Shown here: positions 1-64,000 of the stretch, in pieces
Layout of the letters: each line of letters opens with the position of its first letter
Numbering within the stretch: position 1 is the first letter of the stretch
The notes under the pieces: model-generated
Databases searched by the model: none
The model's input: the letters and a program-made list of their open reading frames with translations, nothing else
Told to the model about the DNA's origin: nothing
From: Anthoceros angustus
Lineage: Eukaryota > Plantae > Anthocerotophyta
Direction: 5' to 3'
Assembly: GCA_010909165.1 (NCBI GenBank)
Contig: VJWM01000144.1
Coordinates: 124,001 to 188,000, forward strand
Length of the DNA: 64,000 bases
Program-made: the position numbers and the translations under genes

Positions 1-2266
1 AGCGATCACTATGGGAAAGCTGATGAGCAAGGCAGACTATGCACTGACGAACTTTGCAACGCAGGAGGAAGTGGCTGACATCCCTGTTGAGGTTGATGGT
101 GTGGTCTTTCATCTTAGTGACACTGACTTGGAACTGTACCCTTACGAGGAGACCCAAGTGATGGGTAAGATTGTTCAGACTCTGAATGATCATTTCCAAG
201 GTGTAGAGAAGCGGACTGGTGTGGATGATGAGAGCTGGCACACTTCCTTCGAGAAATTTCTCATGGCATTGGCTGATAGACGGAGGAGCAGAATTCTGGA
301 ATGGCTCAGGTGCAACACAACAGATTTTCCGGAGGATGGTGACGTTCAGAAGCTTCGTTTGGAAGCTATTGCCACGCTGGCAGAAGTGAAGCAGAGCCTG
401 TCCCTGTGTAGCTGCAAGTGCGAGAAGTGTTTCCTGAGATGCGTTCTTGAGAAAGGTCATCCAGGCCTGCACACGTGCAGGGGGAAGCATTACTGCTCGG
501 ACGTTTGTACGTTTTGCTCTGAGGAGCAATTGACGAGCTTGCTGTCTAGTGCGTGTGGCCATCTCTCGGGACATGAAGGTCCACACGACTGTAAGTGCAG
601 AAGTCACACTTGTGCAAAGGATTGTTCTCTTCTCAAATCATCCAACTGCAACCGGACCTGTGCTATGAAGCCTGGACATGCTGGAGAGCACAGATGCAAC
701 ACGAAGCAGCACGTGTGTGCAGAGAAGTGTTCTCTATCGGAGTGTAACAACCTCTGCACTTTCAGTGTTGATTGTGGAGAACACGATGAACATGTTTGTC
801 ATGAAAGGATGTGTCCCATGACGTGCATCGTGGACGGATGCAACAGGAAGTGCATATTCGAGGACCACTTTCATTCTCTTACCTCTGCTGGGCATTTCTG
901 GTAACGAACACACTTGCAAGGCGCAGTGTGAGGATGATGGAATATGCGAGATTCTGACAGAGGTGGTGAAGAAGTCCAAGGTTTTGTAGGGAAGCGATCT
1001 TCTTTTGAATACGAGCATGTGTCGGAGCAGGATGGGATCAGGAAAGGTTGCTGTATCCTGATTCCACCCTGGGAGGCTAAACACGAGGGCCGGCACTGCC
1101 ACACTGTCAACCCCAATGCAGTACACTTTTGCACCACAAGATGTCCTGCTTGTGCATACTTCTGCAATCTTCCCATTGGGCATCTGGGCTTACATGACAC
1201 CACACACGGAAACATGAGAGACGTCAATTTCGTGGCAGAGTCAGAGGACATCGACCTTGTGGACAGGAAATATGCTTGGGGAGAATCCGGTGTGGCCGAG
1301 ATGTGCGTTGTACATTGTAAAACCCAGCGGCACATCCACTTGGTCAGGTCTGGTGCCCATGGTGGAAGCAAGGAGGGCAAGGCATCAGACTGGACGGCAT
1401 GGGCCTGAGACGACTGTCCCCAAAGATGAAATGAGCCACACAGCTTACTGGAGGCACTTGAGGTTCAAGGATCCCTGCGCGGGACCAGAGGCAGGTCGAG
1501 ATGTGTCGCTCGGAAGATCATGCATCTGCAACCGCGGCATCGCGACAGCGATCCTACTGCACTGAGAAGTTGTGGCACAAACCTGTCAGGAGTACAGGAT
1601 CTACAACTATGGAAGGGTATGCGACGGAGAACGGCCATGCCGTGGCTGCAACAAGATGAAAATGCTCCATGCCACCTAGTGTTCGTCATCGACAGGTCCT
1701 ACTCTATGGGCTCTAGATGTGAAGCCAACACTGGCAAGATTTGCAGCCCTCAACAACCGGCTGGGCTGCGTGTACGAAGCCGTCACCCGATTCATCCGGA
1801 CTCGGATTGCAGATGGTCAGCTAGATGTGGTATCCATAGTCCTCTTCCGCCAGCCAAGCCATCATCGCCGTGGAGAGACAGCCCATTTCTGAGAACCTTC
1901 TAGATGGTCTCCCGCAACACTCCAAGATCCGTGGAGGCGCCATCTACTCATGCGGCCTGGATCTGGTACAGCAGATTCTACAGCGAGCTTCTGCGGATGC
2001 CTCGATCCTAGGCAAGCAGCCTGCTGTCATCTTCCTGAGTGGCGGCGCAAATTGCGGTGTCACGGATCCGGTGGCCATGGTGAAGAAGATGAAAGACCGC
2101 GACAACAATCTCGTCTTCCACACGATCTTCCGTGCAGACAATAAGGACGAGGAGACATTGCAGAGGATGGCAGCCTCCGGCGCGGGAAGTACCAGGTCTG
2201 CATCCACGGAGTGCAGCTAACAAGGAGCTTTGAAGGTTTAGCCAAGAGTTTGAGGACATGAGGTAG
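1..2266 (+). pseudogene. Giant GTPase-ZnF-vWA gene, copy 0 (3' part only; 5' end lies outside the window); vWA end degenerate
   Basis: ORFs 11-904, 944-1408, 1520-1903 and 1870-2220 are collinear with copy 1 from about 9519 onward. Near-identical up to about 1300, then divergent. MIDAS motifs are altered (DRSYS, LSGG) and there are many frame breaks, some of which may be sequencing error. Confidence 0.7.
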
Positions 2267-2273
2267 TCTTGAG

Positions 2274-2790
2274 CCATGTGCGGGCCTTCAAGAGGGCCTT
2301 CAAGAGCAAGTTGCAAGATTCTAAATTTTTCCAGTTGCAAGATCTTTCCACAGAGCATTCTGCAATTCATGTCTCGTGCAGAGACGTCTGTAAATGTTCT
2401 TCAAGCTTGTGGTGCAATCTCTCAGGATGGAGATCTTACAGTTGGGCAAAAGTCAGTGGTCTTGGGGCATGCGGAATGCTTGCAGACAAGGGGATAGAAG
2501 AAGAAGAAGAATTTTATTTTAGTCCGCTAAGGACGGATTTCCGTCATAGGACTTGGTACTTAACAACTTGTACCATGGTGTGCCTAAGCTACTTAGGCCA
2601 AGGGCATTCACTCCCTTTAGGAACCCCATCTAAGTACCGATCTAAGATAATCATGACGTCCTTATAAATGTGTGTCCATTTGGCCTAAGCCATTTGGATA
2701 GGTGCATCCATAAACGGGAGTCACGTCAAGATCCAGTCACTAAATGGAGGGGAAGGAGATTCATGCATGCGCTGGCTACTCAGTGGTCCC
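2274..2790 (+). pseudogene. Internally deleted PPR gene remnant
   Basis: CKIFPQSILQFMS and LQACGAISQDGDLTV match the PPR gene at 56529-58173 (CKIFPQRMLQFMS; CAAGCTTGTGGTGCAATCTCT near 57680). 2705-2790 matches about 58065-58140. Confidence 0.75.
2496..2702 (-). mobile_element. About 200-bp dispersed repeat with (TTC)n tail (SINE-like or truncated LINE end), copy a
   Basis: Reverse complement of 12183-12352 and 54166-54373; (GAA)n run at 2496-2511; inserted in the PPR remnant. Confidence 0.7.
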
Positions 2791-3753
2791 TAGGGACTGG
2801 ACGATGCAAATGCAAAGTATGACTTCCCAGCAGCCAGTCAGGAGTTAGGGAGAATGCAACAGGCAGCCATCAATCTCCACATACTTAGATGAAACAGTTA
2901 AGCCTCTCGAAATGTCAAGTCAGATCTTGCTAGCCGAGGTGTTTGAAGCAGCAAGCTACAGAATATCTGGAAGCTGTGATTTTTACAGTCTTACCACGAC
3001 CTCCTACTCAGAACGGTCACAGCCTAGGAAACGCAAGCTAAACCGAAACACACCTGGTCTAACACGCGGTTTTTAAATATAAGCATTAATCCCGGATGAC
3101 AGGGGGATGACACAGGATAGATATCCCGGCCGATCCGCTTTTGAATTTTTATGGGCACGTGATGTATCTAACAAATCCGGGTAAACGGAGCGACATATCC
3201 TCATCCTCCGCTATCCATAATCTTAATTTTGCCGTAAATGGGTAAATGTCTTCTCCCTTCCAAGGATGTCATCCAAAACATGAGTTCCCATCCACATACA
3301 ATGTCCCAAGCACATAGAGGACCAGGATCTTTCTTTTATTTCTTCCTCCTCCATTCATTCATCACTGATGCTTCTTCCTCTGTTCATTCATCTTCGTTGT
3401 TGACGCTGGAATTTTTACTTGTCTAATCTTTGGCATAAGCACCAAATCCGTAGTATGAAGCACCAAATCCATGCTATGAGAACGAACACGGCATGGCGCA
3501 TCTTTTCGAATCTCTAAACTCAATGTTCTGTCTCTTCATGGTAAGACAGTGCCGTTTTTCCTTCATCAAAACCCACTTCCAGCAAACTTCGCTCAAGACC
3601 TCGTTAAATACACAAAGTCCAAACGCTCACAAATCGACATCAACTCCAAACGAGTCGTTTCCAGCGTTCTGGGGTTAAAAGGCTGGGAAGCGAGGGCGAT
3701 GGAGTCCTTTGTAGTGGTTAGCAACTGCATCTGGATGGGAGACGTTTGTACAA

Positions 3754-3830
3754 GGTAGGCAACGGCAATCGCGGAGTAGCTTATCTCCATCTCCCGCCGC
3801 CAGCAATTGATGACCCGCCCAAATTAATTA
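3754..3830 (+). promoter_or_regulatory. Conserved upstream block of the GTPase gene (copy 1)
   Basis: AAGGTAGGCAACGGCAATCGCGGAGTAGCT...CCCGCCGCCAGCAATTGATGACCCGCCC recurs at about 13523-13597 and 43672-43817 upstream of copies 2 and 3. Regulatory role is inferred only. Confidence 0.5.
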
Positions 3831-4603
3831 TACAGAGATAAACGCGATGCCCCAATGCCCCACCCCAGGCCGTCGTGGGCATCGCGCATGGCTCTGAGAA
3901 TGGATGGGGCGGCATGTGTGCACAGAGATTTGGGCATGGAGACCTCGAAGCATGTGCATGGCGTTCCGTCGCTGATGGGCATGGGGCGGAAACCGGAAAC
4001 CGGGAACCGGGGGTGCTGGTGGTCTGTTCGGCCGTTCGGCCTCGGGAGTAGAGCGCAGCCTTCGCAATGATGGTCATTATGGGGCGACTTAGGCAGCATC
4101 AATGGCGGAGTCGGTCATCCCGGCCGCCGATAATAACTGATGACCCGCCGGAACTCGTCGCTCTATGAAACGCGAATCGGCGAGCGTGTTTTCAGGATCT
4201 CTTCTGAGTCGACTTCCACTCTCATCTTCCCGCGAAGTGCGAGAGGCGAGATTTTGCGTCTAGCAGGAAGCCTTGGTGTGCGCCTCCTTTCTGTGCGCGC
4301 TGCCGGGCGAGTTCTCGCTTCTGGTATGAACTTCCTTCCCTTCCTGCTTCGATTCGATTGAGCCTGTCCCAAAACACAAGGAGCTTGTGCTTGCTTTGCT
4401 TGCTCGCGTTTCTCGAGTTCTTAGGAGCGGAATCTGCAGTCGTCTGTCGGCGTCTGGAGCTTTTCAAGTTTCAAGCTTGTCAGGTCAGGTATGTCTGTGT
4501 CCGAGATGACTGGTAAGTCCCATGTCTGCGGTTTGGAATGCATCCAATTGAACGTCCTTTGAAGCGTGTGCTTGCTCGGGGGAGCGCAGGTCGCTGAAGG
4601 AGC

Positions 4604-7600
4604 ATGGGAGGAGGTCCAGAACTGTTGGAGGGAGCGTCGGAATTGAGCGGCGATGAGGTTTTGACCCCCGCGTGGCCTGATACCGAAAGCGGTGTAGCTC
4701 ACTCAGGGGAGTTCATATCAGTAAGGAGCAGTGGGGATGCGGCAATGGCGCTCCCTCTAATTTGTGTTGCATCCTCGCCTGTGAGCCAGCGGGTTGAAAC
4801 AATTGATTCCCTCGTTTTGCGAGGGGAAGACGGGGAGGTTGATGTAGCCGACGCTGGTGAGTGCGGTTCTCCTCCTGTTGTTGTTCCTCACCCTGTCTTG
4901 GAGGTTGAGGCCGTTGGAGCTGAAACTGCATCCCTGGTGGGGTTGGAAGATGACCGGGAGAAGGTTGAGAGAGTTTCCGTTCCCCGAATGTGAGGCCGGG
5001 GTTGCGAAGGTGTTACCTGATGCTAGCAGCGATGCAAGTGTTGAGGCCGACTCTGCACAGGCTCATGCACCTGAGGGATGATAAGCTGGATCAGAGCTGT
5101 GGAGAAGGTCGTCTTACCCAGACGAGATTGTGAAGTTCTGCAATGAGGTCAGACTGAAGTCAGCAGCGTGTCGTGATGGAAAGACGGTGCTGGATTTCAA
5201 TGCGTTGAACAACGAATCTGTACACGCTGTGGGATCAGGCGGGAGCAAGAAAATTCGCCTGAATTTTCTCGGAGCTTGGGTTGCAGACTGTGGTGTCCTC
5301 GATGCTTGGCCTCTTGATGTAGGGATTTATGGCTTTCTTCATCAGGGAGTATTGTTCATCTTCTATTGGCATGAGGGTGAGCGAATGCTTGAGGCCTCCA
5401 GGAAGGATGTGTCTTGCAACTTCATTCGTTATGTGGCGGACTTGTGTGCCACTGTTTACATCTGCCTGGACGATGAAAATGACGTGGATTTGTCTCTCAT
5501 GACCTCGGGGCACTCTACTGCTGCCTCTATAAAGCAGCGTACGCGGAGGCTGCAGATAGCTAAGGTCAGGCAGTCAGAGAACGATTTGAAGCTGCGGAAA
5601 GGCTTTCACAACTGTTCTTCTATCCTCACAGGGAAGAAGCCAGGCAATGTCGAGACATCTTCCTGCTCGGAGCGTGGTCTCAGACTTGCGGGCGGTCTTC
5701 ACCGTTGCGTTTTTCTTACTTCATCACGTGTCCCTCCTAAGAAAGTTTTGAATCCACATCAGAAGACTGTGGAGATTCGAAACTTTGCAAAGCTTGTTGA
5801 GGAATGGTGCTTCCGCTAATCTTGACTTCATTCAACTACCTCACCGTGACTTTTGCCTGTTTCTAGAGCATGCTGGTCTTGAAGGAGCAGAGACTATCGC
5901 GCGCTGAAGGATTCCTTCGAAGTACGAAGAAAATCTCTAAAGGAAAAGTTTTACAACTTAGAGGAGCGCTTGCAGGATGAAGAAAAGAAGATTTTGAATA
6001 TTCTAAACGGAGTTCAAAATGCGTACTTGAAGCTTTACCATCCATGGGCTGAGAGCCTTGTTGCGACCTCTGAGGTTGACTCGTCCGGTGGAGCCTCCTC
6101 ACCCGTGCAGAGTGCGTTCGAACCCAACGATGTGCTTCAGGCAGAAGCTGCCCTGGTTAACATCTGGACAGGTGACTGTGCGGTTCAAGCAGGAGAAAAG
6201 TCTGAATCTTTCATTTTTGTTGGCACACAATTCCGAATGATCATGGCCGACGGGACCTCATGGCGCACTGAGAGCTATGACACTGACGAGTTCATCGTGG
6301 TTAGCTTTTCCTCAGCACGGTCTTCAAGATCGGCAGGGCCTATCCTTTATGGGGAGGAATTTGTGGCCATAGCCAGAGGCGTTGTAGCAGAGAACCAGAT
6401 TAAGCTTACGTGCAAGGCTCTGAATGAGAATTTTCCGGAAGGTCCTGTGTTAACGTCTCGATATATGAGCGTCACCATCCAGCATGTCAGTATCCAAAAT
6501 CGAAGTATTAAGAAAGTGGCCCAATTGATGCTTAGTACAGGAGGACCATCAGGCGAAGGGATGCTTGCATGGATGGAGTCATATGGCAAGCCTGTTGTCC
6601 ACCCTATCCAAGAAAGCATCGATACTCTGGTCTCTGCAGTTGAAAATTCTTCGATCAACAGTGACACCATCGTTGCTCGAGTTTTACAAGCTGCACACGA
6701 GGTCTTGAAGTCGTCTGAGCTTCTCATCCAATTTAAGAAGCGATATTCAAAGCAAGTTATGGCGCAATTGTTGAAGGAAAATGAAGTGAACATGGACTCC
6801 AAAAGCCCCACCCAGGAGGCGGAAAACGCGTTCAACCTCGTTGCCCCTGAGGAGAGGGAACTACTCCTGCAACTGGTGCGGAAGGTTTATGTTGAAGCCC
6901 GTGTTGAATTTTCGCGCGCAGTACAGACAATGGTGAAGAAGGAACTATGCCCCATGTTGATGAAGAAGATGGAGTTTGAAGCAAAGCATAATACCACTTT
7001 CCTAGAGCAGTCCTTTCGAAAGGAGGAAAGGGAATTTGTGACTAGCTTGCAGCAGCAGCTGTCCAGAGGGACACTTCGAGAGCGTCGTCTGTCTGTCCGA
7101 AGTTGTATCTTTCAGCGTGGTGTGAAAGAGACCTTCCAACCTAAAGCTTTACTTAAAACTATCGGTTTGCTTCGCAGCTCAGAAGGTAAAAGCTGTGACA
7201 AGCTGGAGGTTCATTTTTTGTTGGAAGAACCAGACAGTGAGCGGCTCGCGTGGACCATAGCTGAGCTTACACCGATGAAGAAAGATTTGGACGCTTTCAT
7301 GTGCGACTCCGGGCACCTCATCATCCCAAAATGTTCGGAAAACCACAGGTTGATTGAGGTCGACCCAAACTTACAGAGGCTATTTCAAGTAGTTGCGGTG
7401 AAATCTGGTGAAGTTTTAGTGTTCGTGGAGCATCTTGAAGAGCCAGCAGTTCATCTCTACGTGCTCTCGAGGTTGGGTGTAGAGATACAAGGCATGAATT
7501 CCGTCAAGAGATTCAAAAGAGGTTACGACCTTATGGCTGTGGACGAAGTCTCGAAATTTGTTGGCCTCTATGATAGGAAAATGGAAAAAATCGAGATCCT

Positions 7601-10600
7601 GCGCCTTGACGAATCCTTCCGCCATACGGAGTGGTCTGGAGTTACCCTGCAACTGTCCGAGTACTGCGGAATTCAACCCTTAACTTCAATCTGCTTTGTC
7701 CCTGGCAGGAAAGAAATGGTTGTAGTCGACGAAGAATCCAAAGTTCGGGTCTTCGAGATCAGTCAACCTGCGATGCTGCGACCAGGGCATATGCAGTTAC
7801 CTGGTCGTGCCCATAAGATTTGTGTGTCTACAGATGGATCTTGTTTAATGGCTTTCTACAAGGCTCTTCCAGACGGACCTTCGGAAGCAGCAGAGGGGAT
7901 GACGGAGAGTAGTGACGAGAGCGAAGATACAGAGCCTGAAATGGACGAGTCTGCTGAAGGCTCTTTGAAGATTGAGGTCTACATGCTTGGCGAATCAATA
8001 TGTCATCTCAAGACACTCTTCCTTGGCTACGCAGTAGCAGACGTAAGAAGCATTGATGCAGCTGTAGTGGCCTTCGGATCACAGGTCCATCTCGTACTTC
8101 TGGATTCTTCCAGGCCGGAGAAAGGAATATGGTCAAACGTCATCGAGATCACATCGGCTTCCGAAGTCTGCCAGCTGCAACACATGTACAGAGGTCAGCA
8201 AACTGGTATTTGCTCTGCAAGCACTCTAAAAAGTAGGCATGGCTGTCCGGCTTTGGATTATGTTTACCAGATGTTTGAGAAGTATGCGACGAGTCCCCCT
8301 TTGATCCAAAAGACCAGGTATCTCCATCTCCATCTGGTGTTCGCTGGCGAATCCAAGGAGAAACTGGAGGCTTTGAAGGACAGCTCTGTGAGTTACGTGA
8401 AAGGTTCCATGGACAAACTGGCACGAGATAAAGGAAAAGATTTCTCGCAGCTAAAGTTAGCTGTTTCCGCAGGCACGGTGGATAGCTACATCGTCCATAA
8501 TTTTCTTGTGCAGAGCACGGAAGACAGGAACAGTGCGGATCTCGGGGATTGGGTGCGGCTACTGGTTTGCCTTGTGCCCATTCAAATAGCCCGAGCTGAA
8601 AACAATACCTTGCGGCCTTTGGTGAACGGTCTGCAGAATCCCAGCCTTACTTATGCAGATGCTGTGGGGCTTGCTGAGGCTCTACGATTTGGTTTCTATG
8701 ACTCCGTATTAGCCCACTGGTCTGGGAATATCAAAGTGATATCGTCCATGGGAAAGCAAAGCAGTGGAAAGTCCTACCTGCTCAACCATTTGGCCGGCTC
8801 GTTACTCGATGTGGCTGCAGGCAGATGCACGGACGGAGTATGGATGACTATGCGGGCATCGGAAAGCTGCTTATATGTCCTTCTGGACTTCGAGGGCCTG
8901 GGAAGCTTTGAGAGAAGCGAGCAGGAGGATATGCTCCTCTCTATTCTGAATGCAGCTGTAAGCAACACCATATTCAACAAAACGGTAAGACATCCAATCT
9001 GACCTTGTGGATTGGTCATTATGATGCGTGGTGCCGTAACACATAGGGCTGACCCCATGATGTGGACAGGATTTTCATCTGGACAAGGAAACAGAAGCCG
9101 TGTTTGAACGCTTTCAGAATGGCGTCAGCTTGGTAAAGCAGGACAGCCGGCTCTTTAAGGGCCTCTTTTACATGGCCATCAAAGACGTGGATACATCAGA
9201 CGTGGATGACTTGAAAGAGGAGTTCTCAGCGAAAATACAGCAAATATGTAACAAATCGCCAGACAACTTTCTCACAAAGATGTACGGCGGGGCGGTTGAG
9301 ATAGCAGCAATGCCACCCTTCCAAAGGTCGGAATATCACGAGAGCGTTGCTGAGGTAGCTGCAACTGTGGAGGAATTGGAATCGGTCCACCATAATGGGA
9401 ATAGTCTCGCAGTAGACCTGAAGCTGGTAATAGCTCAGATCACCGCCAAGGATTGGTCTCCAATCGACTCGAAGCGCTTAGCTTTGAAACTGGAACTCCT
9501 GAAAAGACACATGAATGCAGCGATCACTATGGGAAAGCTGATGAGCAAGGCAGACTATGCACTGACGAACTTTGCAACGCAGGAGGAAGTGGCTGACATC
9601 CCTGTTGAGGTTGATGGTGTGGTCTTCCATCTTAGTGACACTGACTTGGAACTGTACCCTTACAAGGAGACTGAAGTGATGGGTAACATTCTTCAAACTC
9701 TGAATGATCATTTCCAAGGTGTAGAGAAGCGGACTGGTGTGGATGATGAGAGCTGGCACACTTCCTTCGAGAAATTTCTCATGGCATTGGCTGATAGACG
9801 GAGGAACAGAATTCTGGAATGGCTCAGGTGCAACACAACAGATTTTCCGGAGGATGGTGACGTTCAGAAGCTTCGTTTGGAAGCTATTGCCACGCTGGCA
9901 GAAGTGAAGCAGAGCCTGTCCCTGTGTAGCTGCAAGTGCGAGAAGTGTTTCCTGAGATGCGTTCTTGAGAAAGGTCATCCAGGCCTGCACACGTGCAGGG
10001 GGACACATTACTGCTCGAAGGTTTGTACTTTTTGCTTGGAGGAGCAATCAGCAGGTTTGCAGCCTAATGAGTGTGGCGATCTCTCGGGACATGAAGGTCC
10101 ACACGACTGTAAGAGGCAGAGGCACACATGTGTCATGGATTGTTCTCTTCTCAAATCATCCAACTGCAACCGGACCTGTGCTATGAAGCCTGGACATGCT
10201 GGAGAGCACAGATGCAACACGAAGCAGCACGTGTGTGCAGAGAAGTGTTCTCTATCGGAGTGTAACAACCTCTGCACTTTCAGTGTTGATTGTGGAGAAC
10301 ACGATGAACATGTTTGTCATGAAAGGATGTGTCCCATGACGTGCATCGTGGACGGATGCAACAGGAAGTGTGGGTTCGAGGACCACTTTCATTCTCTTAC
10401 CTCTGCTGGGCATTTCTGCGGTAACGAACACACTTGCAAGGCGCAGTGTGAGGATGATGGAATATGCGAGATTCTGACAGAGGTGGTGAAGAAGTCCAAG
10501 GTTTTTGTAGGGAAGCGATCTTCTTTTGAATACGAGCATGTGTCGGAGCAGGATGGGATCAGGAAAGGTTGCTGTATCCCGATTCCACCCTGGGAGGCTA

Positions 10601-11871
10601 AACACGAGGGCCGGCACTGCCACACTGTCAACCCCAATGCAGTACACTTTTGCACCACAAGATGTCCCGCTTGTGCATACTTCTGCAATCTTCCCATTGG
10701 GCATCTGGGCTTACATGACACCACACACGGAAACATGAGAGACGTCAATTTCGTGGCAGAGTCAGAGGACATCGACCTTGTGGACAGGAAATATGCTTGG
10801 GGAGAATCCGGTGTGGCCGAGATGTGCATGATGCACTGCAAAATCCAAGGCCGCGGGCACATCCACTTGGTCAGGTGCCGTGCCCATGGTGGAAGCATGG
10901 GTCCGTCCAAAGGTTTCTGTAAGGAAGGAATTCATGAGGGAACAAGGCATCAGACCCGAAAGTACGGGCCTGACAACGCTGTCCCCAAAGATGAAATGAG
11001 CCACACAGCTTACTGGAGGCACTTGAGGTTCAAGGATCCCTGCCGAGAAGACGATCAGAAGGAGTTTGAGATGTGCAACCACTACTGCCGCTCGGAAGAT
11101 CATGCTTCCGCAACCGCAACCTCGCAACAGCGATCCTACTGCACTGAGAAGTTGTGGCACAAACCTGTGAGCAGGACAGGAACGACTTCCAGCGCAGGGT
11201 ATGTGACGGAGGACGGTCATGCGTTCGGCTGCAATCACATGAAGAATGCTTCAAGCCATGTGATGTTCGTCATCGACAGGTCAGGCTCCATGGGTTCGTC
11301 AGACGTGAGGCCAACACTGGCTAAGTTTGCAGGCTCCTCCAACAACCGCCTGGGATGCGTGTACGAAGCCGTCACCCGCTTCATCCGGACCCGGGTTGCA
11401 GGAGGGCAGTCGGATGTGGTGTCCATTGTCCTCTTCGACCACCTGGCCACCATAGCAGTGGAGAGGCAGCCCATCTCGGAGAGACTTGTAGACAATCTCC
11501 TCCACCACTACAGAGTCGGTGGAGGCACCGTCTACTCAGCCGGCCTGGATCTGGTTCAGCAAATTCTGCATCGAGCTGCACTGGATGCGTCTATGCAAGC
11601 CAAGCACCCTGCAGTCGTCTTCTTGAGTGATGGTGGGAATGGGGGTGGTACTGAGCCGGTTACCATGGTGAAGAACATGAAGGACGTCGACCACAAGCTT
11701 GTCTTCCACACCATCCTCTTCGGAGCAGACCATTCCCAGGAGCAGAGATTGAAAAGGATGGCATCCGCAGGCGGGGGGACGTACCAGGTCAGCATCGACG
11801 AAGTGCAGCTCGCAAGGACCTTTGAAGGTTTAGCCAAGAGTCTGAGGCCGAAGGTTGCTTCCCTCATGTAA
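4604..11871 (+). CDS. Giant VLIG/GBP-superfamily GTPase with beta-propeller-like region, Cys/His zinc-finger-like repeats and C-terminal vWA; copy 1 (most intact, about 2,400 aa)
   Basis: ATGGGAGGAGGTCC start shared with copies 2 and 3. ORFs 5970-9002 and 9100-11871 join in frame through the intron 8985-9069. G1 GKQSSGKS at 8751-8774, RCTDGVWM, DFEGLG, IKD; Cys/His repeats about 9925-10740; vWA DRSGS...GGT...LSDG about 11250-11860. A few frame breaks at 4990-5900. Confidence 0.88.
8985..9069 (+). other. 85-nt phase-0 GT-AG intron inside the GTPase domain (copy 1)
   Basis: ACG|GTAAGA ... GCTGAC ... CAG|GAT. Splicing gives NTIFNKT-DFHLDKETEAVFERFQ, in frame with the ORF starting at 9100. Confidence 0.85.
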
Positions 11872-12182
11872 TAGACTTGGTTTTGCAAGACATCATCCGA
11901 AAGCCTTCTCAGCTTCTGTACCTCATGCGAGCTACTCAGAATGAACGATGCCAAAATCTCCAAAACAGCGAGTCTCAACGCCTGGGAACTTACTTACCCT
12001 CTTGTACTTTTCAGCAAAGAAGCCTCCCGCTGTTGGTCACGGCGGGTAGAATACCTGCGACCAGGGTCCTTCGGATTGGACTCAAGCACCAAGATGTGGG
12101 CCCGTCCACACCGGGTGACACATACAAGACTTGGAGACTACAAAGATTGATGCCAAGGATTAGTGGGAACTTGGTTAAGCCC

Positions 12183-12352
12183 ACTTGTCCAACTGGCTTA
12201 GGCCAAATGAACACACATTTAGCATCCTGAGTTTATATTGGTACTTAGATGACCTTTGTGCGAGTAGCTTAGGCACACCATGGTACAAGTTGTTAAGTAC
12301 CAAGACGGAATTTGTCTTTAGTAGACTTAAATAAAATTCTTCTTCTTCTTCT
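12183..12352 (+). mobile_element. (TTC)n-tailed dispersed repeat, copy b
   Basis: Absent from the paralogous flank near 22038 (AAGCCC|ATACCGCC); ends in AATAAAATTCTTCTTCTTCTTCT. Confidence 0.75.
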
Positions 12353-12659
12353 ATACCGCCTAAGTGAGTTTTCTACCTTCTTTAGTTGATTAGGCGTTAC
12401 AAAATGATTATGAACTTTTAAAAAAAATTAGCTAAAGTGCTCTCTAACACAATTTCCAGGCCGATGTCTTCTATCATTCCATATGTTTCGAAAAGTTTCG
12501 GAATCGACATCTTACATCAATATCTTTCAAAGTGCTAGGTCGATGCCATGAAAACGGAAACGGCCATATACACCAAGTTTCAAGTTTCAAGTTTACTTTT
12601 ACACGTCTCACCTTCTGGTCCTCGATGGCGGACTAGATCACCCACTTTTTGATGGAAAA

Positions 12660-12975
12660 GGTGACGAAGTCCTTTGCAGGACATTTGCTTGATGCTCTCC
12701 ACCATATGCAGGGGCGGGAGCACCCCCTTCCTGAGACACGACCTTTGCCTACATAGCATGTTTAGATATCCTATATGATGAACAAGGTGATGAAGTCCTT
12801 TGCAGGACGTTGGCTTGATGCTCTCCACCATATGCAGCGGCGAGAGCACCCCCGTCTTGAGACACGACCTTTGCCTACATAGTACGTTTAGATATCCTCT
12901 AGACAAGACAAGGTAGAAGCATTGACACATGACCTTTGCCTACATAGTACATTTAGATAGCCTCTAGACAAGGTA
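12660..12975. repeat. About 127-bp tandem duplication plus a partial third unit
   Basis: GGTGACGAAGTCCTTTGCAGGAC...GACCTTTGCCTACATAG...TTTAGATATCCT at 12660 and 12787; partial copy at about 12928-12975. Confidence 0.8.
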
Positions 12976-13597
12976 GTAGCATTGACAACTTGGGTAGCCC
13001 ATAGGGATACTAGTTTCACATGGTTATTGTAGGTAGCAGACACAGAGGTGGTGGTTCGTGAGTAGGCTGGATGCAGCCTAAGCTTGTACATATATGTCCT
13101 GATCAATGAGAACTATACACTAAAAAAAACATACGTCTCGCACCCTCACATAAAATCAGACTCAATCCAGCCTCCAACCAATTTTTCACTTGCGTCAAGG
13201 GTGTCCAGACCTCGTTAAATAAAAAAGCATCTCAAGTCCAAACGTTCGCGAATAGACTCAAATGGAAAAAGCGTTCTCGTGTTTAAGGGCGGCCTGGAAG
13301 CGATGCCCCATCGCCGGCGAGGGATCGGGGCATCCTCCAAGATGGAGCATGGATGGATCTGGTGAACGTACGTATGTACCGGGAACCATCGGGGCAGATC
13401 TTGGGAGGGTTGCATGCCTCGGGAGGAGAGCTCCAATTACTACAAATTTGTAGTGGTGATTTGGAACGCTCGCCAGTAGGTAGCAACTGCAACTCGAGGG
13501 AGAGTTTTGTTCAGCATAGGACAAGGTAGGTGACGGCAATCGCGGAGTAGCTCATCTGCATCTCCCGCCGCCAACAATTGATGACCTGCCCGAATTC

Positions 13598-13740
13598 GTT
13601 ACGCTATTGAATACTGAATCCTGAATCCTGAATCCTACGCTATTCGTTACGCTATTCAATCCTGAATCCTACGCTATTCGTTACGCTATTCAATCCTGAA
13701 TCCTACGCTATTCGTTACGCTGTTGAATACTGAATCCTCG
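13598..13740. repeat. 34-bp minisatellite (about 4 units) upstream of copy 2
   Basis: Unit CGTTACGCTATTCAATCCTGAATCCTACGCTATT, arranged head-to-tail with no spacers. Confidence 0.9.
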
Positions 13741-14027
13741 ACAGCGTATCCTGAGTCCTGATTTGTCTTCCCTTCCAGTCTTCCAGTGTCCACCTAGTCG
13801 CGAAGTGCCGGGCCAAAACCACGACGACTGCTTCTTGTGCTTGCAGCCGTTTTCTGAGTTGCCACTCGCTAGTAGCTGGGGGATCTGCAGGCAGAGCTCG
13901 TCAAGCTCGTGAGATAGGTTGGTTGAGAGCTTGATTCATGACGCTACTTCACTTGTCTGCGGTTTAGCCATCGAAGCACACTGACTGACACGTACCCTTG
14001 CTTGAAGCAGCAGGTTCCGGAGCTGTC

Positions 14028-17000
14028 ATGGGAGGAGGTCCGACGGAACCGTTGGAGGAAGTGGAATTGAGCGACGATGACAGTGTGGCTCCACGCGGCC
14101 TGACACCGAAAGAGGTCTTGCTGACCCAGGGACTCCAGATCAGTGATGACCTTTTCGGCGCCAGGAAGGGACGCGGCAGTGACGTTCCCTCCGGTGTGTG
14201 CTGGATCCTCACCTGCCAGGCCGGCCGTTGAGACGCTCGACTCCCTCGTTTTGAGATGTGAGGAAGGGAGAATGATGCATTGGACAGAATGGAGTGCGAT
14301 TCTCCTGTTGTTGTTGTTTCTGAGCCTTTTTGGGGTTGAGGCCGTTGCTAATGAAACCGCACGCCTGACGGACTTGGAGGATGTCGGAGAGGAGCTTGAA
14401 GGTGTCCCTCGGAATGTCGTGCGAGAGGTTGGAAAGGTGTCACCTGATGCTGGCAGCGATGCAACTGTAGAGGGCCCCACTTTGCACAGGTTCATGCACG
14501 TCAGGGCGGACAAGCTGGACCAGAGCTTTGTTGAGAAGGTCATCTTACCTCCGGATGAGATTGAGAAATTCTGCAATCACGTCAGGCTCAACTCAGCGGC
14601 ATGCCGTGATGGAAAGACGCTGCTGGATTTCAATGCCTTGAACTATGCGTCTGTCCACGTTGTAGGACTGTATGGAAGTAAGAAGGTGCTCGCTCGAATT
14701 TTCTCGAAGCTTGGGTTTCAGAGCGTGGTGTCGTCGATGCTTGGCCCTCTGGATGTAGGGATTTATGGCTTTCTTCATCAGGGCGTATTGTTCATTTTCT
14801 ATTGGCATGAGGGTGAACGAATGCTGGAGGCCTCCAGGAAGGACGTGTCTTGCAACTTCATTCGTTGTGTTGCAGACTTATGTGCGACTGTCTACATCTG
14901 CCTGGACGATGAAAACGATGTGGCCTTGTCGCTCATGACCTCCGGCGCTCTATTGCTGCCTCTAAAACGCAGCGTACGCAGAGGGTGCAGATATCAGTGG
15001 TCAGGAGTCAGAGAACGATGTGAAGCTGCGCAAGGGCTTTCACAATCGTACTTTATTCTTCTCGAGGGAGAAGCCAGGCAATGTCCAGCCATCTTCCTGC
15101 TCGGAGCCAAGTCTCAGACTTGCTGGCGGTCTCCACCGTTGCGCTTTTCTCACTTCATCAGTTGTCCCTCCTAAGAAAATTGAGACGAGTCATCACAAGG
15201 TACTGGAGTGTCAACACTTGGCGCAGGTTGTTGAGGAATGGTCGGGCCTCTTCAATCTTGACTTCACTCAGCTAGATTACCTCGAATTTGGCCTGTTTTA
15301 GAACATGCGGGTCTTGAAGGAAGCAGAGACTATCGCTTGCTCAGGGAGTCCCTCGAAGCAAGAAGAAAAGCTCAACATGGAAAGTTCTACGAGGTGGAGA
15401 AGCTTTTACAAGAGAAAGAAGAGACGCTTCTGAGCATCTTCAGCGGAGCTCAGCAAGCGTACTTGAAGCTCTATCACCCATGGGCAGAGAATCTGGTTGC
15501 TGCCTCTGAGGTTCACCCTTCTGGTGTTGCCTCCTTATGCACGGAGTGTTCGTTTGAACCGAATGATCTGTTTGAGGCAGAAGCGGCCCTGGTTAACATC
15601 TGGACAGGTGATGGTGGCCTTCAACCAGGAGAAGATTCTCAATGTTTGATTTTTGTGGGCACAGAATTCCGAATGTTAAAGGCCGACGGGACTACAGTGG
15701 TAAGCAAGGGTGTTGACGAATTCATCGTGCATCGAATTTCCTCAACACGATCTTCAAGATCGGCAGGGCCGATCCGTTGTGGGGAGGCATTTGTGGTCAG
15801 ACCCAAAGGTGCTGGAGCAGAGGACGATCTTGAGCTGACATGTAAGGCTGTGAAGGAGGATTTCCCTGAAGGTCCAGTTTTAACGTCTCGAATTATGGAA
15901 GTCACCATCAACCATGTCGGTACCCGAAGTTGCTTTAAAGTGATGCTTATCAAAGAAAAACCCTCAGGCGAAGGGATGCTAACATGGATGGAGGCATATG
16001 GCAAGCCTGCTGTGCTTCCTATCGGGGAAAGAATCGATGCTCTGGTCTCTGCACTCAAAAACCCTTCGGTGAACAGTGATGGCATCCGTTCTCGAGTTTT
16101 ACAGTATGCACAGGAGATCGTGATGTCGTCTGATCTTTTCAGCCTGTTCAAGGAGCGATTTTCAATACAATCTCTGGCGCAGATTCTGATGGAAAACTCG
16201 GAATGCTGCAGGAGAGGTGTATCTGAGAGGACCTCTCAGGCCGTGGAAGCTCCGATCGACAAGTTCACCCCTGAGGAGGAGGAACTACTGCTGGAACTGG
16301 TGCGAAGGATTTACGTTCAAGCCCTTGCTGAATTTTCGAGCGCATTAGAGACAATGGTGAAGAAAGAAGTAGTCCCCTTGTTGAAGAAGAAGATCGAGTT
16401 TGAAGCAAAGCGTAACACTAACTTCTTCAAGCAGTCCTTCCAAAAGGAGGAAAGGCAATTCCTGACCAGGTTACAAGAGCAGCTGTCCAGGGGGACACTT
16501 CGAGAACATTGTTTGTCCGTCCGAAGGTGTACCCTTCAGCGTGGTCAGAAAGAATCCGTTGTTGCTAAAGCTGTCAATTTTCTTTCAGGCCGCAGTGACA
16601 AGCTGGAGGTTTATTTTGTGTCAGAGCAAACAGACAGTCAGCGAATCGCCTGGAACATAGCCGAGCTTACACCAATGAAGAAGGACCTGGACGCTGCCAT
16701 GTGCACCTGGGCACCTCATCATTCCCCAGTGTTCGGAAAACTACAGGTTGATTGAGGTCGATCCACACTCAGAGAGGCTATTTCAAGTAGTTGCGGTGAA
16801 ATCTGGTGAAGTTTTAGTGTTCGTGGAGGATCTTAAACAGCCAGCAATTCATCTCTACCTGCTCCCGAGCTTGGGTGTAGAGATACAAGGCATGAATCCC
16901 GTCAAGAGATTCAAAAGGGGTTACGACCTTGTGGCAGTGGATGAAGTTTCAAAACTTGTTGGTCTGTATGATAGGGGATTGGCCAAAATTGACATCCTGC

Positions 17001-20000
17001 ACCTTGATGAATCCTTCCGCCACATGGATTGGTCTGGAGTTACGCTGAATCTTTCCGAGTACATCGGAATGAGGTTCTTAACTTCGATGTCCTTCAGCCC
17101 TGGCAGGAGAGAATTGGTGCTGGTGGACGAAGAATACAAAGTTCGGGTGTTCGATATCAGCACTGCCATGCTGAAGCCAGGGGATATGCAGTTACCTGGT
17201 CCTGCCCATAAGATTTGTGTTTCCACAGATGGATCTTGTTTAATGGCCTTCTATAAGTCCCGTCCAGACGGACCTCCGGAAGCAGCAGAGGGGTTGACGG
17301 AAAGCAGTGACCAGAGTGAACATAGAGGGCCTGGAATGGACGAGTCTCCTGAAGGTTCTTTAAAGATTGAGGTCTACTTGCTTGGCGAATCAGTATGTCA
17401 TCTCAAGACACTCTACCTTGACTACGAAGTAACAGATGTAAGAAGCATTGATGCAACCGTGGTAGCCTTCGGATCACAGGTCCATCTCGTACTTCTGGAT
17501 GCGTCAAGGCCGGACAGAGGCATATGCTCAAACGTCATTGAGATCACAACGGCCTTGGACGTCTGCCAGGTGCAACATATGCACAAAGGTCGACAAACTG
17601 GCATTGCCTCTGAAAGCACTGAAAAGGGTGGCCATGGCTGTCCGGCTTTGGACTATATATCAGATATTTGAGAAGTATTCGACGAGTGCCCTCTCATCCA
17701 GAGGACAAGAGATTTGCATCTGCATGTGGTTTTGCTGGAGAATCCAAGGAAAGCCAGGAGGCCTTGACGCAAGGCTCTGTGACTTACATCAAAGGTTCCA
17801 TGGACAAGCTGGCGAGAGATAAAGGGAAAGATTTCTCGCAGCTGAGGTTAGCTGTTTCCGCAGGCTCCGTGGATAGCTACATCGTCGATAACGTTCTTTT
17901 GGAGAGCACGGAAGGTAGAAACAGTGCGAATGTAGGAGACTGGATACGACTACTTGTTTGCCTCGTGCCAATTCAAGTAGCCGAGCTGAGAACAATACCT
18001 TGCGGCCTTTGGTAGACGGTCTGCAAAATCCCAACCTGAATTATGCAGATGCACTGGGGCTTGCTCAGGCGATTTGGGTTCTACGACTCCGTGTTAGCCC
18101 ATTGGTCTGGGGATATCAAAGTGATATCGTCCATGGGTAAGCAGAGCAGTGGCAAGTCCTACGTGCTCAACCATTTGGCTGGTTCGCTACTCGATGTGGC
18201 TGGAGGAAGATGCACAGACGGAGTATGGATGACTATGCGTGCATCGGAAGCTGCTTGTATGTTCTCCTTGACTTTGAGGGCCTGGGAAGCTTTGAGAGAA
18301 GCGAGCAGGAGGATATGCTCCTCTCTATTCTAAATGCAGCCGTGAGCAACATCACCATATTCAATAAAAGGTATGACATCCAATCTGACATTGTCAATTC
18401 GGTAATGATCATGAGTGGTACCATAACACACAGGGCTAACTACATGATCTGGACAGGATTTTCATCTGGACAAGGAAACAGAAGCTGTCTTTGAGCGCTT
18501 TCAGAATGGCGTAAGCTTGGTGAAGCAGGACAGCCGGCTCTTCAAGGGCCTCTTCTATATGGCCATCAAAGACGTGGATACATCAGACGTCAATGACTTG
18601 AAAGCAGAGTTCTTAGCGAAGATACAGCAAATATGTCACAAATCTCAGGACAACTTTCTTACAAAGATGTACGGAGGGGCAGTTGAGATAGCAGCGATGC
18701 CACCCTTCCAAAGGCCCGAATATCAGGAGAGTGTTGCCGAGATAGCTGCAACTGTAGAGGAATCGGAAGCTGTCCACCACAATGGCAACAGCCTCGCAGT
18801 AGACCTGAAGCTGGTAATAGCTCAGATAACTGCTAAGGATTGGTCTCCGATTGACTCAAGCGCTTAGCTTTAAAACTGGAGCTCCTGAAGAGACACATGA
18901 CTGCAGCAGTTACTATGGGAAAGCTGATGAGCAAGGCAGACTATGTCCTGACAAACTTTGCAACGCAGGAGGAAGTGGCTGATATCCCTGTTGAGGTTGA
19001 TGGTATGGTCTTCCATCTTAGTGACACTGACTTGGAACTGTACCCTTACAAGGAGACTGAAGTGATGGGTAACATTCTTCAAACTCTAAATCACTATTTT
19101 CAAGGAGTAGAGAAGCGGACCGGTGTGGATGATGACCGTTGGCACACGGCGTTCGAGAAATTTCTCATGGCATTGGCTGATAGACGGAGGAAGAGAATTA
19201 TGGAATGGTTAAGATGCAACACAGCAGAGTTCCAGCAGGAGGATGGTGATGTTCAGAAGCTTCGTTTGGAAGCCATTGCCACATTGGCGGAGGTCAAGCA
19301 GAGTCTGTCCCTGTGTAGCAGCAAGTGCGAGAAGTGTTTTCTGAGATGCGTTCTTGATAAAGGTCATCCAGACCAGCATACCTGCAGGGGGAACCATTAC
19401 TGCTCGGCAGTCTGTACGTTTTGCCTTCAGGAGCAATCAACAGGCTTGCAGTCTAATGAGTGTGGCGATCTCTCGGGACATGAAGGCCCACACGACTGTA
19501 AGTGCCGGAGCCACACATGTGCGGAGTCTTGTTCTCTTCTCAAATCATCCAACTGCAACCGGACCTGTGCCATGAAGCCTGGACATGCTGGAGAGCACAG
19601 ATGCAACACGAAGCAGCACGTGTGCAGAGAAGTGTTCTCTATCGGAGTGTACCAACCTCTGCACTTTCAGTGTTGATTGTGGAGAACACGATGAACATGT
19701 TTGTCATGAAAGGATGTGTCCCATGACGTGCATCGTGGACGGATGCAACAGGAAGTGTGGGTTCGAGGACCACTTTCATTCTCTTACCTCTGCTGGGCAT
19801 TTCTGCGGTAACGAACACACTTGCAAGGCGCAGTGTGAGGATGATGGAATATGCGAGATTCTGACAGAGGTGGTGAAGAAGTCCAAGGTTTTGTAGGGAA
19901 GCGATCTTCTTTTGAATACGAGCATGTGTCGGAGCAGAATGGGATCAGGAAAGGTTGCTGTATCCCGATTCCACCCTGGGAGGCTAAACACGAGGGCCGG

Positions 20001-21413
20001 CACTGCCACACTGTCAACCCCAATGTAGTACACTTTTGCACCACAAGATGTCCCGCTTGTGCATACTTCTGCAATCTTCCCATTGGGCATCTGGGCTTAC
20101 ATGACACCACACATGGAAACATGAGAGACGTCAATTTTGTTGCAGAGTCAGAGGACATCGACCTTGTGGACAGGAAATATGCTTGGGGGGAATCTGGTGT
20201 GGCAGAAATTTGCCACATGCACTGTAGATCCCAAGGCCGCGGTCACATCCACTTGGTCGAGTGTGGTGGCCATGGAAGGAAGGGTCTGGTCAAAGGCGTC
20301 TGTGGGAAGAGAGCAAGGCATCAGACCCGACAGTATGAGCGGCTCTATAAGAACGGACTTCTGGAGGCACCAAGATATCAGACCCGACAGTATGAGCGGC
20401 TCTGTAAGAACGGAATTCTGGAGGGAGCAAGGCATCAGACCCGACAGTATGAGCGGCTATGTAAGAACGGAATTCTGGAGGGAGCAAGGCATCAGACCAG
20501 AGAGTATGGTCCTGACACGACTGTCCCCAAAGATGAAATGACCCACGCAGCTTACTGGAGGCACTTGAGGTTCAAGGATCCCTGCCGAGAAGACGATCAG
20601 AAGCAGTTTGAGATGTGCAACCACTACTGCCGCTCGGAAGATCATGCTTCCGCAACCGCAACTTCGCAACAGCGATCCTACTGCACTGAGAAGTTGTGGC
20701 ACAAACCTGTGAGCAGGACAGAAACGACTTCCAGCGCAGGGTATGTTACGGAGGACGGTCATACGTTCGGCTGCAATCACATGAAGAATGCTTCAAGCCA
20801 TGTGATGTTCGTCATCGACAGGTCAGGCTCCATGGGTTCGTCAGACGTGAGGCCAACACTGGCTAAGTTTGCAGGCTCCTTCAACAACCGCCTGGGATGC
20901 GTCTACGAAGCCATCACCCGCTTCATCCGGACCCGGGTTGCAGGAGGGCAGTCGGATGTGGTGTCCATTGTCCTCTTCGACCACCTGGCCACCATAGCAG
21001 TGGAGAGGCAGCCCATCTCGGAGAGTCTTGTAGACAATCTCCTCCACCACTACAGAGTCGGTGGACGCACCTTCTACTCAGCCGGCCTGGATCTGGTTCA
21101 GCAAATTCTGCATCGAGCTGCACTGGACGCCTCTATGCAAGCCAAGCACCCTGCAGTCGTCTTCTTGAGTGATGGTGGGAATGGGGGTGGTACTGAGCCG
21201 GTTACCATGGTGAAGAACATGAAGGACGTCGACCACAAGCTTGTCTTCCACACCATCCTCTTCGGAGCAGACCATTCCCAGGAGCAGATATTGAAAAGGA
21301 TGGCATCCGCAGGCGGGGGGACGTACCAGGTCAGCATCGACGAAGTGCAGCTCGCAAGGACCTTTGAAGGTTTAGCCAAGAGTCTGAGGCCGAAGGTTGC
21401 TTCCCTCATGTAG
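14028..21413 (+). CDS. Giant GTPase-ZnF-vWA gene, copy 2 (chimera of a copy-3-type 5' part and a copy-1-type 3' part); many single-base frame breaks
   Basis: ORF fragments 14143-15174, 15337-16755, 16748-17671, 18517-18867, 18897-19676 and 19851-21413 are collinear with copy 1; GKQSSGKS, RCTDG, DFEG and MIDAS are present. Whether it is intact or a pseudogene cannot be resolved from this consensus. Confidence 0.75.
18371..18456 (+). other. 86-nt GT-AG intron, copy 2
   Basis: AAAAG|GTATGA ... GCTAAC ... CAG|GATTTTCAT, at the same position as the copy 1 intron. Confidence 0.8.
20311..20509 (+). repeat. In-frame 57-bp (19-aa) tandem repeat, 3.5 units
   Basis: Units start at 20311, 20368, 20425 and 20482 and encode (GARHQTRQYERLCKNGILE)n. 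Confidence 0.92.
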
Positions 21414-23599
21414 TAGACTTGGTGTTGCAAGACATCATCCGAAAGCCCTTCTCAGCTTCTGTGCCTCATGCGATACCCAGAATGAACGATGTCAAAATCT
21501 CCAAAATAGCCAGTCTCAACGCCTGGGAACTTCACGAAAACAAGAGAAACGTGCCTTCCTTCCTAACCCTGGACGCGTCCTCCTTTGTGCAAGAACGGGA
21601 GGTCGTGGTCCCAGACTCGCGGAGCGTGGAGGCCGGGTCCTCGCGGTAGGCGCGCAGACCGCATTTCGATTGACTCGGGTTGCCTAGTAATCCATGATTC
21701 ATGAGAGGGCTCCGAGATGCGGCCATGGCCGTTTCTCATCGGTTCAAAGGGCAAATCTGTGCCGAATTGTGTCGTTCTTTGCATGAGAGCATGCACTTGA
21801 TGCTGGGGGTCACACTGTGATTTTTCCAAGGATCCCAAGGTATCGAAATCTACGTACCTCTTCTACTTTTCAGCAAAGAAGCCGCCCGCTGTTGGTCACG
21901 GCGGCTAGAATACTTGCGACCAGGGTTCTTCGGATTGGACTCAAGCACCAAGATGTGGGCCCGTCCACACCTGGTGACACATACTAGACTTCAGACCACG
22001 AAGATTGATGCCAAGGATTAGTGCGGACTTGGTCAAGCCCATACCGCCTAAGCGGGTTTTCTACCTTCTTTAGTTGATTAGGCGTTACAAAATGATTATG
22101 AACTTTAAAAAAATAATAGCCAGAGTGCTCTCTAGCACAGCTTCCAGGCCGATGCCATCTATCGTTCCATATGATTTGAAAAGTTTCGGAATCGACATCG
22201 TACGTCAATATCTTTCAAAATGCGAGGTCGATGCCATGGAAACGGAAACGGCCATATACACCAAGTTTCAAGTTTCAAGTTTACTATTACAAGTCTCACC
22301 ACATGTGGTCCTCGATGGGGGATTGGATCACCCACTCTTTCATGGACGGGTGCGTGCATGGTTAGGTGCTCACTTTAGTTAGAAACGGTTGAAACGCTCT
22401 TATTTTGTCCTCACGCAATGTCTACAATTATGAAAAATTCATTTCTTTTCCAACTTGTCTGATTTTTTTTTAAATGTTATGGTAATGTCTATTTTTATCT
22501 AGGATTAAAATTTAATAAAGAATGGTATATTAAAATATGCTTAAAAAATTCAACTTGTTTAAGGACAATGTCCCCACATAGCTGGCCTTTTGCCGCTTCA
22601 TTTTACGAACCCGTGGCCTGGGAACGGCCCACCCACGCCCGCCTTCAAAATGCTGAGTTTAATAATCATTTTATGGTTAGGTTGAATATCATTTGCTGTG
22701 GTGCAAAGGGATCAAGTATGTGCATACCGCTAGCCGCAAATGACCTAGGTAATCAGAACTCAACTTGAACTCAGGCTATCGTTAATCGTGACAAGCTCCG
22801 TGGCTACATGTGGAGGACGTGGTGGAAGGAGCGGATCGTTCGACGGCGCTAAAAGTTGCAAGTAGGTCCGCTGGGTTGGTGGATATGCGGCGGTGTCTTG
22901 CAAATACGGTGGATAGTGCCGTGGCGTTGGAGGTGGTGCCTTCAAACTCTTGGCTGTTTTTGGGACGGTGCTATGGTTCGGTCACCTTCCCAACAACGGA
23001 GTCGATGGGCAGCAGCCAAACGTCGCCAACGGCAAAGCGGAAGCACTAATAACAAAGGTGCTTCACGTGAAGCTGGTGTCCAGGGTGTAGGAGGAAGAAG
23101 GGTAGGGATACATCTTAGAGGTGGACAGGAGCAGATGTTAAACGAGGAGACACGTCCTCCAGCAGCGGCAAGGAGAGTAGGGGAGGATGCTCCTTCCGTA
23201 GAGTTGAAGGAGAGGGCGCCAAAACATCAACAGCCCGTGTACATAGAGAGCGGCGGCTCTTGCAGCCACGTATTAGGGAATGCTCGGCAAGAAGAAGTGG
23301 CTCGACACTAGCCAATCGCTTTTATGCTCATCACGCATACACGAAAGTCGAGAGACATCTTGGAGGTGTTTAGTCACCTACCACTTCTCAAGTTGTATAG
23401 GCCGGGGCTACAAAGGATGCAAAAGAGATCCAACTAGGAGCATTGTTGTTGAAGAATGTGCGTGAGGCTTGCACAAACTTGAAGGCGCCTGTTGGAGACC
23501 ATTTGTGAGCAAGGAACACCTGCTCAACGTCATTTTATCTCAAGATCTCCAAGACAATCACCTTGTTGCTACGCTTTCCCACCACATTGGAGTCAGGAG

Positions 23600-25871
23600 G
23601 CGATCCATCGAGCCCTAAGCACAAGGCGGGGATGCCTCGTGACAGATCTGGTTGGGTGATGGAAGGAGATCAAGATCGACATCCTTTCGCCACATGTTAA
23701 GGCCACCATCGTCCACTTTTGGGAATCCTTCCCGCCTTCATCCAACACAAAGATACCAAGCGGTTGCGAATAGCACCGAAAACGTTCATCAAACATATCA
23801 CGACTGGACATGTCATGTATGTGTGGAAGTCGACTTTGAGTTGAAGTGTTGATTGTAGGTCGTTGTTCTTCTCAAGGACGAATGTGGAAGTTTGGCTTGC
23901 TAGGTTTCAAATTTGTGTGAAGGTTGTTGCCGATCCAAGGACGTGTCTTGGGTCCTTCTAACCGCTTGTGTTTCCTTCCTCATACAACCGTAGGGTGTCT
24001 TCCTATTGGGCAACTAAGTGGTGACTCGCTATGCCGCCAAATGAGACAAATTGAACCGAGTGTGTTACATGTTTGTGTTATTGTTCCACGCCACCGGGAC
24101 CCAAGCTTGCATGTTTGACCCCAATGTCCTATGCACATATGATCCGCGACTCCATGTGGCCTCCATTGTGGGTTTGGTGTTGCTTTTACCAGGGTTTCTT
24201 AGGCTGATTAGTGTTCTTCGTGACATGTGCACGGAGTTCTACCTTCGCTCGCCAAGAACACCCGAAATACAAGTTGGGCAACGGTCATTCGAGAAGTTGA
24301 AGCCGTTCTTTGTTAAGAGCTTGCAAGAGCGCAATCTCGCTCGGTACCATGTGGAAATGGCGTTCCTTAAAGATGCCTTCAATAACCTCCGGGCAGCCTG
24401 TGGTTCACCCGTGGCTGTCATTGTTCTGCGTGTGCTCATCCTTTTGGCTCAAGAGCTTCATTGTAACGCCTCCACTTGTTTGGCTTCACCAGACACTATG
24501 TGAGCGTGTTCTTTGTGCAAAGGGTGAGGATGCCCGGCATTCCCCGCATGCTTGCTAGGAAGATCAACACGATTCTTGGTGGTTGGATATTCCTTAAGAG
24601 GGTTTTTCATATATCCTGGCGGGGTTTCACATGGGCATTGAACTGTATCTTTTGGGGTATGGGTCAATTAAAGGCGTAAAAGAAGGGTGACAATCGATGA
24701 ACCATTGATAGAAGATCATTCAACGCCCGAAGGGTTATGGTGTAAGAGTTAACCTCATTTGGGCCGATTTAAGACCCATGACAAGGCCATGCTGCAGAAT
24801 TACCGATCTTTTGAGAAAAATGAAACTAAAAAGAACGGTGATGAAACTTTGAGGATGCTGACCACCGATGGCTATCAAAGTGTTTGAGAGGATGCGCCGG
24901 CCGGATCTTTGCATGCCGACGATCCTGCGAATGGCGGATGAGCCCTTTAGTGGAGTTACAAAAGACTTTGGATTGGGTGGGGATGTGGGGATGGGCGACA
25001 GCCTCAATTGTGGTCGCAAATATATTCACATGCTCATCCCCTGCATCGCAATGAGAACTTAAAAAGGTGCAAACTAGTTGGAGCGACCACGTGGGAACAT
25101 GCTGCACGGCTCATCGTGTGCTTTTCATTATGCGATGCCGAAACATGCTGCTATGGCCACATCACATGTCCTTCTCAATGGTATGGACAAACTCTTGAAA
25201 ATTGGAAGATATTATCTATGTCAAGTCACAACTTGTGTGAGGATAGCAATAACCACAATCCTATCATGGGCGAGATACATGATGTGCACCGCATATGGAC
25301 ATTTGTCTCAGGAATGGAGCAGATAACAATGGTCCTCATGCGGCTTTTGAGGTTAGTGCGAATCACACCTCATGGAGTCTGGCCTGCATAAACACGACAA
25401 GCGGTTGACCAGCAAGTCCCTGCACTGATGATTGCTGACCATGCACTTCCAACAATTGAAGCAGCTGAGGATGATGATGTTGTTGATGTCTCAGAGATGG
25501 CAGATATCTTGGAAGTTGGAGATAACTTCCTTGTCTTGGCAGACCCTGCAGATGAAGGGCTGGATTTTTACGTGTTGACTTGCACTAAGGCTAAGCACAC
25601 GTTATTGGAGTCTCGGTATTGCCCTTGGAGTAAAAGAGAATTCCAGGCTGTGGAGGAGGTGGTTGTTGGACAATACTATATGTTGGAAAAGCATTTGCCC
25701 GAGTCTGTGTATAGCTTGCCTTGGGATCTGGAGGAATGCTATTTGCCACCAAATTGTTCGACATGCAAGTTCACAATGGCACCACATGGGCACGATGGAG
25801 AAGTCCAGCTATATAGGCTAACCACCGAAGCCCAGGAACAAGTCACTGCCTATGTCTATGAAAGCAACTGA
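23600..25871 (+). mobile_element. Degenerate DNA-transposase-like coding remnant (possibly Sola-like)
   Basis: Fragments such as HVKATIVHFWES...KRLRIAPKTF and EFYLR..PEIQVGQRSFEKLKPFFVKSLQERN..YHVEM resemble plant transposase-like proteins as I recall them; ORF 25428-25871 is a likely C-terminal domain. Catalytic core not recognisable; family assignment unverified. Confidence 0.45.
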
Positions 25872-26285
25872 GGAAGGTGAGTACTCTTACCAGGGAAGCT
25901 ATAGTTCTGGTGGTTCATGATCAATCTGTGGTCTTGAGATGAGCACAACCTGATTCGATCAACACACTGTACTGCGTGCAGGAGAACGAATTAATGCAAG
26001 CTGTCGTGCCCCGATGTTGCTATTTTCACATTGTTCCGGGGGCTGCGTTTATCAGATCTACTATGTTGTCACACTGTTTCTGGGTGCTGAGTTTACTAGA
26101 CTATGTTGTCACACTATACAGGCTTTGCAAGGCTGTGCAGCCGTTTCACAAAATGTTTTTGGCTCTGAAGACTTGTGACCCAAATTCTGGTGCTATAACG
26201 CTGCTGTCGTTTTGCTGATATCTGTTTCGCTGCCCTAATAGATGTGCGGTCGGGAGTGGGAGCTCAAGTTTGATAAAACTCAGCT

Positions 26286-26716
26286 GGGTATGTGGGTATG
26301 TGGGTATGTGGGTATGTGGGTATGTGGGTATGTGGGTATGTGGGTATGTGGGGATGTGGGGATGTCGGTATGTGGGTATGTGGGTATGTGGGTATGGGGA
26401 TGGGGATGGGGATGTGGATGTGGGGATGGGGATGATGTGGATGTGGGGATGATGGGGATGATGGGGATGTGGGGGATGTGGATGTGGGGATGATGGGGAT
26501 GTGGATGTGGGGAGGATGTGGGGAGGATGTGGATGGGGGATGGGGATGTGGGGATGTGGGGATGTGGGGATGGGGATGGGGATGGGGGATGGGGATGTGG
26601 ATGTGGATGTGGGGGATGTGGGGATGTGGATGTGGGGATGTGGATGTGGGGATGTGGGGATGTGGGTGGGGATGTGGATGTGGGGATGTGGGGATGTGGA
26701 TGTGGATGTGGGGATG
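26286..26716. repeat. G-rich strand-biased satellite: (GGGTATGT)n grading into GGGGATGT/GGATGT variants
   Basis: Directly visible; the + strand has almost no C. Confidence 0.95.
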
Positions 26717-28012
26717 GTTAGGTTACTTTCCGTCGCCCGCTTGTTAGGTTACTCCCGAGACGTGCCGCTTTCTCACAATCCTTCTTACCGGCTTATTTTG
26801 ACGGGACAGGTCTGGTTAGTGCGGTGCGGCGTTGTTAGTGCGGTGTTGCGGGACAGGGACTCTTCATTCACACTGGGGGCCAGGGGCGTGGAGGGTCCAT
26901 GGCAAACCAAACTTCTGGGAGTTCGGAGGGAGACGCGGTGGCCGCCAGAAGTGTCTACTCACCTTCCGCCTGCATCAAGACGTTGAATGTGAGGAGGATG
27001 CTTGGGATTCGCCCACGCTTGTGCTTGATGAGGATAACGCAATGGCTCAAGGAGGCACGGGCAGTGCATGTTGTGATTCCGCTCCGGTTGGAATGTCAAG
27101 CTTGTATCCTTTGGATCTTTCAAGCATCCGAGGACTTGGGAGTTGGGGTATCTCATGGATCGTAGGAATGCTAATGAAGGCACGTTAGAATTTGCTGCGA
27201 GGTCGTCACGGGGGATCCGAGCATGCTTGAGGCCGGTGGGTGTCGGACGCATAAGCACACCAATGTGCAAATTCAAGTTGGAGCATGACATTCAAGGTTA
27301 CTAGCTTCGAGCGTTCAAGGTGCAAAAGGAGTTCTGGACAAAATTCAAACATTGGTGCAGATCCGCTAAACTGAGACAATGTCCTGAGGAGGCTGGTGAC
27401 TTGGCGCAACCTCGACCAGCAAGAGGTTGATTGTCCACATGTTGAAGGTTCTAACGGCAATAACAAATAGGTTTGAAAACCGAAGAGGGCGTGGTGGTAA
27501 GCGATACCCCCGTGGTTTCAAGTTCATGTGTTGTCCTTGAAGACAGCCGCAACACTGCTTGCTGAGAAGTTGTAGTGGGCTATAGCAAGCATGAAGCAGG
27601 CGTTAAGAACTTTGTGGATGTGTTTCAGACATTGCTTCCTGCAGCTTACTGTTCAGTCGGCTTGATTGTTGTGAAATTCTTTATCTCCGGGTAAATGGCC
27701 CTAGTTTTCCCATTTTCAATCATTGCAAACAAAGCAGACTCCATGCACTCTTTGTCATGTCGGGCTCTTGGTCACGTTGGCCTCAAATCCTGCTGGTTCT
27801 ACCCTGTCGAAAGGATCGAGGTCGAATTTTCAAAATCTATCCCCAGTGATTGGCCATCTAGGCCTTGCTTTCCTTATACCTGGGCATGTTTCAGCGAAAG
27901 TAATCATGTCACCCACCCTTCGGTGGCCTTATGCACACGAGTGGCCTCCGATTGGCAATTTAAAGCCGGCAAGCACTTCAGAGACCACGCAAGCTAGCCC
28001 GCCTTTGTCCTT

Positions 28013-28088
28013 TGTGGATGTGGGGATGATGTGGGGATGATGTGGATGTGGGAGGATGTGGGAGGATGTGGGGATGTGGGGGAGGGGA
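28013..28088. repeat. Short copy of the same G-rich satellite
   Basis: GTGGATGTGGGGATGATGTGGGG...GGGAGGATGT. Confidence 0.8.
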
Positions 28089-29066
28089 CATGGAATCTTC
28101 AAGCGGATTAGGCAAGCTGGCCCAGGCACCCTCTTCCGGAGGTGAGTATCACCATTTGTCAATGATGAAAGTCACTAGTCACCTTGGCCGCACACTACTT
28201 GCATCGAATGGAACGGGCCAAGGCACGCAAGCGCCATCGGAAGAAGGTCCGAGATCGGTGTGGCCCCATATGCCAAGCCTTCCACGCCGCCGTGCACGCC
28301 GCATCATGGAGGTGGTCGGGTTGACGGCGAAGGCACCGATCCGCATGCTTCGGCGGGGACTCAAGCGAGGAGGACACTGGCGATGTGATAGATTGAGGGC
28401 GCCACCCGAACTAGTTCCTTCCGTCCTGGCTGGCTCTGCACATCCACGACACTAGATAGGTTGTGTGACAATGGGTGGATGGCGGAGCAGATCCCTTGAT
28501 GCTTGTTTTGTGGCATTGTACATTACAACAGCTTTGGGCCACGAGGGTGGCATGTGAAATCGGTGGTGTGGCATATTTTGGATCTTTGGTTTCATGTTAG
28601 TTCAAGAGCTCATTTTGTTGTGTGTTCATCCCACAAAATGTCTACATGGCCGTGTGTCATTAAACTAATCTGTGTCATTGGAATTGTATATGTGTCCGCA
28701 CGAGCATTGAATCGGATCGCTCGAGGCATTGTTTCGTAGACCATCCGAGGCCCTCTTTTCTCAAGTGTGTGGGTTTGCTCGTAATTGAGCAATTACAACC
28801 GGTAGCTTCCTCCCAACGTTGCTATGAACTACAAACGGAGAATTGCTTCACAGGACCCACAAAAACCAGGTGCATTCTCCCACAAGTAACATGATTGTCA
28901 AAAGTGCAAGGATTCACATCTATGCCAATTATGGATGCTTGCACATTAATACTGTCCATCCACAGCATCCTACACATGTCTACAAGCCTTGACAAAAAAG
29001 TGACCACCAGGGACTAAGAACAAAGCAAGCCCATGTATATTTTGCAGCAGGACCCCTCCCTTTACG

Positions 29067-29480
29067 CTATGTCGCCACAACTTGATCCAACCATGTTCTA
29101 TATCCAGCAGAGAGCCAGTAAAGCTGCGGAGTGTTCTTGTTCTTCTCATTGGCCCTGGGAATAGCTACCATTGGAAACTTTGTGGTCAGGACAGTCTCAG
29201 CTTCAAGCATTATTGGGTCACCACGTGGCCCTGAATCCAGTAGCTGGTAGGCACTTTTGTCAGTAGGCACCGGCTCATAGTAGTAACCTTTCACAACCTT
29301 TTCACCGCCGCAAAATCTCACCACCCCACTGGATCTTCGCAATACCACGTGACCATGGGCTGTGCAACGCAATACATACCAGAACTTTCTCTTTATTACC
29401 GTGCCTCGAACGCACCATGAAGTTATCTCCGCACAGGGACTGACCAAATTCCAAACCCGCCGGTTGTTCCACCATGGCAC
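29067..29480 (-). CDS. Uncharacterised domain, homologous to ORF 25428-25871 (probably transposon-associated)
   Basis: Collinear motif pairs with the + strand ORF: WYVLRCT/FYVLTCT, GEKVVKGYYY/VEEVVVGQYY, KFPM/KFTM, LYWL/LYRL. Confidence 0.45.
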   Translation of the reverse strand: MPWWNNRRVWNLVSPCAEITSWCVRGTVIKRKFWYVLRCTAHGHVVLRRSSGVVRFCGGEKVVKGYYYEPVPTDKSAYQLLDSGPRGDPIMLEAETVLTTKFPMVAIPRANEKNKNTPQLYWLSAGYRTWLDQVVAT

Positions 29481-29962
29481 TTTGTGAAGCTTTCTTGGGA
29501 CGCCTGGTCTCTCCGGACTTGAGGCACCCTTCCGCTTTCAAAGTTCTGAGTCTGCCCTTGCCTTTTCTACGCAAAGATCGACGTCCCACCGATACCTCCA
29601 CCACTTCGTACCGATGCTCGAAGTGGCGATTTCTCCGCATCCTTATGAATGACAATAGCCACTTCATCGGTGGCCTGACACATAGTGGCCGCTTCACCAG
29701 CAGTAGAATCGGCCATTGGAACACCAGCACAAGTGGCCACATCCATACCACCGCAGCCACCGCCATAGTGGTCACGCCCTCCCCATCCTTGCCGGGCACC
29801 TCCACCTCATCTTCCGCCCAGATCCGTGGTCACTTCCACACGACGGCACAAGTTCTAGGCGTGTTCGCACAAGTTGTGTGTCATTCTTGATGCCCGTAGT
29901 TTCATCATCATGCACAAGGTGGGTGTCCACCGCACGACCTCGAGTCTCGGTGTAGAAAACCC

Positions 29963-30033
29963 GGTATCCTCTTCCACCGCCTGGTATCCTCTTCCGCTCG
30001 GTATCCTCTTCCACCGGGTATCCTCTTCCACCG
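29963..30033. repeat. Four tandem copies of GGTATCCTCTTCC(ACC)
   Basis: Copies at about 29963, 29983, 30000 and 30017. Confidence 0.85.
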
Positions 30034-32592
30034 CTGCATTGCGATCTTCAACACACCGAGTTGTAGGTCGGCCTTGTTGAGCCGAACACACATGGGTGCC
30101 CACCTTGTGGCACCACCAATCACCCATGTCGGTGAGTGGAATCAAAACTGGGGCCAAACAAAGAAGTCGCCACGTGAGAGGCATCTCGTGATCAACCAAA
30201 GGAGCCAACCCCAAACATGACATCGCTGGATCGCCACATGAGTGGGCCAAATACCGCGCCACACCGCACTGTAGTACGTGCCTCACCAGACTCAATCCTG
30301 GTTTGAGACTGGGACCACCAGATCCGCGATTCCATGACATAGTTGTGCATTGGCCAACAGGGGCGACCGAATCGGGCCGCTGGGATAGGTGGCCGCCCAC
30401 GTGGTGGTGTGATCAACGCCCAAGACCGCCAAGCGAGGAAAGCAGCCTACTATATGTGCCTAGGGACAAGGTAATTGTTGTTAGCACAAAGGTCTCAGAT
30501 ATAGCTTTTCCATGCAAAGCAACAACCTTAGAGCACTACTAACTGTGAGACTCATGAACCGCCTTCTTATGTGAGTCACCGGGGCACTATCCTGCAGCAC
30601 CCCCAACAATTCTTCCAAACGGTGCTCCATGATGTGGAATTCTGCAGCCATGATAATGCTCGCCCACTGCTCTCGGGTCACGCCCTGTGCATCCGTTGAC
30701 TCCACTAGTGAATGGCCAACCTTGGCCTGCCACCGCGGCCGGACTTGAAGAGAACAAGCGATTGGGGCAGTCACCCCGACCAAAGATGTGTTGGTAGAGG
30801 CATACATCGAAAACAAGGCCCACAAGGGAGGAAAACAAAGTCATAGCATCCGAATCCCTACATAGCACCACAAAACCAATTGCGCTTAGATGCATGGGAA
30901 TGATCTCAAGACACAAAACAAGGCATGCATACTACGTATACACTGTGCATACGCAGACTTCGTGATCCGGACGTGAAAGTCGCGGCCTCGTCTGGGGCCT
31001 CGACGCGCTCATTTGATTTATTTTCGGGGGGCACGGGATAAATTCTAGAGAGATTTGACCTACTGGTCATTCTTTACTGAATTCAGTAAAATTTATTACA
31101 AGTGAGTAAAATACAATGCCACGTGAAGTAAAAATAATCCACCCTCTATGTTGAAACCATAACAATAAGGTAGAAAAAAATAGCCACCAAGTGAAAACCA
31201 GGTACATCTAGATAGAAGCTCATTCTAGACATCTCACCATATTGCTAAATCTGGCAGGTAAAACATATCCAGTTAAATACAATTCATGCGGATCCAGGAT
31301 ATACAAAAAACCAACAAAGAATCCTTTTCTTTGCAGAGTTTCCTGTATATCAAGGTGGCATATAAAAAATTAAATAATGTAGAGTAAATACCAGATAAGA
31401 CTGATCCCTTCCACTGCCTCAACAGCCTGCATAAACAACATAAATTAAGAATTCAGAGGCATATTGATAACAGTAAGAAAAAAAATCCAGATACTTATAT
31501 ACAAGGCGATAAATACAAGGCAACTTAATAAACACAATACTAACGATGACTTGTTTGTGTATCCAGAAACGCGGTAGCTACAAAAAAAAGAATAACGCCG
31601 ACTGGCAATGAACATCGTGAACAAGGCAACTGCAAACTCCCGCAAATAGTTGAAGACTAAACATTTAACAACTGCAAATGTGAGCGTAACAAAGCTGGCC
31701 TTTCGAGACTCGATGTTCGATGGCAACTAACCTTGATTCCGTTATATTGGTTTCAAAAAGTATAGAACAAAGACAACATGCAGAAGACGAGGCGAAGCGA
31801 CTTCAGCATGAGGCCCGACTTACCTTATTGGCGGAAATAAACCCGAGCGCACATACACAAAACCCGACAGCGGCAGCGGCGCGGCGAAGCGAACATGCAC
31901 ATAACATACCAGAAAGCAAACTCAACAAACTGCCAAGAAACGCAACAACAGATAAACTACATAACCACGACAAGCGGCGTATAAGCGCAACATGTAGGCC
32001 AAGCGAGATCGGGCAAGCCAAAGCGGACCAAGACAGCGACAAAACAAAGCGACCATCGACCTTTTTGAGCAACCTTAAACAACGGAAGCGAACAACCTTG
32101 GCCTTTGGAGGCGAAAACCTTAGCTTTCGAAACAACAACTTACCGTCACAACAACAGCAGAACTCGAGAGAGCTTAAAACTTAAGAGCTACTAAAGAGCT
32201 ACACAACACCTCGGACTTCGGACATGCTGAAGCCTTGGACTACAAGCAAACAAGTAGCTACGAAAAGACCTCGGCCCTCGGGCTAACCCTGGAAACCACC
32301 TTAAACCAAAACTAACATAAACAAACCAGCATCAACAATGGCCTGGAGGAAAAGAGGCATGCACAAGACATACCTGAACACCAACTCAGCAGTACGCCAT
32401 ACCGACAGATCAAACTTGGCACAAGCGACAAAAGCGCCTGGCGATGTAGCGCGAGCGGAGAAAAGCGCCACACAGACCAAGAAACTCACAAAACAAACAG
32501 GATCGGCCTTTAAGCTGAGCAAACCTTGGACTACGGAAGCAAACAACATTGGCCTTCGGAGGCGAACAACCTTCTTCGAAGCCACAACACGA

Positions 32593-34372
32593 TAATATTT
32601 GAAGCGGTGAATATAAGCCGCCGTAAACCCCGGACCAATTTGATTCCTATGTCCCAAAACCCATGATTCTTAATGTTCTCGGTTTACGCATTTGGGTCTT
32701 GTTACTGCCTCGTCGCGGTTTGGTCCGTTTGGACAAAATTTTGCCTCGGTATGGTGCAGGTGCATGTGTGTGCGTAGGCATGCGCCCAAAGAAACTCAAC
32801 TTAACTAATATAAAAACTATAATTGGATCTCGAACTCGCGATCTATGATTCTTAGCCAAGTTTTTTACCACTTTACCAACTTTAGGAGACAACAAAATTT
32901 TATGATATGCAAATAACATATATCAATGAAGGTGCCAATATGCTAGCACCCTATGCTCTTATGCTCCTCCATAGGCGCATGCATGGCCCTTAAATAGGTT
33001 TTCTATGAGCGCGGTGCTGCGCATTAACACTAGGGCTTACAACCACTTGTCCCGCACCCATGCACATTATGACTTACATATATTAGGCCACGCGCTTGCT
33101 TGCGCAAGAGAATGAGAAAAACACACCACCTTTCACACTTCCGATCACGACGCAGCCTTGGTCGCTCACAAAGATGGTGTCCAACATACAAAAACGTATT
33201 CAATTGCTATGACCTCAGAGAAAGATAGTCGCCTACACGAGCTCGAGAATAGGGAAGAAACTTGGCCGTGTCATGTCTCTCTTCTCCATTCCGATTCAAG
33301 TGAAATTTGAGATCATGAATATTAGGGCATGGGTAATTTCAAACGGCGTGCTTAGAAAACCTTTGAAATTTAAAAATAATTTCCATGATTTTGAGTTCAA
33401 GTATACAAATTATTAGAATAAGGGAATTTAAACCAAACCAATCACTTTTACAACACATACTATGCTCTCATTTCGATACATATATTACCTATTCCCTACA
33501 CAACATGAAAAGTTCACCTTCAAAGGGCGCCGGCATGCCGGCGCCCTAGAAGAAGACTTGAACTCAAGACCTCTTATTTCCAACTTTCAAGGCTTACCAC
33601 TCCATTAACTTTCCCATATACAAATATTGAGGCACAAAGTATATGTTGAAATGAGGGCGCCGGCATGCCGGCGCCCTCATGCCCTCATTTTTCTTCTTCT
33701 TCTTCATCATGCCCTTATGCTCCCCATGCTCCTTGTTTTGATAGCCACCGAGAAGCCATCACGGTTCGTGGTTTCTTAGCCACTAGCCTAGGGTGTCTAA
33801 CCGATGTTGAGCGGTCAGGAGAAGCCATTACGGTTCGTAGTTTCAGAAGGAAAGTGTTTGTTGGACGTCCGGTCATTGCCAAAGGCCATGAATCTTGGCG
33901 CCGCATGCCGCGCCCAATGCACGTAACCTTTGAGCATGACTTGGCGCCGCATGCCGGCCTAGGTGTGTCACTTACGGCGTGTTTAGGGTCTTCACGCCCT
34001 CGGGCTGTTGTACATAATGACATCGACCGTGTCCGGATTGGATGTATAGCACGCATATAGAAATAGCCGTATGCATTCCCTTGATCTTTCTTTGCGAGAT
34101 GGTCGCCCATGTTCATTTAATCGTTGTTTAACGAATGGCATGCACTAACGACATGGGCATCATTTCCATTGAAAACAATGGTACATGTAGGTCAAATCCT
34201 TCGCTCACCATTGTAAGCCGCTAAAATATATAAAATTCTCTCGACACCCTAATTGTGTGCCTTCTTCTGCAGGGTATGCTCAAATACACATTTCAATGCC
34301 CATCGAAAACCCCGTTTCGCATATATTCACGTCAAAAGCCGCTTGATGTATATTCAGCCGCTTCAAATATTA
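32593..34372. mobile_element. About 1.78-kb non-autonomous TIR DNA element
   Basis: Left end TAATATTTGAAGCGGTGAATATA (32593-32615); inverted copy at 34349-34372 with one extra base, and perfect 23-bp inverted copies in the duplicated ends at 36452-36474 and 38185-38207. Contains internal GC palindromes and no convincing ORF. Confidence 0.7.
33524..33680. repeat. Two perfect GC palindromes (24 bp and 30 bp)
   Basis: AGGGCGCCGGCATGCCGGCGCCCT at 33524-33547; ATGAGGGCGCCGGCATGCCGGCGCCCTCAT at 33651-33680. Degenerate copies near 33897, 33943, 35786, 36016, 36060 and 61407. Confidence 0.92.
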
Positions 34373-37300
34373 TGCTGTTCCATAAAGGCTCTTCCTCAAC
34401 CTGCACACCAGATGCTCTTTGCCCTTCTCAACAAAACCTTCTGGTTGCTGCATGTAGACGTCCTCTTGAAGGTCACCATGCAAGAATGCCGTCTTGACAT
34501 CCATCCGCATAAGTTCCATATCATTCCACAGCAACCAAAGCAAGAACACATCGCAAAGTTGTCATTTTGACTCGGTGAGAAAATCTCATCAAAGTCAATG
34601 CACAGTTGTTGCTTGAAACCCTTAGCAACCAATCGTGCCTTGTACTTTGGTTGCCATCAAGCGGTATGACCTTCATCTTGTACACCCATTTGCATGGTAG
34701 TGCCTTCTTATCCTAGGCAACCAACTCCCAAGTTTGGTTCTTATGCAATAATTCATTTCGATCGCATGGCCTTCTCCCACTTCTCTTTGTTACTCATTGA
34801 CATGGCCTCTTTGTAAGAAGAGGGTTCCCCACAATCTGTCGATAACATAATCCAGATGGATCATACATCGAGGTCGTGTAATCTGCACGACCTCTGACCG
34901 AACCTCCTCTATAGGTGCTTGTTCGACTCTTGGTTCATCTACGGTGGAGGAATGTGCTCGCACATTACCACGGTATCAACCCGCCCATGATGATCATGTC
35001 CATCTTCTTGGAAGATCACCCTTCGCACCTCCACGCTTGGAGTAGGCTTCGCATCTTGTTCTCATTGAAGAACACGTCGTTAGTACGAACAACCTTTCTA
35101 GCCTCGGATCCCACAAACGGTATCCCATCTCACAGAATCACCATAGCCAAGAAAAATACATTTCTTGGACTTAGGTGCCAACTTGTCCCGAAACTCTTTT
35201 GGAACATGGCGGTATGCCTCATGACCAAACACTCGCAGATGCTTGTAGGATGGTTTCTTTCCGCACTATAGCTCCTCCGAACTCGCCATCAAATTTTATT
35301 AGGAGATCTGTTAATAAGATGAACTGCAGAGACATCGCCCAAAACCCATTAGGCAATCCGAGTTTGACAACAAACTACGCATCCTCTCCGAATGGTTCTG
35401 CTCATCCGCCGCCCACACCATTTTGTGGAGGAGTATACGATAATTCTTTTGATTCCCTTGGAATCACGTAATGACCGAAAGCTTTGAAACATACTCGCCA
35501 CCATTATCGTCTTAGACACTTCAATCGGTGGCGATTCTCTACAAGGGTGACAAATTTCAAACACCGTAACTTCATCCTTTTTCCTCAAAGGATAAACCCA
35601 CACCTTGCGTGAGAAATCATCTATGAAAGTGACAAAATAGGAGGCACCGCCTAATGATGCAGAGGCATAGGTCCACATACATCGTGAACCAACTCAAGAG
35701 GTTTACTCTACTTTTACCTCTTGTTCGATGTGATGATTTTGTCATTTCCCATATACAAATATTTGAGGCACAAAGTATATGTTGAATGAGGGGCATGCGG
35801 CGCCCTCATGCCTCATTTTTCTTCTTCTTCATCATGCCCTTATGCTCCCCATGCTCCTTGTTTTGATAGCCACCGAGAAGCCATCACGGTTCGTGGTTTC
35901 TTAGCCACAGCCTAGGGTGTCTAACCGATGTTGAGCAACCGAGAAGCCATTACGGTTCGTAGTTTCTCAAGGAAAGTGTTTGTTGACGTCCAGCATTGCC
36001 AAAGTTATGATCTTGGCGCCGCATGCCGCGCCCAATGCACGAGCCTTTGAGCATGACTTGGCGCATGCCGGCGCCTAGGTGTGTCACTTACGGCGTGTTT
36101 AGGGTCTTCACGCCTCTACTGTACATAATGACATCGACCGTGTCCGGATTGGATGTATAGCACGCATAGAAATAGCCGTATGCATTCCCTTCGATGTCTG
36201 CAGAGATGGTCGCCCATGTTCATTTAATCGTTGTTTAACGAATGGCATGCACTAACGACATGGGCATCATTTCCATTGAAAACAATGGTCTACCCGTAGG
36301 TCAAATCCTTCGCTCACCATTGTAAGCCGCTAAAATATATAAAATTCTCGACACCCTAATTGTGTGCCTTCTTCAGGTATGCTCAAATACACATTTCAAT
36401 GCCCATCGAAAACCCCTGCTTGCATATATTCACGTCAAAAGCCGCTTGATGTATATTCACCGCTTCAAATATTATGTTCCATAAAGGCTCTTCCTCAACT
36501 CGCATACACCGATGCTCTTTGCCCTTCTCAACAAAACCTTCCGTTGCCGCAGACGCCTCTTGAAGGTCACCATGCAAGAATGCCGTCTTGACATCCATCC
36601 GTATAAGTTCCATATCATCCGCAACCAAAGCAAGAACACATCGCAGTTGTCATTTTGACTCGTGAGAAAATCTCATCAAAGTCAATGCCTGTTGTTGCTT
36701 GAAACCCTTAGCAACCAATCGTGCCTTGTACTTTGGTTTGCCATCAAGCGGTATGACCTTCATCTTGTACACCCATTTGCATGGTAGTGCCTTCTTATCC
36801 TAGGCAACTAACCAACTCCCAAGTTTGGTTCTTATGCAATAATTCATTTCGATCGCATGGCCTTCTCCCACTTCTCTTTGTTACTCATTGACATGGCCTC
36901 TTTGTAAGAAGAGGGTTCCCCACAATCTGTCAAGATAACATAATCCAGATGGATCATACCCGTGAGGTCGTGTAATCCCGCCTCGACCACGAAGATGCAC
37001 CTCTATAGGTGCTTGTTCGACTCTTGGTTCATCGGTGGAGGAATGTGCTCGCACATTACCACTATCAACCCGCCCATGATGATCATGTCCATCTTCTTGA
37101 AGATCACCCTTCGCACCTCCACAGCTTGGAGTAGGCTTCGCATCTTGTTCTCATTGAAGAACACGCCGTTAGTACGAACAACCTTTCTAGCCTCGGATCC
37201 CACAAACGGTATCCCATCTCACCGAATCACCATAGCCAAGAAAAATACATTTCTTGGACTTAGGTGCCAACTTGTCCCGAAACTCTTTTGGAACATGGCA

Positions 37301-40300
37301 AGATGCCTCACAAACCAAACACTCGCAGATGCTTGTAGGATGGTTTCTTTCCGCACTATAGCTCCGAACTCGCCATCACTTTTATTAGGAGATCTAATAA
37401 GATGAACTGCAGAGACATCGCTCGCCCAAAACCCATTAGGCAATCCAGTTTGACAACAAAACCACGCATCCTCTCCGAATGGTTCTGCTCATCCGCCACA
37501 CCATTTTGTGGAGGAGAGTAGCAATTTCTCTTTGATTCCCTTGGAATCATGTAATGACCGAAAGCTGAAACATACTTCCACCATTATCCGCCCTTAGACA
37601 CTTCAATCGGTGGCTGATCGATTCTCTACAAGGGTGACAAAATTTCAAACACCGCCGAACTTCATCCTTTTTCCTCAAAGGATAAACCCACACCTTGCGT
37701 GAGAAAATCATCTATGAAAAGTGACAAAATAGAGGCACCGCCTAATGATGCAGAGGCATAGGTCCACATACATCGTGAACCAACTCAAGAGGTTTACTCT
37801 ACTTTTACCTCGTGTTCGATGTGATGATTTTGTCTGCTTCCCATATAAGCAGTGCTCACACATCGAGAGATCGAGAAGTTAAGAACAGGATATAACGAGC
37901 GAGATAAAACCTTCATTCCCTTCGATGTCTGCAGAGATGGTCGCCCATGTTCATTTAATCGTTGTTTAACGAATGGCATGCACTAACGACATGGGCATCA
38001 TTTCCATTGAAAACAATGGTCTACCCGTAGGTCAAATCCTTCGCTCACCATTGTAAGCCGCTAAAATATATAAAATTCTCTCGACACCCTAATTGTGTGC
38101 CTTCTTCAGGTATGCTCAAATACACATTTCAATGCCCATCGAAAACCCCTGCTTGCATATATTCACGTCAAAAGCCGCTTGATGTATATTCACCGCTTCA
38201 AATATTATGTTCCATAAAGGCTCTTCCTCAACTCGCATACACCGATGCTCTTTGCCCTTCTCAACAAAACCTTCCGTTGCCGCAGACGCCTCTTGAAGGT
38301 CACCATGCAAGAATGCCGTCTTGACATCCATCCGTATAAGTTCCATATCATCCGCAACCAAAGCAAGAACACATCGCAGTTGTCATTTTGACTCGTGAGA
38401 AAATCTCATCAAAGTCAATGCCTGTTGTTGCTTGAAACCCTTAGCAACCAATCGTGCCTTGTACTTTGGTTTGCCATCAAGCGGTATGACCTTCATCTTG
38501 TACACCCATTTGCATGGTAGTGCCTTCTTATCCTAGGCAACTAACCAACTCCCAAGTTTGGTTCTTATGCAATAATTCATTTCGATCGCATGGCCTTCTC
38601 CCACTTCTCTTTGTTACTCATTGACATGGCCTCTTTGTAAGAAGAGGGTTCCCCACAATCTGTCAAGATAACATAATCCAGATGGATCATACCCGTGAGG
38701 TCGTGTAATCCCGCCTCGACCACGAAGATGCACCTCTATAGGTGCTTGTTCGACTCTTGGTTCATCGGTGGAGGAATGTGCTCCACATTACCACTATCAA
38801 CCCGCCCATGATGATCATGTCCATCTTCTTGGAAGATCACCCTTCGCACCTCCACAGGTTGGAGTAGGCTTCCTGCATCTTGTTCTCATTGAAGAACACG
38901 TCGTTAGTACGAACAACCTTTCTAGCCTCGGATCCCACAAACGGTATCCCATCTCACCGAATCACCATAGCCAAGAAAAATACATTTCTTGGACTTAGGT
39001 GCCAACTTGTCCCGAAACTCTTTTGGAACATGGCGGTATGCCTCACAAACCAAACACTCGCAGATGCTTGTAGGATGGTTTCTTTTCCGCACTATAGCTC
39101 CGAACTCGCCATCACTTTTATTAGGAGATCTAATAAGATGAACTGCAGAGACATCGCTCGCCCAAAACCCATTAGGCAATCCGAGTTTGACAACAAAACC
39201 ACGCATCCTCTCCGAATGGTTCTGCTCATCCGCCACACCATTTTGTGGAGGAGTATCAATTCTCTTTTGATTCCCTTGGAATCATGTAATGACCGAAAGC
39301 TGAAACATACTTCCACCATTATCCGCCCTTAGACACTTCAATCGGTGGCTGATCGATTCTCGGTGACAAATTTCAAACACCGCCGAACTTCATCCTTTTT
39401 CCTCAAAGGATAAACCCACACCTTGCGTGAGAAATCATCTATGAAAGTGACAAAATAGGAGGCACCGCCTAATGATGCAGAGGCATAGGTCCACATACAT
39501 CGTGAACCAACTCAAGAGGTTTACTCCTACTTTTACCTCTTGTTCGATGTGATGATTTTGTCTGCTTCCCATATAAACAAAGGCTCACACATCGAGAGAT
39601 CGAGAAGATATAATAACGAGATAAAACCTTCATTCCCTTCTCGAGACATATGTCCTAACAAGCAATGCCACAAGGAAACATTTGGGCTGCTCACACGCAG
39701 ATCACATGATCTTTGATGTGTTTACAAGTGAGTACAAAGTGCCACACTTGATCCACGAGCTAACACAAGAGAACCTTTGGAGATCTTCCAAGAGTGATCC
39801 CCAAACCAGAAGTGGTAACCAAAGATCATCCAAGTGTCTGCGCTAATCATGCTCTTTGTCAACTTCGGAACATGCCTAACGTCCTTCAGCATGAATGAAG
39901 ATCCGTTGTCAAACTTGAGTTGCACATCACCTACGCCTGCGATCTGGCATGCGTAGTTATTTCCAAGCCTAACGCATCCTTTCCTTGTAGCATCATACGT
40001 GCTAAACCACTCTCTATGAGGAGTAACATGGAAAGATGCACCAGAGTCAATTATCCAATTGCAGAATAAATGACTATCCACGGCTGTTAATTGTGCAGCA
40101 TTCAAGTAAGAAGAGATAAGGACATCTCCGTCCTCAACAGAATTTAACTCTTCCAACCTGACATTCGAAGTCGCCTTCTTGTCGTCCTGCTTCTTCTCTT
40201 TTCCTTGGTCCTTTTTGAACTTCTCGCACTCTCTTTTGAAGTGACCCCTTTTGTGACAATAGTGACACTCCACATTCTTGTTACGACTACGAGATTTGCT

Positions 40301-41709
40301 ACGAGAGAAGCTCCGGTTGCTTCCCTTCGCGGTGGACCTCCCTCTCACTATGAGGGCCTTTGGAACCTTTGGAAGGTTCCATGTTTTTCCTGTTCACCTC
40401 CTCAGTTAACAGGCTACCTTCTACATTTACAATGGTAAGACCACTAGCGAGGCATTACTCGGAGGCATGCAGGTGTCCCAACTCTCGTAATGTGACCAAT
40501 GAAACATAGCTCTCAGAATCAGGATGATACCTTGAGATGAGAGGGCTGAAAATGGTATTGAAATCATTCGGATGATCGGACATCCTCGTCCCTTCCTTCA
40601 TCTTCAAGTCCACCTTTGTTTCAACCAATACACCGAGAAGCCGCACTTTGCTTCTCATACAGGTCACACAGCTTCTGCCACAGTCCGTAACTCGTGGTCT
40701 TATCTTTCACATTGAAGTACACCTTTTTTTGACAATGTTAGCATGATAGTAGATCTAGCAAGCTCATCCAGTCCCGCCACTCATCCCGAGTCATACTATC
40801 CGTTTGACGCCTAACAACTTTATGGGCTTGATGCTTTTACGCACTAGAACATTATACACTTGTTCTTTTCCAACGGAAGTTAGTACCATCTAACTTCTCG
40901 ATATTGAACATGACGTTTTCTGATGATGAAGACATCATGACTCAAAAATCGATACAGATAAAACACTCGACTCGCCTTGTCAGAAAAGTCAAAGAAAAGC
41001 GATCCGTGCGGTTGTGTATTTTGCCGTTGACTATTCCACCTGAGTATTCCGCCGAATATTTCGAAATTTCTCGCCACGCGTTGCGCCGCGGCTCGGGTCT
41101 TGCGGCGTGCCGCGCGCGTCGCGCACGCCACAGCGCCAGCGTGCGCGCGCCCAGCGGCAGCGCCCGCGGGCGGCCCCGCCGCGTTGGCCCGGCGGGCGCG
41201 GCCGTCGCCCGCGCGGCGCCCATGCGCCCGCCCCGCGGCCCAGCGCCCCGTGTCCGCCGGCCTCCGCCCGGCTCGCGGCGCCCGGCGCCGCCGGCCTCCG
41301 GCCGGCCACCATGACGCGGCCCCGCGCAGCGGTCGCCGGCTGCCTGGCGCTCGGCCGCCCGCCCGGCTCGCTGCGCGGCGTTTGCCTCGCGCGGTGGATC
41401 ACCAATTCCACGCGTTGCCGACCTGCGCTAGAAAATTCTAGCACAACACAACCAAACCATGGCTCGATACCGCTTGAAGGATCGTGTGGCAACACATGAT
41501 GGTGGAAAGAGGAGAGGAGAGGAGGAGGCAAGTGTAGCTCTCACATTGAGATGAGGCTTGGAGGTATTTATACCTCCAATAGGGCTCCTAGGAAGCTCCA
41601 CAAGAAGCCCTAGGAAGGAGCACAAGAAGCTTCCTAGTGATTAGCTTCAGCTAAACTAATGATACTTAACTGACACCTAACTTAGACTAAGTGTATTAGT
41701 CTAAGTACA
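34373..41709 (-). mobile_element. Ty1/copia LTR retrotransposon, 3'-truncated in RT, with the integrase-RT segment present three times
   Basis: Gag start near 40938 (MFNIEKLDGTNF); ORF 39722-40348 has a CCHC knuckle and protease DSGAS; integrase TFIDDFSRKVWVY and QNGVAER-like motifs; [27 protein letters not shown] then cut off. No RNase H or 3' LTR seen. Confidence 0.9.
41462..41709 (-). mobile_element. Putative 5' LTR (41475-41709) and degenerate tRNA-iMet PBS (41462-41472) of the minus-strand Copia
   Basis: GCTCGATACC is close to the reverse complement of TGGTATCAGAGC; TG...CA termini; TATAAATA on the minus strand inside GGAGGT...ACCTCC (41560-41577). Confidence 0.65.
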
Positions 41710-41799
41710 TTGGGCTTTAATACCCTTACAATAGGTACATAATGTGACCAAAGTGCTGGAAGATTGCAACCCGAACTTCCCAGTTCCGGACCTTCAACA

Positions 41800-43040
41800 A
41801 CAAATGTCGTAACCAGGACTTTCTGAAATACCACAAGTATAACAACACTGGAACTATCATGCCCCATACATTATGATGGCTGCAATTTATACAGCTGCAT
41901 TGTCTACCAGAAAGGCACTCAGTTGCCATTCCGGGCAGGGCCTACCAATATGGTCCTTAAAAGCTTGCAACCAAGACTGAATATCTAATGCTGTCCCACA
42001 ATCTAGGCAACAGGCACTCCGTTATAGTAACTATCAAACACCAAAAGCGTGTACGGGTGAATTTTTTATTTGTTGGTCCCGAACGTGGCATCCATGGATA
42101 TGACATTCCCATTCCCAAACTGCAGAATCATGGAACGCTGGAAATCAGTTTGCAACCCAATCACTAAGGGGGAGGAAACAGAATGCTATCAGACAAGGTC
42201 CTCGTGAGCCTCTATCCACAAACCAACACTAATCTCATCGTTGGGGTGATACTGATAGAACCCCGTAAACAATTGAGAGGCTATGTTGTTAATGTCGTGT
42301 GGCTGTAAAAAATCATCGCGACAAGGTTCATAATCACTAGCTTGTGCTTTCAATTCTACTTGCTCCACATGCTCGAGGTATATCTGCCTCTTTGTTACAC
42401 CAGCAAATAGACGCTGCCTCACAGCAGCACGGATGTCCTCACTTAAACGGGCAGCAAACCTTGAGCGAGGGTCTGCAGTATAGTGAAGTCCGTGGCAGAT
42501 TTGTCCAGATTGGTTTACATGTTCAGATGAATCACAAAACAAAACTGCCAGTTGTGGCCAGATAGCAAGCTGCTTCACATCAAAGTGGTACTAGCAACCA
42601 TGTTTGATACTCTGACCTCTCAAGATCTTGGCTTTCCATTTTCCTACACTGCTTGAAGCCTGTTTTGCTGCATTATCATCACGAAGATCAGCTTTCCCAA
42701 ATGCACACCAGTATTTTGTGTGGCACAAATAAGCCCAAACATTAGTTTTACGGCTGTTGTTGGAGGCAGCTTGCTTCTTATCCGTCTCCTTCCAAAAGTA
42801 TGTGGGAGCTGCGAATTCTTGCCTTCTCCTAACACCAAGTCATACACCCTGTTCCATGGCCATTATTCCAAATCTAGAGATACCGGGCACGCAATCCTTA
42901 GAAGCAACCTCATATCGTCTTGCTATCACAGTGGGTGAAAACTTCAGATGTTGCATGTTGAACAAGCCACCTGGCGGCTTTTGCACCTCCCAACTGTAGG
43001 GAAGATCTTCAATCTCCATCTTAGTTGCCATTGCAAGTCA
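41800..43040 (-). mobile_element. Degraded MULE/Mutator-like transposase remnant
   Basis: KYWCAFG near 42700; RDDFLQPHDINNIA...YHPNDEISVGLWIE in ORF 42189-42578; VISMDATFGTNK near 42070-42105, typical of the plant MULE first catalytic Asp region. Confidence 0.7.
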
Positions 43041-43818
43041 CAATTCGGTGTTCAGAACACGGGCTGCACGGAGATATTACTTAATCGAGTTCAGTCCAGT
43101 GTGAAGTGAACCCGTCAAAAATGATGCTTACTTTCCATTTCAAATGGAAACATGTTTTAGGATTTGTTTCGCCTCTGCAATTTACGGGTTCTGTATGACA
43201 TGCATGCCCAGAGCAAGTACACATGGTCATAGCATGAGCTCATGCTCATGACATGAGGCATGAAATGAACCGTTTGGCGCCGAAAATCGGCAGGCCGTGC
43301 CGGTGGCAACGGAGAGGAGAGAGACTGAGTGGTGGGCCCCACTAGATCAAGGCAACCTCGCATTAAACCCCCGACGAACTATGGTGACCGGGTTCGCGAA
43401 TCGACTCAAAAGGAAAAAGCGTTCTCGCGTTTAAGGGCGGCCTGCAAGCGATGCCCCATCGCCGGCGAGGCATGGGGGCATCCTCCATGATGGAACATGG
43501 ATGGATCTGGTGAACGTACGTATGTACCGGGAACGAGCGGGCAGATCTTGGGGAGGGCTGCATGCCTCGGGAGGAGAGCTCCAATTACTACAAATTTGTA
43601 GTGCTGATTTGGAACGCTCGCCAGTAGTTAGCAACTGCAACTCGAGGGGAGAGTTTTGTTCAGCATAGGACAAGGTAGGTAACGGCAATCGCGGAGTAGC
43701 TCATCTGCATCTATGTTGGATCGCCTCACCTTCTGAGAGCCCTTCGAACATTCCTATCCCAGGTTGTGAGTTTATCCGCCAAAACACCGCCGCCAACAAT
43801 TGATGACCTGCCCGAATT

Positions 43819-44169
43819 CGTTACTGAATCCTGAATCCTACGCTACTCGTTACGCTATTCAATCCTGAATCCTACGCTATTCGTTACGCTATTCAATCCT
43901 GAATCCTACGCTCTTCGTTACGCCATCAATCCTGAATCCTACGCTATTCGTTACGCCATTCAATCCGGAATTCTACGCTATATTCAATCCAGAATCCTAC
44001 GCTGTTCGTTACGCCATTCAATCCTGAATCCTACGCTATTCGTTACGCTATTCAATCCTGAATCCTACGCTATTCGTTACGCTATTCAATCCTGAATCCT
44101 ACGCTATTCGTTACGCTATTCAATCCTGAATCCTACGCTATTCGTTACGCTATTCAATCCTGAATCCTC
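43819..44169. repeat. 34-bp minisatellite (about 10 units) upstream of copy 3
   Basis: Same unit as 13598-13740, with a few variant units. Confidence 0.92.
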
Positions 44170-44441
44170 GACAGCGTTACCTGAGTCCTGAGTTGTCTTC
44201 CCTTCCAGTCTTCCAGTGTCCACCTAGTCGCGAATTGCCGGGCCAAAACCACGACGACTGCTTCTTGTGCTTGCAGCCGTTTTCTGAGTTGCTGGGATCT
44301 GCAGGCAGAGCTCGTCAAGCTCGTGAGGTAGGTTGGTTGAGAGCTTGATTCATGACGCTACTTCACTTGTCTGCGGTTTAGCCATCGAAGCACACTGACT
44401 GACACGTACCCTTGCTTGAAGCAGCAGGTTCCGGAGCTGTC

Positions 44442-47400
44442 ATGGGAGGAGGTCCGACGGAACCGTTGGAGGAAGTGGGAATTGAGCGACGATGACAGTG
44501 TGGCTCCCACGCGGCCTGACACCGAAAGAGGTCTTGCTGACCCAGGGGACTCCAGATCAGTGATGACCTTTTCGGCGCCAGGAAGGGACGCGGCAGTGAC
44601 GTTCCCTCCGGTGTGTGCTGGATCCTCACCTGCCAGGCCGGCCGTTGAGACGCTCGACTCCCTCGTTTTGAGATGTGAGGAAGGGAGAATGATGCATTGG
44701 ACAGAATGGAGTGCGATTCTCCTGTTGTTGTTGTTTCTGAGCCTTTTTGGGGTTGAGGCCGTTGCTAATGAAACCGCACGCCTGACGGACTTGGAGGATG
44801 TCGGAGAGGAGCTTGAAGGTGTCCCTCGGAATGTCGTGCGAGAGGTTGGAAAGGTGTCACCTGATGCTGGCAGCGATGCAACTGTAGAGGGCCCCACTTT
44901 GCACAGGTTCATGCACGTCAGGGCGGACAAGCTGGACCAGAGCTTTGTTGAGAAGGTCATCTTACCTCCGGATGAGATTGAGAAATTCTGCAATCACGTC
45001 AGGCTCAACTCAGCGGCATGCCGTGATGGAAAGACGCTGCTGGATTTCAATGCCTTGAACTATGCGTCTGTCCACGTTGTAGGACTGTATGGAAGTAAGA
45101 AGGTGCTCGCTCGAATTTTCTCGAAGCTTGGGTTTCAGAGCGTGGTGTCGTCGATGCTTGGCCCTCTGGATGTAGGGATTTATGGCTTTCTTCATCAGGG
45201 CGTATTGTTCATTTTCTATTGGCATGAGGGTGAACGAATGCTGGAGGCCTCCAGGAAGGACGTGTCTTGCAACTTCATTCGTTGTGTTGCAGACTTATGT
45301 GCGACTGTCTACATCTGCCTGGACGATGAAAACGATGTGGCCTTGTCGCTCATGACCTCCGGGCGCTCTATTGCTGCCTCTAAAACGCAGCGTACGCAGA
45401 GGGTGCAGATATCAGTGGTCAGGAGTCAGAGAACGATGTGAAGCTGCGCAAGGGCTTTCACAATCGTACTTTATTCTTCTCGAGAGAAGCCAGGCAATGT
45501 CCAGCCATCTTCCTGCTCGGAGCCAAGTCTCAGACTTGCTGGCGGTCTCCACCGTTGCGCTTTTCTCACTTCATCAGTTGTCCCTCCTAAGAAAATTGAG
45601 ACGAGTCATCACAAGGTATTGGAGTTTCAACACTTGGCGCAGGTTGTTGAGGAATGGTCGGGCCTCTTCAATCTTGACTTCACTCAGCTAGATTACCTCG
45701 AATTTGGCCTGTTTTAGAACATGCGGGTCTTGAAGGAAGCAGAGACTATCGCTTGCTCAGGAGTCCCTCGAAGCAAGAAGAAAAGCTCAACATGGAAAGT
45801 TCTACGAGGTGGAGAAGCTTTTACAAGAGAAAGAAGAGATGCTTCTGAGCATCTTCAGCGGAGCTCAGCAAGCGTACTTGAAGCTCTATCACCCATGGGC
45901 AGAGAATCTGGTTGCTGCCTCTGAGGTTCACCCTTGTGGTGTTGCCTCCTTATGCACGGAGTGTTCGTTTGAACCGAATGATCTGTTTGAGGCAGAAGCG
46001 GCCCTGGTTAACATCTGGACAGGTGATGGTGGCTTTCAACCAGGAGAAGATTCTCAATGTTTCATTTTTGTGGGCACAGAATTCCGTATGAGAAATGCCG
46101 ACGGGACTACAGTGCTAAACAAGTACAGTTACATTGACAAATTCATCGTGCATCGAATTTCCTCAAAACGGTCTTCAAGATCGGCAGGGCCGATCCATTA
46201 TGGGGAGGAATTTGTGGTCAGACCCGAAGGTGCTGGAGCAGAGAACGATCTAGAGCTGACATGCAAGGCTGTGAAGGAGGATTTCCCTGAAGGTCCAGTT
46301 TTGACGTCTCGAATTATGGAAGTCACCATCAACCATGTCGGTACCCGAATTCGAAGTCATAAGAACTTCAAAGTGATGCTTATCAAAGGAAAACCTTCAG
46401 GCGAAGGGATGCTAACATGGATGGACGCATATGGCCAGCCTGCTGTGCTTCCTATCGGGGAAGAATCGGTGCTCTGGTCTCTGCACTCAAAAACCTTCGT
46501 TTAACAGTGATGGCATCCGTTCTCGAGTTTTACACTATGCACAGGAGATCGTGATGTCGTCCGATCTTTTCAGCCTGTTCAAGGAGCGATTTTCAATACA
46601 ATTTTCTGGCGCAGATTCTGATGGAAAACTCGGAATGCTGCAGGAGAGGTGTATCTGAGAGGACCTCTCAGGCCGTGGAAGCTCCGATCGACAAGTTCAC
46701 CCCTGAGGAGGAGGAACTACTGCTGGTACTGGTGCGAAGGGTTTACGTTCAAGCCCGTGCTGAATTTTCGAGCGCATTAGAGACAATGGTGAAGAAAGAA
46801 GTAGTCCCTTGTTGAAGAAGAAGATCGAGTTTGAAGCAAAGCGTAACACTAACTTCTTCAAGCAGTCCTTCCAAAAGGAGGAAAGGCAATTCCTGACCAG
46901 GTTACAAGAGCAGCTGTCCAGGGGACACTTCGAGAACATTGTTTGTCCGTCCGAAGGTGTACCCTTCAGCGTGGTCAGAAAGAATCCGTCGTTGCTAAAG
47001 CTGTCAATTTTCTTTCAGGCCGCGGTGACAAGCTGCAGGTTTATTTTGTGTCAGAGCAAACAGACAGTCAGCGAATCGCCTGGAACATAGCCGAGCTTAC
47101 ACCAATGAAGAAGGACCTGGACGCTGCCATGTGCAATTCCGGGCACCTCATCATTCCCCAGTGTTCGGAAAACTGCAGGTTGATTGAGGTCGATCCACAC
47201 TCAGAGAGGCTATTTCAAGTAGTTGCGGTGAAATCTGGTGAAGTTTTAGTGTTTGTGGAGGATCTTAAAGAGCCAGCACTTCATCTCTACCTGCTCCCGA
47301 GCTTGGGTGTAGAGATACAAGGCATGAATCCCGTCAAGAGATTCAAAAGGGGTTACGACCTTGTGGCAGTGGATGAAGTTTCAAAACTTGTTGGTTTGTA

Positions 47401-50400
47401 TGATAGGGGATTGGCCAGAATTGACATCCTGCGCCTTGATGAATCCTTCCGCCACATGGACTGGTCTGGAGTTACGCTGAATCTTTCCGAGTACATCGGA
47501 ATGAGGTTCTTAACTTCGATGTCCTTCATCCCTGGCAGGAGAGAATTGGTGCTGGTGGACGAAGAATACAAAGTTCGGTGTTCGATATCAGCACTGCCAT
47601 GCTGAAGCCAGGGATATGCAGTTACCTGGTCCTGCCCATAAGATTTGTGTTTCCACAGATGGATCTTGTTTAATGGCCTTCTATAAGTCCCGTCCAGACG
47701 GACCTCCGGAAGCAGCAGAGGGGTTGACGGAAGCAGTGACCAGAGTGAACATAGAGAGCCTGGAATGGACGAGTCCGCTGAAGGTTCTTTAAAGATCGAG
47801 GTCTACTTGCTTGGCGAATCAGTATGTCATCTCAAGACACTCTACCTTGACTACGAAGTAACAGATGTAAGAAACATTGATGCAACCGTGGTAGCCTTCG
47901 GATCACAGGTCCATCTCGTACTTCTGGATGCGTCAAGGCCGGACAGAGGCATATGCTCAAACGTCATTGAGATCACAACGGCCTTGGACGTCTGCCAGGT
48001 GCAACATATGCACAAAGGTCGACAAACTGGCATTGCCTCTGAAAGCACTGAAAAGGGTGGCCGTGGCTGTCCGGCTTTGGACTACATATATCAGATATTT
48101 GAGAAGTATTCGACGAGTGCCCTCTCATCCAGAGGACAAGAGATTTGCATCTGCATGTGGTTTTGCTGGAGAATCCAAGGAAAGCCAGGAGGCCTTGACG
48201 CAAGGCTCTGTGACTTACATCAAAGGTTCCATGGACAGGCTGGCGAGAGATAAAGGGAAAGATTTCTCGCAGCTGAGGTTAGCTGTTTCCGCAGGCTCCG
48301 TGGATAGCTACATCGTCGATAACGTTCTTTTGGAGAGCACGGAAGGTAGAAACAGTGCGAATGTAGGAGACTGGATACGACTACTTGTTTGCCTCGTGCC
48401 AATTCAAGTAGCCTGAGCCGAGAACAATACCTTGCGGCCTTTGGTAGACGGTCTGCAAAATCCCAACCTGAATTATGCAGATGCACTGGGGCTTGCAGAG
48501 GCGCTACGATTTGGGTTCTACGACTCCGTGTTAGCCCATTGGTCTGGGGATATCAAAGTGATATCGTCCATGGGTAAGCAGAGCAGTGGCAAGTCCTACG
48601 TGCTCAACCATTTGGCTGGTTCGCTACTCGATGTGGCTGGAGGAAGATGCACAGACGGAGTATGGATGACTATGCGTGCATCGGAAGCTGCTTGTATGTT
48701 CTCCTTGACTTTGAGGGCCTGGGAAGCTTTGAGAGAAGCGAGCAGGAGGATATGCTCCTCTCTATTCTAAATGCAGCCGTGAGCAACATCACCATATTCA
48801 ATAAAAGGTATGACATCCAATCTGACATTGTCAATTCGGTAATGATCATGAGTGGTACCATAACACACAGGGCTAACTACATGATCTGGACAGGATTTTC
48901 ATCTGGACAGGAAACAGAAGCTGTCTTTGAGCGCTTTCAGAATGGCGTAAGCTTGGTGAAGCAGGACAGCCGGCTCTTTAAGGGCCTCTTCTATATGGCC
49001 ATCAAAGACGTGGATACATCAGACGTCAATGACTTGAAAGCAGAGTTCTTAGCGAAGATACAGCAAATATGTCACAAATCTCAGGACAACTTTCTTACAA
49101 AGATGTACGGAGGGGCAGTTGAGATAGCAGCGATGCCACCCTTCCAAAGGCCCGAATATCAGGAGAGTGTTGCCGAGATAGCTGCAACTGTAGAGGAATC
49201 GGAAGCTGTCCACCACAATGGCAACAGCCTCGCAGTAGACCTGAAGCTGGTAATAGCTCAGATAACTGCTAAGGATTGGTCTCCGATTGACTCAAGCGCT
49301 TAGCTTTAAAACTGGAGCTCCTGAAGAGACACATGACTGCAGCAGTTACTATGGGAAAGCTGATGAGCAAGGCAGACTATGTCCTGACAAACTTTGCAAC
49401 GCAGGAGGAAGTGGCTGATATCCCTGTTGAGGTTGATGGTATGGTCTTCCATCTTAGTGACACTGACTTGGAACTGTACCCTTACAAGGAGACTGAAGTG
49501 ATGGGTAACATTCTTCAAACTCTAAATCACTATTTTCAAGGAGTAGAGAAGCGGACCGGTGTGGATGATGACCGTTGGCACACGGCGTTCGAGAAATTTC
49601 TCATGGCATTGGCTGATAGACGGAGGAAGAGAATTATGGAATGGTTAAGATGCAACACAGCAGAGTTCCAGCAGGAGGATGGTGATGTTCAGAAGCTTCG
49701 TTTGGAAGCCATTGCCACATTGGCGGAGGTCAAGCAGAGTCTGTCCCTGTGTAGCAGCAAGTGCGAGAAGTGTTTTCTGAGATGCGTTCTTGATAAAGGT
49801 CATCCAGACCTGCATACCTGCAGGGGAACCATTACTGCTCGGCAGTCTGTACGTTTTGCCTTCAGGAGCAATCAACAGGCTTGCAGTCTAACGAGTGTTG
49901 CGATCTCTCGGGACATGAAGGCCCACACGACTGTAAGTCCCGGAGCCACACATGTGCGGAGTCTTGTTCTCTTCTCAAATCATCCAACTGCAACCGGACC
50001 TGTGCCATGAAGCCTGGACATGCTGGAGAGCACAGATGCAATACCAAGCAGCACGTGTGGGAACAAGTGTTCTCTATCGGAGTGCAGAAACCTCTGCACT
50101 TTCAGTGTTGATTGTGGAGAACACGATGAACATGTTTGTCATGAAAGGATGTGTCCCATGACGTGCATCGTGGACGGATGCAACAGGAAGTGTGGGTTCG
50201 AGGACCACTTTCATTCTCTTACCTCTGCTGGGCATTTCTGCGGTAACGAACACACTTGCAAGGCGCAGTGTGAGGATGATGGAATATGCGAGATTCTGAC
50301 AGAGGTGGTGAAGAAGTCCAAGGTTTTGTAGGGAAGCGATCTTCTTTTGAATACGAGCATGTGTCGGAGCAGAATGGGATCAGGAAAGGTTGCTGTATCG

Positions 50401-51693
50401 ATTCCACCTGGGAGGCTAAACACGAGGGCCGGCACTGCCACACTGTCAACCCCAATGCAGTACACTTTTGCACCACAAGATGTCCCTTGTGCATACTTCT
50501 GCAATCTTCCCATTGGGCATCTGGGCTTACATGACACCACACACGGGAACATGAGAGACGTCAATTTTGTGGCAGAGTCAGAGGACATCGACCTTGTGGA
50601 CAGGAAATATGCTTGGGAGAATCTGGTGTGGCAGAAATTTGCCACATGCACTGTAGATCCCAAGGCCGCGGTCACATCCACTTGGTCGAGTGTGGTGGCC
50701 ATGGAAGCAAGGGAGCAAGGCATCAGACCCGACAGTATGAGCGGCTCTGTAAGAACGGAGTTCTGGAGGAGCAAGGCATCAGACCAGAGAGTATGGTCCT
50801 GACACGACTGTCCCCAAAGATGAAATGACCCACGAGGCTTACTGGAAGCACTTGATGTTCAAGGATCCCTGCCAAGAAGATGATCGGAAGCAGTTCAAGA
50901 TGTGCAGCCACCACTGCTGCTCCGAAGATCATTCATCTGCAACTGGGACCACGCAACAGCGATCCTACTGCACTGAGAAGTTGTGGCACAAACCTGTGAG
51001 CAGGACGGGATCCACTTCCAGCGTAGGGTACGTGTCGGAAGATGGCCATGCCTTCGAGTGCAGTCACTTGAAATATGCTCCAAGCCATGTGGTGTTCGTC
51101 ATCGACAGGTCTGGCTCTATGGGCTACACAGACGTTAAGCCAACACTGGTGCAATTTGCAGCCTCCTTCAACAATCGACTGGGATGCGTGTACGAAGCCG
51201 TCCTCCGCTTCATCCGAACCCGGGTTGCGGGAGGTCAGCCGGATGTGGTGTCTGTTGTCTTTTCGATCGCAACGCCACCATCGCAGTGGAGAGGCAGCCC
51301 ATCTCGGAGACGCTTGTAGACGGTCTCCTCCGATACGGCGTCAGTGGGGACCCATTACTCGTGCGCCCTGGATCAGGTTCAGCAGATCCTGCAGCGAGCT
51401 TCAGTGGACGCCTCCATGCAAGCCAAACACCCTGCTGTCATCTTCCTGAGTGACGGTGAGAACATGGGTGGCACTGATCCGGTCGCCATGGTGAAGGACA
51501 TGAAGGACCTCGACCACAAGCTGGTCTTCCACACCATCCTCTTCGGGGCAGACAACGCGGGGAGGAGCTATTGAAGAGGATGGCATCCGCAGGCGCGGGG
51601 ACCTATCAGGTCAGCATCGACGAAGTGCAGCTCGCAAGGAGCTTTGAAGATCTAGCGAAGACCCTGAGGCCGAAGGTTGCTTCCCTCATGTAA
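44442..51693 (+). CDS. Giant GTPase-ZnF-vWA gene, copy 3; many single-base frame breaks; distinct vWA type
   Basis: Near-identical to copy 2 up to about 50830, then divergent. All GTPase motifs present; vWA VIDRSGS...LSDG; ends ...KVASLM TAA at 51691-51693. Confidence 0.75.
48808..48893 (+). other. 86-nt GT-AG intron, copy 3
   Basis: AAAAG|GTATGA ... GCTAAC ... CAG|GAT. Confidence 0.8.
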
Positions 51694-52347
51694 TGTAGCC
51701 TTTTTGTATCATCGGCCTGTCATCTGCAGACTTCCAAGTGGGAAGTCAGATGTGCAGAGAGTATGTATTGCATGCTGCAGTTCATTGCCTTCAATTGGGA
51801 CAGACTTTTGGATCTCGTGGCGAATTTCGTTGGTGACCTGTGGAGGCCTACCGTATTGGGCTAGAAGTGTTCAAGTGTTCATCCCGACCATTTTCCAATG
51901 CTGCCCGACTCAAAGCATGCAGCATAACTGTGATGAGAGCATGGCAAGCACCTTGCAAGCATTGGTGCTTGCAAGGGTTCCTGTGACGGAAGGCCATAAC
52001 CAGCATTCTTGCACTGCATATCTGAAATTCTGAATACAATCTCAGGGTCTCGCATGGTTGCCATGGAAACAAATAACGAACAGCCAATTAGGTACTCTGC
52101 TAAGCATCCGGTGCATCCATCCCTGAATGATCATGATCCCAGTTTTCTACGGGCTTGCTCAATCTAAAAACCATCCTTTCTGACCCAGCAGACACCTAAC
52201 AAAAAGCTTGCTTGCAATTCGCCTAGCTCAACAGAAATCAGTACATAAGCATCTGTACAGGAGCATCATTCAACTGAATGTCACTGCGCGTTCAGGTTGT
52301 CGTTTCCTTGTGCAGTGACATTCCAGTGCTTTCTCTGCGTGTCCTTG

Positions 52348-55300
52348 CTGGGAGGAGGGTGGAGATCCAGAAGATCGGAGGGAATGCCGGAATTGAGTGA
52401 CGATGGCTAGCAGCGATGCAATTACCGAGGGGCCGACTTTGCACAGGCTGATGCACCTGAGGGACGACAATCCGAATCAGAGCTTTGTGGAGGTGGTCCT
52501 CTCACATCCAGATGAGATTGTGAAATTCTGCACTGAGGTCAGGCTCAAGTCAGAGGGAAAGACGTCGCTGGATTTCAATGCGTTGGACAACGAATCTATC
52601 CACGTTGTGGGACTGTACGGGAGCAAGAAGGTTCTCGCTCGAATTTTCTTGAAGCTAGGGTTTCAGACTGTGGTATCCTCGATGCTTGGCTCTCTTCATG
52701 TAGGGATTTATGGCTTTCTTCATCAGGGAGTATTGTTCATCTTTCTATTGGCATGGGGGTGAACGAATGCTGGAGGCCTCCAGGAAGAATGTGGAAGAGT
52801 TGCTGGAACTCCGGGACTCTATACGTCCGTCCATCGGTGCATTTTACGGGATCGCACATCACCTCAGCAGTGATGGGATCCTCGAATCATCCATCTTTTG
52901 CAGCATGCTGTGCAGAAGGCTGCCCCTCTTCCAGCCTCCTATATAGCCTTCGCCATTCAAGATTTGCTAACACCTACACATGTGCCCGACAGACTCCATC
53001 AATACCAACCCTCGGCATCACAGCTTACCAACACAGATTAGGGGGAGCACCCTTTCCCGATTCCGAAGTAGGGGATCGAGAAGCTGTCCGTTCAACGCTC
53101 GGTGCATGTTGGAGATGACGGTAACTCAGTTGTGCGCGGTGCAGTATCTCATGAATTCACGCTCCATGTATCAGGAAAGGAAACTACTGCTGGAACGGGT
53201 GCGAAAGGCCTGTGTTCAAGCCCGTGATGAATTGTCGAGCCAGTACAGAAAATGGTGAGGAAAGAGGTGGCCCCCTTGTTGAAGAAGATTGAATTTGAAG
53301 CAAAACGTAACACAAACTTCTTGGAGCACTAGTTTCAAAAGGAAGAACGGCAATTTGTGACCAGGTTACAAGAGCAGCTGTCCAGGGGACACTTCGACAA
53401 CATCGTCTGTACGTCCGAAGGTGTTTCTTGAAGCGTGGTCAGAAAGAAACCCTCATTGACATACCACGCAACTATGTTTCAGGTCGCAGCTCAGAAGCTG
53501 AAAACAGTGACAAGCTGGTACTCGATTTTGTGTCAGAACAGAACAGCGGATCGCGTGGAAGATAGCCGATCTTACACCAATGCAGAAGGATTTGGGCGCT
53601 CTCATGTTTGACTCCGGACTCCTCAAGTTTTACAATTTTGAAAGTAACTCCGTTCATCCCTGGGAGGAGAGAAATGGTGCTAGTTAACGAAGTTTGGGTG
53701 TTCCAACGTTCAAAGTTTGGGTGTTCGAAATCAGCACTGCCATGCTGAAACCAGGGGATATGCAGATACCTGGTCCTGCCCATAAGACTAGTGTTTCCAA
53801 AGATGGATCTTGTTTAATGGCCTTCTACAATTGTCTTCCAGACAGACCTTCCCTAGCAGCAGAGGGGTTGACGCAAGGCAGTGACCAGACTGGTACCCAG
53901 CTTGAAATGGACAAGTCTGCTGAAGGGTTTTTGAAGATTGAGGTCTATCTGCTTGGCGAATCAATAAGTCATCTGAAGACACTCTCGCTTGACTACACAG
54001 TAGCAGACGTAAGAAGCATTAATGCAACAGTGGTGGCCTTCGGATGACAGGTCCATCTCGTACGGACACAGGTCGGCAGACTGGCATTTCCGAGTCTGCA
54101 AGCAACGAAATGGGTGGCCATGGCTGTCCGGCTTTGGCCTATGTTTATCACATATTTGAGAAGTAGGCCTAGGCCAAATGAACACACATTTATAAGAACG
54201 CCGTATTAAGCATCCTGAGCTTGGATCGGTACTTAGATGGGGTGCCTAAAGGGAGTGGATGCCCTTGGTGCAAGTAGCTTAAGCACACCATGGTACAAGT
54301 TGTTAAGTACTAAGTCCTTGACGGAAATCCGTCCTTATTAGTGGACTTCAAAAAAATTCCTTCTTCTTCTTCTATGCCACGAGCACCCCTCTGATCCGGA
54401 AGCCAAGACACCTTCATCTCCATCTGCTTTTCGCTGGATCCAGCGAAAAGCAGCATGGAGATCACAATATCCTCTTTTGTATGGCCATCAAAGACGTGGA
54501 TCCGGCAGACGTGGATGGCTTGACAGCAGAGTTCGAAGCGAAGATACTCCACATTTGTCACGACTCTCGGGACAATTTTCTCGCAAAGATGTACGGCGGG
54601 GAGGTTGAGATAGCAGCGATGCCACCCTTCCAAAAGTCGGAATGTCACGAAAGTGTTGCCACTGTAGCTAAAACTGTGGAGGAATTGAAAGCTGTCCACC
54701 ACAATGGCAACAGCCTTGCAGTAGACCTGAAGCTGATAATGGCTCAGATAGCTACCAAGGATTGGTCTGCATTTGACTCGAAGCGCTTACCTCTGAATGT
54801 GGAGCTCCTGAAGCGAGACGTGAAATCGGCCATAACTTTGGGAAAGCTTATGAGCCAGGGAGACCATGTTCTGACAGACTTTGCAACTCAAAAGGAAGTC
54901 GCCGATATGCCTGTTGAGGGTGATGGTGTTGTGTTCCATCTTAGTGACACTGGCTTGGCACTGTGCCCTTCGGTGGAGACCCAAGTGATGGGTGACATTC
55001 TTCAATCCCTGAATGACCGTTTTCAATGTGTGGAGAAGCGGACTGGTATGGATGATGAGCGTTGGCACACTTCCTTGGAGAAATTTCTCGTGGAATTGGC
55101 TGATAGACGGAGGAGAGAATTCTGGGATGGCTCAGGTGCAACACAGCAGAGTTCCAGGAGCTGGATGCATATGTTGATGTTCAGAAGCTTCGTTTAGAAG
55201 CCATTGCCACGCTGGCGGAGGTGAAGCGGAGCCTGTCCCTCTGTATCAGCAAGTGCGAGACCTGTTTCCTGAGATGCGTTTGGGAAAAAATCATCCAGGC

Positions 55301-56351
55301 AAGCATACGTGCAGGGGGATGCATCCGAGATTTGCATGATGCAGTGTAAAACCCAAGGCCGCGGTCACATCCACTTGGTGAGGTGTGGTGCGCATGCCCG
55401 TGGAAGCAAGGGGCTCTCTGCCTCGGGTCAGAGGAAGGCGCATCCCGTATTTGCCCTTTTTCTTACCTGCAGGGATCTGTCCAAGGCCTGCAAGGAAGGA
55501 ATTCATCAAGGAGCAAGGCATCAGACCCGAGAGTATGGGCCTGACACGACTGTCCCCAAAGATGAAGTGACCCACGCAGCTTATTAAAAGCACTTGAGGT
55601 TCAAGGATCCCTGCCATGAAGCCGATCGGAAGCAGTTCGAGATGTGTAGCCACTACTGCCGCTTGGAAGAACAAACATCGCAAAATCGATCCTACTGCAC
55701 TCAGAGGTTGTGGCACAAACCTGTCAGCAGGACAGAATCGACTGCTAGAGCAGGGCATGTGACGGAGGACGGCCATGCCTTCCGCTGCATTCACTTGAAA
55801 GACACTCCAAGCCACGCGGTGTTCGCCATCGACAGGTCAGGCTCTATGCGCGACAGGGACATGACGCCAACGCTGGCTAAGATTGCAGGCTCCTACGAAT
55901 TGAACAACCGGCTGGGATGCCTCTACGAAGTCGTTTTCCGCTTCATCCGGACCCGGGTTGCAGCTGGTTAGCCGGATGTCGTGTCTGTTGTCCTCTTGGA
56001 CCACAAGGCCACCATCGCATTGGAGAGGCAGCCCATCTCATAGACGCTTGTGGACGGTCTCCTCCAATACCCCACCAATTGGGGAACCGATTACTCACGC
56101 GGCCTGAAAAGGTTGAGGAGATGGTGGAGCGAGCTTCAGATGAAGCCTCCATGCAATACATGAAGGACAGCAACCCCAATCTCGTCTTCCACACCATCCT
56201 TTTCGGGAGGGACAAGGACGTGGAGACATTGAAGAAGATGGCAGCTGTGGGCACGGGACCGCACCACATCAGCAGCGATCAAGTTGAGCTAGCAAGGAGC
56301 TTTGTAGGTTCAGACGTGAGTCTGCGGCCCCAAGTCGCTTCCCTCACGTAA
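52348..56351 (+). pseudogene. Giant GTPase-ZnF-vWA gene, copy 4: internally deleted pseudogene
   Basis: Collinear fragments with large deletions: P-loop to G3 missing near 54480 and most Cys/His repeats missing near 55320. True in-frame stops (TAA at about 55585 for Trp, TAG at about 55969 and 56041) and a repeat insertion at 54166. Confidence 0.85.
54166..54373 (+). mobile_element. (TTC)n-tailed dispersed repeat, copy c
   Basis: Splits GAGAAGTA|TGCCACGAGC, which is contiguous in the paralogs. Confidence 0.8.
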
Positions 56352-56528
56352 CATGTAGCCTTCTGTACTGCGTCGTCGGCCTATCATTTGCGCACTTCCC
56401 AGTCGGATGTGGGGACTGTATGTGTGTAGGTATTGCGGACTAGGTAATGTGTGATCAGTAGTTTTATGACGCCTGCATTTCCAAGGCGCGCTTCTCCGGG
56501 TCCGATTCCTGTTTTGTTGTCTCCAGCC

Positions 56529-58173
56529 ATGAGCGGGCCTTGCAAGATCTTTCCGCAGCGCATGCTGCAGTTCATGTCTTCGCTTGAATGGGCAGGTGCT
56601 GCCCGCATGCTATCCAGCGACGTTCATTGTCCTGGTATGCACACGTACAGAGGAGGAGAAGGCGGTGCCCTGCTTGGTCCGGTTCTGCCTGGAATGCTGC
56701 CTTCTGCAAGGCAGACGAGCAATGAGTGGGCATGGAGTGTGAGGTGACCATGCGGGACACGCAGCTGCAGGTTGGGATTTGGGATGACAATGCCGTGTGT
56801 TTCTATGTCTCTGGAGACTCCTGGTGGAAGGTGGGTTTCTCTGCTTATTCAGCTTGGTATCTGACAGATGACATGAAATGGAGGTACTACTGTGAATCTG
56901 TTTGTAACCTGCATGTTGGGTTTTCTAGGTGGCGGATTACTGCTGGAGATATTGACCCATCATGGGACATCGAAAATTTATGCAAGGAAGGGAAACTGGA
57001 GAGGGCACTGGTTGCCTTGCAGCGCATGGATGACCATGGTGGTGTAGCTTCGGTGCACATTTATAGGCACCTTTGCAGGCCTGCACGAGAAAGAAGGCCC
57101 TTGCCGAGGCCAAAGTGGTACATGCTCATCTGGAAAAATGTGGGCTGGAATCTAACAGACTTTTGGATCTTGTGGTGACTACGTTGGTGAACTGTGGAGG
57201 CCTAGGGGATGGGCTGGAAGTGTTCCAGAGGTTGTCACAGCGGACTGTTTTCTCGTGGACAGCCGTCCTTGCAGGGCATGTCAAAGCTGGTAAATGCCGG
57301 GAGGCTCTTGCAGGGTATGAGCAGATGCTTCAGGAAGGTATCCAGCCTGACAATCATACCTTTGTGTTGCGCTACTCAAGGCCTGCAGCAGATTACAAGA
57401 TCTGCAAGAGGGCAAGCGCATTCATTCTGAGGCTGTGGAATATGGGTTGAAACAGACGTTTTGTGGGAAGCTCCTTGTTAGTATGTATGCCAAGTGTGGG
57501 AGCATTACGGACGCACAGCAGGTCTTTGACAGATTGTCCGAGCGTAATGTAGTCTCATGGAACGCGATTCTTGCAGCCTATGCTCAACAGGGCCAAGGAG
57601 ATCATGCTTTGCAGATCTATTGTCGAATGCAACGTGAGGGGTAAGTCCAGATGCACGGACATTTGTAAGTGTTCAGCTCCAAGCTTGTGGTGCAATCTCT
57701 GAGGATGATGACCTCACAGTTGTCAATGGGCAAAGGTTAAGATGCGGTTGCTGCAACAGGGAAAGGTATTGCATGCTGCAGCCGCTGTCAGAGGGTTTGA
57801 TTCAGATCTCTTTGTTGGTAGCAGTCTGGTTAGTATGTATGCCAAGTGTGGGAGCCTTTTGGATGCGCAACAGGTCTTTGATGGATTGACACAGCGAGAT
57901 ACAGTGTTGTGGGCTGCCATGGCTGCAGCATATGCTCAGCAAAACCAAGGAGAGATGGCGTTGCAGATGTATCAGCAGATGCAGGAAGCAGGGATCAGTC
58001 CGAATCAGCGAGTTTTTGTTAGTGCTCTTCAGGCATGTGGAATACTTGCAGAAAAGGAGATAGGTACATCCATGGATGGGAGTACTGTCAAGATTAAGTC
58101 ATTGAGGAAGGGAAGGAGATTCATGCCGTGGCTACTCATAGAGGTGTTGGGAAAGACATTTTGTTGGGAATGC
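56529..58173 (+). CDS. PLS-class pentatricopeptide repeat protein, interrupted at its 3' end by an LTR
   Basis: Repeated LVSMYAKCGS..DAQQVFD.L..R.VV.W.A..AAYAQQ motifs in ORFs 57073-57450, 57435-57644 and 57742-58179; probable intron ending near 56928; start position uncertain; frame breaks. Confidence 0.85.
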
Positions 58174-61009
58174 TGTTAACGTATGTAGCACCCTAGCCCT
58201 TAGGGCACGATTCACATAAAGCAGAACTTAATAGGCACATAACAAAACGTCACGTGACGGTTACAACACATGACGCTTGGGCACAGCCCTTGTGTATTTG
58301 AGCACTTCTGCTCGCCATGCTTATTATTCAATCCATTCTTGAACAATCGATCCCGGTCCATGCGACCTTCACATGGTATCGAGCAGGCGCCACCGCACCC
58401 TTGATATCTACAGCACATAACAATGAGACATAAATATCTATAAGCATGCCGGGCTTACGCAGAGGAGGCGTGTTCAAGAGCAAATAGAATTGCTCAAACC
58501 CGAAATTCAAAGAAGCCATAGAGAGCAGCGCTACAAGGAAGAGCGAAAAACCTATGGCACTATGCCGATCCGGACGCTCCGTTCTTCTTGTGCTGAAGAA
58601 CTATACTTGAGAGGCTTTGTTGACCCGTGACTATGATTGGGCATACGTACACCTCTCTTCTCTCTACACACAATAAAAGGTACCAAACAACACACAATGA
58701 TCAGGCAGTTTACAACTACGATTGACGTGCACATCCCAATTGATCCAGCACAAGTTAAGGAATCCATAATATGCAGCCTACAAAACCTCTGACCAAAGCG
58801 CCTCCTCAAAGTGCCAGCTCACCGGACAACCTCTACATCTTGCCTCCAACACCGAAATTGGAGAATTTCAAAACAACATCATTCGAAGCGCAGCACTTAG
58901 AGGCCAATGCTCCCAATACCACTTGCGGACTTTATAAAATTCTACTCGCCTCCAAGTAGAAACCACATGTCTACTTAGGCACAGTTATCACCCTCTAAGC
59001 AGCCAATCTATAGCACTTACCACAATGGCCACATCCTCCATCACTGTCGAAGAGGACCGCTTGACGCCAGCAGCCTAATTTATTTTGTTTGGAAATTTCG
59101 CATTCTGAAATTTTGAAAGAACGTAAGCTATGGGCCTCGTTGGTGGCGTTGGAAACCCTCACAAAAAGCAAAAATCCACACCGCGGCAGAGAAAGAGGTG
59201 GGAAGATAAAACCAACAGTTAAAAACATCCTCATGCAATCCATGAGGTGGAACGTCGCAAATCGCCGGTGTAGAGGGCATGTTGGAACAACACATATATG
59301 CCTCAACAGACATTATGCACTGCTGCACACTATTAAAAATTTCTTCGGACTTGAATGTCCGAGACCCAGTGGATCAACATACCATGCACTTTAGGAGCTG
59401 GATGACAAAGTTCTGACCACAGCTTCGTCATCCAAGAAGATCTCTCTCTGTTCTCTTGTCCACCTTGCCGAGTCATGGGTCGTCGTCGTCAATCCCTACA
59501 AGGCGTACAACCTCTCACTCAACAAGGTTATTCAATGACTTGTTGAAGAGGCTAGAAGGAAACTACACCACTCATTTAGGGGAATCTTCATCAAGAGCAT
59601 TTTTCACAGGGGCCGCGGATCCAGGCGAGGCAACAACTTTAGAGGCGGCACGGCGGGGGCACTTACCCCAGCAATAGAGGACATGGAGCTTATAATCCTT
59701 CATGGAAACCAATATGTGGATCTGTAAAATCCCGGTCACACCCCGAAGAATGCAGAAACGATTAGCTGCAGCCAACCCAAGGCAATCGTGGCAACTCGCC
59801 TCACTATGAAGCGACACTCAAGGGCCTTTCTCACACAAGTGAGCCAATTACAGTCCGACCAGCCTCACCTTCCACCCTCGTAGCTTCATGTCTTTCAAAG
59901 ACACTGACAACACACTGGTACATAGATTCAGGCATCCCAAAGACATGACACCACATCGTGAATATTTTAGCCAAGTCAACCCCACCACACCTCCCCATTT
60001 TAGACTTGGGACGATACTAAACACACCATTTCGTGTCACGGAACCGTAGACCGCATGTCCCTAATTCTACCCTACAAATATCAGGGCGTCCGGTACCTAG
60101 CTTGGAAGAACCTATTTTCAGTCAGGAAGGTTGATCAATCCGTTATGTGTGCTTTGGTGGAGGTCATGCGTTATTGAGACTTTACAAGGAGATCTAATAG
60201 CCACGGGGACTTGAAAGACGACGACCTCTATCACCTGAATGTCACAACTTCTCCGGCTGCCCAGCCTTCCTCCCTATCTGCAGCCACAAGCACCAATGAG
60301 TCTTACTTGTGGCATGCCCGCCTTGGCCACATGCACACTCAGCGGATGAAGGACATGTTAAAAACCCAGGCAGCTGCAGGCATTCCACTCACCAGGATTG
60401 AAGATTTTGGCATTTGTGAGGCCTGCTCACTAGGCAAGAGTCATCGGTCCCCATTTCCAAAAGGGCCCACGAGAGCAACAAGAAGACTCAACTTGTACAC
60501 ACCGATTTATGTGGCCCCTTCAAAGCGATCGGTGTTCTATCTTTACTTCATGCCTGATTGATGACTACTCACGCTTCACGTGCTCTACCGGAAAACATAA
60601 GGCACAATCCTTTACTTGCACGAAGACTATAAAACACAGGCTGAAAAGCAAGCGGAGAATCCTTACTCACTATTCGCTCGCGCGGTGGCGAATTCAACTC
60701 GATCAATTCACGCAATTTTGCAGATCACGGGATCAGCAGGCGGTTACTACCCCACATACATCCCAACAGAACGGTGTAGCAGAGAGGATGCACAGAACCA
60801 TACAGGACTGCGGTCTATCAATGCTGATCCATGCAGGCCTACCCAAAAGCTACTGGCCTGAAGCCATGTCTCACGCAGTATACATTCTGAACCGGAGCCT
60901 TACCTCCTCCTTACCACAACTCACACCTTTCGAAGCCTGGACAGGGTCGAAACCCGACCTATCCACCCTCAGAGTGTTCGGCTCAACAGTATATGTACAT
61001 ACAACATGG
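58174..61009 (+). mobile_element. Second Ty1/copia element (LTR 58174-58373, PBS 58374-58384, decayed gag, integrase 60211-61009), truncated
   Basis: TGTTAAC...CTTCACA followed by TGGTATCGAGC; LWHARLGH...CEAC..GK; IDDYSRFT; QQNGVAERMHRT; WPEAMSHAVYILNR; LRVFGS. 59.0-60.2 kb could not be assigned. Confidence 0.8.
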
Positions 61010-63640
61010 TAATATTTGAAAGGGCTGAATATACATCAAGCGGCTTCATAGGCCAATATACGCTAAACAGGGTTTGTGATGGGTATCAAACTGGTTCTAT
61101 GGTACATAGATAGCGGAAAACATCGAAAAATTAGGGTGTTCCACATGTGGATCAAGGATCCATGGATGATGGTGGACCGGGAATGGTGTGCACGCTAACA
61201 CAATACATGATTCCAAGGGAATGGAGACCCATGCCGTATGAAATTGCATTACGCAGCGTATAAATCTGTCTTGTAGTAATTGAGGCTTATTTATGTATGT
61301 CCTCACGACCTCGCCAACCCAAAAGCGTAATACATGGACTTTCCGAAAGGAATACATCGGTTGCACCTCAATATGGAGGACACCGTGCCTGCGTCGGGTG
61401 AGGAGGAATGGGCGCATGCCGGCGCCCATTTTAACGCCATGGTCACTTGCTCGTCAGATGTGCAGAGTCAGTCGGGGTAATTCGCAGCATGCCGGCCATA
61501 TAGCCGTGACCCCGCTCCCTTGCAAGGTCATGAATGAGATGGTGCCGCCCGTCTCAACCGATGCCATAGTGAACTGAATTCTCTGTTTTGCGTGGTCCAC
61601 ATATGCGGAGGGCCTTAGTTTTTATCCCCGCTTCGCTCTTTGAGCAACACGCCTCAAACTATGGTTGGGGAAACAAAGTGTGATGAACCCTAGGGATTTG
61701 GGAACTCTAATTCAACTGCGACAATGTTCAATGAAGAAATCGATTTGATTCATGTAAGGGGCCCCGCATGCCCGTAGTAGTAACATTTTCTTTGGGATAC
61801 GGAGATAAAAAGTTCACTCATAACGATACTACGCTGGCCTCTTCCCATTGGCCATGACAACACCATCCAATCTATCTCTTCCTTGTACCAACCAAGAATC
61901 ACATCCTTACTCTTCGGACTCTAAACCTTCTTCTCGATCAACAACTTCATCACCATCATCCTCGCTATCGACATGCATCTATGGAGGAGGGCACGATATG
62001 AGGCCAAGAGCATTCAATTTCTCTTTGATTGCTTTCTTGTCTGCGTAGAGATGTTTCTGGATGTCACTTGAACCCATAATATACAATAATGGTTTTACGG
62101 ACGAAGAGCTTGGATGTTCGGAGGCTGAAACCTTTTCCGCCTTGCCTTTCAAAGGTGCTGCTATGTCGCTATCAGACATGAGAAAGTATTCCCCTACATA
62201 CTTCCCTTCAAAGGCATCTGTGTGTTCGGTCCGCCACCAGTGCACAAGGAAATATGGGTCAGGGGCGGTGAGGTGGACACCAACAACCTTGGCCACCCAG
62301 AACGCCCTATTGTGAGTATCGCCCTCACAAGGCGTTACAATGAACATACCTTTTTCAATCTCCATGATGTCACCATTCATCCTCTCCACTTCCTCATCAC
62401 TGGTCAACGCGTTCGATATGCTCCTGTGTACATGTCCCGTTGTGGCACATCCCAATAATGCTTCGTCGAGCCTCATCCGCACGCAAGGAGGCACATTTGC
62501 TTCGCGCTGCCCTATCATACCACTTCCACGGGTTTTCAAAACAAGTCCGATGTTATGGTCCACGATCGTTGCGATCTCCTCCGATCCTTCCAAATCATCC
62601 CACCACTCCCCTCAACAGCATTAACATAAGTTGGTAACTTCAGCATCCCTTTCTTCAAGTGATCTCGCCATCACGTGCACTCAAGCCTCCACTCCCTTTC
62701 TTGTCTTTTCGCCGCAATGCCATTAGGGAGTTGGGCGATGATGTTAGGCACAAACGACAAGAACTCAGGCCATCTTCGCTTCCCACAATGGAGAAGTCGA
62801 GTATTGTTTGCTCGAATGACCGTTACCTTTCCCGTCCCACTTTGTCTTCTTGGGTAATTTTGAACGTGTTGGAACGAAGGTTGTTTAACTTCCGTGACTT
62901 TGTACTTCGACCTCCTTCTCATTGCATCGGCCACACAAATGAACGGAAATCACAACTTCCGTCACCACCTTCACTCGGGTTCGTGTGTAAACTCTCAAAA
63001 TGTCCGCATAGTTGGTAGGGTTCTAGCCTCTTTGTGTTTCGGATGTTTGAGAAACAAGAAAACATTTGGTCGACTTGATCGTGTGTATGCCCAACAAGAA
63101 GAAAACCAACCTTCACCTTCTCAAACGTTCCCTGTACGAGCATGTTGAGGTAAGCAAAGAAGCATTCTTGTTCTCCGCATGTGTTGTCCAAATGCAAATA
63201 TAAAACTTTAGGAAGCAACCCTTCATAAGTGAGGATTACATCTGTATAATAGAAATCGTCAAATTTGCATCATTCCTCAAATTCGCATAGTGGAGATACG
63301 CCTTGAATGTGTAATTATGAATCATGCAACCCACTACATTACTGTAATCTTTCGTCTCTTTTAAGTCCTTTACCTTAAAATATGGGGAGCGTTTTTTCGA
63401 TCCATCCATCGATACATAATAACATATATTTGTGTGGCTCCTTGTACCCTTTTGTGCGATGCTTGTGAAGCTTTTCCGTTCATCCATCGAGACGGATACG
63501 ATGCTTATCCAAGCGCATCGATACCCGCACTCAAAGGAAAGTACAATGTTAGGACAAGAGTACAAGAACACACAGAGGCGGATGCAACTCGAGGCATGAC
63601 AAACAACGTGAAAGGTCGTTAACGTGCCATCGCCCCATTC
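61010..63640 (-). mobile_element. One end of a TIR DNA transposon carrying a transposase-like gene (61979-63640, minus strand)
   Basis: TIR-like TAATATTTGAAAGGGCTGAATATA at 61010-61033 and about 400 bp homologous to 33900-34372. Protein motifs YVSMDG, NDANLTI, VLYLHLDNTC, FLLVGHTHDQVDQMFS (RNase-H-like; I recall this as DUF7869/Sola1-like); C-terminal FWVAKV..LVHWW domain. Confidence 0.7.
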
Positions 63641-63647
63641 CAAATTT

Positions 63648-64000
63648 CCAAAGATGAAATGACCCACGAGGCTTACTGGAAGCACTTGATGTTCAAGGAT
63701 CCCTGCCAAGAAGATGATCGGAAGCAGTTCAAGATGTGCAGCCACCACTGCTGCTCGAAGATCATTCATCTGCAACTGGGACCACGCAACAGCGATCCTA
63801 CTGCACTGAGAAGTTGTGGCACAAACCTGTGAGCAGGACGGGATCCACTTCCAGCGTAGGGTACGTGTCGGAAGATGGCCATGCCTTCGAGTGCAGTCAC
63901 TTGAAATATGCTCCAAGCCATGTGGTGTTCGTCATCGACAGGTCTGGCTCTATGGGCTACAGACGTTAAGCCAACACTGGTGCAATTTGCAGCCTCCTTC
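63648..64000 (+). other. Fragment of the GTPase gene (pre-vWA linker and start of vWA), near-identical to copy 3 50814-51168
   Basis: Begins abruptly at CCAAAGATGAAATGACCCACGAGGC, fused to the transposase remnant; runs off the window. Confidence 0.9.

What the first reader, a model, noticed from the sequence alone, without database searches (positions are those of the whole stretch)
4604..11871. Tandem array of giant VLIG-like GTPases with beta-propeller, zinc-finger array and vWA: candidate uncharacterised plant cell-autonomous immune system
Seen: a roughly 2,400-aa gene in at least six full or partial copies across the window, with G1 GKQSSGKS, AGRCTDGVWM, DFEG, a WD40-like region, Cys/His repeats and a MIDAS vWA, next to a land-plant PPR gene. 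Established: AGRCTxG plus DxEG marks the GBP/atlastin/RHD3/VLIG superfamily and is closest to VLIG (GVIN1-type); animal GBPs and VLIG are interferon-induced host-defence GTPases. Inference: this architecture is not that of the plant GBPL or RHD3 proteins I know. Tandem birth-and-death, chimerism and local hypervariability resemble NLR clusters, suggesting a sensor-effector immune GTPase family.
Basis: partly seen in the sequence, partly recalled or inferred. Interest (0 to 1): 0.9.

Follow-up and report, generated by a model that had tools for sequence, protein, structure and literature searches.

The report
Tandem giant GTPase–zinc–vWA genes
This plant locus holds six tandem, recombining copies of a roughly 2,370-residue soluble GTPase related to animal defence GTPases; the family is real, found across eukaryotes but not seen in flowering plants, and I found no paper on it, so an immune role is plausible but untested.

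Summary
Six same-strand copies of one giant gene lie in the window. Copy 1 (4604-11871) is the best preserved.

Its parts, in order:
- a conserved N-terminal domain of unknown fold
- a variable helical stretch
- a beta-propeller (AlphaFold2 and Foldseek)
- a GBP/RHD3/VLIG-type G domain split by an 85-nt intron
- a helical region
- a Cys/His-rich region with 66 conserved Cys/His positions
- a C-terminal vWA domain with a complete MIDAS motif

The family is not plant-specific. Full-length relatives, all annotated "hypothetical", occur in liverworts, mosses, lycophytes, ferns, gymnosperms, red algae, oomycetes, mushrooms, chytrids, amoebae and an acoel. No angiosperm or prokaryote relative appeared. 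Land-plant members form one clade that follows plant phylogeny.

The G domain scores best against URGCP/VLIG but below that family's threshold. No membrane segment exists, so it is not an RHD3/atlastin-type fusogen.

The copies are mosaics. Copy 2 is 97% copy-3-like over 6.8 kb and then 96.5% copy-1-like. They diverged under purifying selection (G domain dN/dS about 0.1).

Many frame breaks sit in homopolymers and may be assembly errors. No RNA evidence was obtained. The immune reading rests on analogy only. The scan noted the same gene type on two other pieces of this genome.

The parts
2..2255 (+). Copy 0: 3' part of a copy, cut by the window start. Its G/helical part is 96% identical to copy 1. 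Its vWA part is only 48% identical (dS 1.35).
4604..5806 (+). Copy 1 exon 1. It starts at an ATG encoding MGGG, as in Calypogeia and Ginkgo homologues. It covers a variable acidic N-terminus and the conserved N-terminal domain (about 5130-5600; motifs FYWHEGE and SRKDVSCNFIRY). As assembled it is broken by small indels between about 4969 and 5310.
   Evidence: Contigs of run X2 add GG after 5044 and TT after 5097.
5807..5884 (+). Inferred intron 1 (78 nt, GT..AG). It removes the in-frame stops at 5817 and 5880.
   Evidence: Read from the sequence. The boundaries are conserved in copies 2 and 3. Not confirmed by RNA.
5885..8984 (+). Copy 1 exon 2: variable helical region, beta-propeller (about 7224-8156), pre-G domain, and the G-domain N-half with G1, switch I and G3 (8715-8984).
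8985..9069 (+). Intron 2 (85 nt, GT..AG) inside the G domain.
   Evidence: The spliced reading TIFNKT|DFH matches Cryptomeria TIFNKKDFH.
9070..11871 (+). Copy 1 exon 3: G-domain C-half and helical region (9070-9906), Cys/His-rich region (about 9925-11259), vWA with MIDAS (about 11239-11859), then the stop codon.
14027..21413 (+). Copy 2, a chimera. Positions 13624-20394 are 97.1% identical to copy 3, and 20460-21532 are 96.5% identical to copy 1. An in-frame 159-nt tandem-repeat insertion lies at the switch point. It has at least 9 private and 13 copy-3-shared frame-breaking indels.
44441..51694 (+). Copy 3, full length. It has 19 private frame-breaking indels, nearly all 1-nt losses in homopolymer runs.
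52406..56351 (+). Copy 4, internally deleted. It lacks the G1-G3 part and much of the Cys/His region, so it is a likely pseudogene.
63648..64000 (+). Copy 5: a fragment spanning the end of the Cys/His region and the start of vWA. It is 99.2% identical to copy 3 at 50814-51169.

Best explanation
What it is (about 0.9 sure): a tandem, recombining cluster of a conserved nuclear gene family of eukaryotes. Each gene encodes a soluble protein of about 2,370 residues. Its order is N-terminal conserved domain, variable helical region, beta-propeller, GBP/RHD3/VLIG-type G domain, helical region, Cys/His (zinc) region, and vWA with MIDAS.

How it most likely works (inferred, about 0.4 sure): it acts like the GBP and GVIN1 large GTPases. 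GTP binding would drive pairing of G domains and assembly into oligomers or coats. The propeller and the MIDAS vWA would be the binding surfaces that select a target or partner. The zinc-rich region and the lineage-variable N-terminus (RING/B-box, SAM or C2 in some protists) would link assembly to downstream signalling such as ubiquitin.

I read the repeated lineage-specific amplification, tandem arrays, exchange of 3' cassettes and losses in whole clades as signs of a surveillance or defence role. Only the domain content, the family's range and the array's history are shown. GTPase activity, assembly, ligands and any defence role are inferred.
For: - G domain: G1, switch I and G3 are invariant across the family. 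Pfam scores are URGCP 33.6-44.3, RHD3 24.6-33.8 and GBP 22.6-30.4 bits. The family profile hits GBP5/2/1 (E 2.6e-12 to 6e-9) and Sey1 (6e-8) among solved structures.
- Other domains: propeller, vWA with MIDAS, 66 conserved Cys/His positions. No membrane segment is present; the highest 19-residue hydropathy is 1.41.
- Range: the family is pan-eukaryotic with its architecture conserved from the N-domain to the vWA. Land plants form one clade (SH-aLRT 100) that tracks plant phylogeny.
- Amplification recurs: here, in Cryptomeria (consecutive SUGI_06909xx-06915xx tags), in Ceratopteris, and as an Imleria tandem pair.
- Selection: paralogues diverged under purifying selection. dN/dS is about 0.1 in the G domain, 0.4 in the propeller, and 0.6 in the N-variable and Cys/His regions. 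dS is mosaic, from 0.02 to 1.35.
- Chimeras are seen, and N-terminal RING/B-box, SAM and C2 variants exist.
- Functional precedent: GVIN1 and GBP1 coat cytosolic bacteria (bioRxiv 10.1101/2025.03.24.645074).
Against: - No transcript evidence: the one RNA run listed held none of the locus.
- No domain-wide dN/dS exceeds 1.
- Deep conservation of the whole core, with few copies apparent in oomycetes, fits a conserved cellular job as well as it fits defence.
- The position of the GBP arginine finger is Gln here (alignment), so the catalytic mechanism may differ from that of GBPs.
- Every copy but one has many frame breaks as assembled.
- The N-terminal domain and the Cys/His region match no known family, so the effector step is a guess.
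Confidence: 0.42

Rival explanations
1. Conserved non-immune cellular machine. The family does an old housekeeping-like job, for example GTP-driven assembly in ubiquitin/proteostasis, nucleic-acid handling or organelle dynamics. The local array would be neutral duplication with gene conversion.
For: The whole core architecture is conserved across eukaryotic supergroups and inherited vertically. Purifying selection acts on every domain. The nearest vWA structural neighbours include TFIIH p44 and proteasome Rpn10. RHD3/Sey1, a housekeeping relative, is the only outside family reached by the family profile in the large protein search.
Against: The family was not seen in angiosperms and appeared in only one animal (an acoel) among the hits listed, which is unusual for core machinery. 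Independent amplifications occur in several lineages. N-terminal domains are swapped. The vWA cassettes of neighbouring copies are very divergent (48% identity). No membrane anchor is present, so it is not an RHD3-type fusogen.
Confidence: 0.35
2. Decaying array. Most or all copies in this window are pseudogenes left by birth-and-death, and no functional product comes from here.
For: Copies 2 and 3 carry 22 and 32 frame-breaking indels relative to the three-way alignment, 13 of them shared. Copy 4 lacks the G1-G3 part. Copy 1's exon 1 is not one open frame as assembled. No RNA contig was laid on the locus.
Against: Copy 1 keeps uninterrupted ORFs of 1010 and 923 codons. G-domain dN/dS is about 0.1 between copies. 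Private indels are almost all 1-nt losses in homopolymers, which is the pattern of long-read consensus errors, and they are worst in the 97%-identical pair that is hardest to polish. Two of the copy-1 breaks are contradicted by independent contigs of the same organism, and those changes restore the motif SFVEKV..LP shared with homologues. Earlier notes on this genome report the same kind of assembly breaks.
Confidence: 0.18
3. Transposon-borne or captured gene, amplified by a mobile element rather than by the host.
For: Copia-like gag/pol and integrase fragments and a DUF7869 transposase-like ORF lie between copies.
Against: The repeat unit holds only the gene plus about 0.4 kb upstream, with no transposase, LTRs or inverted ends at the unit borders in the self-comparison. 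The gene has spliceosomal-type introns. The family tree follows organismal phylogeny.
Confidence: 0.03

Closest known systems
VLIG / GVIN1 and URGCP (interferon-induced very large GTPases of vertebrates)
   Same: Both are giant soluble proteins of about 2,400 aa with a central G domain. URGCP_GTPase is the best-scoring Pfam model. UniProt's automatic rule names several homologues 'VLIG-type G domain-containing protein'. GVIN1 coats cytosolic bacteria, which gives a working model.
   Different: The score is below Pfam's threshold (33.6-44.3 against 55) and covers only profile positions 186-285 of 396. GVIN1 has no reported propeller, Cys/His array or vWA (my knowledge). No Pfam family, GVIN1_C included if that copy of Pfam holds it, matched the Cys/His region. 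The only hint was a weak language-model similarity of 0.35.
Guanylate-binding proteins (GBP1/2/5; plant GBPL)
   Same: These are the nearest solved structures to the family profile (E 2.6e-12 to 6e-9). The Pfam GBP model just passes its threshold (22.6 against 21.1). They share the P-loop, the TxGxW switch I and DxEG.
   Different: Only about 120 residues align. The GBP arginine-finger position is Gln. The protein is four times longer, with extra propeller, zinc and vWA modules. There is no CaaX box at the C-terminus (the sequence ends ..KVASLM).
RHD3 / Sey1 / atlastin ER-fusion GTPases
   Same: The RHD3_GTPase model aligns furthest into the G domain (positions 1-155 of 245 in Cryptomeria). 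An RHD3 protein is the only named outside family reached by the family profile (E 4.7e-6). The P-loop is of the GxQSxGKSxLLNHL type, as I recall for RHD3/Sey1.
   Different: No transmembrane hairpin is present. The score is below Pfam's threshold (24.6 against 42.4). The domain context is quite different.
NLR / STAND immune receptors, including fungal WD40-NLRs
   Same: The logic is similar: repeat or propeller sensor, NTPase switch, and variable N-terminal modules. The genomic behaviour is similar too: tandem arrays, birth-and-death and chimeras.
   Different: There is no NACHT or NB-ARC domain. The NTPase is a dynamin-superfamily GTPase, and the propeller lies N-terminal to it. This is resemblance in design only, not membership.

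Membership tests
GBP/RHD3/VLIG group of dynamin-superfamily GTPases | P-loop GxxxxGK[ST], switch-I Thr in a TxGxW context, and G3 DxxG | tested here: met
   GKQSSGKS, RCTDGVW and DFEG are read. G639, G644, K645, S646, R663, C664, T665, G667, W669, D684, F685, E686 and G687 are invariant in 58 sequences.
GBP/RHD3/VLIG group of dynamin-superfamily GTPases | G4 motif of the (T/A)(L/V)RD type | tested here: inconclusive
   A near-invariant I-K-D-V lies at the expected distance (D288 and V289). Its equivalence to the G4 motif was not shown structurally, because the window's G domain is split between two models.
VLIG/URGCP family (Pfam PF25683) | Score at or above the curated gathering threshold (55 bits) over the model | tested here: not met
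   33.6 bits for the window and 31-44.3 bits for intact homologues. Only profile positions 186-285 of 396 are covered.
VLIG/URGCP family | GVIN1-type C-terminal region | tested here: inconclusive
   No Pfam family matched window 9907-11244 at E up to 5, but I did not confirm that this copy of Pfam holds the GVIN1_C model. The only hint was a 0.35 feature similarity to a GVIN1_C cluster.
GBP (Pfam PF02263) | Score at or above the gathering threshold (21.1 bits) | tested here: met
   22.6 bits for the exon-2 part and 19.6-30.4 bits in the four homologues scanned (three of them above threshold). This is a marginal, partial match covering profile positions 19-95.
GBP | Catalytic arginine finger in the P-loop (GBP1 Arg48, from my knowledge) | tested here: not met
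   The HMMER alignment to GBP5 places Q of GkQStGKS opposite R of GLYRTGKS.
RHD3/Sey1/atlastin | C-terminal transmembrane hairpin that anchors the protein in the ER | tested here: not met
   The highest 19-residue Kyte-Doolittle mean is 1.41, and the protein ends in the vWA domain.
RHD3/Sey1/atlastin | RHD3_GTPase score at or above 42.4 bits | tested here: not met
   24.6 bits for the window and 24.2-33.8 bits for homologues.
vWA domain with MIDAS | vWA fold plus the DxSxS...T...D metal site | tested here: met
   VWA_2 scores 42.2 bits against a threshold of 27. VIA-align gives Z 22.6 at rmsd 2.0. D736, S738, S740, T820 and D854 are conserved. DRSGS, GGGT and SDGG are read.
WD40 beta-propeller | Beta-propeller fold | tested here: met
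   Model residues 130-440 have pLDDT above 90 and are all beta. Foldseek matches Vps11 WD40, LST8, WDR61 and G-beta at E 1e-8 to 1e-6. The blade number was not settled (23 strands).
WD40 beta-propeller | WD40 sequence repeats (Pfam) | tested here: not met
   No WD40 model hit at E up to 0.01.
NF-X1-type zinc fingers | Match to Pfam zf-NF-X1 | tested here: not met
   No Pfam family at E up to 5. The only hint is a weak language-model similarity of 0.45 to zf-NF-X1 clusters. Zinc binding itself cannot be tested here.
NLR/STAND receptors | NACHT or NB-ARC NTPase domain | tested here: not met
   Absent from the Pfam results for the window ORFs and for four full-length homologues.

The most novel reading that the evidence does not exclude
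This is an ancient branch of the GBP/VLIG defence GTPases, possibly as old as the last common ancestor of eukaryotes. It pairs a propeller sensor with a zinc/vWA assembly platform. It would act as a cell-autonomous immune sensor-effector in non-flowering plants, mushrooms, oomycetes and protists, would have been lost in angiosperms and most animals, and would be related to the ancestry of vertebrate GVIN1.
Probability: 0.25. Interest if true: 0.85.

Novelty: new variant of a known kind. Interest (0 to 1): 0.6.

Why it matters
Large GTPases of the GBP/VLIG kind are central to cell-autonomous immunity in animals. GVIN1 was only recently shown to coat bacteria. Plant immunity research is dominated by angiosperm models, and no angiosperm member of this family appeared in my searches.

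Here the G-domain type sits in a conserved architecture of about 2,300 residues, present from amoebae to conifers, with no paper found in nine literature searches. If the protein acts in defence, it would show that GTPase-based intracellular immunity predates animals, and it would give bryophytes, ferns, gymnosperms, mushrooms and oomycetes a shared, testable immune component. If it does not, it is still a large, old, unstudied eukaryotic protein with a striking zinc-rich domain.

The locus also documents cassette exchange between tandem paralogues. It is a caution too: the frame breaks in this assembly cannot be read as pseudogenisation.

Tried and rejected
RNA evidence
- The RNA search listed one run holding none of the sampled words, and laying it gave zero contigs. 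Expression therefore stays open.
- Run X2 (DNA contigs, same organism) could not serve as a gold standard. Its contigs are consistently shorter than the assembly, even inside copy 1's intact 1010-codon ORF. Applying its single-base losses destroys ORF A. Only its two 2-nt insertions, which run against that bias and match the paralogues, were taken as credible.
- Depth ratios hint at about 8-10 copies in this organism and about 40 in a related one. The tool warns that depth is not copy number, so I do not rely on this.

Searches that gave nothing
- Bacterial or archaeal relatives: none.
- Pfam at E up to 5 on the N-terminal domain and on the Cys/His region.
- ESM Atlas on the N-terminal domain: scores of 0.69 or less, uninformative.
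- PDB profile search with an N-terminal domain alignment.
- Structure searches with the exon-3 model were dominated by the vWA domain and gave no information on the Cys/His or helical parts.
- Nine literature searches, using family names, domain combinations, InterPro/Pfam/PROSITE ids and six locus tags, found no paper on this family. Kaur et al. 2020 (PMC7159879) does not mention GBP, VLIG or dynamin.

Not done
- A G-domain tree with GBP, atlastin, RHD3 and GVIN1/URGCP references could not be built, because no tool handed me those sequences and I did not type any from memory.
- An exon-1 splice between ORF A and ORF B was considered and rejected. That stretch is one open frame in copies 2 and 3, and it encodes a motif conserved in liverwort, Ginkgo and Riccia homologues.
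Full report
WHAT IS THERE

The window is nuclear DNA of a land plant. It carries a PLS-like pentatricopeptide-repeat gene at 57067-58176 and copia-like retroelement fragments. It also holds six same-strand copies of one very large gene.

tblastn with the copy-1 ORFs and self-blastn place the copies as follows:
- c0 at 2-2255 (3' part only, cut by the window start)
- c1 at 4604-11871
- c2 at 14027-21413
- c3 at 44441-51694
- c4 at 52406-56351 (internally deleted, without the G1-G3 part)
- c5 at 63648-64000 (fragment)

The finding's coordinates are exactly copy 1.

GENE MODEL OF COPY 1

Two long ORFs, 5970-9002 (1010 aa) and 9100-11871 (923 aa), are separated by an 85-nt GT..AG intron at 8985-9069. 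The spliced junction TIFNKT|DFH matches TIFNKKDFH in the Cryptomeria homologue.

A second, 78-nt GT..AG intron at 5807-5884 would remove the two in-frame stops between ORF B and ORF C and keep the frame. Its borders are conserved in copies 2 and 3, but it is inferred, not seen in RNA.

Upstream, ORF A (4604-4993) and ORF B (5130-5819) are one continuous frame in copies 2 and 3. The stretch between them encodes a motif, SFVEKV.LP..E, shared with liverwort, Ginkgo and Riccia proteins. Two of those proteins also start with MGGG, as copy 1 does. So exon 1 runs 4604-5806 without an intron.

In copy 1, as assembled, exon 1 is broken by several 1-2-nt indels. The three exons sum to 7102 nt, about 2,370 aa.

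HOW FAR THE FRAME BREAKS CAN BE TRUSTED

A three-way alignment lists 10 frame-breaking indels private to c1 (all in exon 1 or the introns), 9 private to c2, 19 private to c3 and 13 shared by c2 and c3. The private ones are almost all single-base losses in G, C or A runs. They are most frequent in the pair c2/c3, which is 97% identical and therefore hard to polish.

Contigs of an independent DNA run of the same organism (X2) add GG after 5044 and TT after 5097. These are exactly two of the c1-private gaps, and with them the reading becomes VEGPTLHRLMHLRDDKLDQSFVEKVVLP, homologous to copies 2 and 3 and to other plants.

X2 is not a gold standard. It is systematically shorter than the assembly, even inside the intact 1010-codon ORF, and its single-base losses destroy ORF A.

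Earlier notes on this genome also report assembly-type frame breaks. My reading is that copy 1 is probably intact, copies 2 and 3 cannot be judged, and copy 4 is dead. The only RNA run offered held none of the locus, so transcription is not shown.

DOMAINS

G domain. GKQSSGKS, AGRCTDGVWM and DFEG are present and invariant in 58 family members. Pfam scores for the exon-2 part are URGCP_GTPase 33.6 bits (threshold 55), RHD3_GTPase 24.6 (threshold 42.4) and GBP 22.6 (threshold 21.1). Intact homologues give URGCP up to 44.3, RHD3 up to 33.8 and GBP up to 30.4. A 56-sequence family profile hits GBP5/2/1 (E 2.6e-12 to 6e-9) and then Sey1 (6e-8) among solved structures. In that alignment, Gln sits where GBPs have the P-loop arginine. 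In the 5.8-billion-protein search the same profile found only family members, one unnamed 883-aa protein with GBP, RHD3 and URGCP Pfam hits (E 2.4e-8), and then one RHD3 (E 4.7e-6). So the G domain is a separate branch of the GBP/RHD3/VLIG group. URGCP/VLIG ranks first by a small, sub-threshold margin.

Propeller. The AlphaFold2 model of 6837-8984 (pLDDT 78) has an all-beta module at residues 130-440 with pLDDT above 90. It matches Vps11 WD40, LST8, WDR61 and G-beta. No WD40 Pfam repeat is detected.

Exon-3 model. The model has pLDDT 88.9 and pTM 0.70. It ends in a vWA fold (VIA-align Z 22.6) with the DxSGS, T and D residues of a MIDAS site.

Cys/His region. Between the helical region and the vWA lie 445 residues with 46 Cys and 38 His. 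Of these, 42 positions are invariant and 24 nearly invariant in 54 sequences from across eukaryotes. No Pfam model matches, even at E 5. A language-model search points weakly (0.45) to NF-X1-type fingers.

N-terminal domain. The conserved domain with motifs FYW and SRK..SCNF(I/L)RY matches nothing.

Membrane anchoring. No hydrophobic segment could span a membrane.

THE FAMILY

An exhaustive HMMER search with exon 3 found 1317 clusters, 347 of them below 1e-30. Many are 2,000-2,600 aa long. Named members are all "hypothetical" or "VWFA domain-containing". They come from:
- gymnosperms: Cryptomeria, Taxus, Ginkgo
- ferns: Ceratopteris, Adiantum
- a lycophyte: Selaginella
- a moss and liverworts: Ceratodon, Calypogeia, Riccia
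- algae: Galdieria, Mesostigma
- oomycetes
- Agaricomycetes and a chytrid
- Amoebozoa
- the protists Gefionella and Oxyrrhis
- an acoel

No angiosperm appears, even with a conifer query, and no prokaryote does either.

Homology runs from the N-terminal domain through the propeller to the vWA. A tree of 51 sequences puts all land-plant members in one clade (SH-aLRT 100). Within it, liverworts, a moss/lycophyte group that includes the window, ferns and gymnosperms are arranged roughly as the organisms are. Fungi and oomycetes each form their own clade. This is vertical descent with losses, not transfer.

Amplification recurs. Cryptomeria has many genes with consecutive locus tags, Ceratopteris has four, and Imleria has a same-strand tandem pair. 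Some protist members carry B-boxes and a RING, or SAM plus C2, at the N-terminus.

HISTORY OF THE ARRAY

Copy 2 is 97.1% identical to copy 3 over 6.8 kb, including about 0.4 kb upstream. It then switches to 96.5% identity with copy 1 for its last 1.07 kb. A 159-nt in-frame tandem insertion lies at the switch.

Copy 0 is 96% identical in protein to copy 1 in the G/helical part but only 48% identical in the vWA, where dS is 1.35.

Pairwise dN/dS is 0.09-0.11 in the G domain, about 0.4 in the propeller, and about 0.6 in the N-variable and Cys/His regions. It is never above 1.

Copies 2 and 3 differ sharply only in a patch at about 15620-16000 and at the 3' switch. Tandem birth-and-death and cassette exchange are therefore real. 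Diversifying selection is not demonstrated.

INTERPRETATION

The domain set and the family are solid. For function I commit to a GBP/GVIN1-like mechanism. GTP would drive G-domain pairing and self-assembly of a soluble giant protein. The propeller and the MIDAS vWA would bind targets or partners. The zinc-rich region and the variable N-terminus would couple to downstream signalling.

The only functional anchor is by analogy. GBP1 and GVIN1 coat cytosolic bacteria (bioRxiv 10.1101/2025.03.24.645074).

The main rival is a conserved non-immune role, which the deep conservation and purifying selection fit equally well. A decaying array and a transposon-borne gene are less likely, for the reasons given under the rival explanations.

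OTHER COPIES IN THIS GENOME

The scan noted the same gene type on two other pieces of this genome. I did not examine them.

Noticed in passing
window 57067-58176 (+): A PLS-like PPR gene (Pfam PPR and PPR_2; repeated MYAKCG...VFD motif). It is spread over three reading frames, so it is either frame-broken or hit by the same assembly indels.
   Followed up: partly
window 20301-20476 (+): Copy 2 has a 159-nt in-frame insertion made of about three tandem units of roughly 53 nt. It sits in the linker before the vWA domain, exactly where its similarity switches from copy 3 to copy 1.
   Followed up: partly
window 33610-40393: A retroelement nest. A roughly 2-kb unit is repeated three times in tandem (91-97% identical). 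There is also a gag zinc-knuckle/Pol_BBD ORF (39725-40393, minus strand) and an integrase fragment (35352-35693, minus strand).
   Followed up: no
window 60178-61009 (+) and 62922-63269 (-): A further integrase/SH3_retrovirus fragment and a DUF7869 transposase-like ORF lie between the PPR gene and the last GTPase fragment.
   Followed up: no
window 26149-26983: A simple-sequence tract encoding His/Pro/Thr-rich (HPHPHIPTS-like) or Gly/Trp/Met-rich peptides, depending on strand. It has strong GC skew and is probably a microsatellite, not a gene.
   Followed up: no
P0179-P0183 (609-645 aa): Short relatives exist in databases that hold only the pre-G and G domains and part of the helical region, without the Cys/His region or vWA. 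P0179 stands for 37 member sequences. They may be a truncated subfamily or partial gene models.
   Followed up: no
P0207, P0015, P0016, P0208, P0203, P0021, P0011: Protist members of the family carry extra N-terminal modules: B-boxes plus a RING (TRIM-like), or SAM with or without C2. This hints at links to ubiquitin and membrane signalling.
   Followed up: partly
window 5254-5309 (+): Relative to copies 2 and 3, copy 1 lacks 2 nt at 5254 and 1 nt at 5309. This pair keeps ORF B open but would put about 18 codons out of register. It is possibly a hidden assembly error inside an apparently intact ORF.
   Followed up: no
window 13244-13738 and 43392-44100: Upstream of copies 2 and 3 lies a short repeat, present once at 13244-13738 and several times in tandem at 43392-44168. 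It may be promoter-proximal.
   Followed up: no

What the first reader, a model, noticed from the sequence alone, without database searches (positions are those of the whole stretch)
20482..20600. One linker acts as an exchange hotspot for swappable C-terminal vWA cassettes
Seen: the conserved string CCAAAGATGAA(A/G)TGA(C/G)CCAC occurs in all six copies (about 1420, 10985, 20527, 50814, 55557, 63648). The copy 2 crossover, the start of the fragment at 63648 and roughly the point where copy 0 leaves copy 1 (1300-1470) all map at or near it. At least four vWA versions exist (copies 1/2, 3, 0 and 4). Inference: the vWA behaves as an interchangeable specificity or decoy module, like integrated domains on NLRs.
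Basis: partly seen in the sequence, partly recalled or inferred. Interest (0 to 1): 0.7.

Follow-up and report, generated by a model that had tools for sequence, protein, structure and literature searches.

The report
Chimeric copy in tandem GTPase-vWA array
In a side-by-side cluster of giant GTPase-vWA genes of a non-flowering plant, one copy is a real hybrid of two neighbours joined just after a conserved coding motif, but this looks like ordinary unequal crossing-over and gene conversion between tandem duplicates rather than a system for swapping vWA modules.

Summary
The 20-mer occurs six times. Copy 2 switches from copy-3-like to copy-1-like between 20547 and 20548, the base after the 20-mer. 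The fragment at 63648 starts on its first base. Copy 0 leaves copy 1 at 1307. There are four vWA versions.

- The 20-mer encodes (V)PKDEM(S/T)H, a motif conserved across land plants. It is the first conserved block after a short variable spacer, and one of 13 equally conserved blocks in the last 2.4 kb.
- Copy 2 also carries copy 1's 3' flank and lies between its two parents, which fits an anti-Lepore-type unequal crossover.
- The vWA is always the same domain. It is attached in relatives from red algae and fungi to conifers.
- All window versions form one clade.
- Synonymous divergence between copies 1 and 3 is the same in the vWA as in the rest of the gene (about 0.35-0.44). vWA dN/dS is 0.3-0.45.
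- In Cryptomeria, Taxus and Ginkgo paralogs, trees made before and after the motif agree.

Boundaries do cluster around the spacer: 5 of 15 against 1.5 expected, p about 0.02, a post-hoc count. A mild hotspot is therefore not excluded.

This scan's own notes already called copy 2 an anti-Lepore-type fusion. At least eight further paralogs elsewhere in the genome could not be examined.

The parts
20527..20546 (+). The 20-mer in copy 2. It encodes PKDEMTH in frame. The other five occurrences are at 1420-1439, 10985-11004, 50814-50833, 55556-55575 and 63648-63667.
   Evidence: for the matches. Searches show the peptide is conserved across land-plant homologues (D631, H635 and W639 of the copy-1 ORF are invariant).
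20547..20548 (+). Recombination junction of copy 2. The last copy-3-type site is 20547 and the first copy-1-type site is 20548 (conservative interval 20547-20559).
   Evidence: Informative-site runs, the alignment, and the AU tests.
14027..20547 (+). Copy-3-like part of copy 2. The similarity continues into the 5' flank from about 13244. Substitution divergence from copy 3 is 1.38% overall, ranging from 0.24% to 6% by segment.
20548..22346 (+). Copy-1-like part of copy 2: the Cys/His module, the vWA, the stop codon (21413) and copy 1's 3' flank. Divergence from copy 1 is 1.7% in coding sequence and 4-17% in the flank.
20311..20508 (+). A 57-bp in-frame tandem repeat (3.5 units; 19-residue unit containing RHQTRQYE) inside the variable spacer of copy 2. 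It ends 19 bp before the 20-mer. Copy 3 has 1.5 units (50712-50795). Copies 0, 1 and 4 have only the native partial unit.
10808..10977 (+). Variable, indel-prone spacer of copy 1, between the last Cys/His repeat (GRGHIHL..C) and the conserved RH.T..YGPD..VPKDEM block. No conserved 20-bp window falls inside it.
   Evidence: The protein alignment shows length variation here in all species.
10150..10808 (+). Block homogenised among copies 0-3 (98-100% identical; dS 0.02-0.07 against 0.35-0.44 elsewhere). It is a gene-conversion tract whose right edge abuts the spacer.
1..1306 (+). Part of copy 0 that is nearly identical to copy 1, apart from patches at 146-178 and 486-618. Divergence starts at 1307. 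The copy-0 vWA (to about 2255) is a separate, older version (dS 0.47 to copy 1) with the MIDAS Thr changed to Ala and the MIDAS Asp changed to Gly.
4604..11871 (+). Copy 1, the best-preserved gene. It reads as two long ORFs (5970-9002 and 9100-11871) separated by one GT..AG intron at about 8985-9073 within the G domain. The vWA core is at about 11245-11868, with an intact MIDAS motif.
44441..51694 (+). Copy 3, the parent type of the 5' part of copy 2 and of the fragment c5. It has its own vWA version.
55319..55325 (+). Junction of an in-frame 813-bp deletion in the degenerate copy 4 (52406-56351). It removes the equivalent of copy 1 10004-10816, that is most of the Cys/His array. Its right end lies at the start of the spacer.
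63648..64000 (+). Fragment c5, a copy-3-type tail that starts at the first base of the 20-mer. It shows 0 substitutions against copy 3 and is cut by the window end. Upstream lies unrelated, transposon-like DNA (DUF7869 on the minus strand at 62919-63218).

Best explanation
This is a tandem array of paralogous genes for a giant GBP/URGCP-like GTPase with a Cys/His array and a C-terminal MIDAS vWA. The array evolves by ordinary non-allelic homologous recombination.

The 20-mer is not a recombination signal. It is the coding sequence of (V)PKDEM(S/T)H, the first strongly conserved motif after a short, length-variable spacer. That motif opens the conserved C-terminal unit: about 85 residues of Cys/His module, then the vWA.

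Copy 2 was made by one unequal crossover between a copy-3-type and a copy-1-type gene. This is an anti-Lepore-type duplication product: parent, chimera, parent. It carries copy 3's 5' flank and copy 1's 3' flank.

Since then, gene conversion has kept each half close to its parent. Gene conversion has also homogenised the highly conserved Cys/His array just upstream in copies 0-3.

Inferred reasons why boundaries gather at the spacer:
- Similarity between paralogues collapses there (indels, 76-86% identity). Conversion tracts stop there and their ends become visible there.
- A junction between domains is tolerated by the protein.
- The copy-2/3 lineage carries a 57-bp direct repeat at that spot.

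The vWA itself is a constant, anciently attached domain under purifying selection, not a swappable or decoy cassette.
For: Shown:
- The chimera has a single sharp switch at 20547/20548.
- AU tests reject the alternative groupings at p<1e-60.
- The copy-1-like sequence continues past the stop into the 3' flank, to 22346. The copy-3-like sequence continues into the 5' flank.
- The gene order c1-c2-c3 fits a duplication product.
- The two halves have similar coding divergence from their parents (1.38% and 1.73%). The flanks are older, at 4-17%.
- The homogenised block has dS 0.02-0.07, against a uniform 0.35-0.44 for copy 1 against copy 3 in every other segment, including the vWA.
- The motif is conserved in Taxus, Cryptomeria, Ginkgo, Adiantum, Riccia and others, while the segment just before it varies in length.
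- The 20-mer is one of 13 equally conserved blocks.
- The architecture is present in relatives from red alga and fungi to conifers.
- The window copies are monophyletic in both the pre-motif tree (96/90) and the post-motif tree (99/98).
- Gymnosperm paralogue trees before and after the motif agree in every starred clade. AU p is 0.03-0.41 for the unstarred differences.
- vWA dN/dS is 0.33-0.39, MIDAS-face loops 0.44-0.46, and the N-terminal part 0.63.
- MIDAS residues are invariant across the family.
- The vWA core folds confidently (pLDDT 80-95) and matches solved MIDAS vWA domains.
- No hairpin or inverted repeat lies at the site.
Against: - Boundaries are enriched near the spacer: 5 of 15 against 1.5 expected, p=0.019.
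- The copy-2 junction and the c5 start are only 21 bp apart (about 0.006 by chance for two uniform breaks). They are of different age, so one event does not explain them, and the loss of similarity in the spacer does not fully explain them either.
- The vWA versions escape the homogenisation seen just upstream. Selection for vWA diversity would also produce that.
- Amino-acid differences are significantly denser in the MIDAS-face loops for three pairs (Fisher p 0.006-0.025).
- Only six copies were visible. At least eight further paralogues elsewhere in the genome could not be read.
- No read-level check of the junctions was possible.
Confidence: 0.7

Rival explanations
1. A true local recombination or breakage hotspot, driven by sequence. 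The spacer, in particular the 57-bp direct repeat of the copy-2/3 lineage, is fragile or recombinogenic, so double-strand breaks and their repair products concentrate within about 200 bp of the motif. This would hold whatever the function of the vWA.
For: - Five boundaries lie in c1 10808-11006.
- The two most precise ones, the copy-2 junction and the c5 start, both involve copy-3-type DNA. They lie 39 bp and 19 bp after the end of the repeat.
- The repeat number changed in copy 2 (3.5 units against 1.5).
- c5 (0 substitutions against copy 3) and copy 2 (1.4-1.7%) are of different age, so the events are independent.
Against: - The number of events is small, and they were chosen after seeing the data.
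- Three of the five (10808, 10817, 10828) lie at the edge of the conserved Cys/His array, where tract ends are expected to be scored.
- There is no secondary-structure potential (z=0.58) and no inverted repeat.
- Ten other boundaries lie elsewhere in the gene.
- Gymnosperm paralogues show no discordance at this position.
Confidence: 0.15
2. The C-terminal vWA unit is a specificity (or decoy) module. Selection favours reassorting it between paralogues through the spacer, as with integrated domains on NLR immune receptors.
For: - Copy 2 combines a copy-3 body with a copy-1 vWA.
- vWA versions stay distinct while the region just upstream is homogenised.
- Replacements are denser in the MIDAS-face loops.
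- The family resembles animal defence GTPases and is tandemly amplified.
Against: - There is only one domain type, and it is attached throughout the family.
- All versions are monophyletic, with no outside donor.
- dS in the vWA equals that of the rest of the gene for copies 1 and 3.
- dN/dS is below 0.5 everywhere in the vWA. The N-terminal part is the faster-evolving region (0.63).
- The exchanged piece in copy 2 includes the 3' flank.
- Copies 0 and 4 carry damaged MIDAS sites.
- c5 is an isolated fragment next to transposon-like DNA.
- The gymnosperm trees agree.
Confidence: 0.08
3. Assembly artefact. The copy-2 chimera, the c5 fragment, or both are mis-joins in a noisy long-read assembly of a repetitive array.
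For: - Nearly all 1-2 bp indels between copies 2 and 3 are homopolymer contractions. That is the signature of unpolished long reads.
- c5 has no substitutions against copy 3, only missing bases.
- Tandem arrays are prone to mis-assembly.
Against: - Copy 2 differs from both parents by real substitutions on each side of the junction: 1.4-1.7% in coding sequence and 4-17% in the flanks.
- Copy 2 also has a unique repeat expansion. It is therefore a separate locus, not a splice of copy-3 and copy-1 reads.
- For c5 the artefact cannot be excluded.
Confidence: 0.07

Closest known systems
Lepore / anti-Lepore-type fusion genes made by unequal crossing-over between tandem paralogues (textbook case: the human delta/beta-globin fusions)
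   Same: Copy 2 has the 5' part and 5' flank of one paralogue and the 3' part and 3' flank of another. It has a single switch point, and it lies between its two parents, as expected for the duplication product.
   Different: The parents are about 17% diverged, and the gene is 7.3 kb with a single intron. After the event both halves went on exchanging sequence with their parents: coding divergence is 0.2-1.7% against 4-17% in the flanks. The present junction may therefore be a maintained boundary rather than the untouched original crossover.
Sequence exchange (unequal crossing-over and gene conversion) in plant resistance-gene clusters. This comparison rests on established knowledge of NLR and Cf clusters and was not tested here.
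   Same: A tandem array of large, possibly defence-related genes with mosaic paralogues, patchy conversion tracts, decayed copies and interspersed transposons.
   Different: The gene family is different (GBP/URGCP-like GTPase, not NB-ARC). An immune role is untested. The part with the highest dN/dS is the N-terminal region, not the C-terminal domain.
NLR integrated-domain hotspot (MIC1 clade with the CID motif; Bailey et al. 2018, PMC5819176)
   Same: A conserved motif sits at the point where the C-terminal part changes partner. The genes lie in tandem or clustered arrays.
   Different: MIC1 carries 35 different Pfam domains taken from unrelated donor genes just after the CID motif. Here the domain is always the family's own vWA, the versions are monophyletic, and the motif is conserved in all relatives whether or not any exchange has happened.

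Membership tests
NLR-ID-type integration hotspot (MIC1/CID, PMC5819176) | Many unrelated domain types found at the same position in different members | tested here: not met
   All six window copies, and all full-length relatives from red alga to conifers, carry a vWA at the C-terminus.
NLR-ID-type integration hotspot (MIC1/CID, PMC5819176) | The integrated domain derives from an exogenous donor gene | tested here: not met
   The vWA versions of the window form one clade (99/98) nested in the family tree. For copies 1 and 3, dS in the vWA equals that of the rest of the gene.
NLR-ID-type integration hotspot (MIC1/CID, PMC5819176) | A clade-specific conserved motif lies immediately upstream of the integration point | tested here: inconclusive
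   A conserved motif lies at the junction, but it is family-wide rather than specific to exchanging members. In c5 it belongs to the moved piece.
NLR-ID-type integration hotspot (MIC1/CID, PMC5819176) | Genetic pairing with a helper receptor | not tested
   No head-to-head partner gene was looked for. All copies are on the + strand.
Anti-Lepore-type unequal-crossover fusion | The 5' part comes from one paralogue and the 3' part from another, with one switch point | tested here: met
   Twelve copy-3-type sites run to 20547, then a copy-1-type run starts at 20548. AU p<1e-60.
Anti-Lepore-type unequal-crossover fusion | The flanks follow the respective parents, and the chimera lies between the parents | tested here: met
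   The 3' flank 21413-22346 matches copy 1's flank and the 5' flank from 13244 matches copy 3's. The order is c1-c2-c3. The middle of the two intergenic regions is not alignable (21 kb of extra, transposon-rich DNA between c2 and c3).
Anti-Lepore-type unequal-crossover fusion | Both halves are equally old relative to their parents | tested here: inconclusive
   Coding divergence is similar (1.38% and 1.73%) but heterogeneous (0.24-6%), and it is lower than in the flanks (4-17%). This indicates later conversion.
Concerted evolution by gene conversion | Discrete tracts where synonymous divergence collapses relative to the flanking parts of the same genes | tested here: met
   dS is 0.02-0.07 in c1 10150-10805 against 0.35-0.44 elsewhere. 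Between copies 0 and 1, dS is 0.02-0.10 upstream against 0.47 after the motif.
MIDAS-type vWA domain | vWA fold with DxSxS, Thr and Asp metal-site residues | tested here: met
   Pfam VWA_2 at 1.4e-10 and VWA at 2.7e-06. The AF2 core has pLDDT 80-95 and matches C2a, factor B, BatB and others at E about 1e-10. MIDAS residues are invariant in the family and intact in copies 1-3. Two are lost in copy 0, and one is deleted in copy 4.
GBP/URGCP/RHD3-like large GTPase | Dynamin-superfamily G domain with a P-loop | tested here: inconclusive
   Exon 1 of copy 1 ends in the G domain (GKQSSGKSYLLNHL). GBP scores 22.6 bits against a cutoff of 21.1. URGCP_GTPase scores 33.6 bits, below its cutoff of 55, because the ORF is cut by the intron. 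The exons were not joined.

The most novel reading that the evidence does not exclude
The spacer plus PKDEM motif is a real, recurrently used module boundary. Through it, whole C-terminal units (Cys/His module plus vWA) are reassorted among paralogues of an unstudied, possibly immune, giant GTPase family. This would create new combinations of N-terminal sensor, GTPase and vWA, as in copy 2. Selection would keep vWA versions distinct while the rest is homogenised.
Probability: 0.15. Interest if true: 0.6.

Novelty: new member of a known kind. Interest (0 to 1): 0.3.

Why it matters
The family is a large, unstudied GTPase-zinc-vWA family. It is amplified in tandem in non-flowering plants and resembles animal defence GTPases. 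Knowing how its arrays diversify is useful background for anyone who takes it up.

The result here is mostly sobering. The array behaves like any tandem gene cluster, with one Lepore-type chimera, patchy gene conversion and decaying copies. The vWA is an old, constrained partner of the GTPase, not a shuffled decoy.

The small excess of boundaries at one domain boundary is worth a proper genome-wide test, but it does not by itself show a new mechanism.

Tried and rejected

2. Independent DNA replicates in other plants. The Taxus and Adiantum loci were found, but no DNA could be delivered because the files are too large. I used protein trees of the Cryptomeria, Taxus and Ginkgo paralogues instead.

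3. Same-genome paralogues. The protein database holds nothing closer than 57%.

4. One double-strand break producing both copy 2 and c5. I rejected this as the simplest reading. c5 has 0 substitutions in 353 bp against copy 3, while copy 2 is 1.4-1.7% from its parents, and the two pieces overlap by the 20-mer.

5. A structure-forming DNA element at the site. There is no inverted repeat, and the DNA folding z-score is 0.58.

6. Showing that the motif lies in folded protein. The AF2 model is confident only for the vWA core. The Cys/His module that contains the motif has pLDDT below 50, so this is undecided.

7. Calling copies 0, 2, 3 and 5 pseudogenes from their frame breaks. I rejected this, because the breaks are almost all homopolymer contractions typical of assembly error.

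8. The Cryptomeria pair P0027/P0028 is 100% identical from the middle of the protein on, but only 62-78% identical before that. The change is near the intron, and the two come from different annotations. I did not count it as a recombination event.

9. The two exons of copy 1 were searched as separate ORFs by reference. I did not build or search a joined spliced protein.
Full report
**What the window holds.** The window carries six + strand copies of one gene family.
- c0: 1-2255, cut by the window start.
- c1: 4604-11871.
- c2: 14027-21413.
- c3: 44441-51694.
- c4: 52406-56351, degenerate.
- c5: a fragment, 63648-64000.

Copy 1 is the best preserved. It reads as two long ORFs separated by one GT..AG intron at about 8985-9073. 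Pfam finds the start of a GBP/URGCP/RHD3-type G domain at the end of the first ORF and a vWA at the end of the second. Between them lies a long Cys/His-rich array. I searched the two ORFs separately by reference and did not join the exons.

The closest proteins in public data are only 55-57% identical. They come from a moss, a liverwort, conifers and ferns. The host is therefore a non-flowering plant whose own proteins are not in the database.

**The observation.**
- The degenerate 20-mer has six exact matches and none in shuffles. That is expected for paralogues.
- In the copy 1/2/3 alignment, copy 2 follows copy 3 (1.38% substitutions) up to 20547. It follows copy 1 from 20548, through the stop codon and into copy 1's 3' flank as far as 22346.
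- The switch lies between adjacent bases. Twelve copy-3-type sites come before it and a long copy-1-type run follows it. The conservative interval is 20547-20559.
- DNA trees put c2 with c3 before the motif and with c1 after it. The alternatives are rejected at AU p<1e-60.
- c5 becomes homologous to copy 3 exactly at the first base of the 20-mer.
- Copy 0 is almost identical to copy 1 up to 1306 and diverges from 1307. A 65-bp identical island lies around the 20-mer.
- Four vWA versions exist. c5 is the copy-3 version.

**What the string is.** In frame it encodes PKDEM(S/T)H. Aligned with homologues from Taxus, Cryptomeria, Ginkgo, Adiantum, Riccia and unnamed transcripts, RH.T..YGPD..VPKDEMTH..YW is one of the best conserved stretches of the protein. 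The segment just before it, after GRGHIHL..C, differs in length in nearly every sequence.

At the DNA level, the last 2.4 kb of the gene has 13 blocks as conserved as the 20-mer among five copies. No such block lies in c1 10808-10977. The true variable spacer is therefore 10808-10977, and the 20-mer is the first conserved block after it.

The vWA core begins about 260 bp further on. The AF2 model has pLDDT 80-95 for residues 157-357 and matches solved MIDAS vWA domains. Between the motif and the core lies a conserved Cys/His module of about 85 residues. That module was modelled poorly (pLDDT below 50), so I cannot say whether the motif itself is folded.

**How copy 2 arose.**
- The copy-1-type sequence of copy 2 includes the 3' flank. 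The copy-3-type sequence includes the 5' flank from about 13244. The order is c1, c2, c3.
- This is the expected duplication product of an unequal crossover between misaligned copy-3-type and copy-1-type genes (anti-Lepore type). This scan's notes had already proposed that reading (s1-300204), and my tests agree with it.
- The flanks are 4-17% diverged from the parental flanks. The coding halves are only 0.2-1.7% diverged, with one 6% patch at 15601-16200.
- I infer an older duplication followed by continuing gene conversion between each half and its parent. On this inference the junction persists because similarity to the 'wrong' parent drops there.
- Copy 2 is not a mis-assembly of its parents, because it differs from both by real substitutions and has its own repeat expansion.

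**Gene conversion elsewhere.**
- Copy 1 against copy 3 synonymous divergence is uniform along the gene: 0.36-0.44 in the N-terminal and G-domain segments and 0.35 in the vWA.
- The exception is c1 10150-10805, where dS falls to 0.06. There copies 0-3 are 98-100% identical.
- Copies 0 and 1 have dS 0.02-0.10 upstream of the spacer and 0.47 after it.
- For copy 0 the tree position after the motif is still compatible with copy 1 (AU p=0.385). The copy 0/copy 1 contrast is therefore one of depth (upstream homogenisation), not a demonstrated vWA swap.
- Copy 4 has an in-frame 813-bp deletion of most of the Cys/His array. Its right end is at the equivalent of c1 10817.

**Is the spacer a hotspot?** I counted 15 boundaries of tracts, deletions or fragments in the window. 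Five fall within 200 bp of the 20-mer, in c1 coordinates:

| Position (c1) | Boundary |
|---|---|
| 10808 | right edge of the homogenised block |
| 10817 | right end of the copy-4 deletion |
| 10828 | copy 0 leaves copy 1 |
| 10985 | start of c5 |
| 11006 | copy-2 junction |

- The expected number is 1.5, giving Poisson p=0.019.
- The copy-2 junction and the c5 start are 21 bp apart, about 0.006 by chance.
- These numbers are post hoc and the events are not independent.
- The first three boundaries sit at the edge of a conserved, poorly informative block. Any tract end inside that block would be scored at its edge.
- Ten boundaries lie elsewhere.
- The site has no hairpin potential and no inverted repeats.
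- Its one structural peculiarity is a 57-bp in-frame direct repeat in the copy-2/3 lineage: 3.5 units in copy 2 and 1.5 in copy 3. It ends 19 bp before the motif. Both sharp breakpoints involve copy-3-type DNA.

A mild, lineage-specific fragility is possible but unproven.

**Is the vWA a swappable or decoy module?** The evidence is against it.
- The GTPase-Cys/His-vWA architecture is present in full-length relatives (2000-2600 residues). These come from Cryptomeria, Ginkgo, Selaginella, Ceratopteris, mosses, liverworts, the red alga Galdieria and several fungi.
- All window versions form one strongly supported clade both before and after the motif.
- The Cryptomeria tandem paralogues, with Taxus and Ginkgo, are an independent test set. 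Their trees before and after the motif share every starred clade, including a Taxus-Cryptomeria orthologue pair. AU tests of the unstarred differences give p 0.03-0.41.
- vWA dN/dS is 0.33-0.39. That is higher than the G domain (0.03-0.15) and lower than the N-terminal region (0.63).
- The loops on the MIDAS face carry more replacements (Fisher p 0.006-0.025 for three pairs), but their dN/dS is 0.44-0.46.
- MIDAS residues are invariant across species and intact in copies 1-3. Copy 0 has lost the Thr and the Asp, and copy 4 lacks the strand with the Asp.

The defining features of the NLR integrated-domain hotspot are many unrelated domains from outside donors placed after a clade-specific motif (PMC5819176). 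The tested ones are not met here.

**Caveats.**
- Most 1-2 bp indels between copies 2 and 3 are homopolymer contractions. Frame breaks in copies 0, 2, 3 and 5 may therefore be assembly errors, and I do not call those copies pseudogenes on that basis.
- c5 shows no substitution against copy 3 and lies next to transposon-like DNA at the window end. It may be a very recent fragment duplication or an assembly artefact.
- At least eight further paralogues in this genome were out of reach.

**Verdict.** This is a well-documented Lepore-type chimera with concerted evolution, in a tandem array of an interesting but unstudied gene family. It is a known kind of event in a new place. The hotspot idea is weakly suggested, and the cassette or decoy idea is not supported.

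Noticed in passing
window 14027-20270 against 44441-50700: Almost all 1-2 bp indels between the near-identical copies 2 and 3 are contractions of homopolymer runs (GGGG to GGG, CCC to CC and so on). In some segments indels outnumber substitutions. This is the signature of an unpolished long-read assembly, so frame breaks in this array are unreliable evidence for pseudogenes.
   Followed up: partly
window 55319-55325: Copy 4 carries an in-frame 813-bp deletion that removes the equivalent of copy 1 10004-10816, nearly the whole Cys/His array. The end points lie in similar H.C / TGCA contexts of the first and last repeat units.
   Followed up: partly
window about 1750-2100 (copy 0 vWA): The copy-0 vWA keeps DxSxS but has the MIDAS Thr replaced by Ala and the MIDAS Asp (LSDG) replaced by Gly. 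This version probably no longer binds metal.
   Followed up: partly
window 15601-16200 against 46017-46620: This patch shows 6% substitution divergence, with in-frame 6- and 12-bp indels, between copies 2 and 3, which are otherwise 0.2-1.5% diverged. The differences are a mix of copy-1-like and unique states, which suggests conversion from a paralogue outside the window.
   Followed up: partly
window 13624-13738 and 43827-44168: A 34-bp satellite lies just upstream of copies 2 and 3, with 3.4 and 10.4 units. A 126-bp tandem duplication lies at 12650-12898 in the copy-1 3' flank.
   Followed up: no
window 22346-43392: About 21 kb of extra DNA lies between copies 2 and 3 and has no counterpart between copies 1 and 2. 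It includes a Copia-type Pol fragment (39722-40348, minus strand; Pol_BBD at 2.6e-26) and a long TGGGGATG microsatellite (26285-26716).
   Followed up: no
window 56700-63650: The stretch between copy 4 and c5 holds PPR-repeat fragments (57742-58179), an integrase-like fragment (60509-61012) and a DUF7869 match on the minus strand (62919-63218, 2.7e-19). It is a transposon-rich stretch that abuts the 5' end of c5.
   Followed up: partly
proteins P0027 and P0028 (Cryptomeria japonica): Two annotated proteins are 100% identical from the middle of the protein to the end, but only 62-78% identical before that. The change is near the position of the family's intron. This is either two gene models that pair different first exons with one second exon in a tandem array, or a real exon-level chimera.
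   Followed up: no
window 12182-12357, 2491-2704 (minus strand), 54166-54378: A short dispersed repeat of about 200 bp is present in the 3' flanks of copies 0 and 1 and inside copy 4, in different orientations. It is probably a small mobile element.
   Followed up: no
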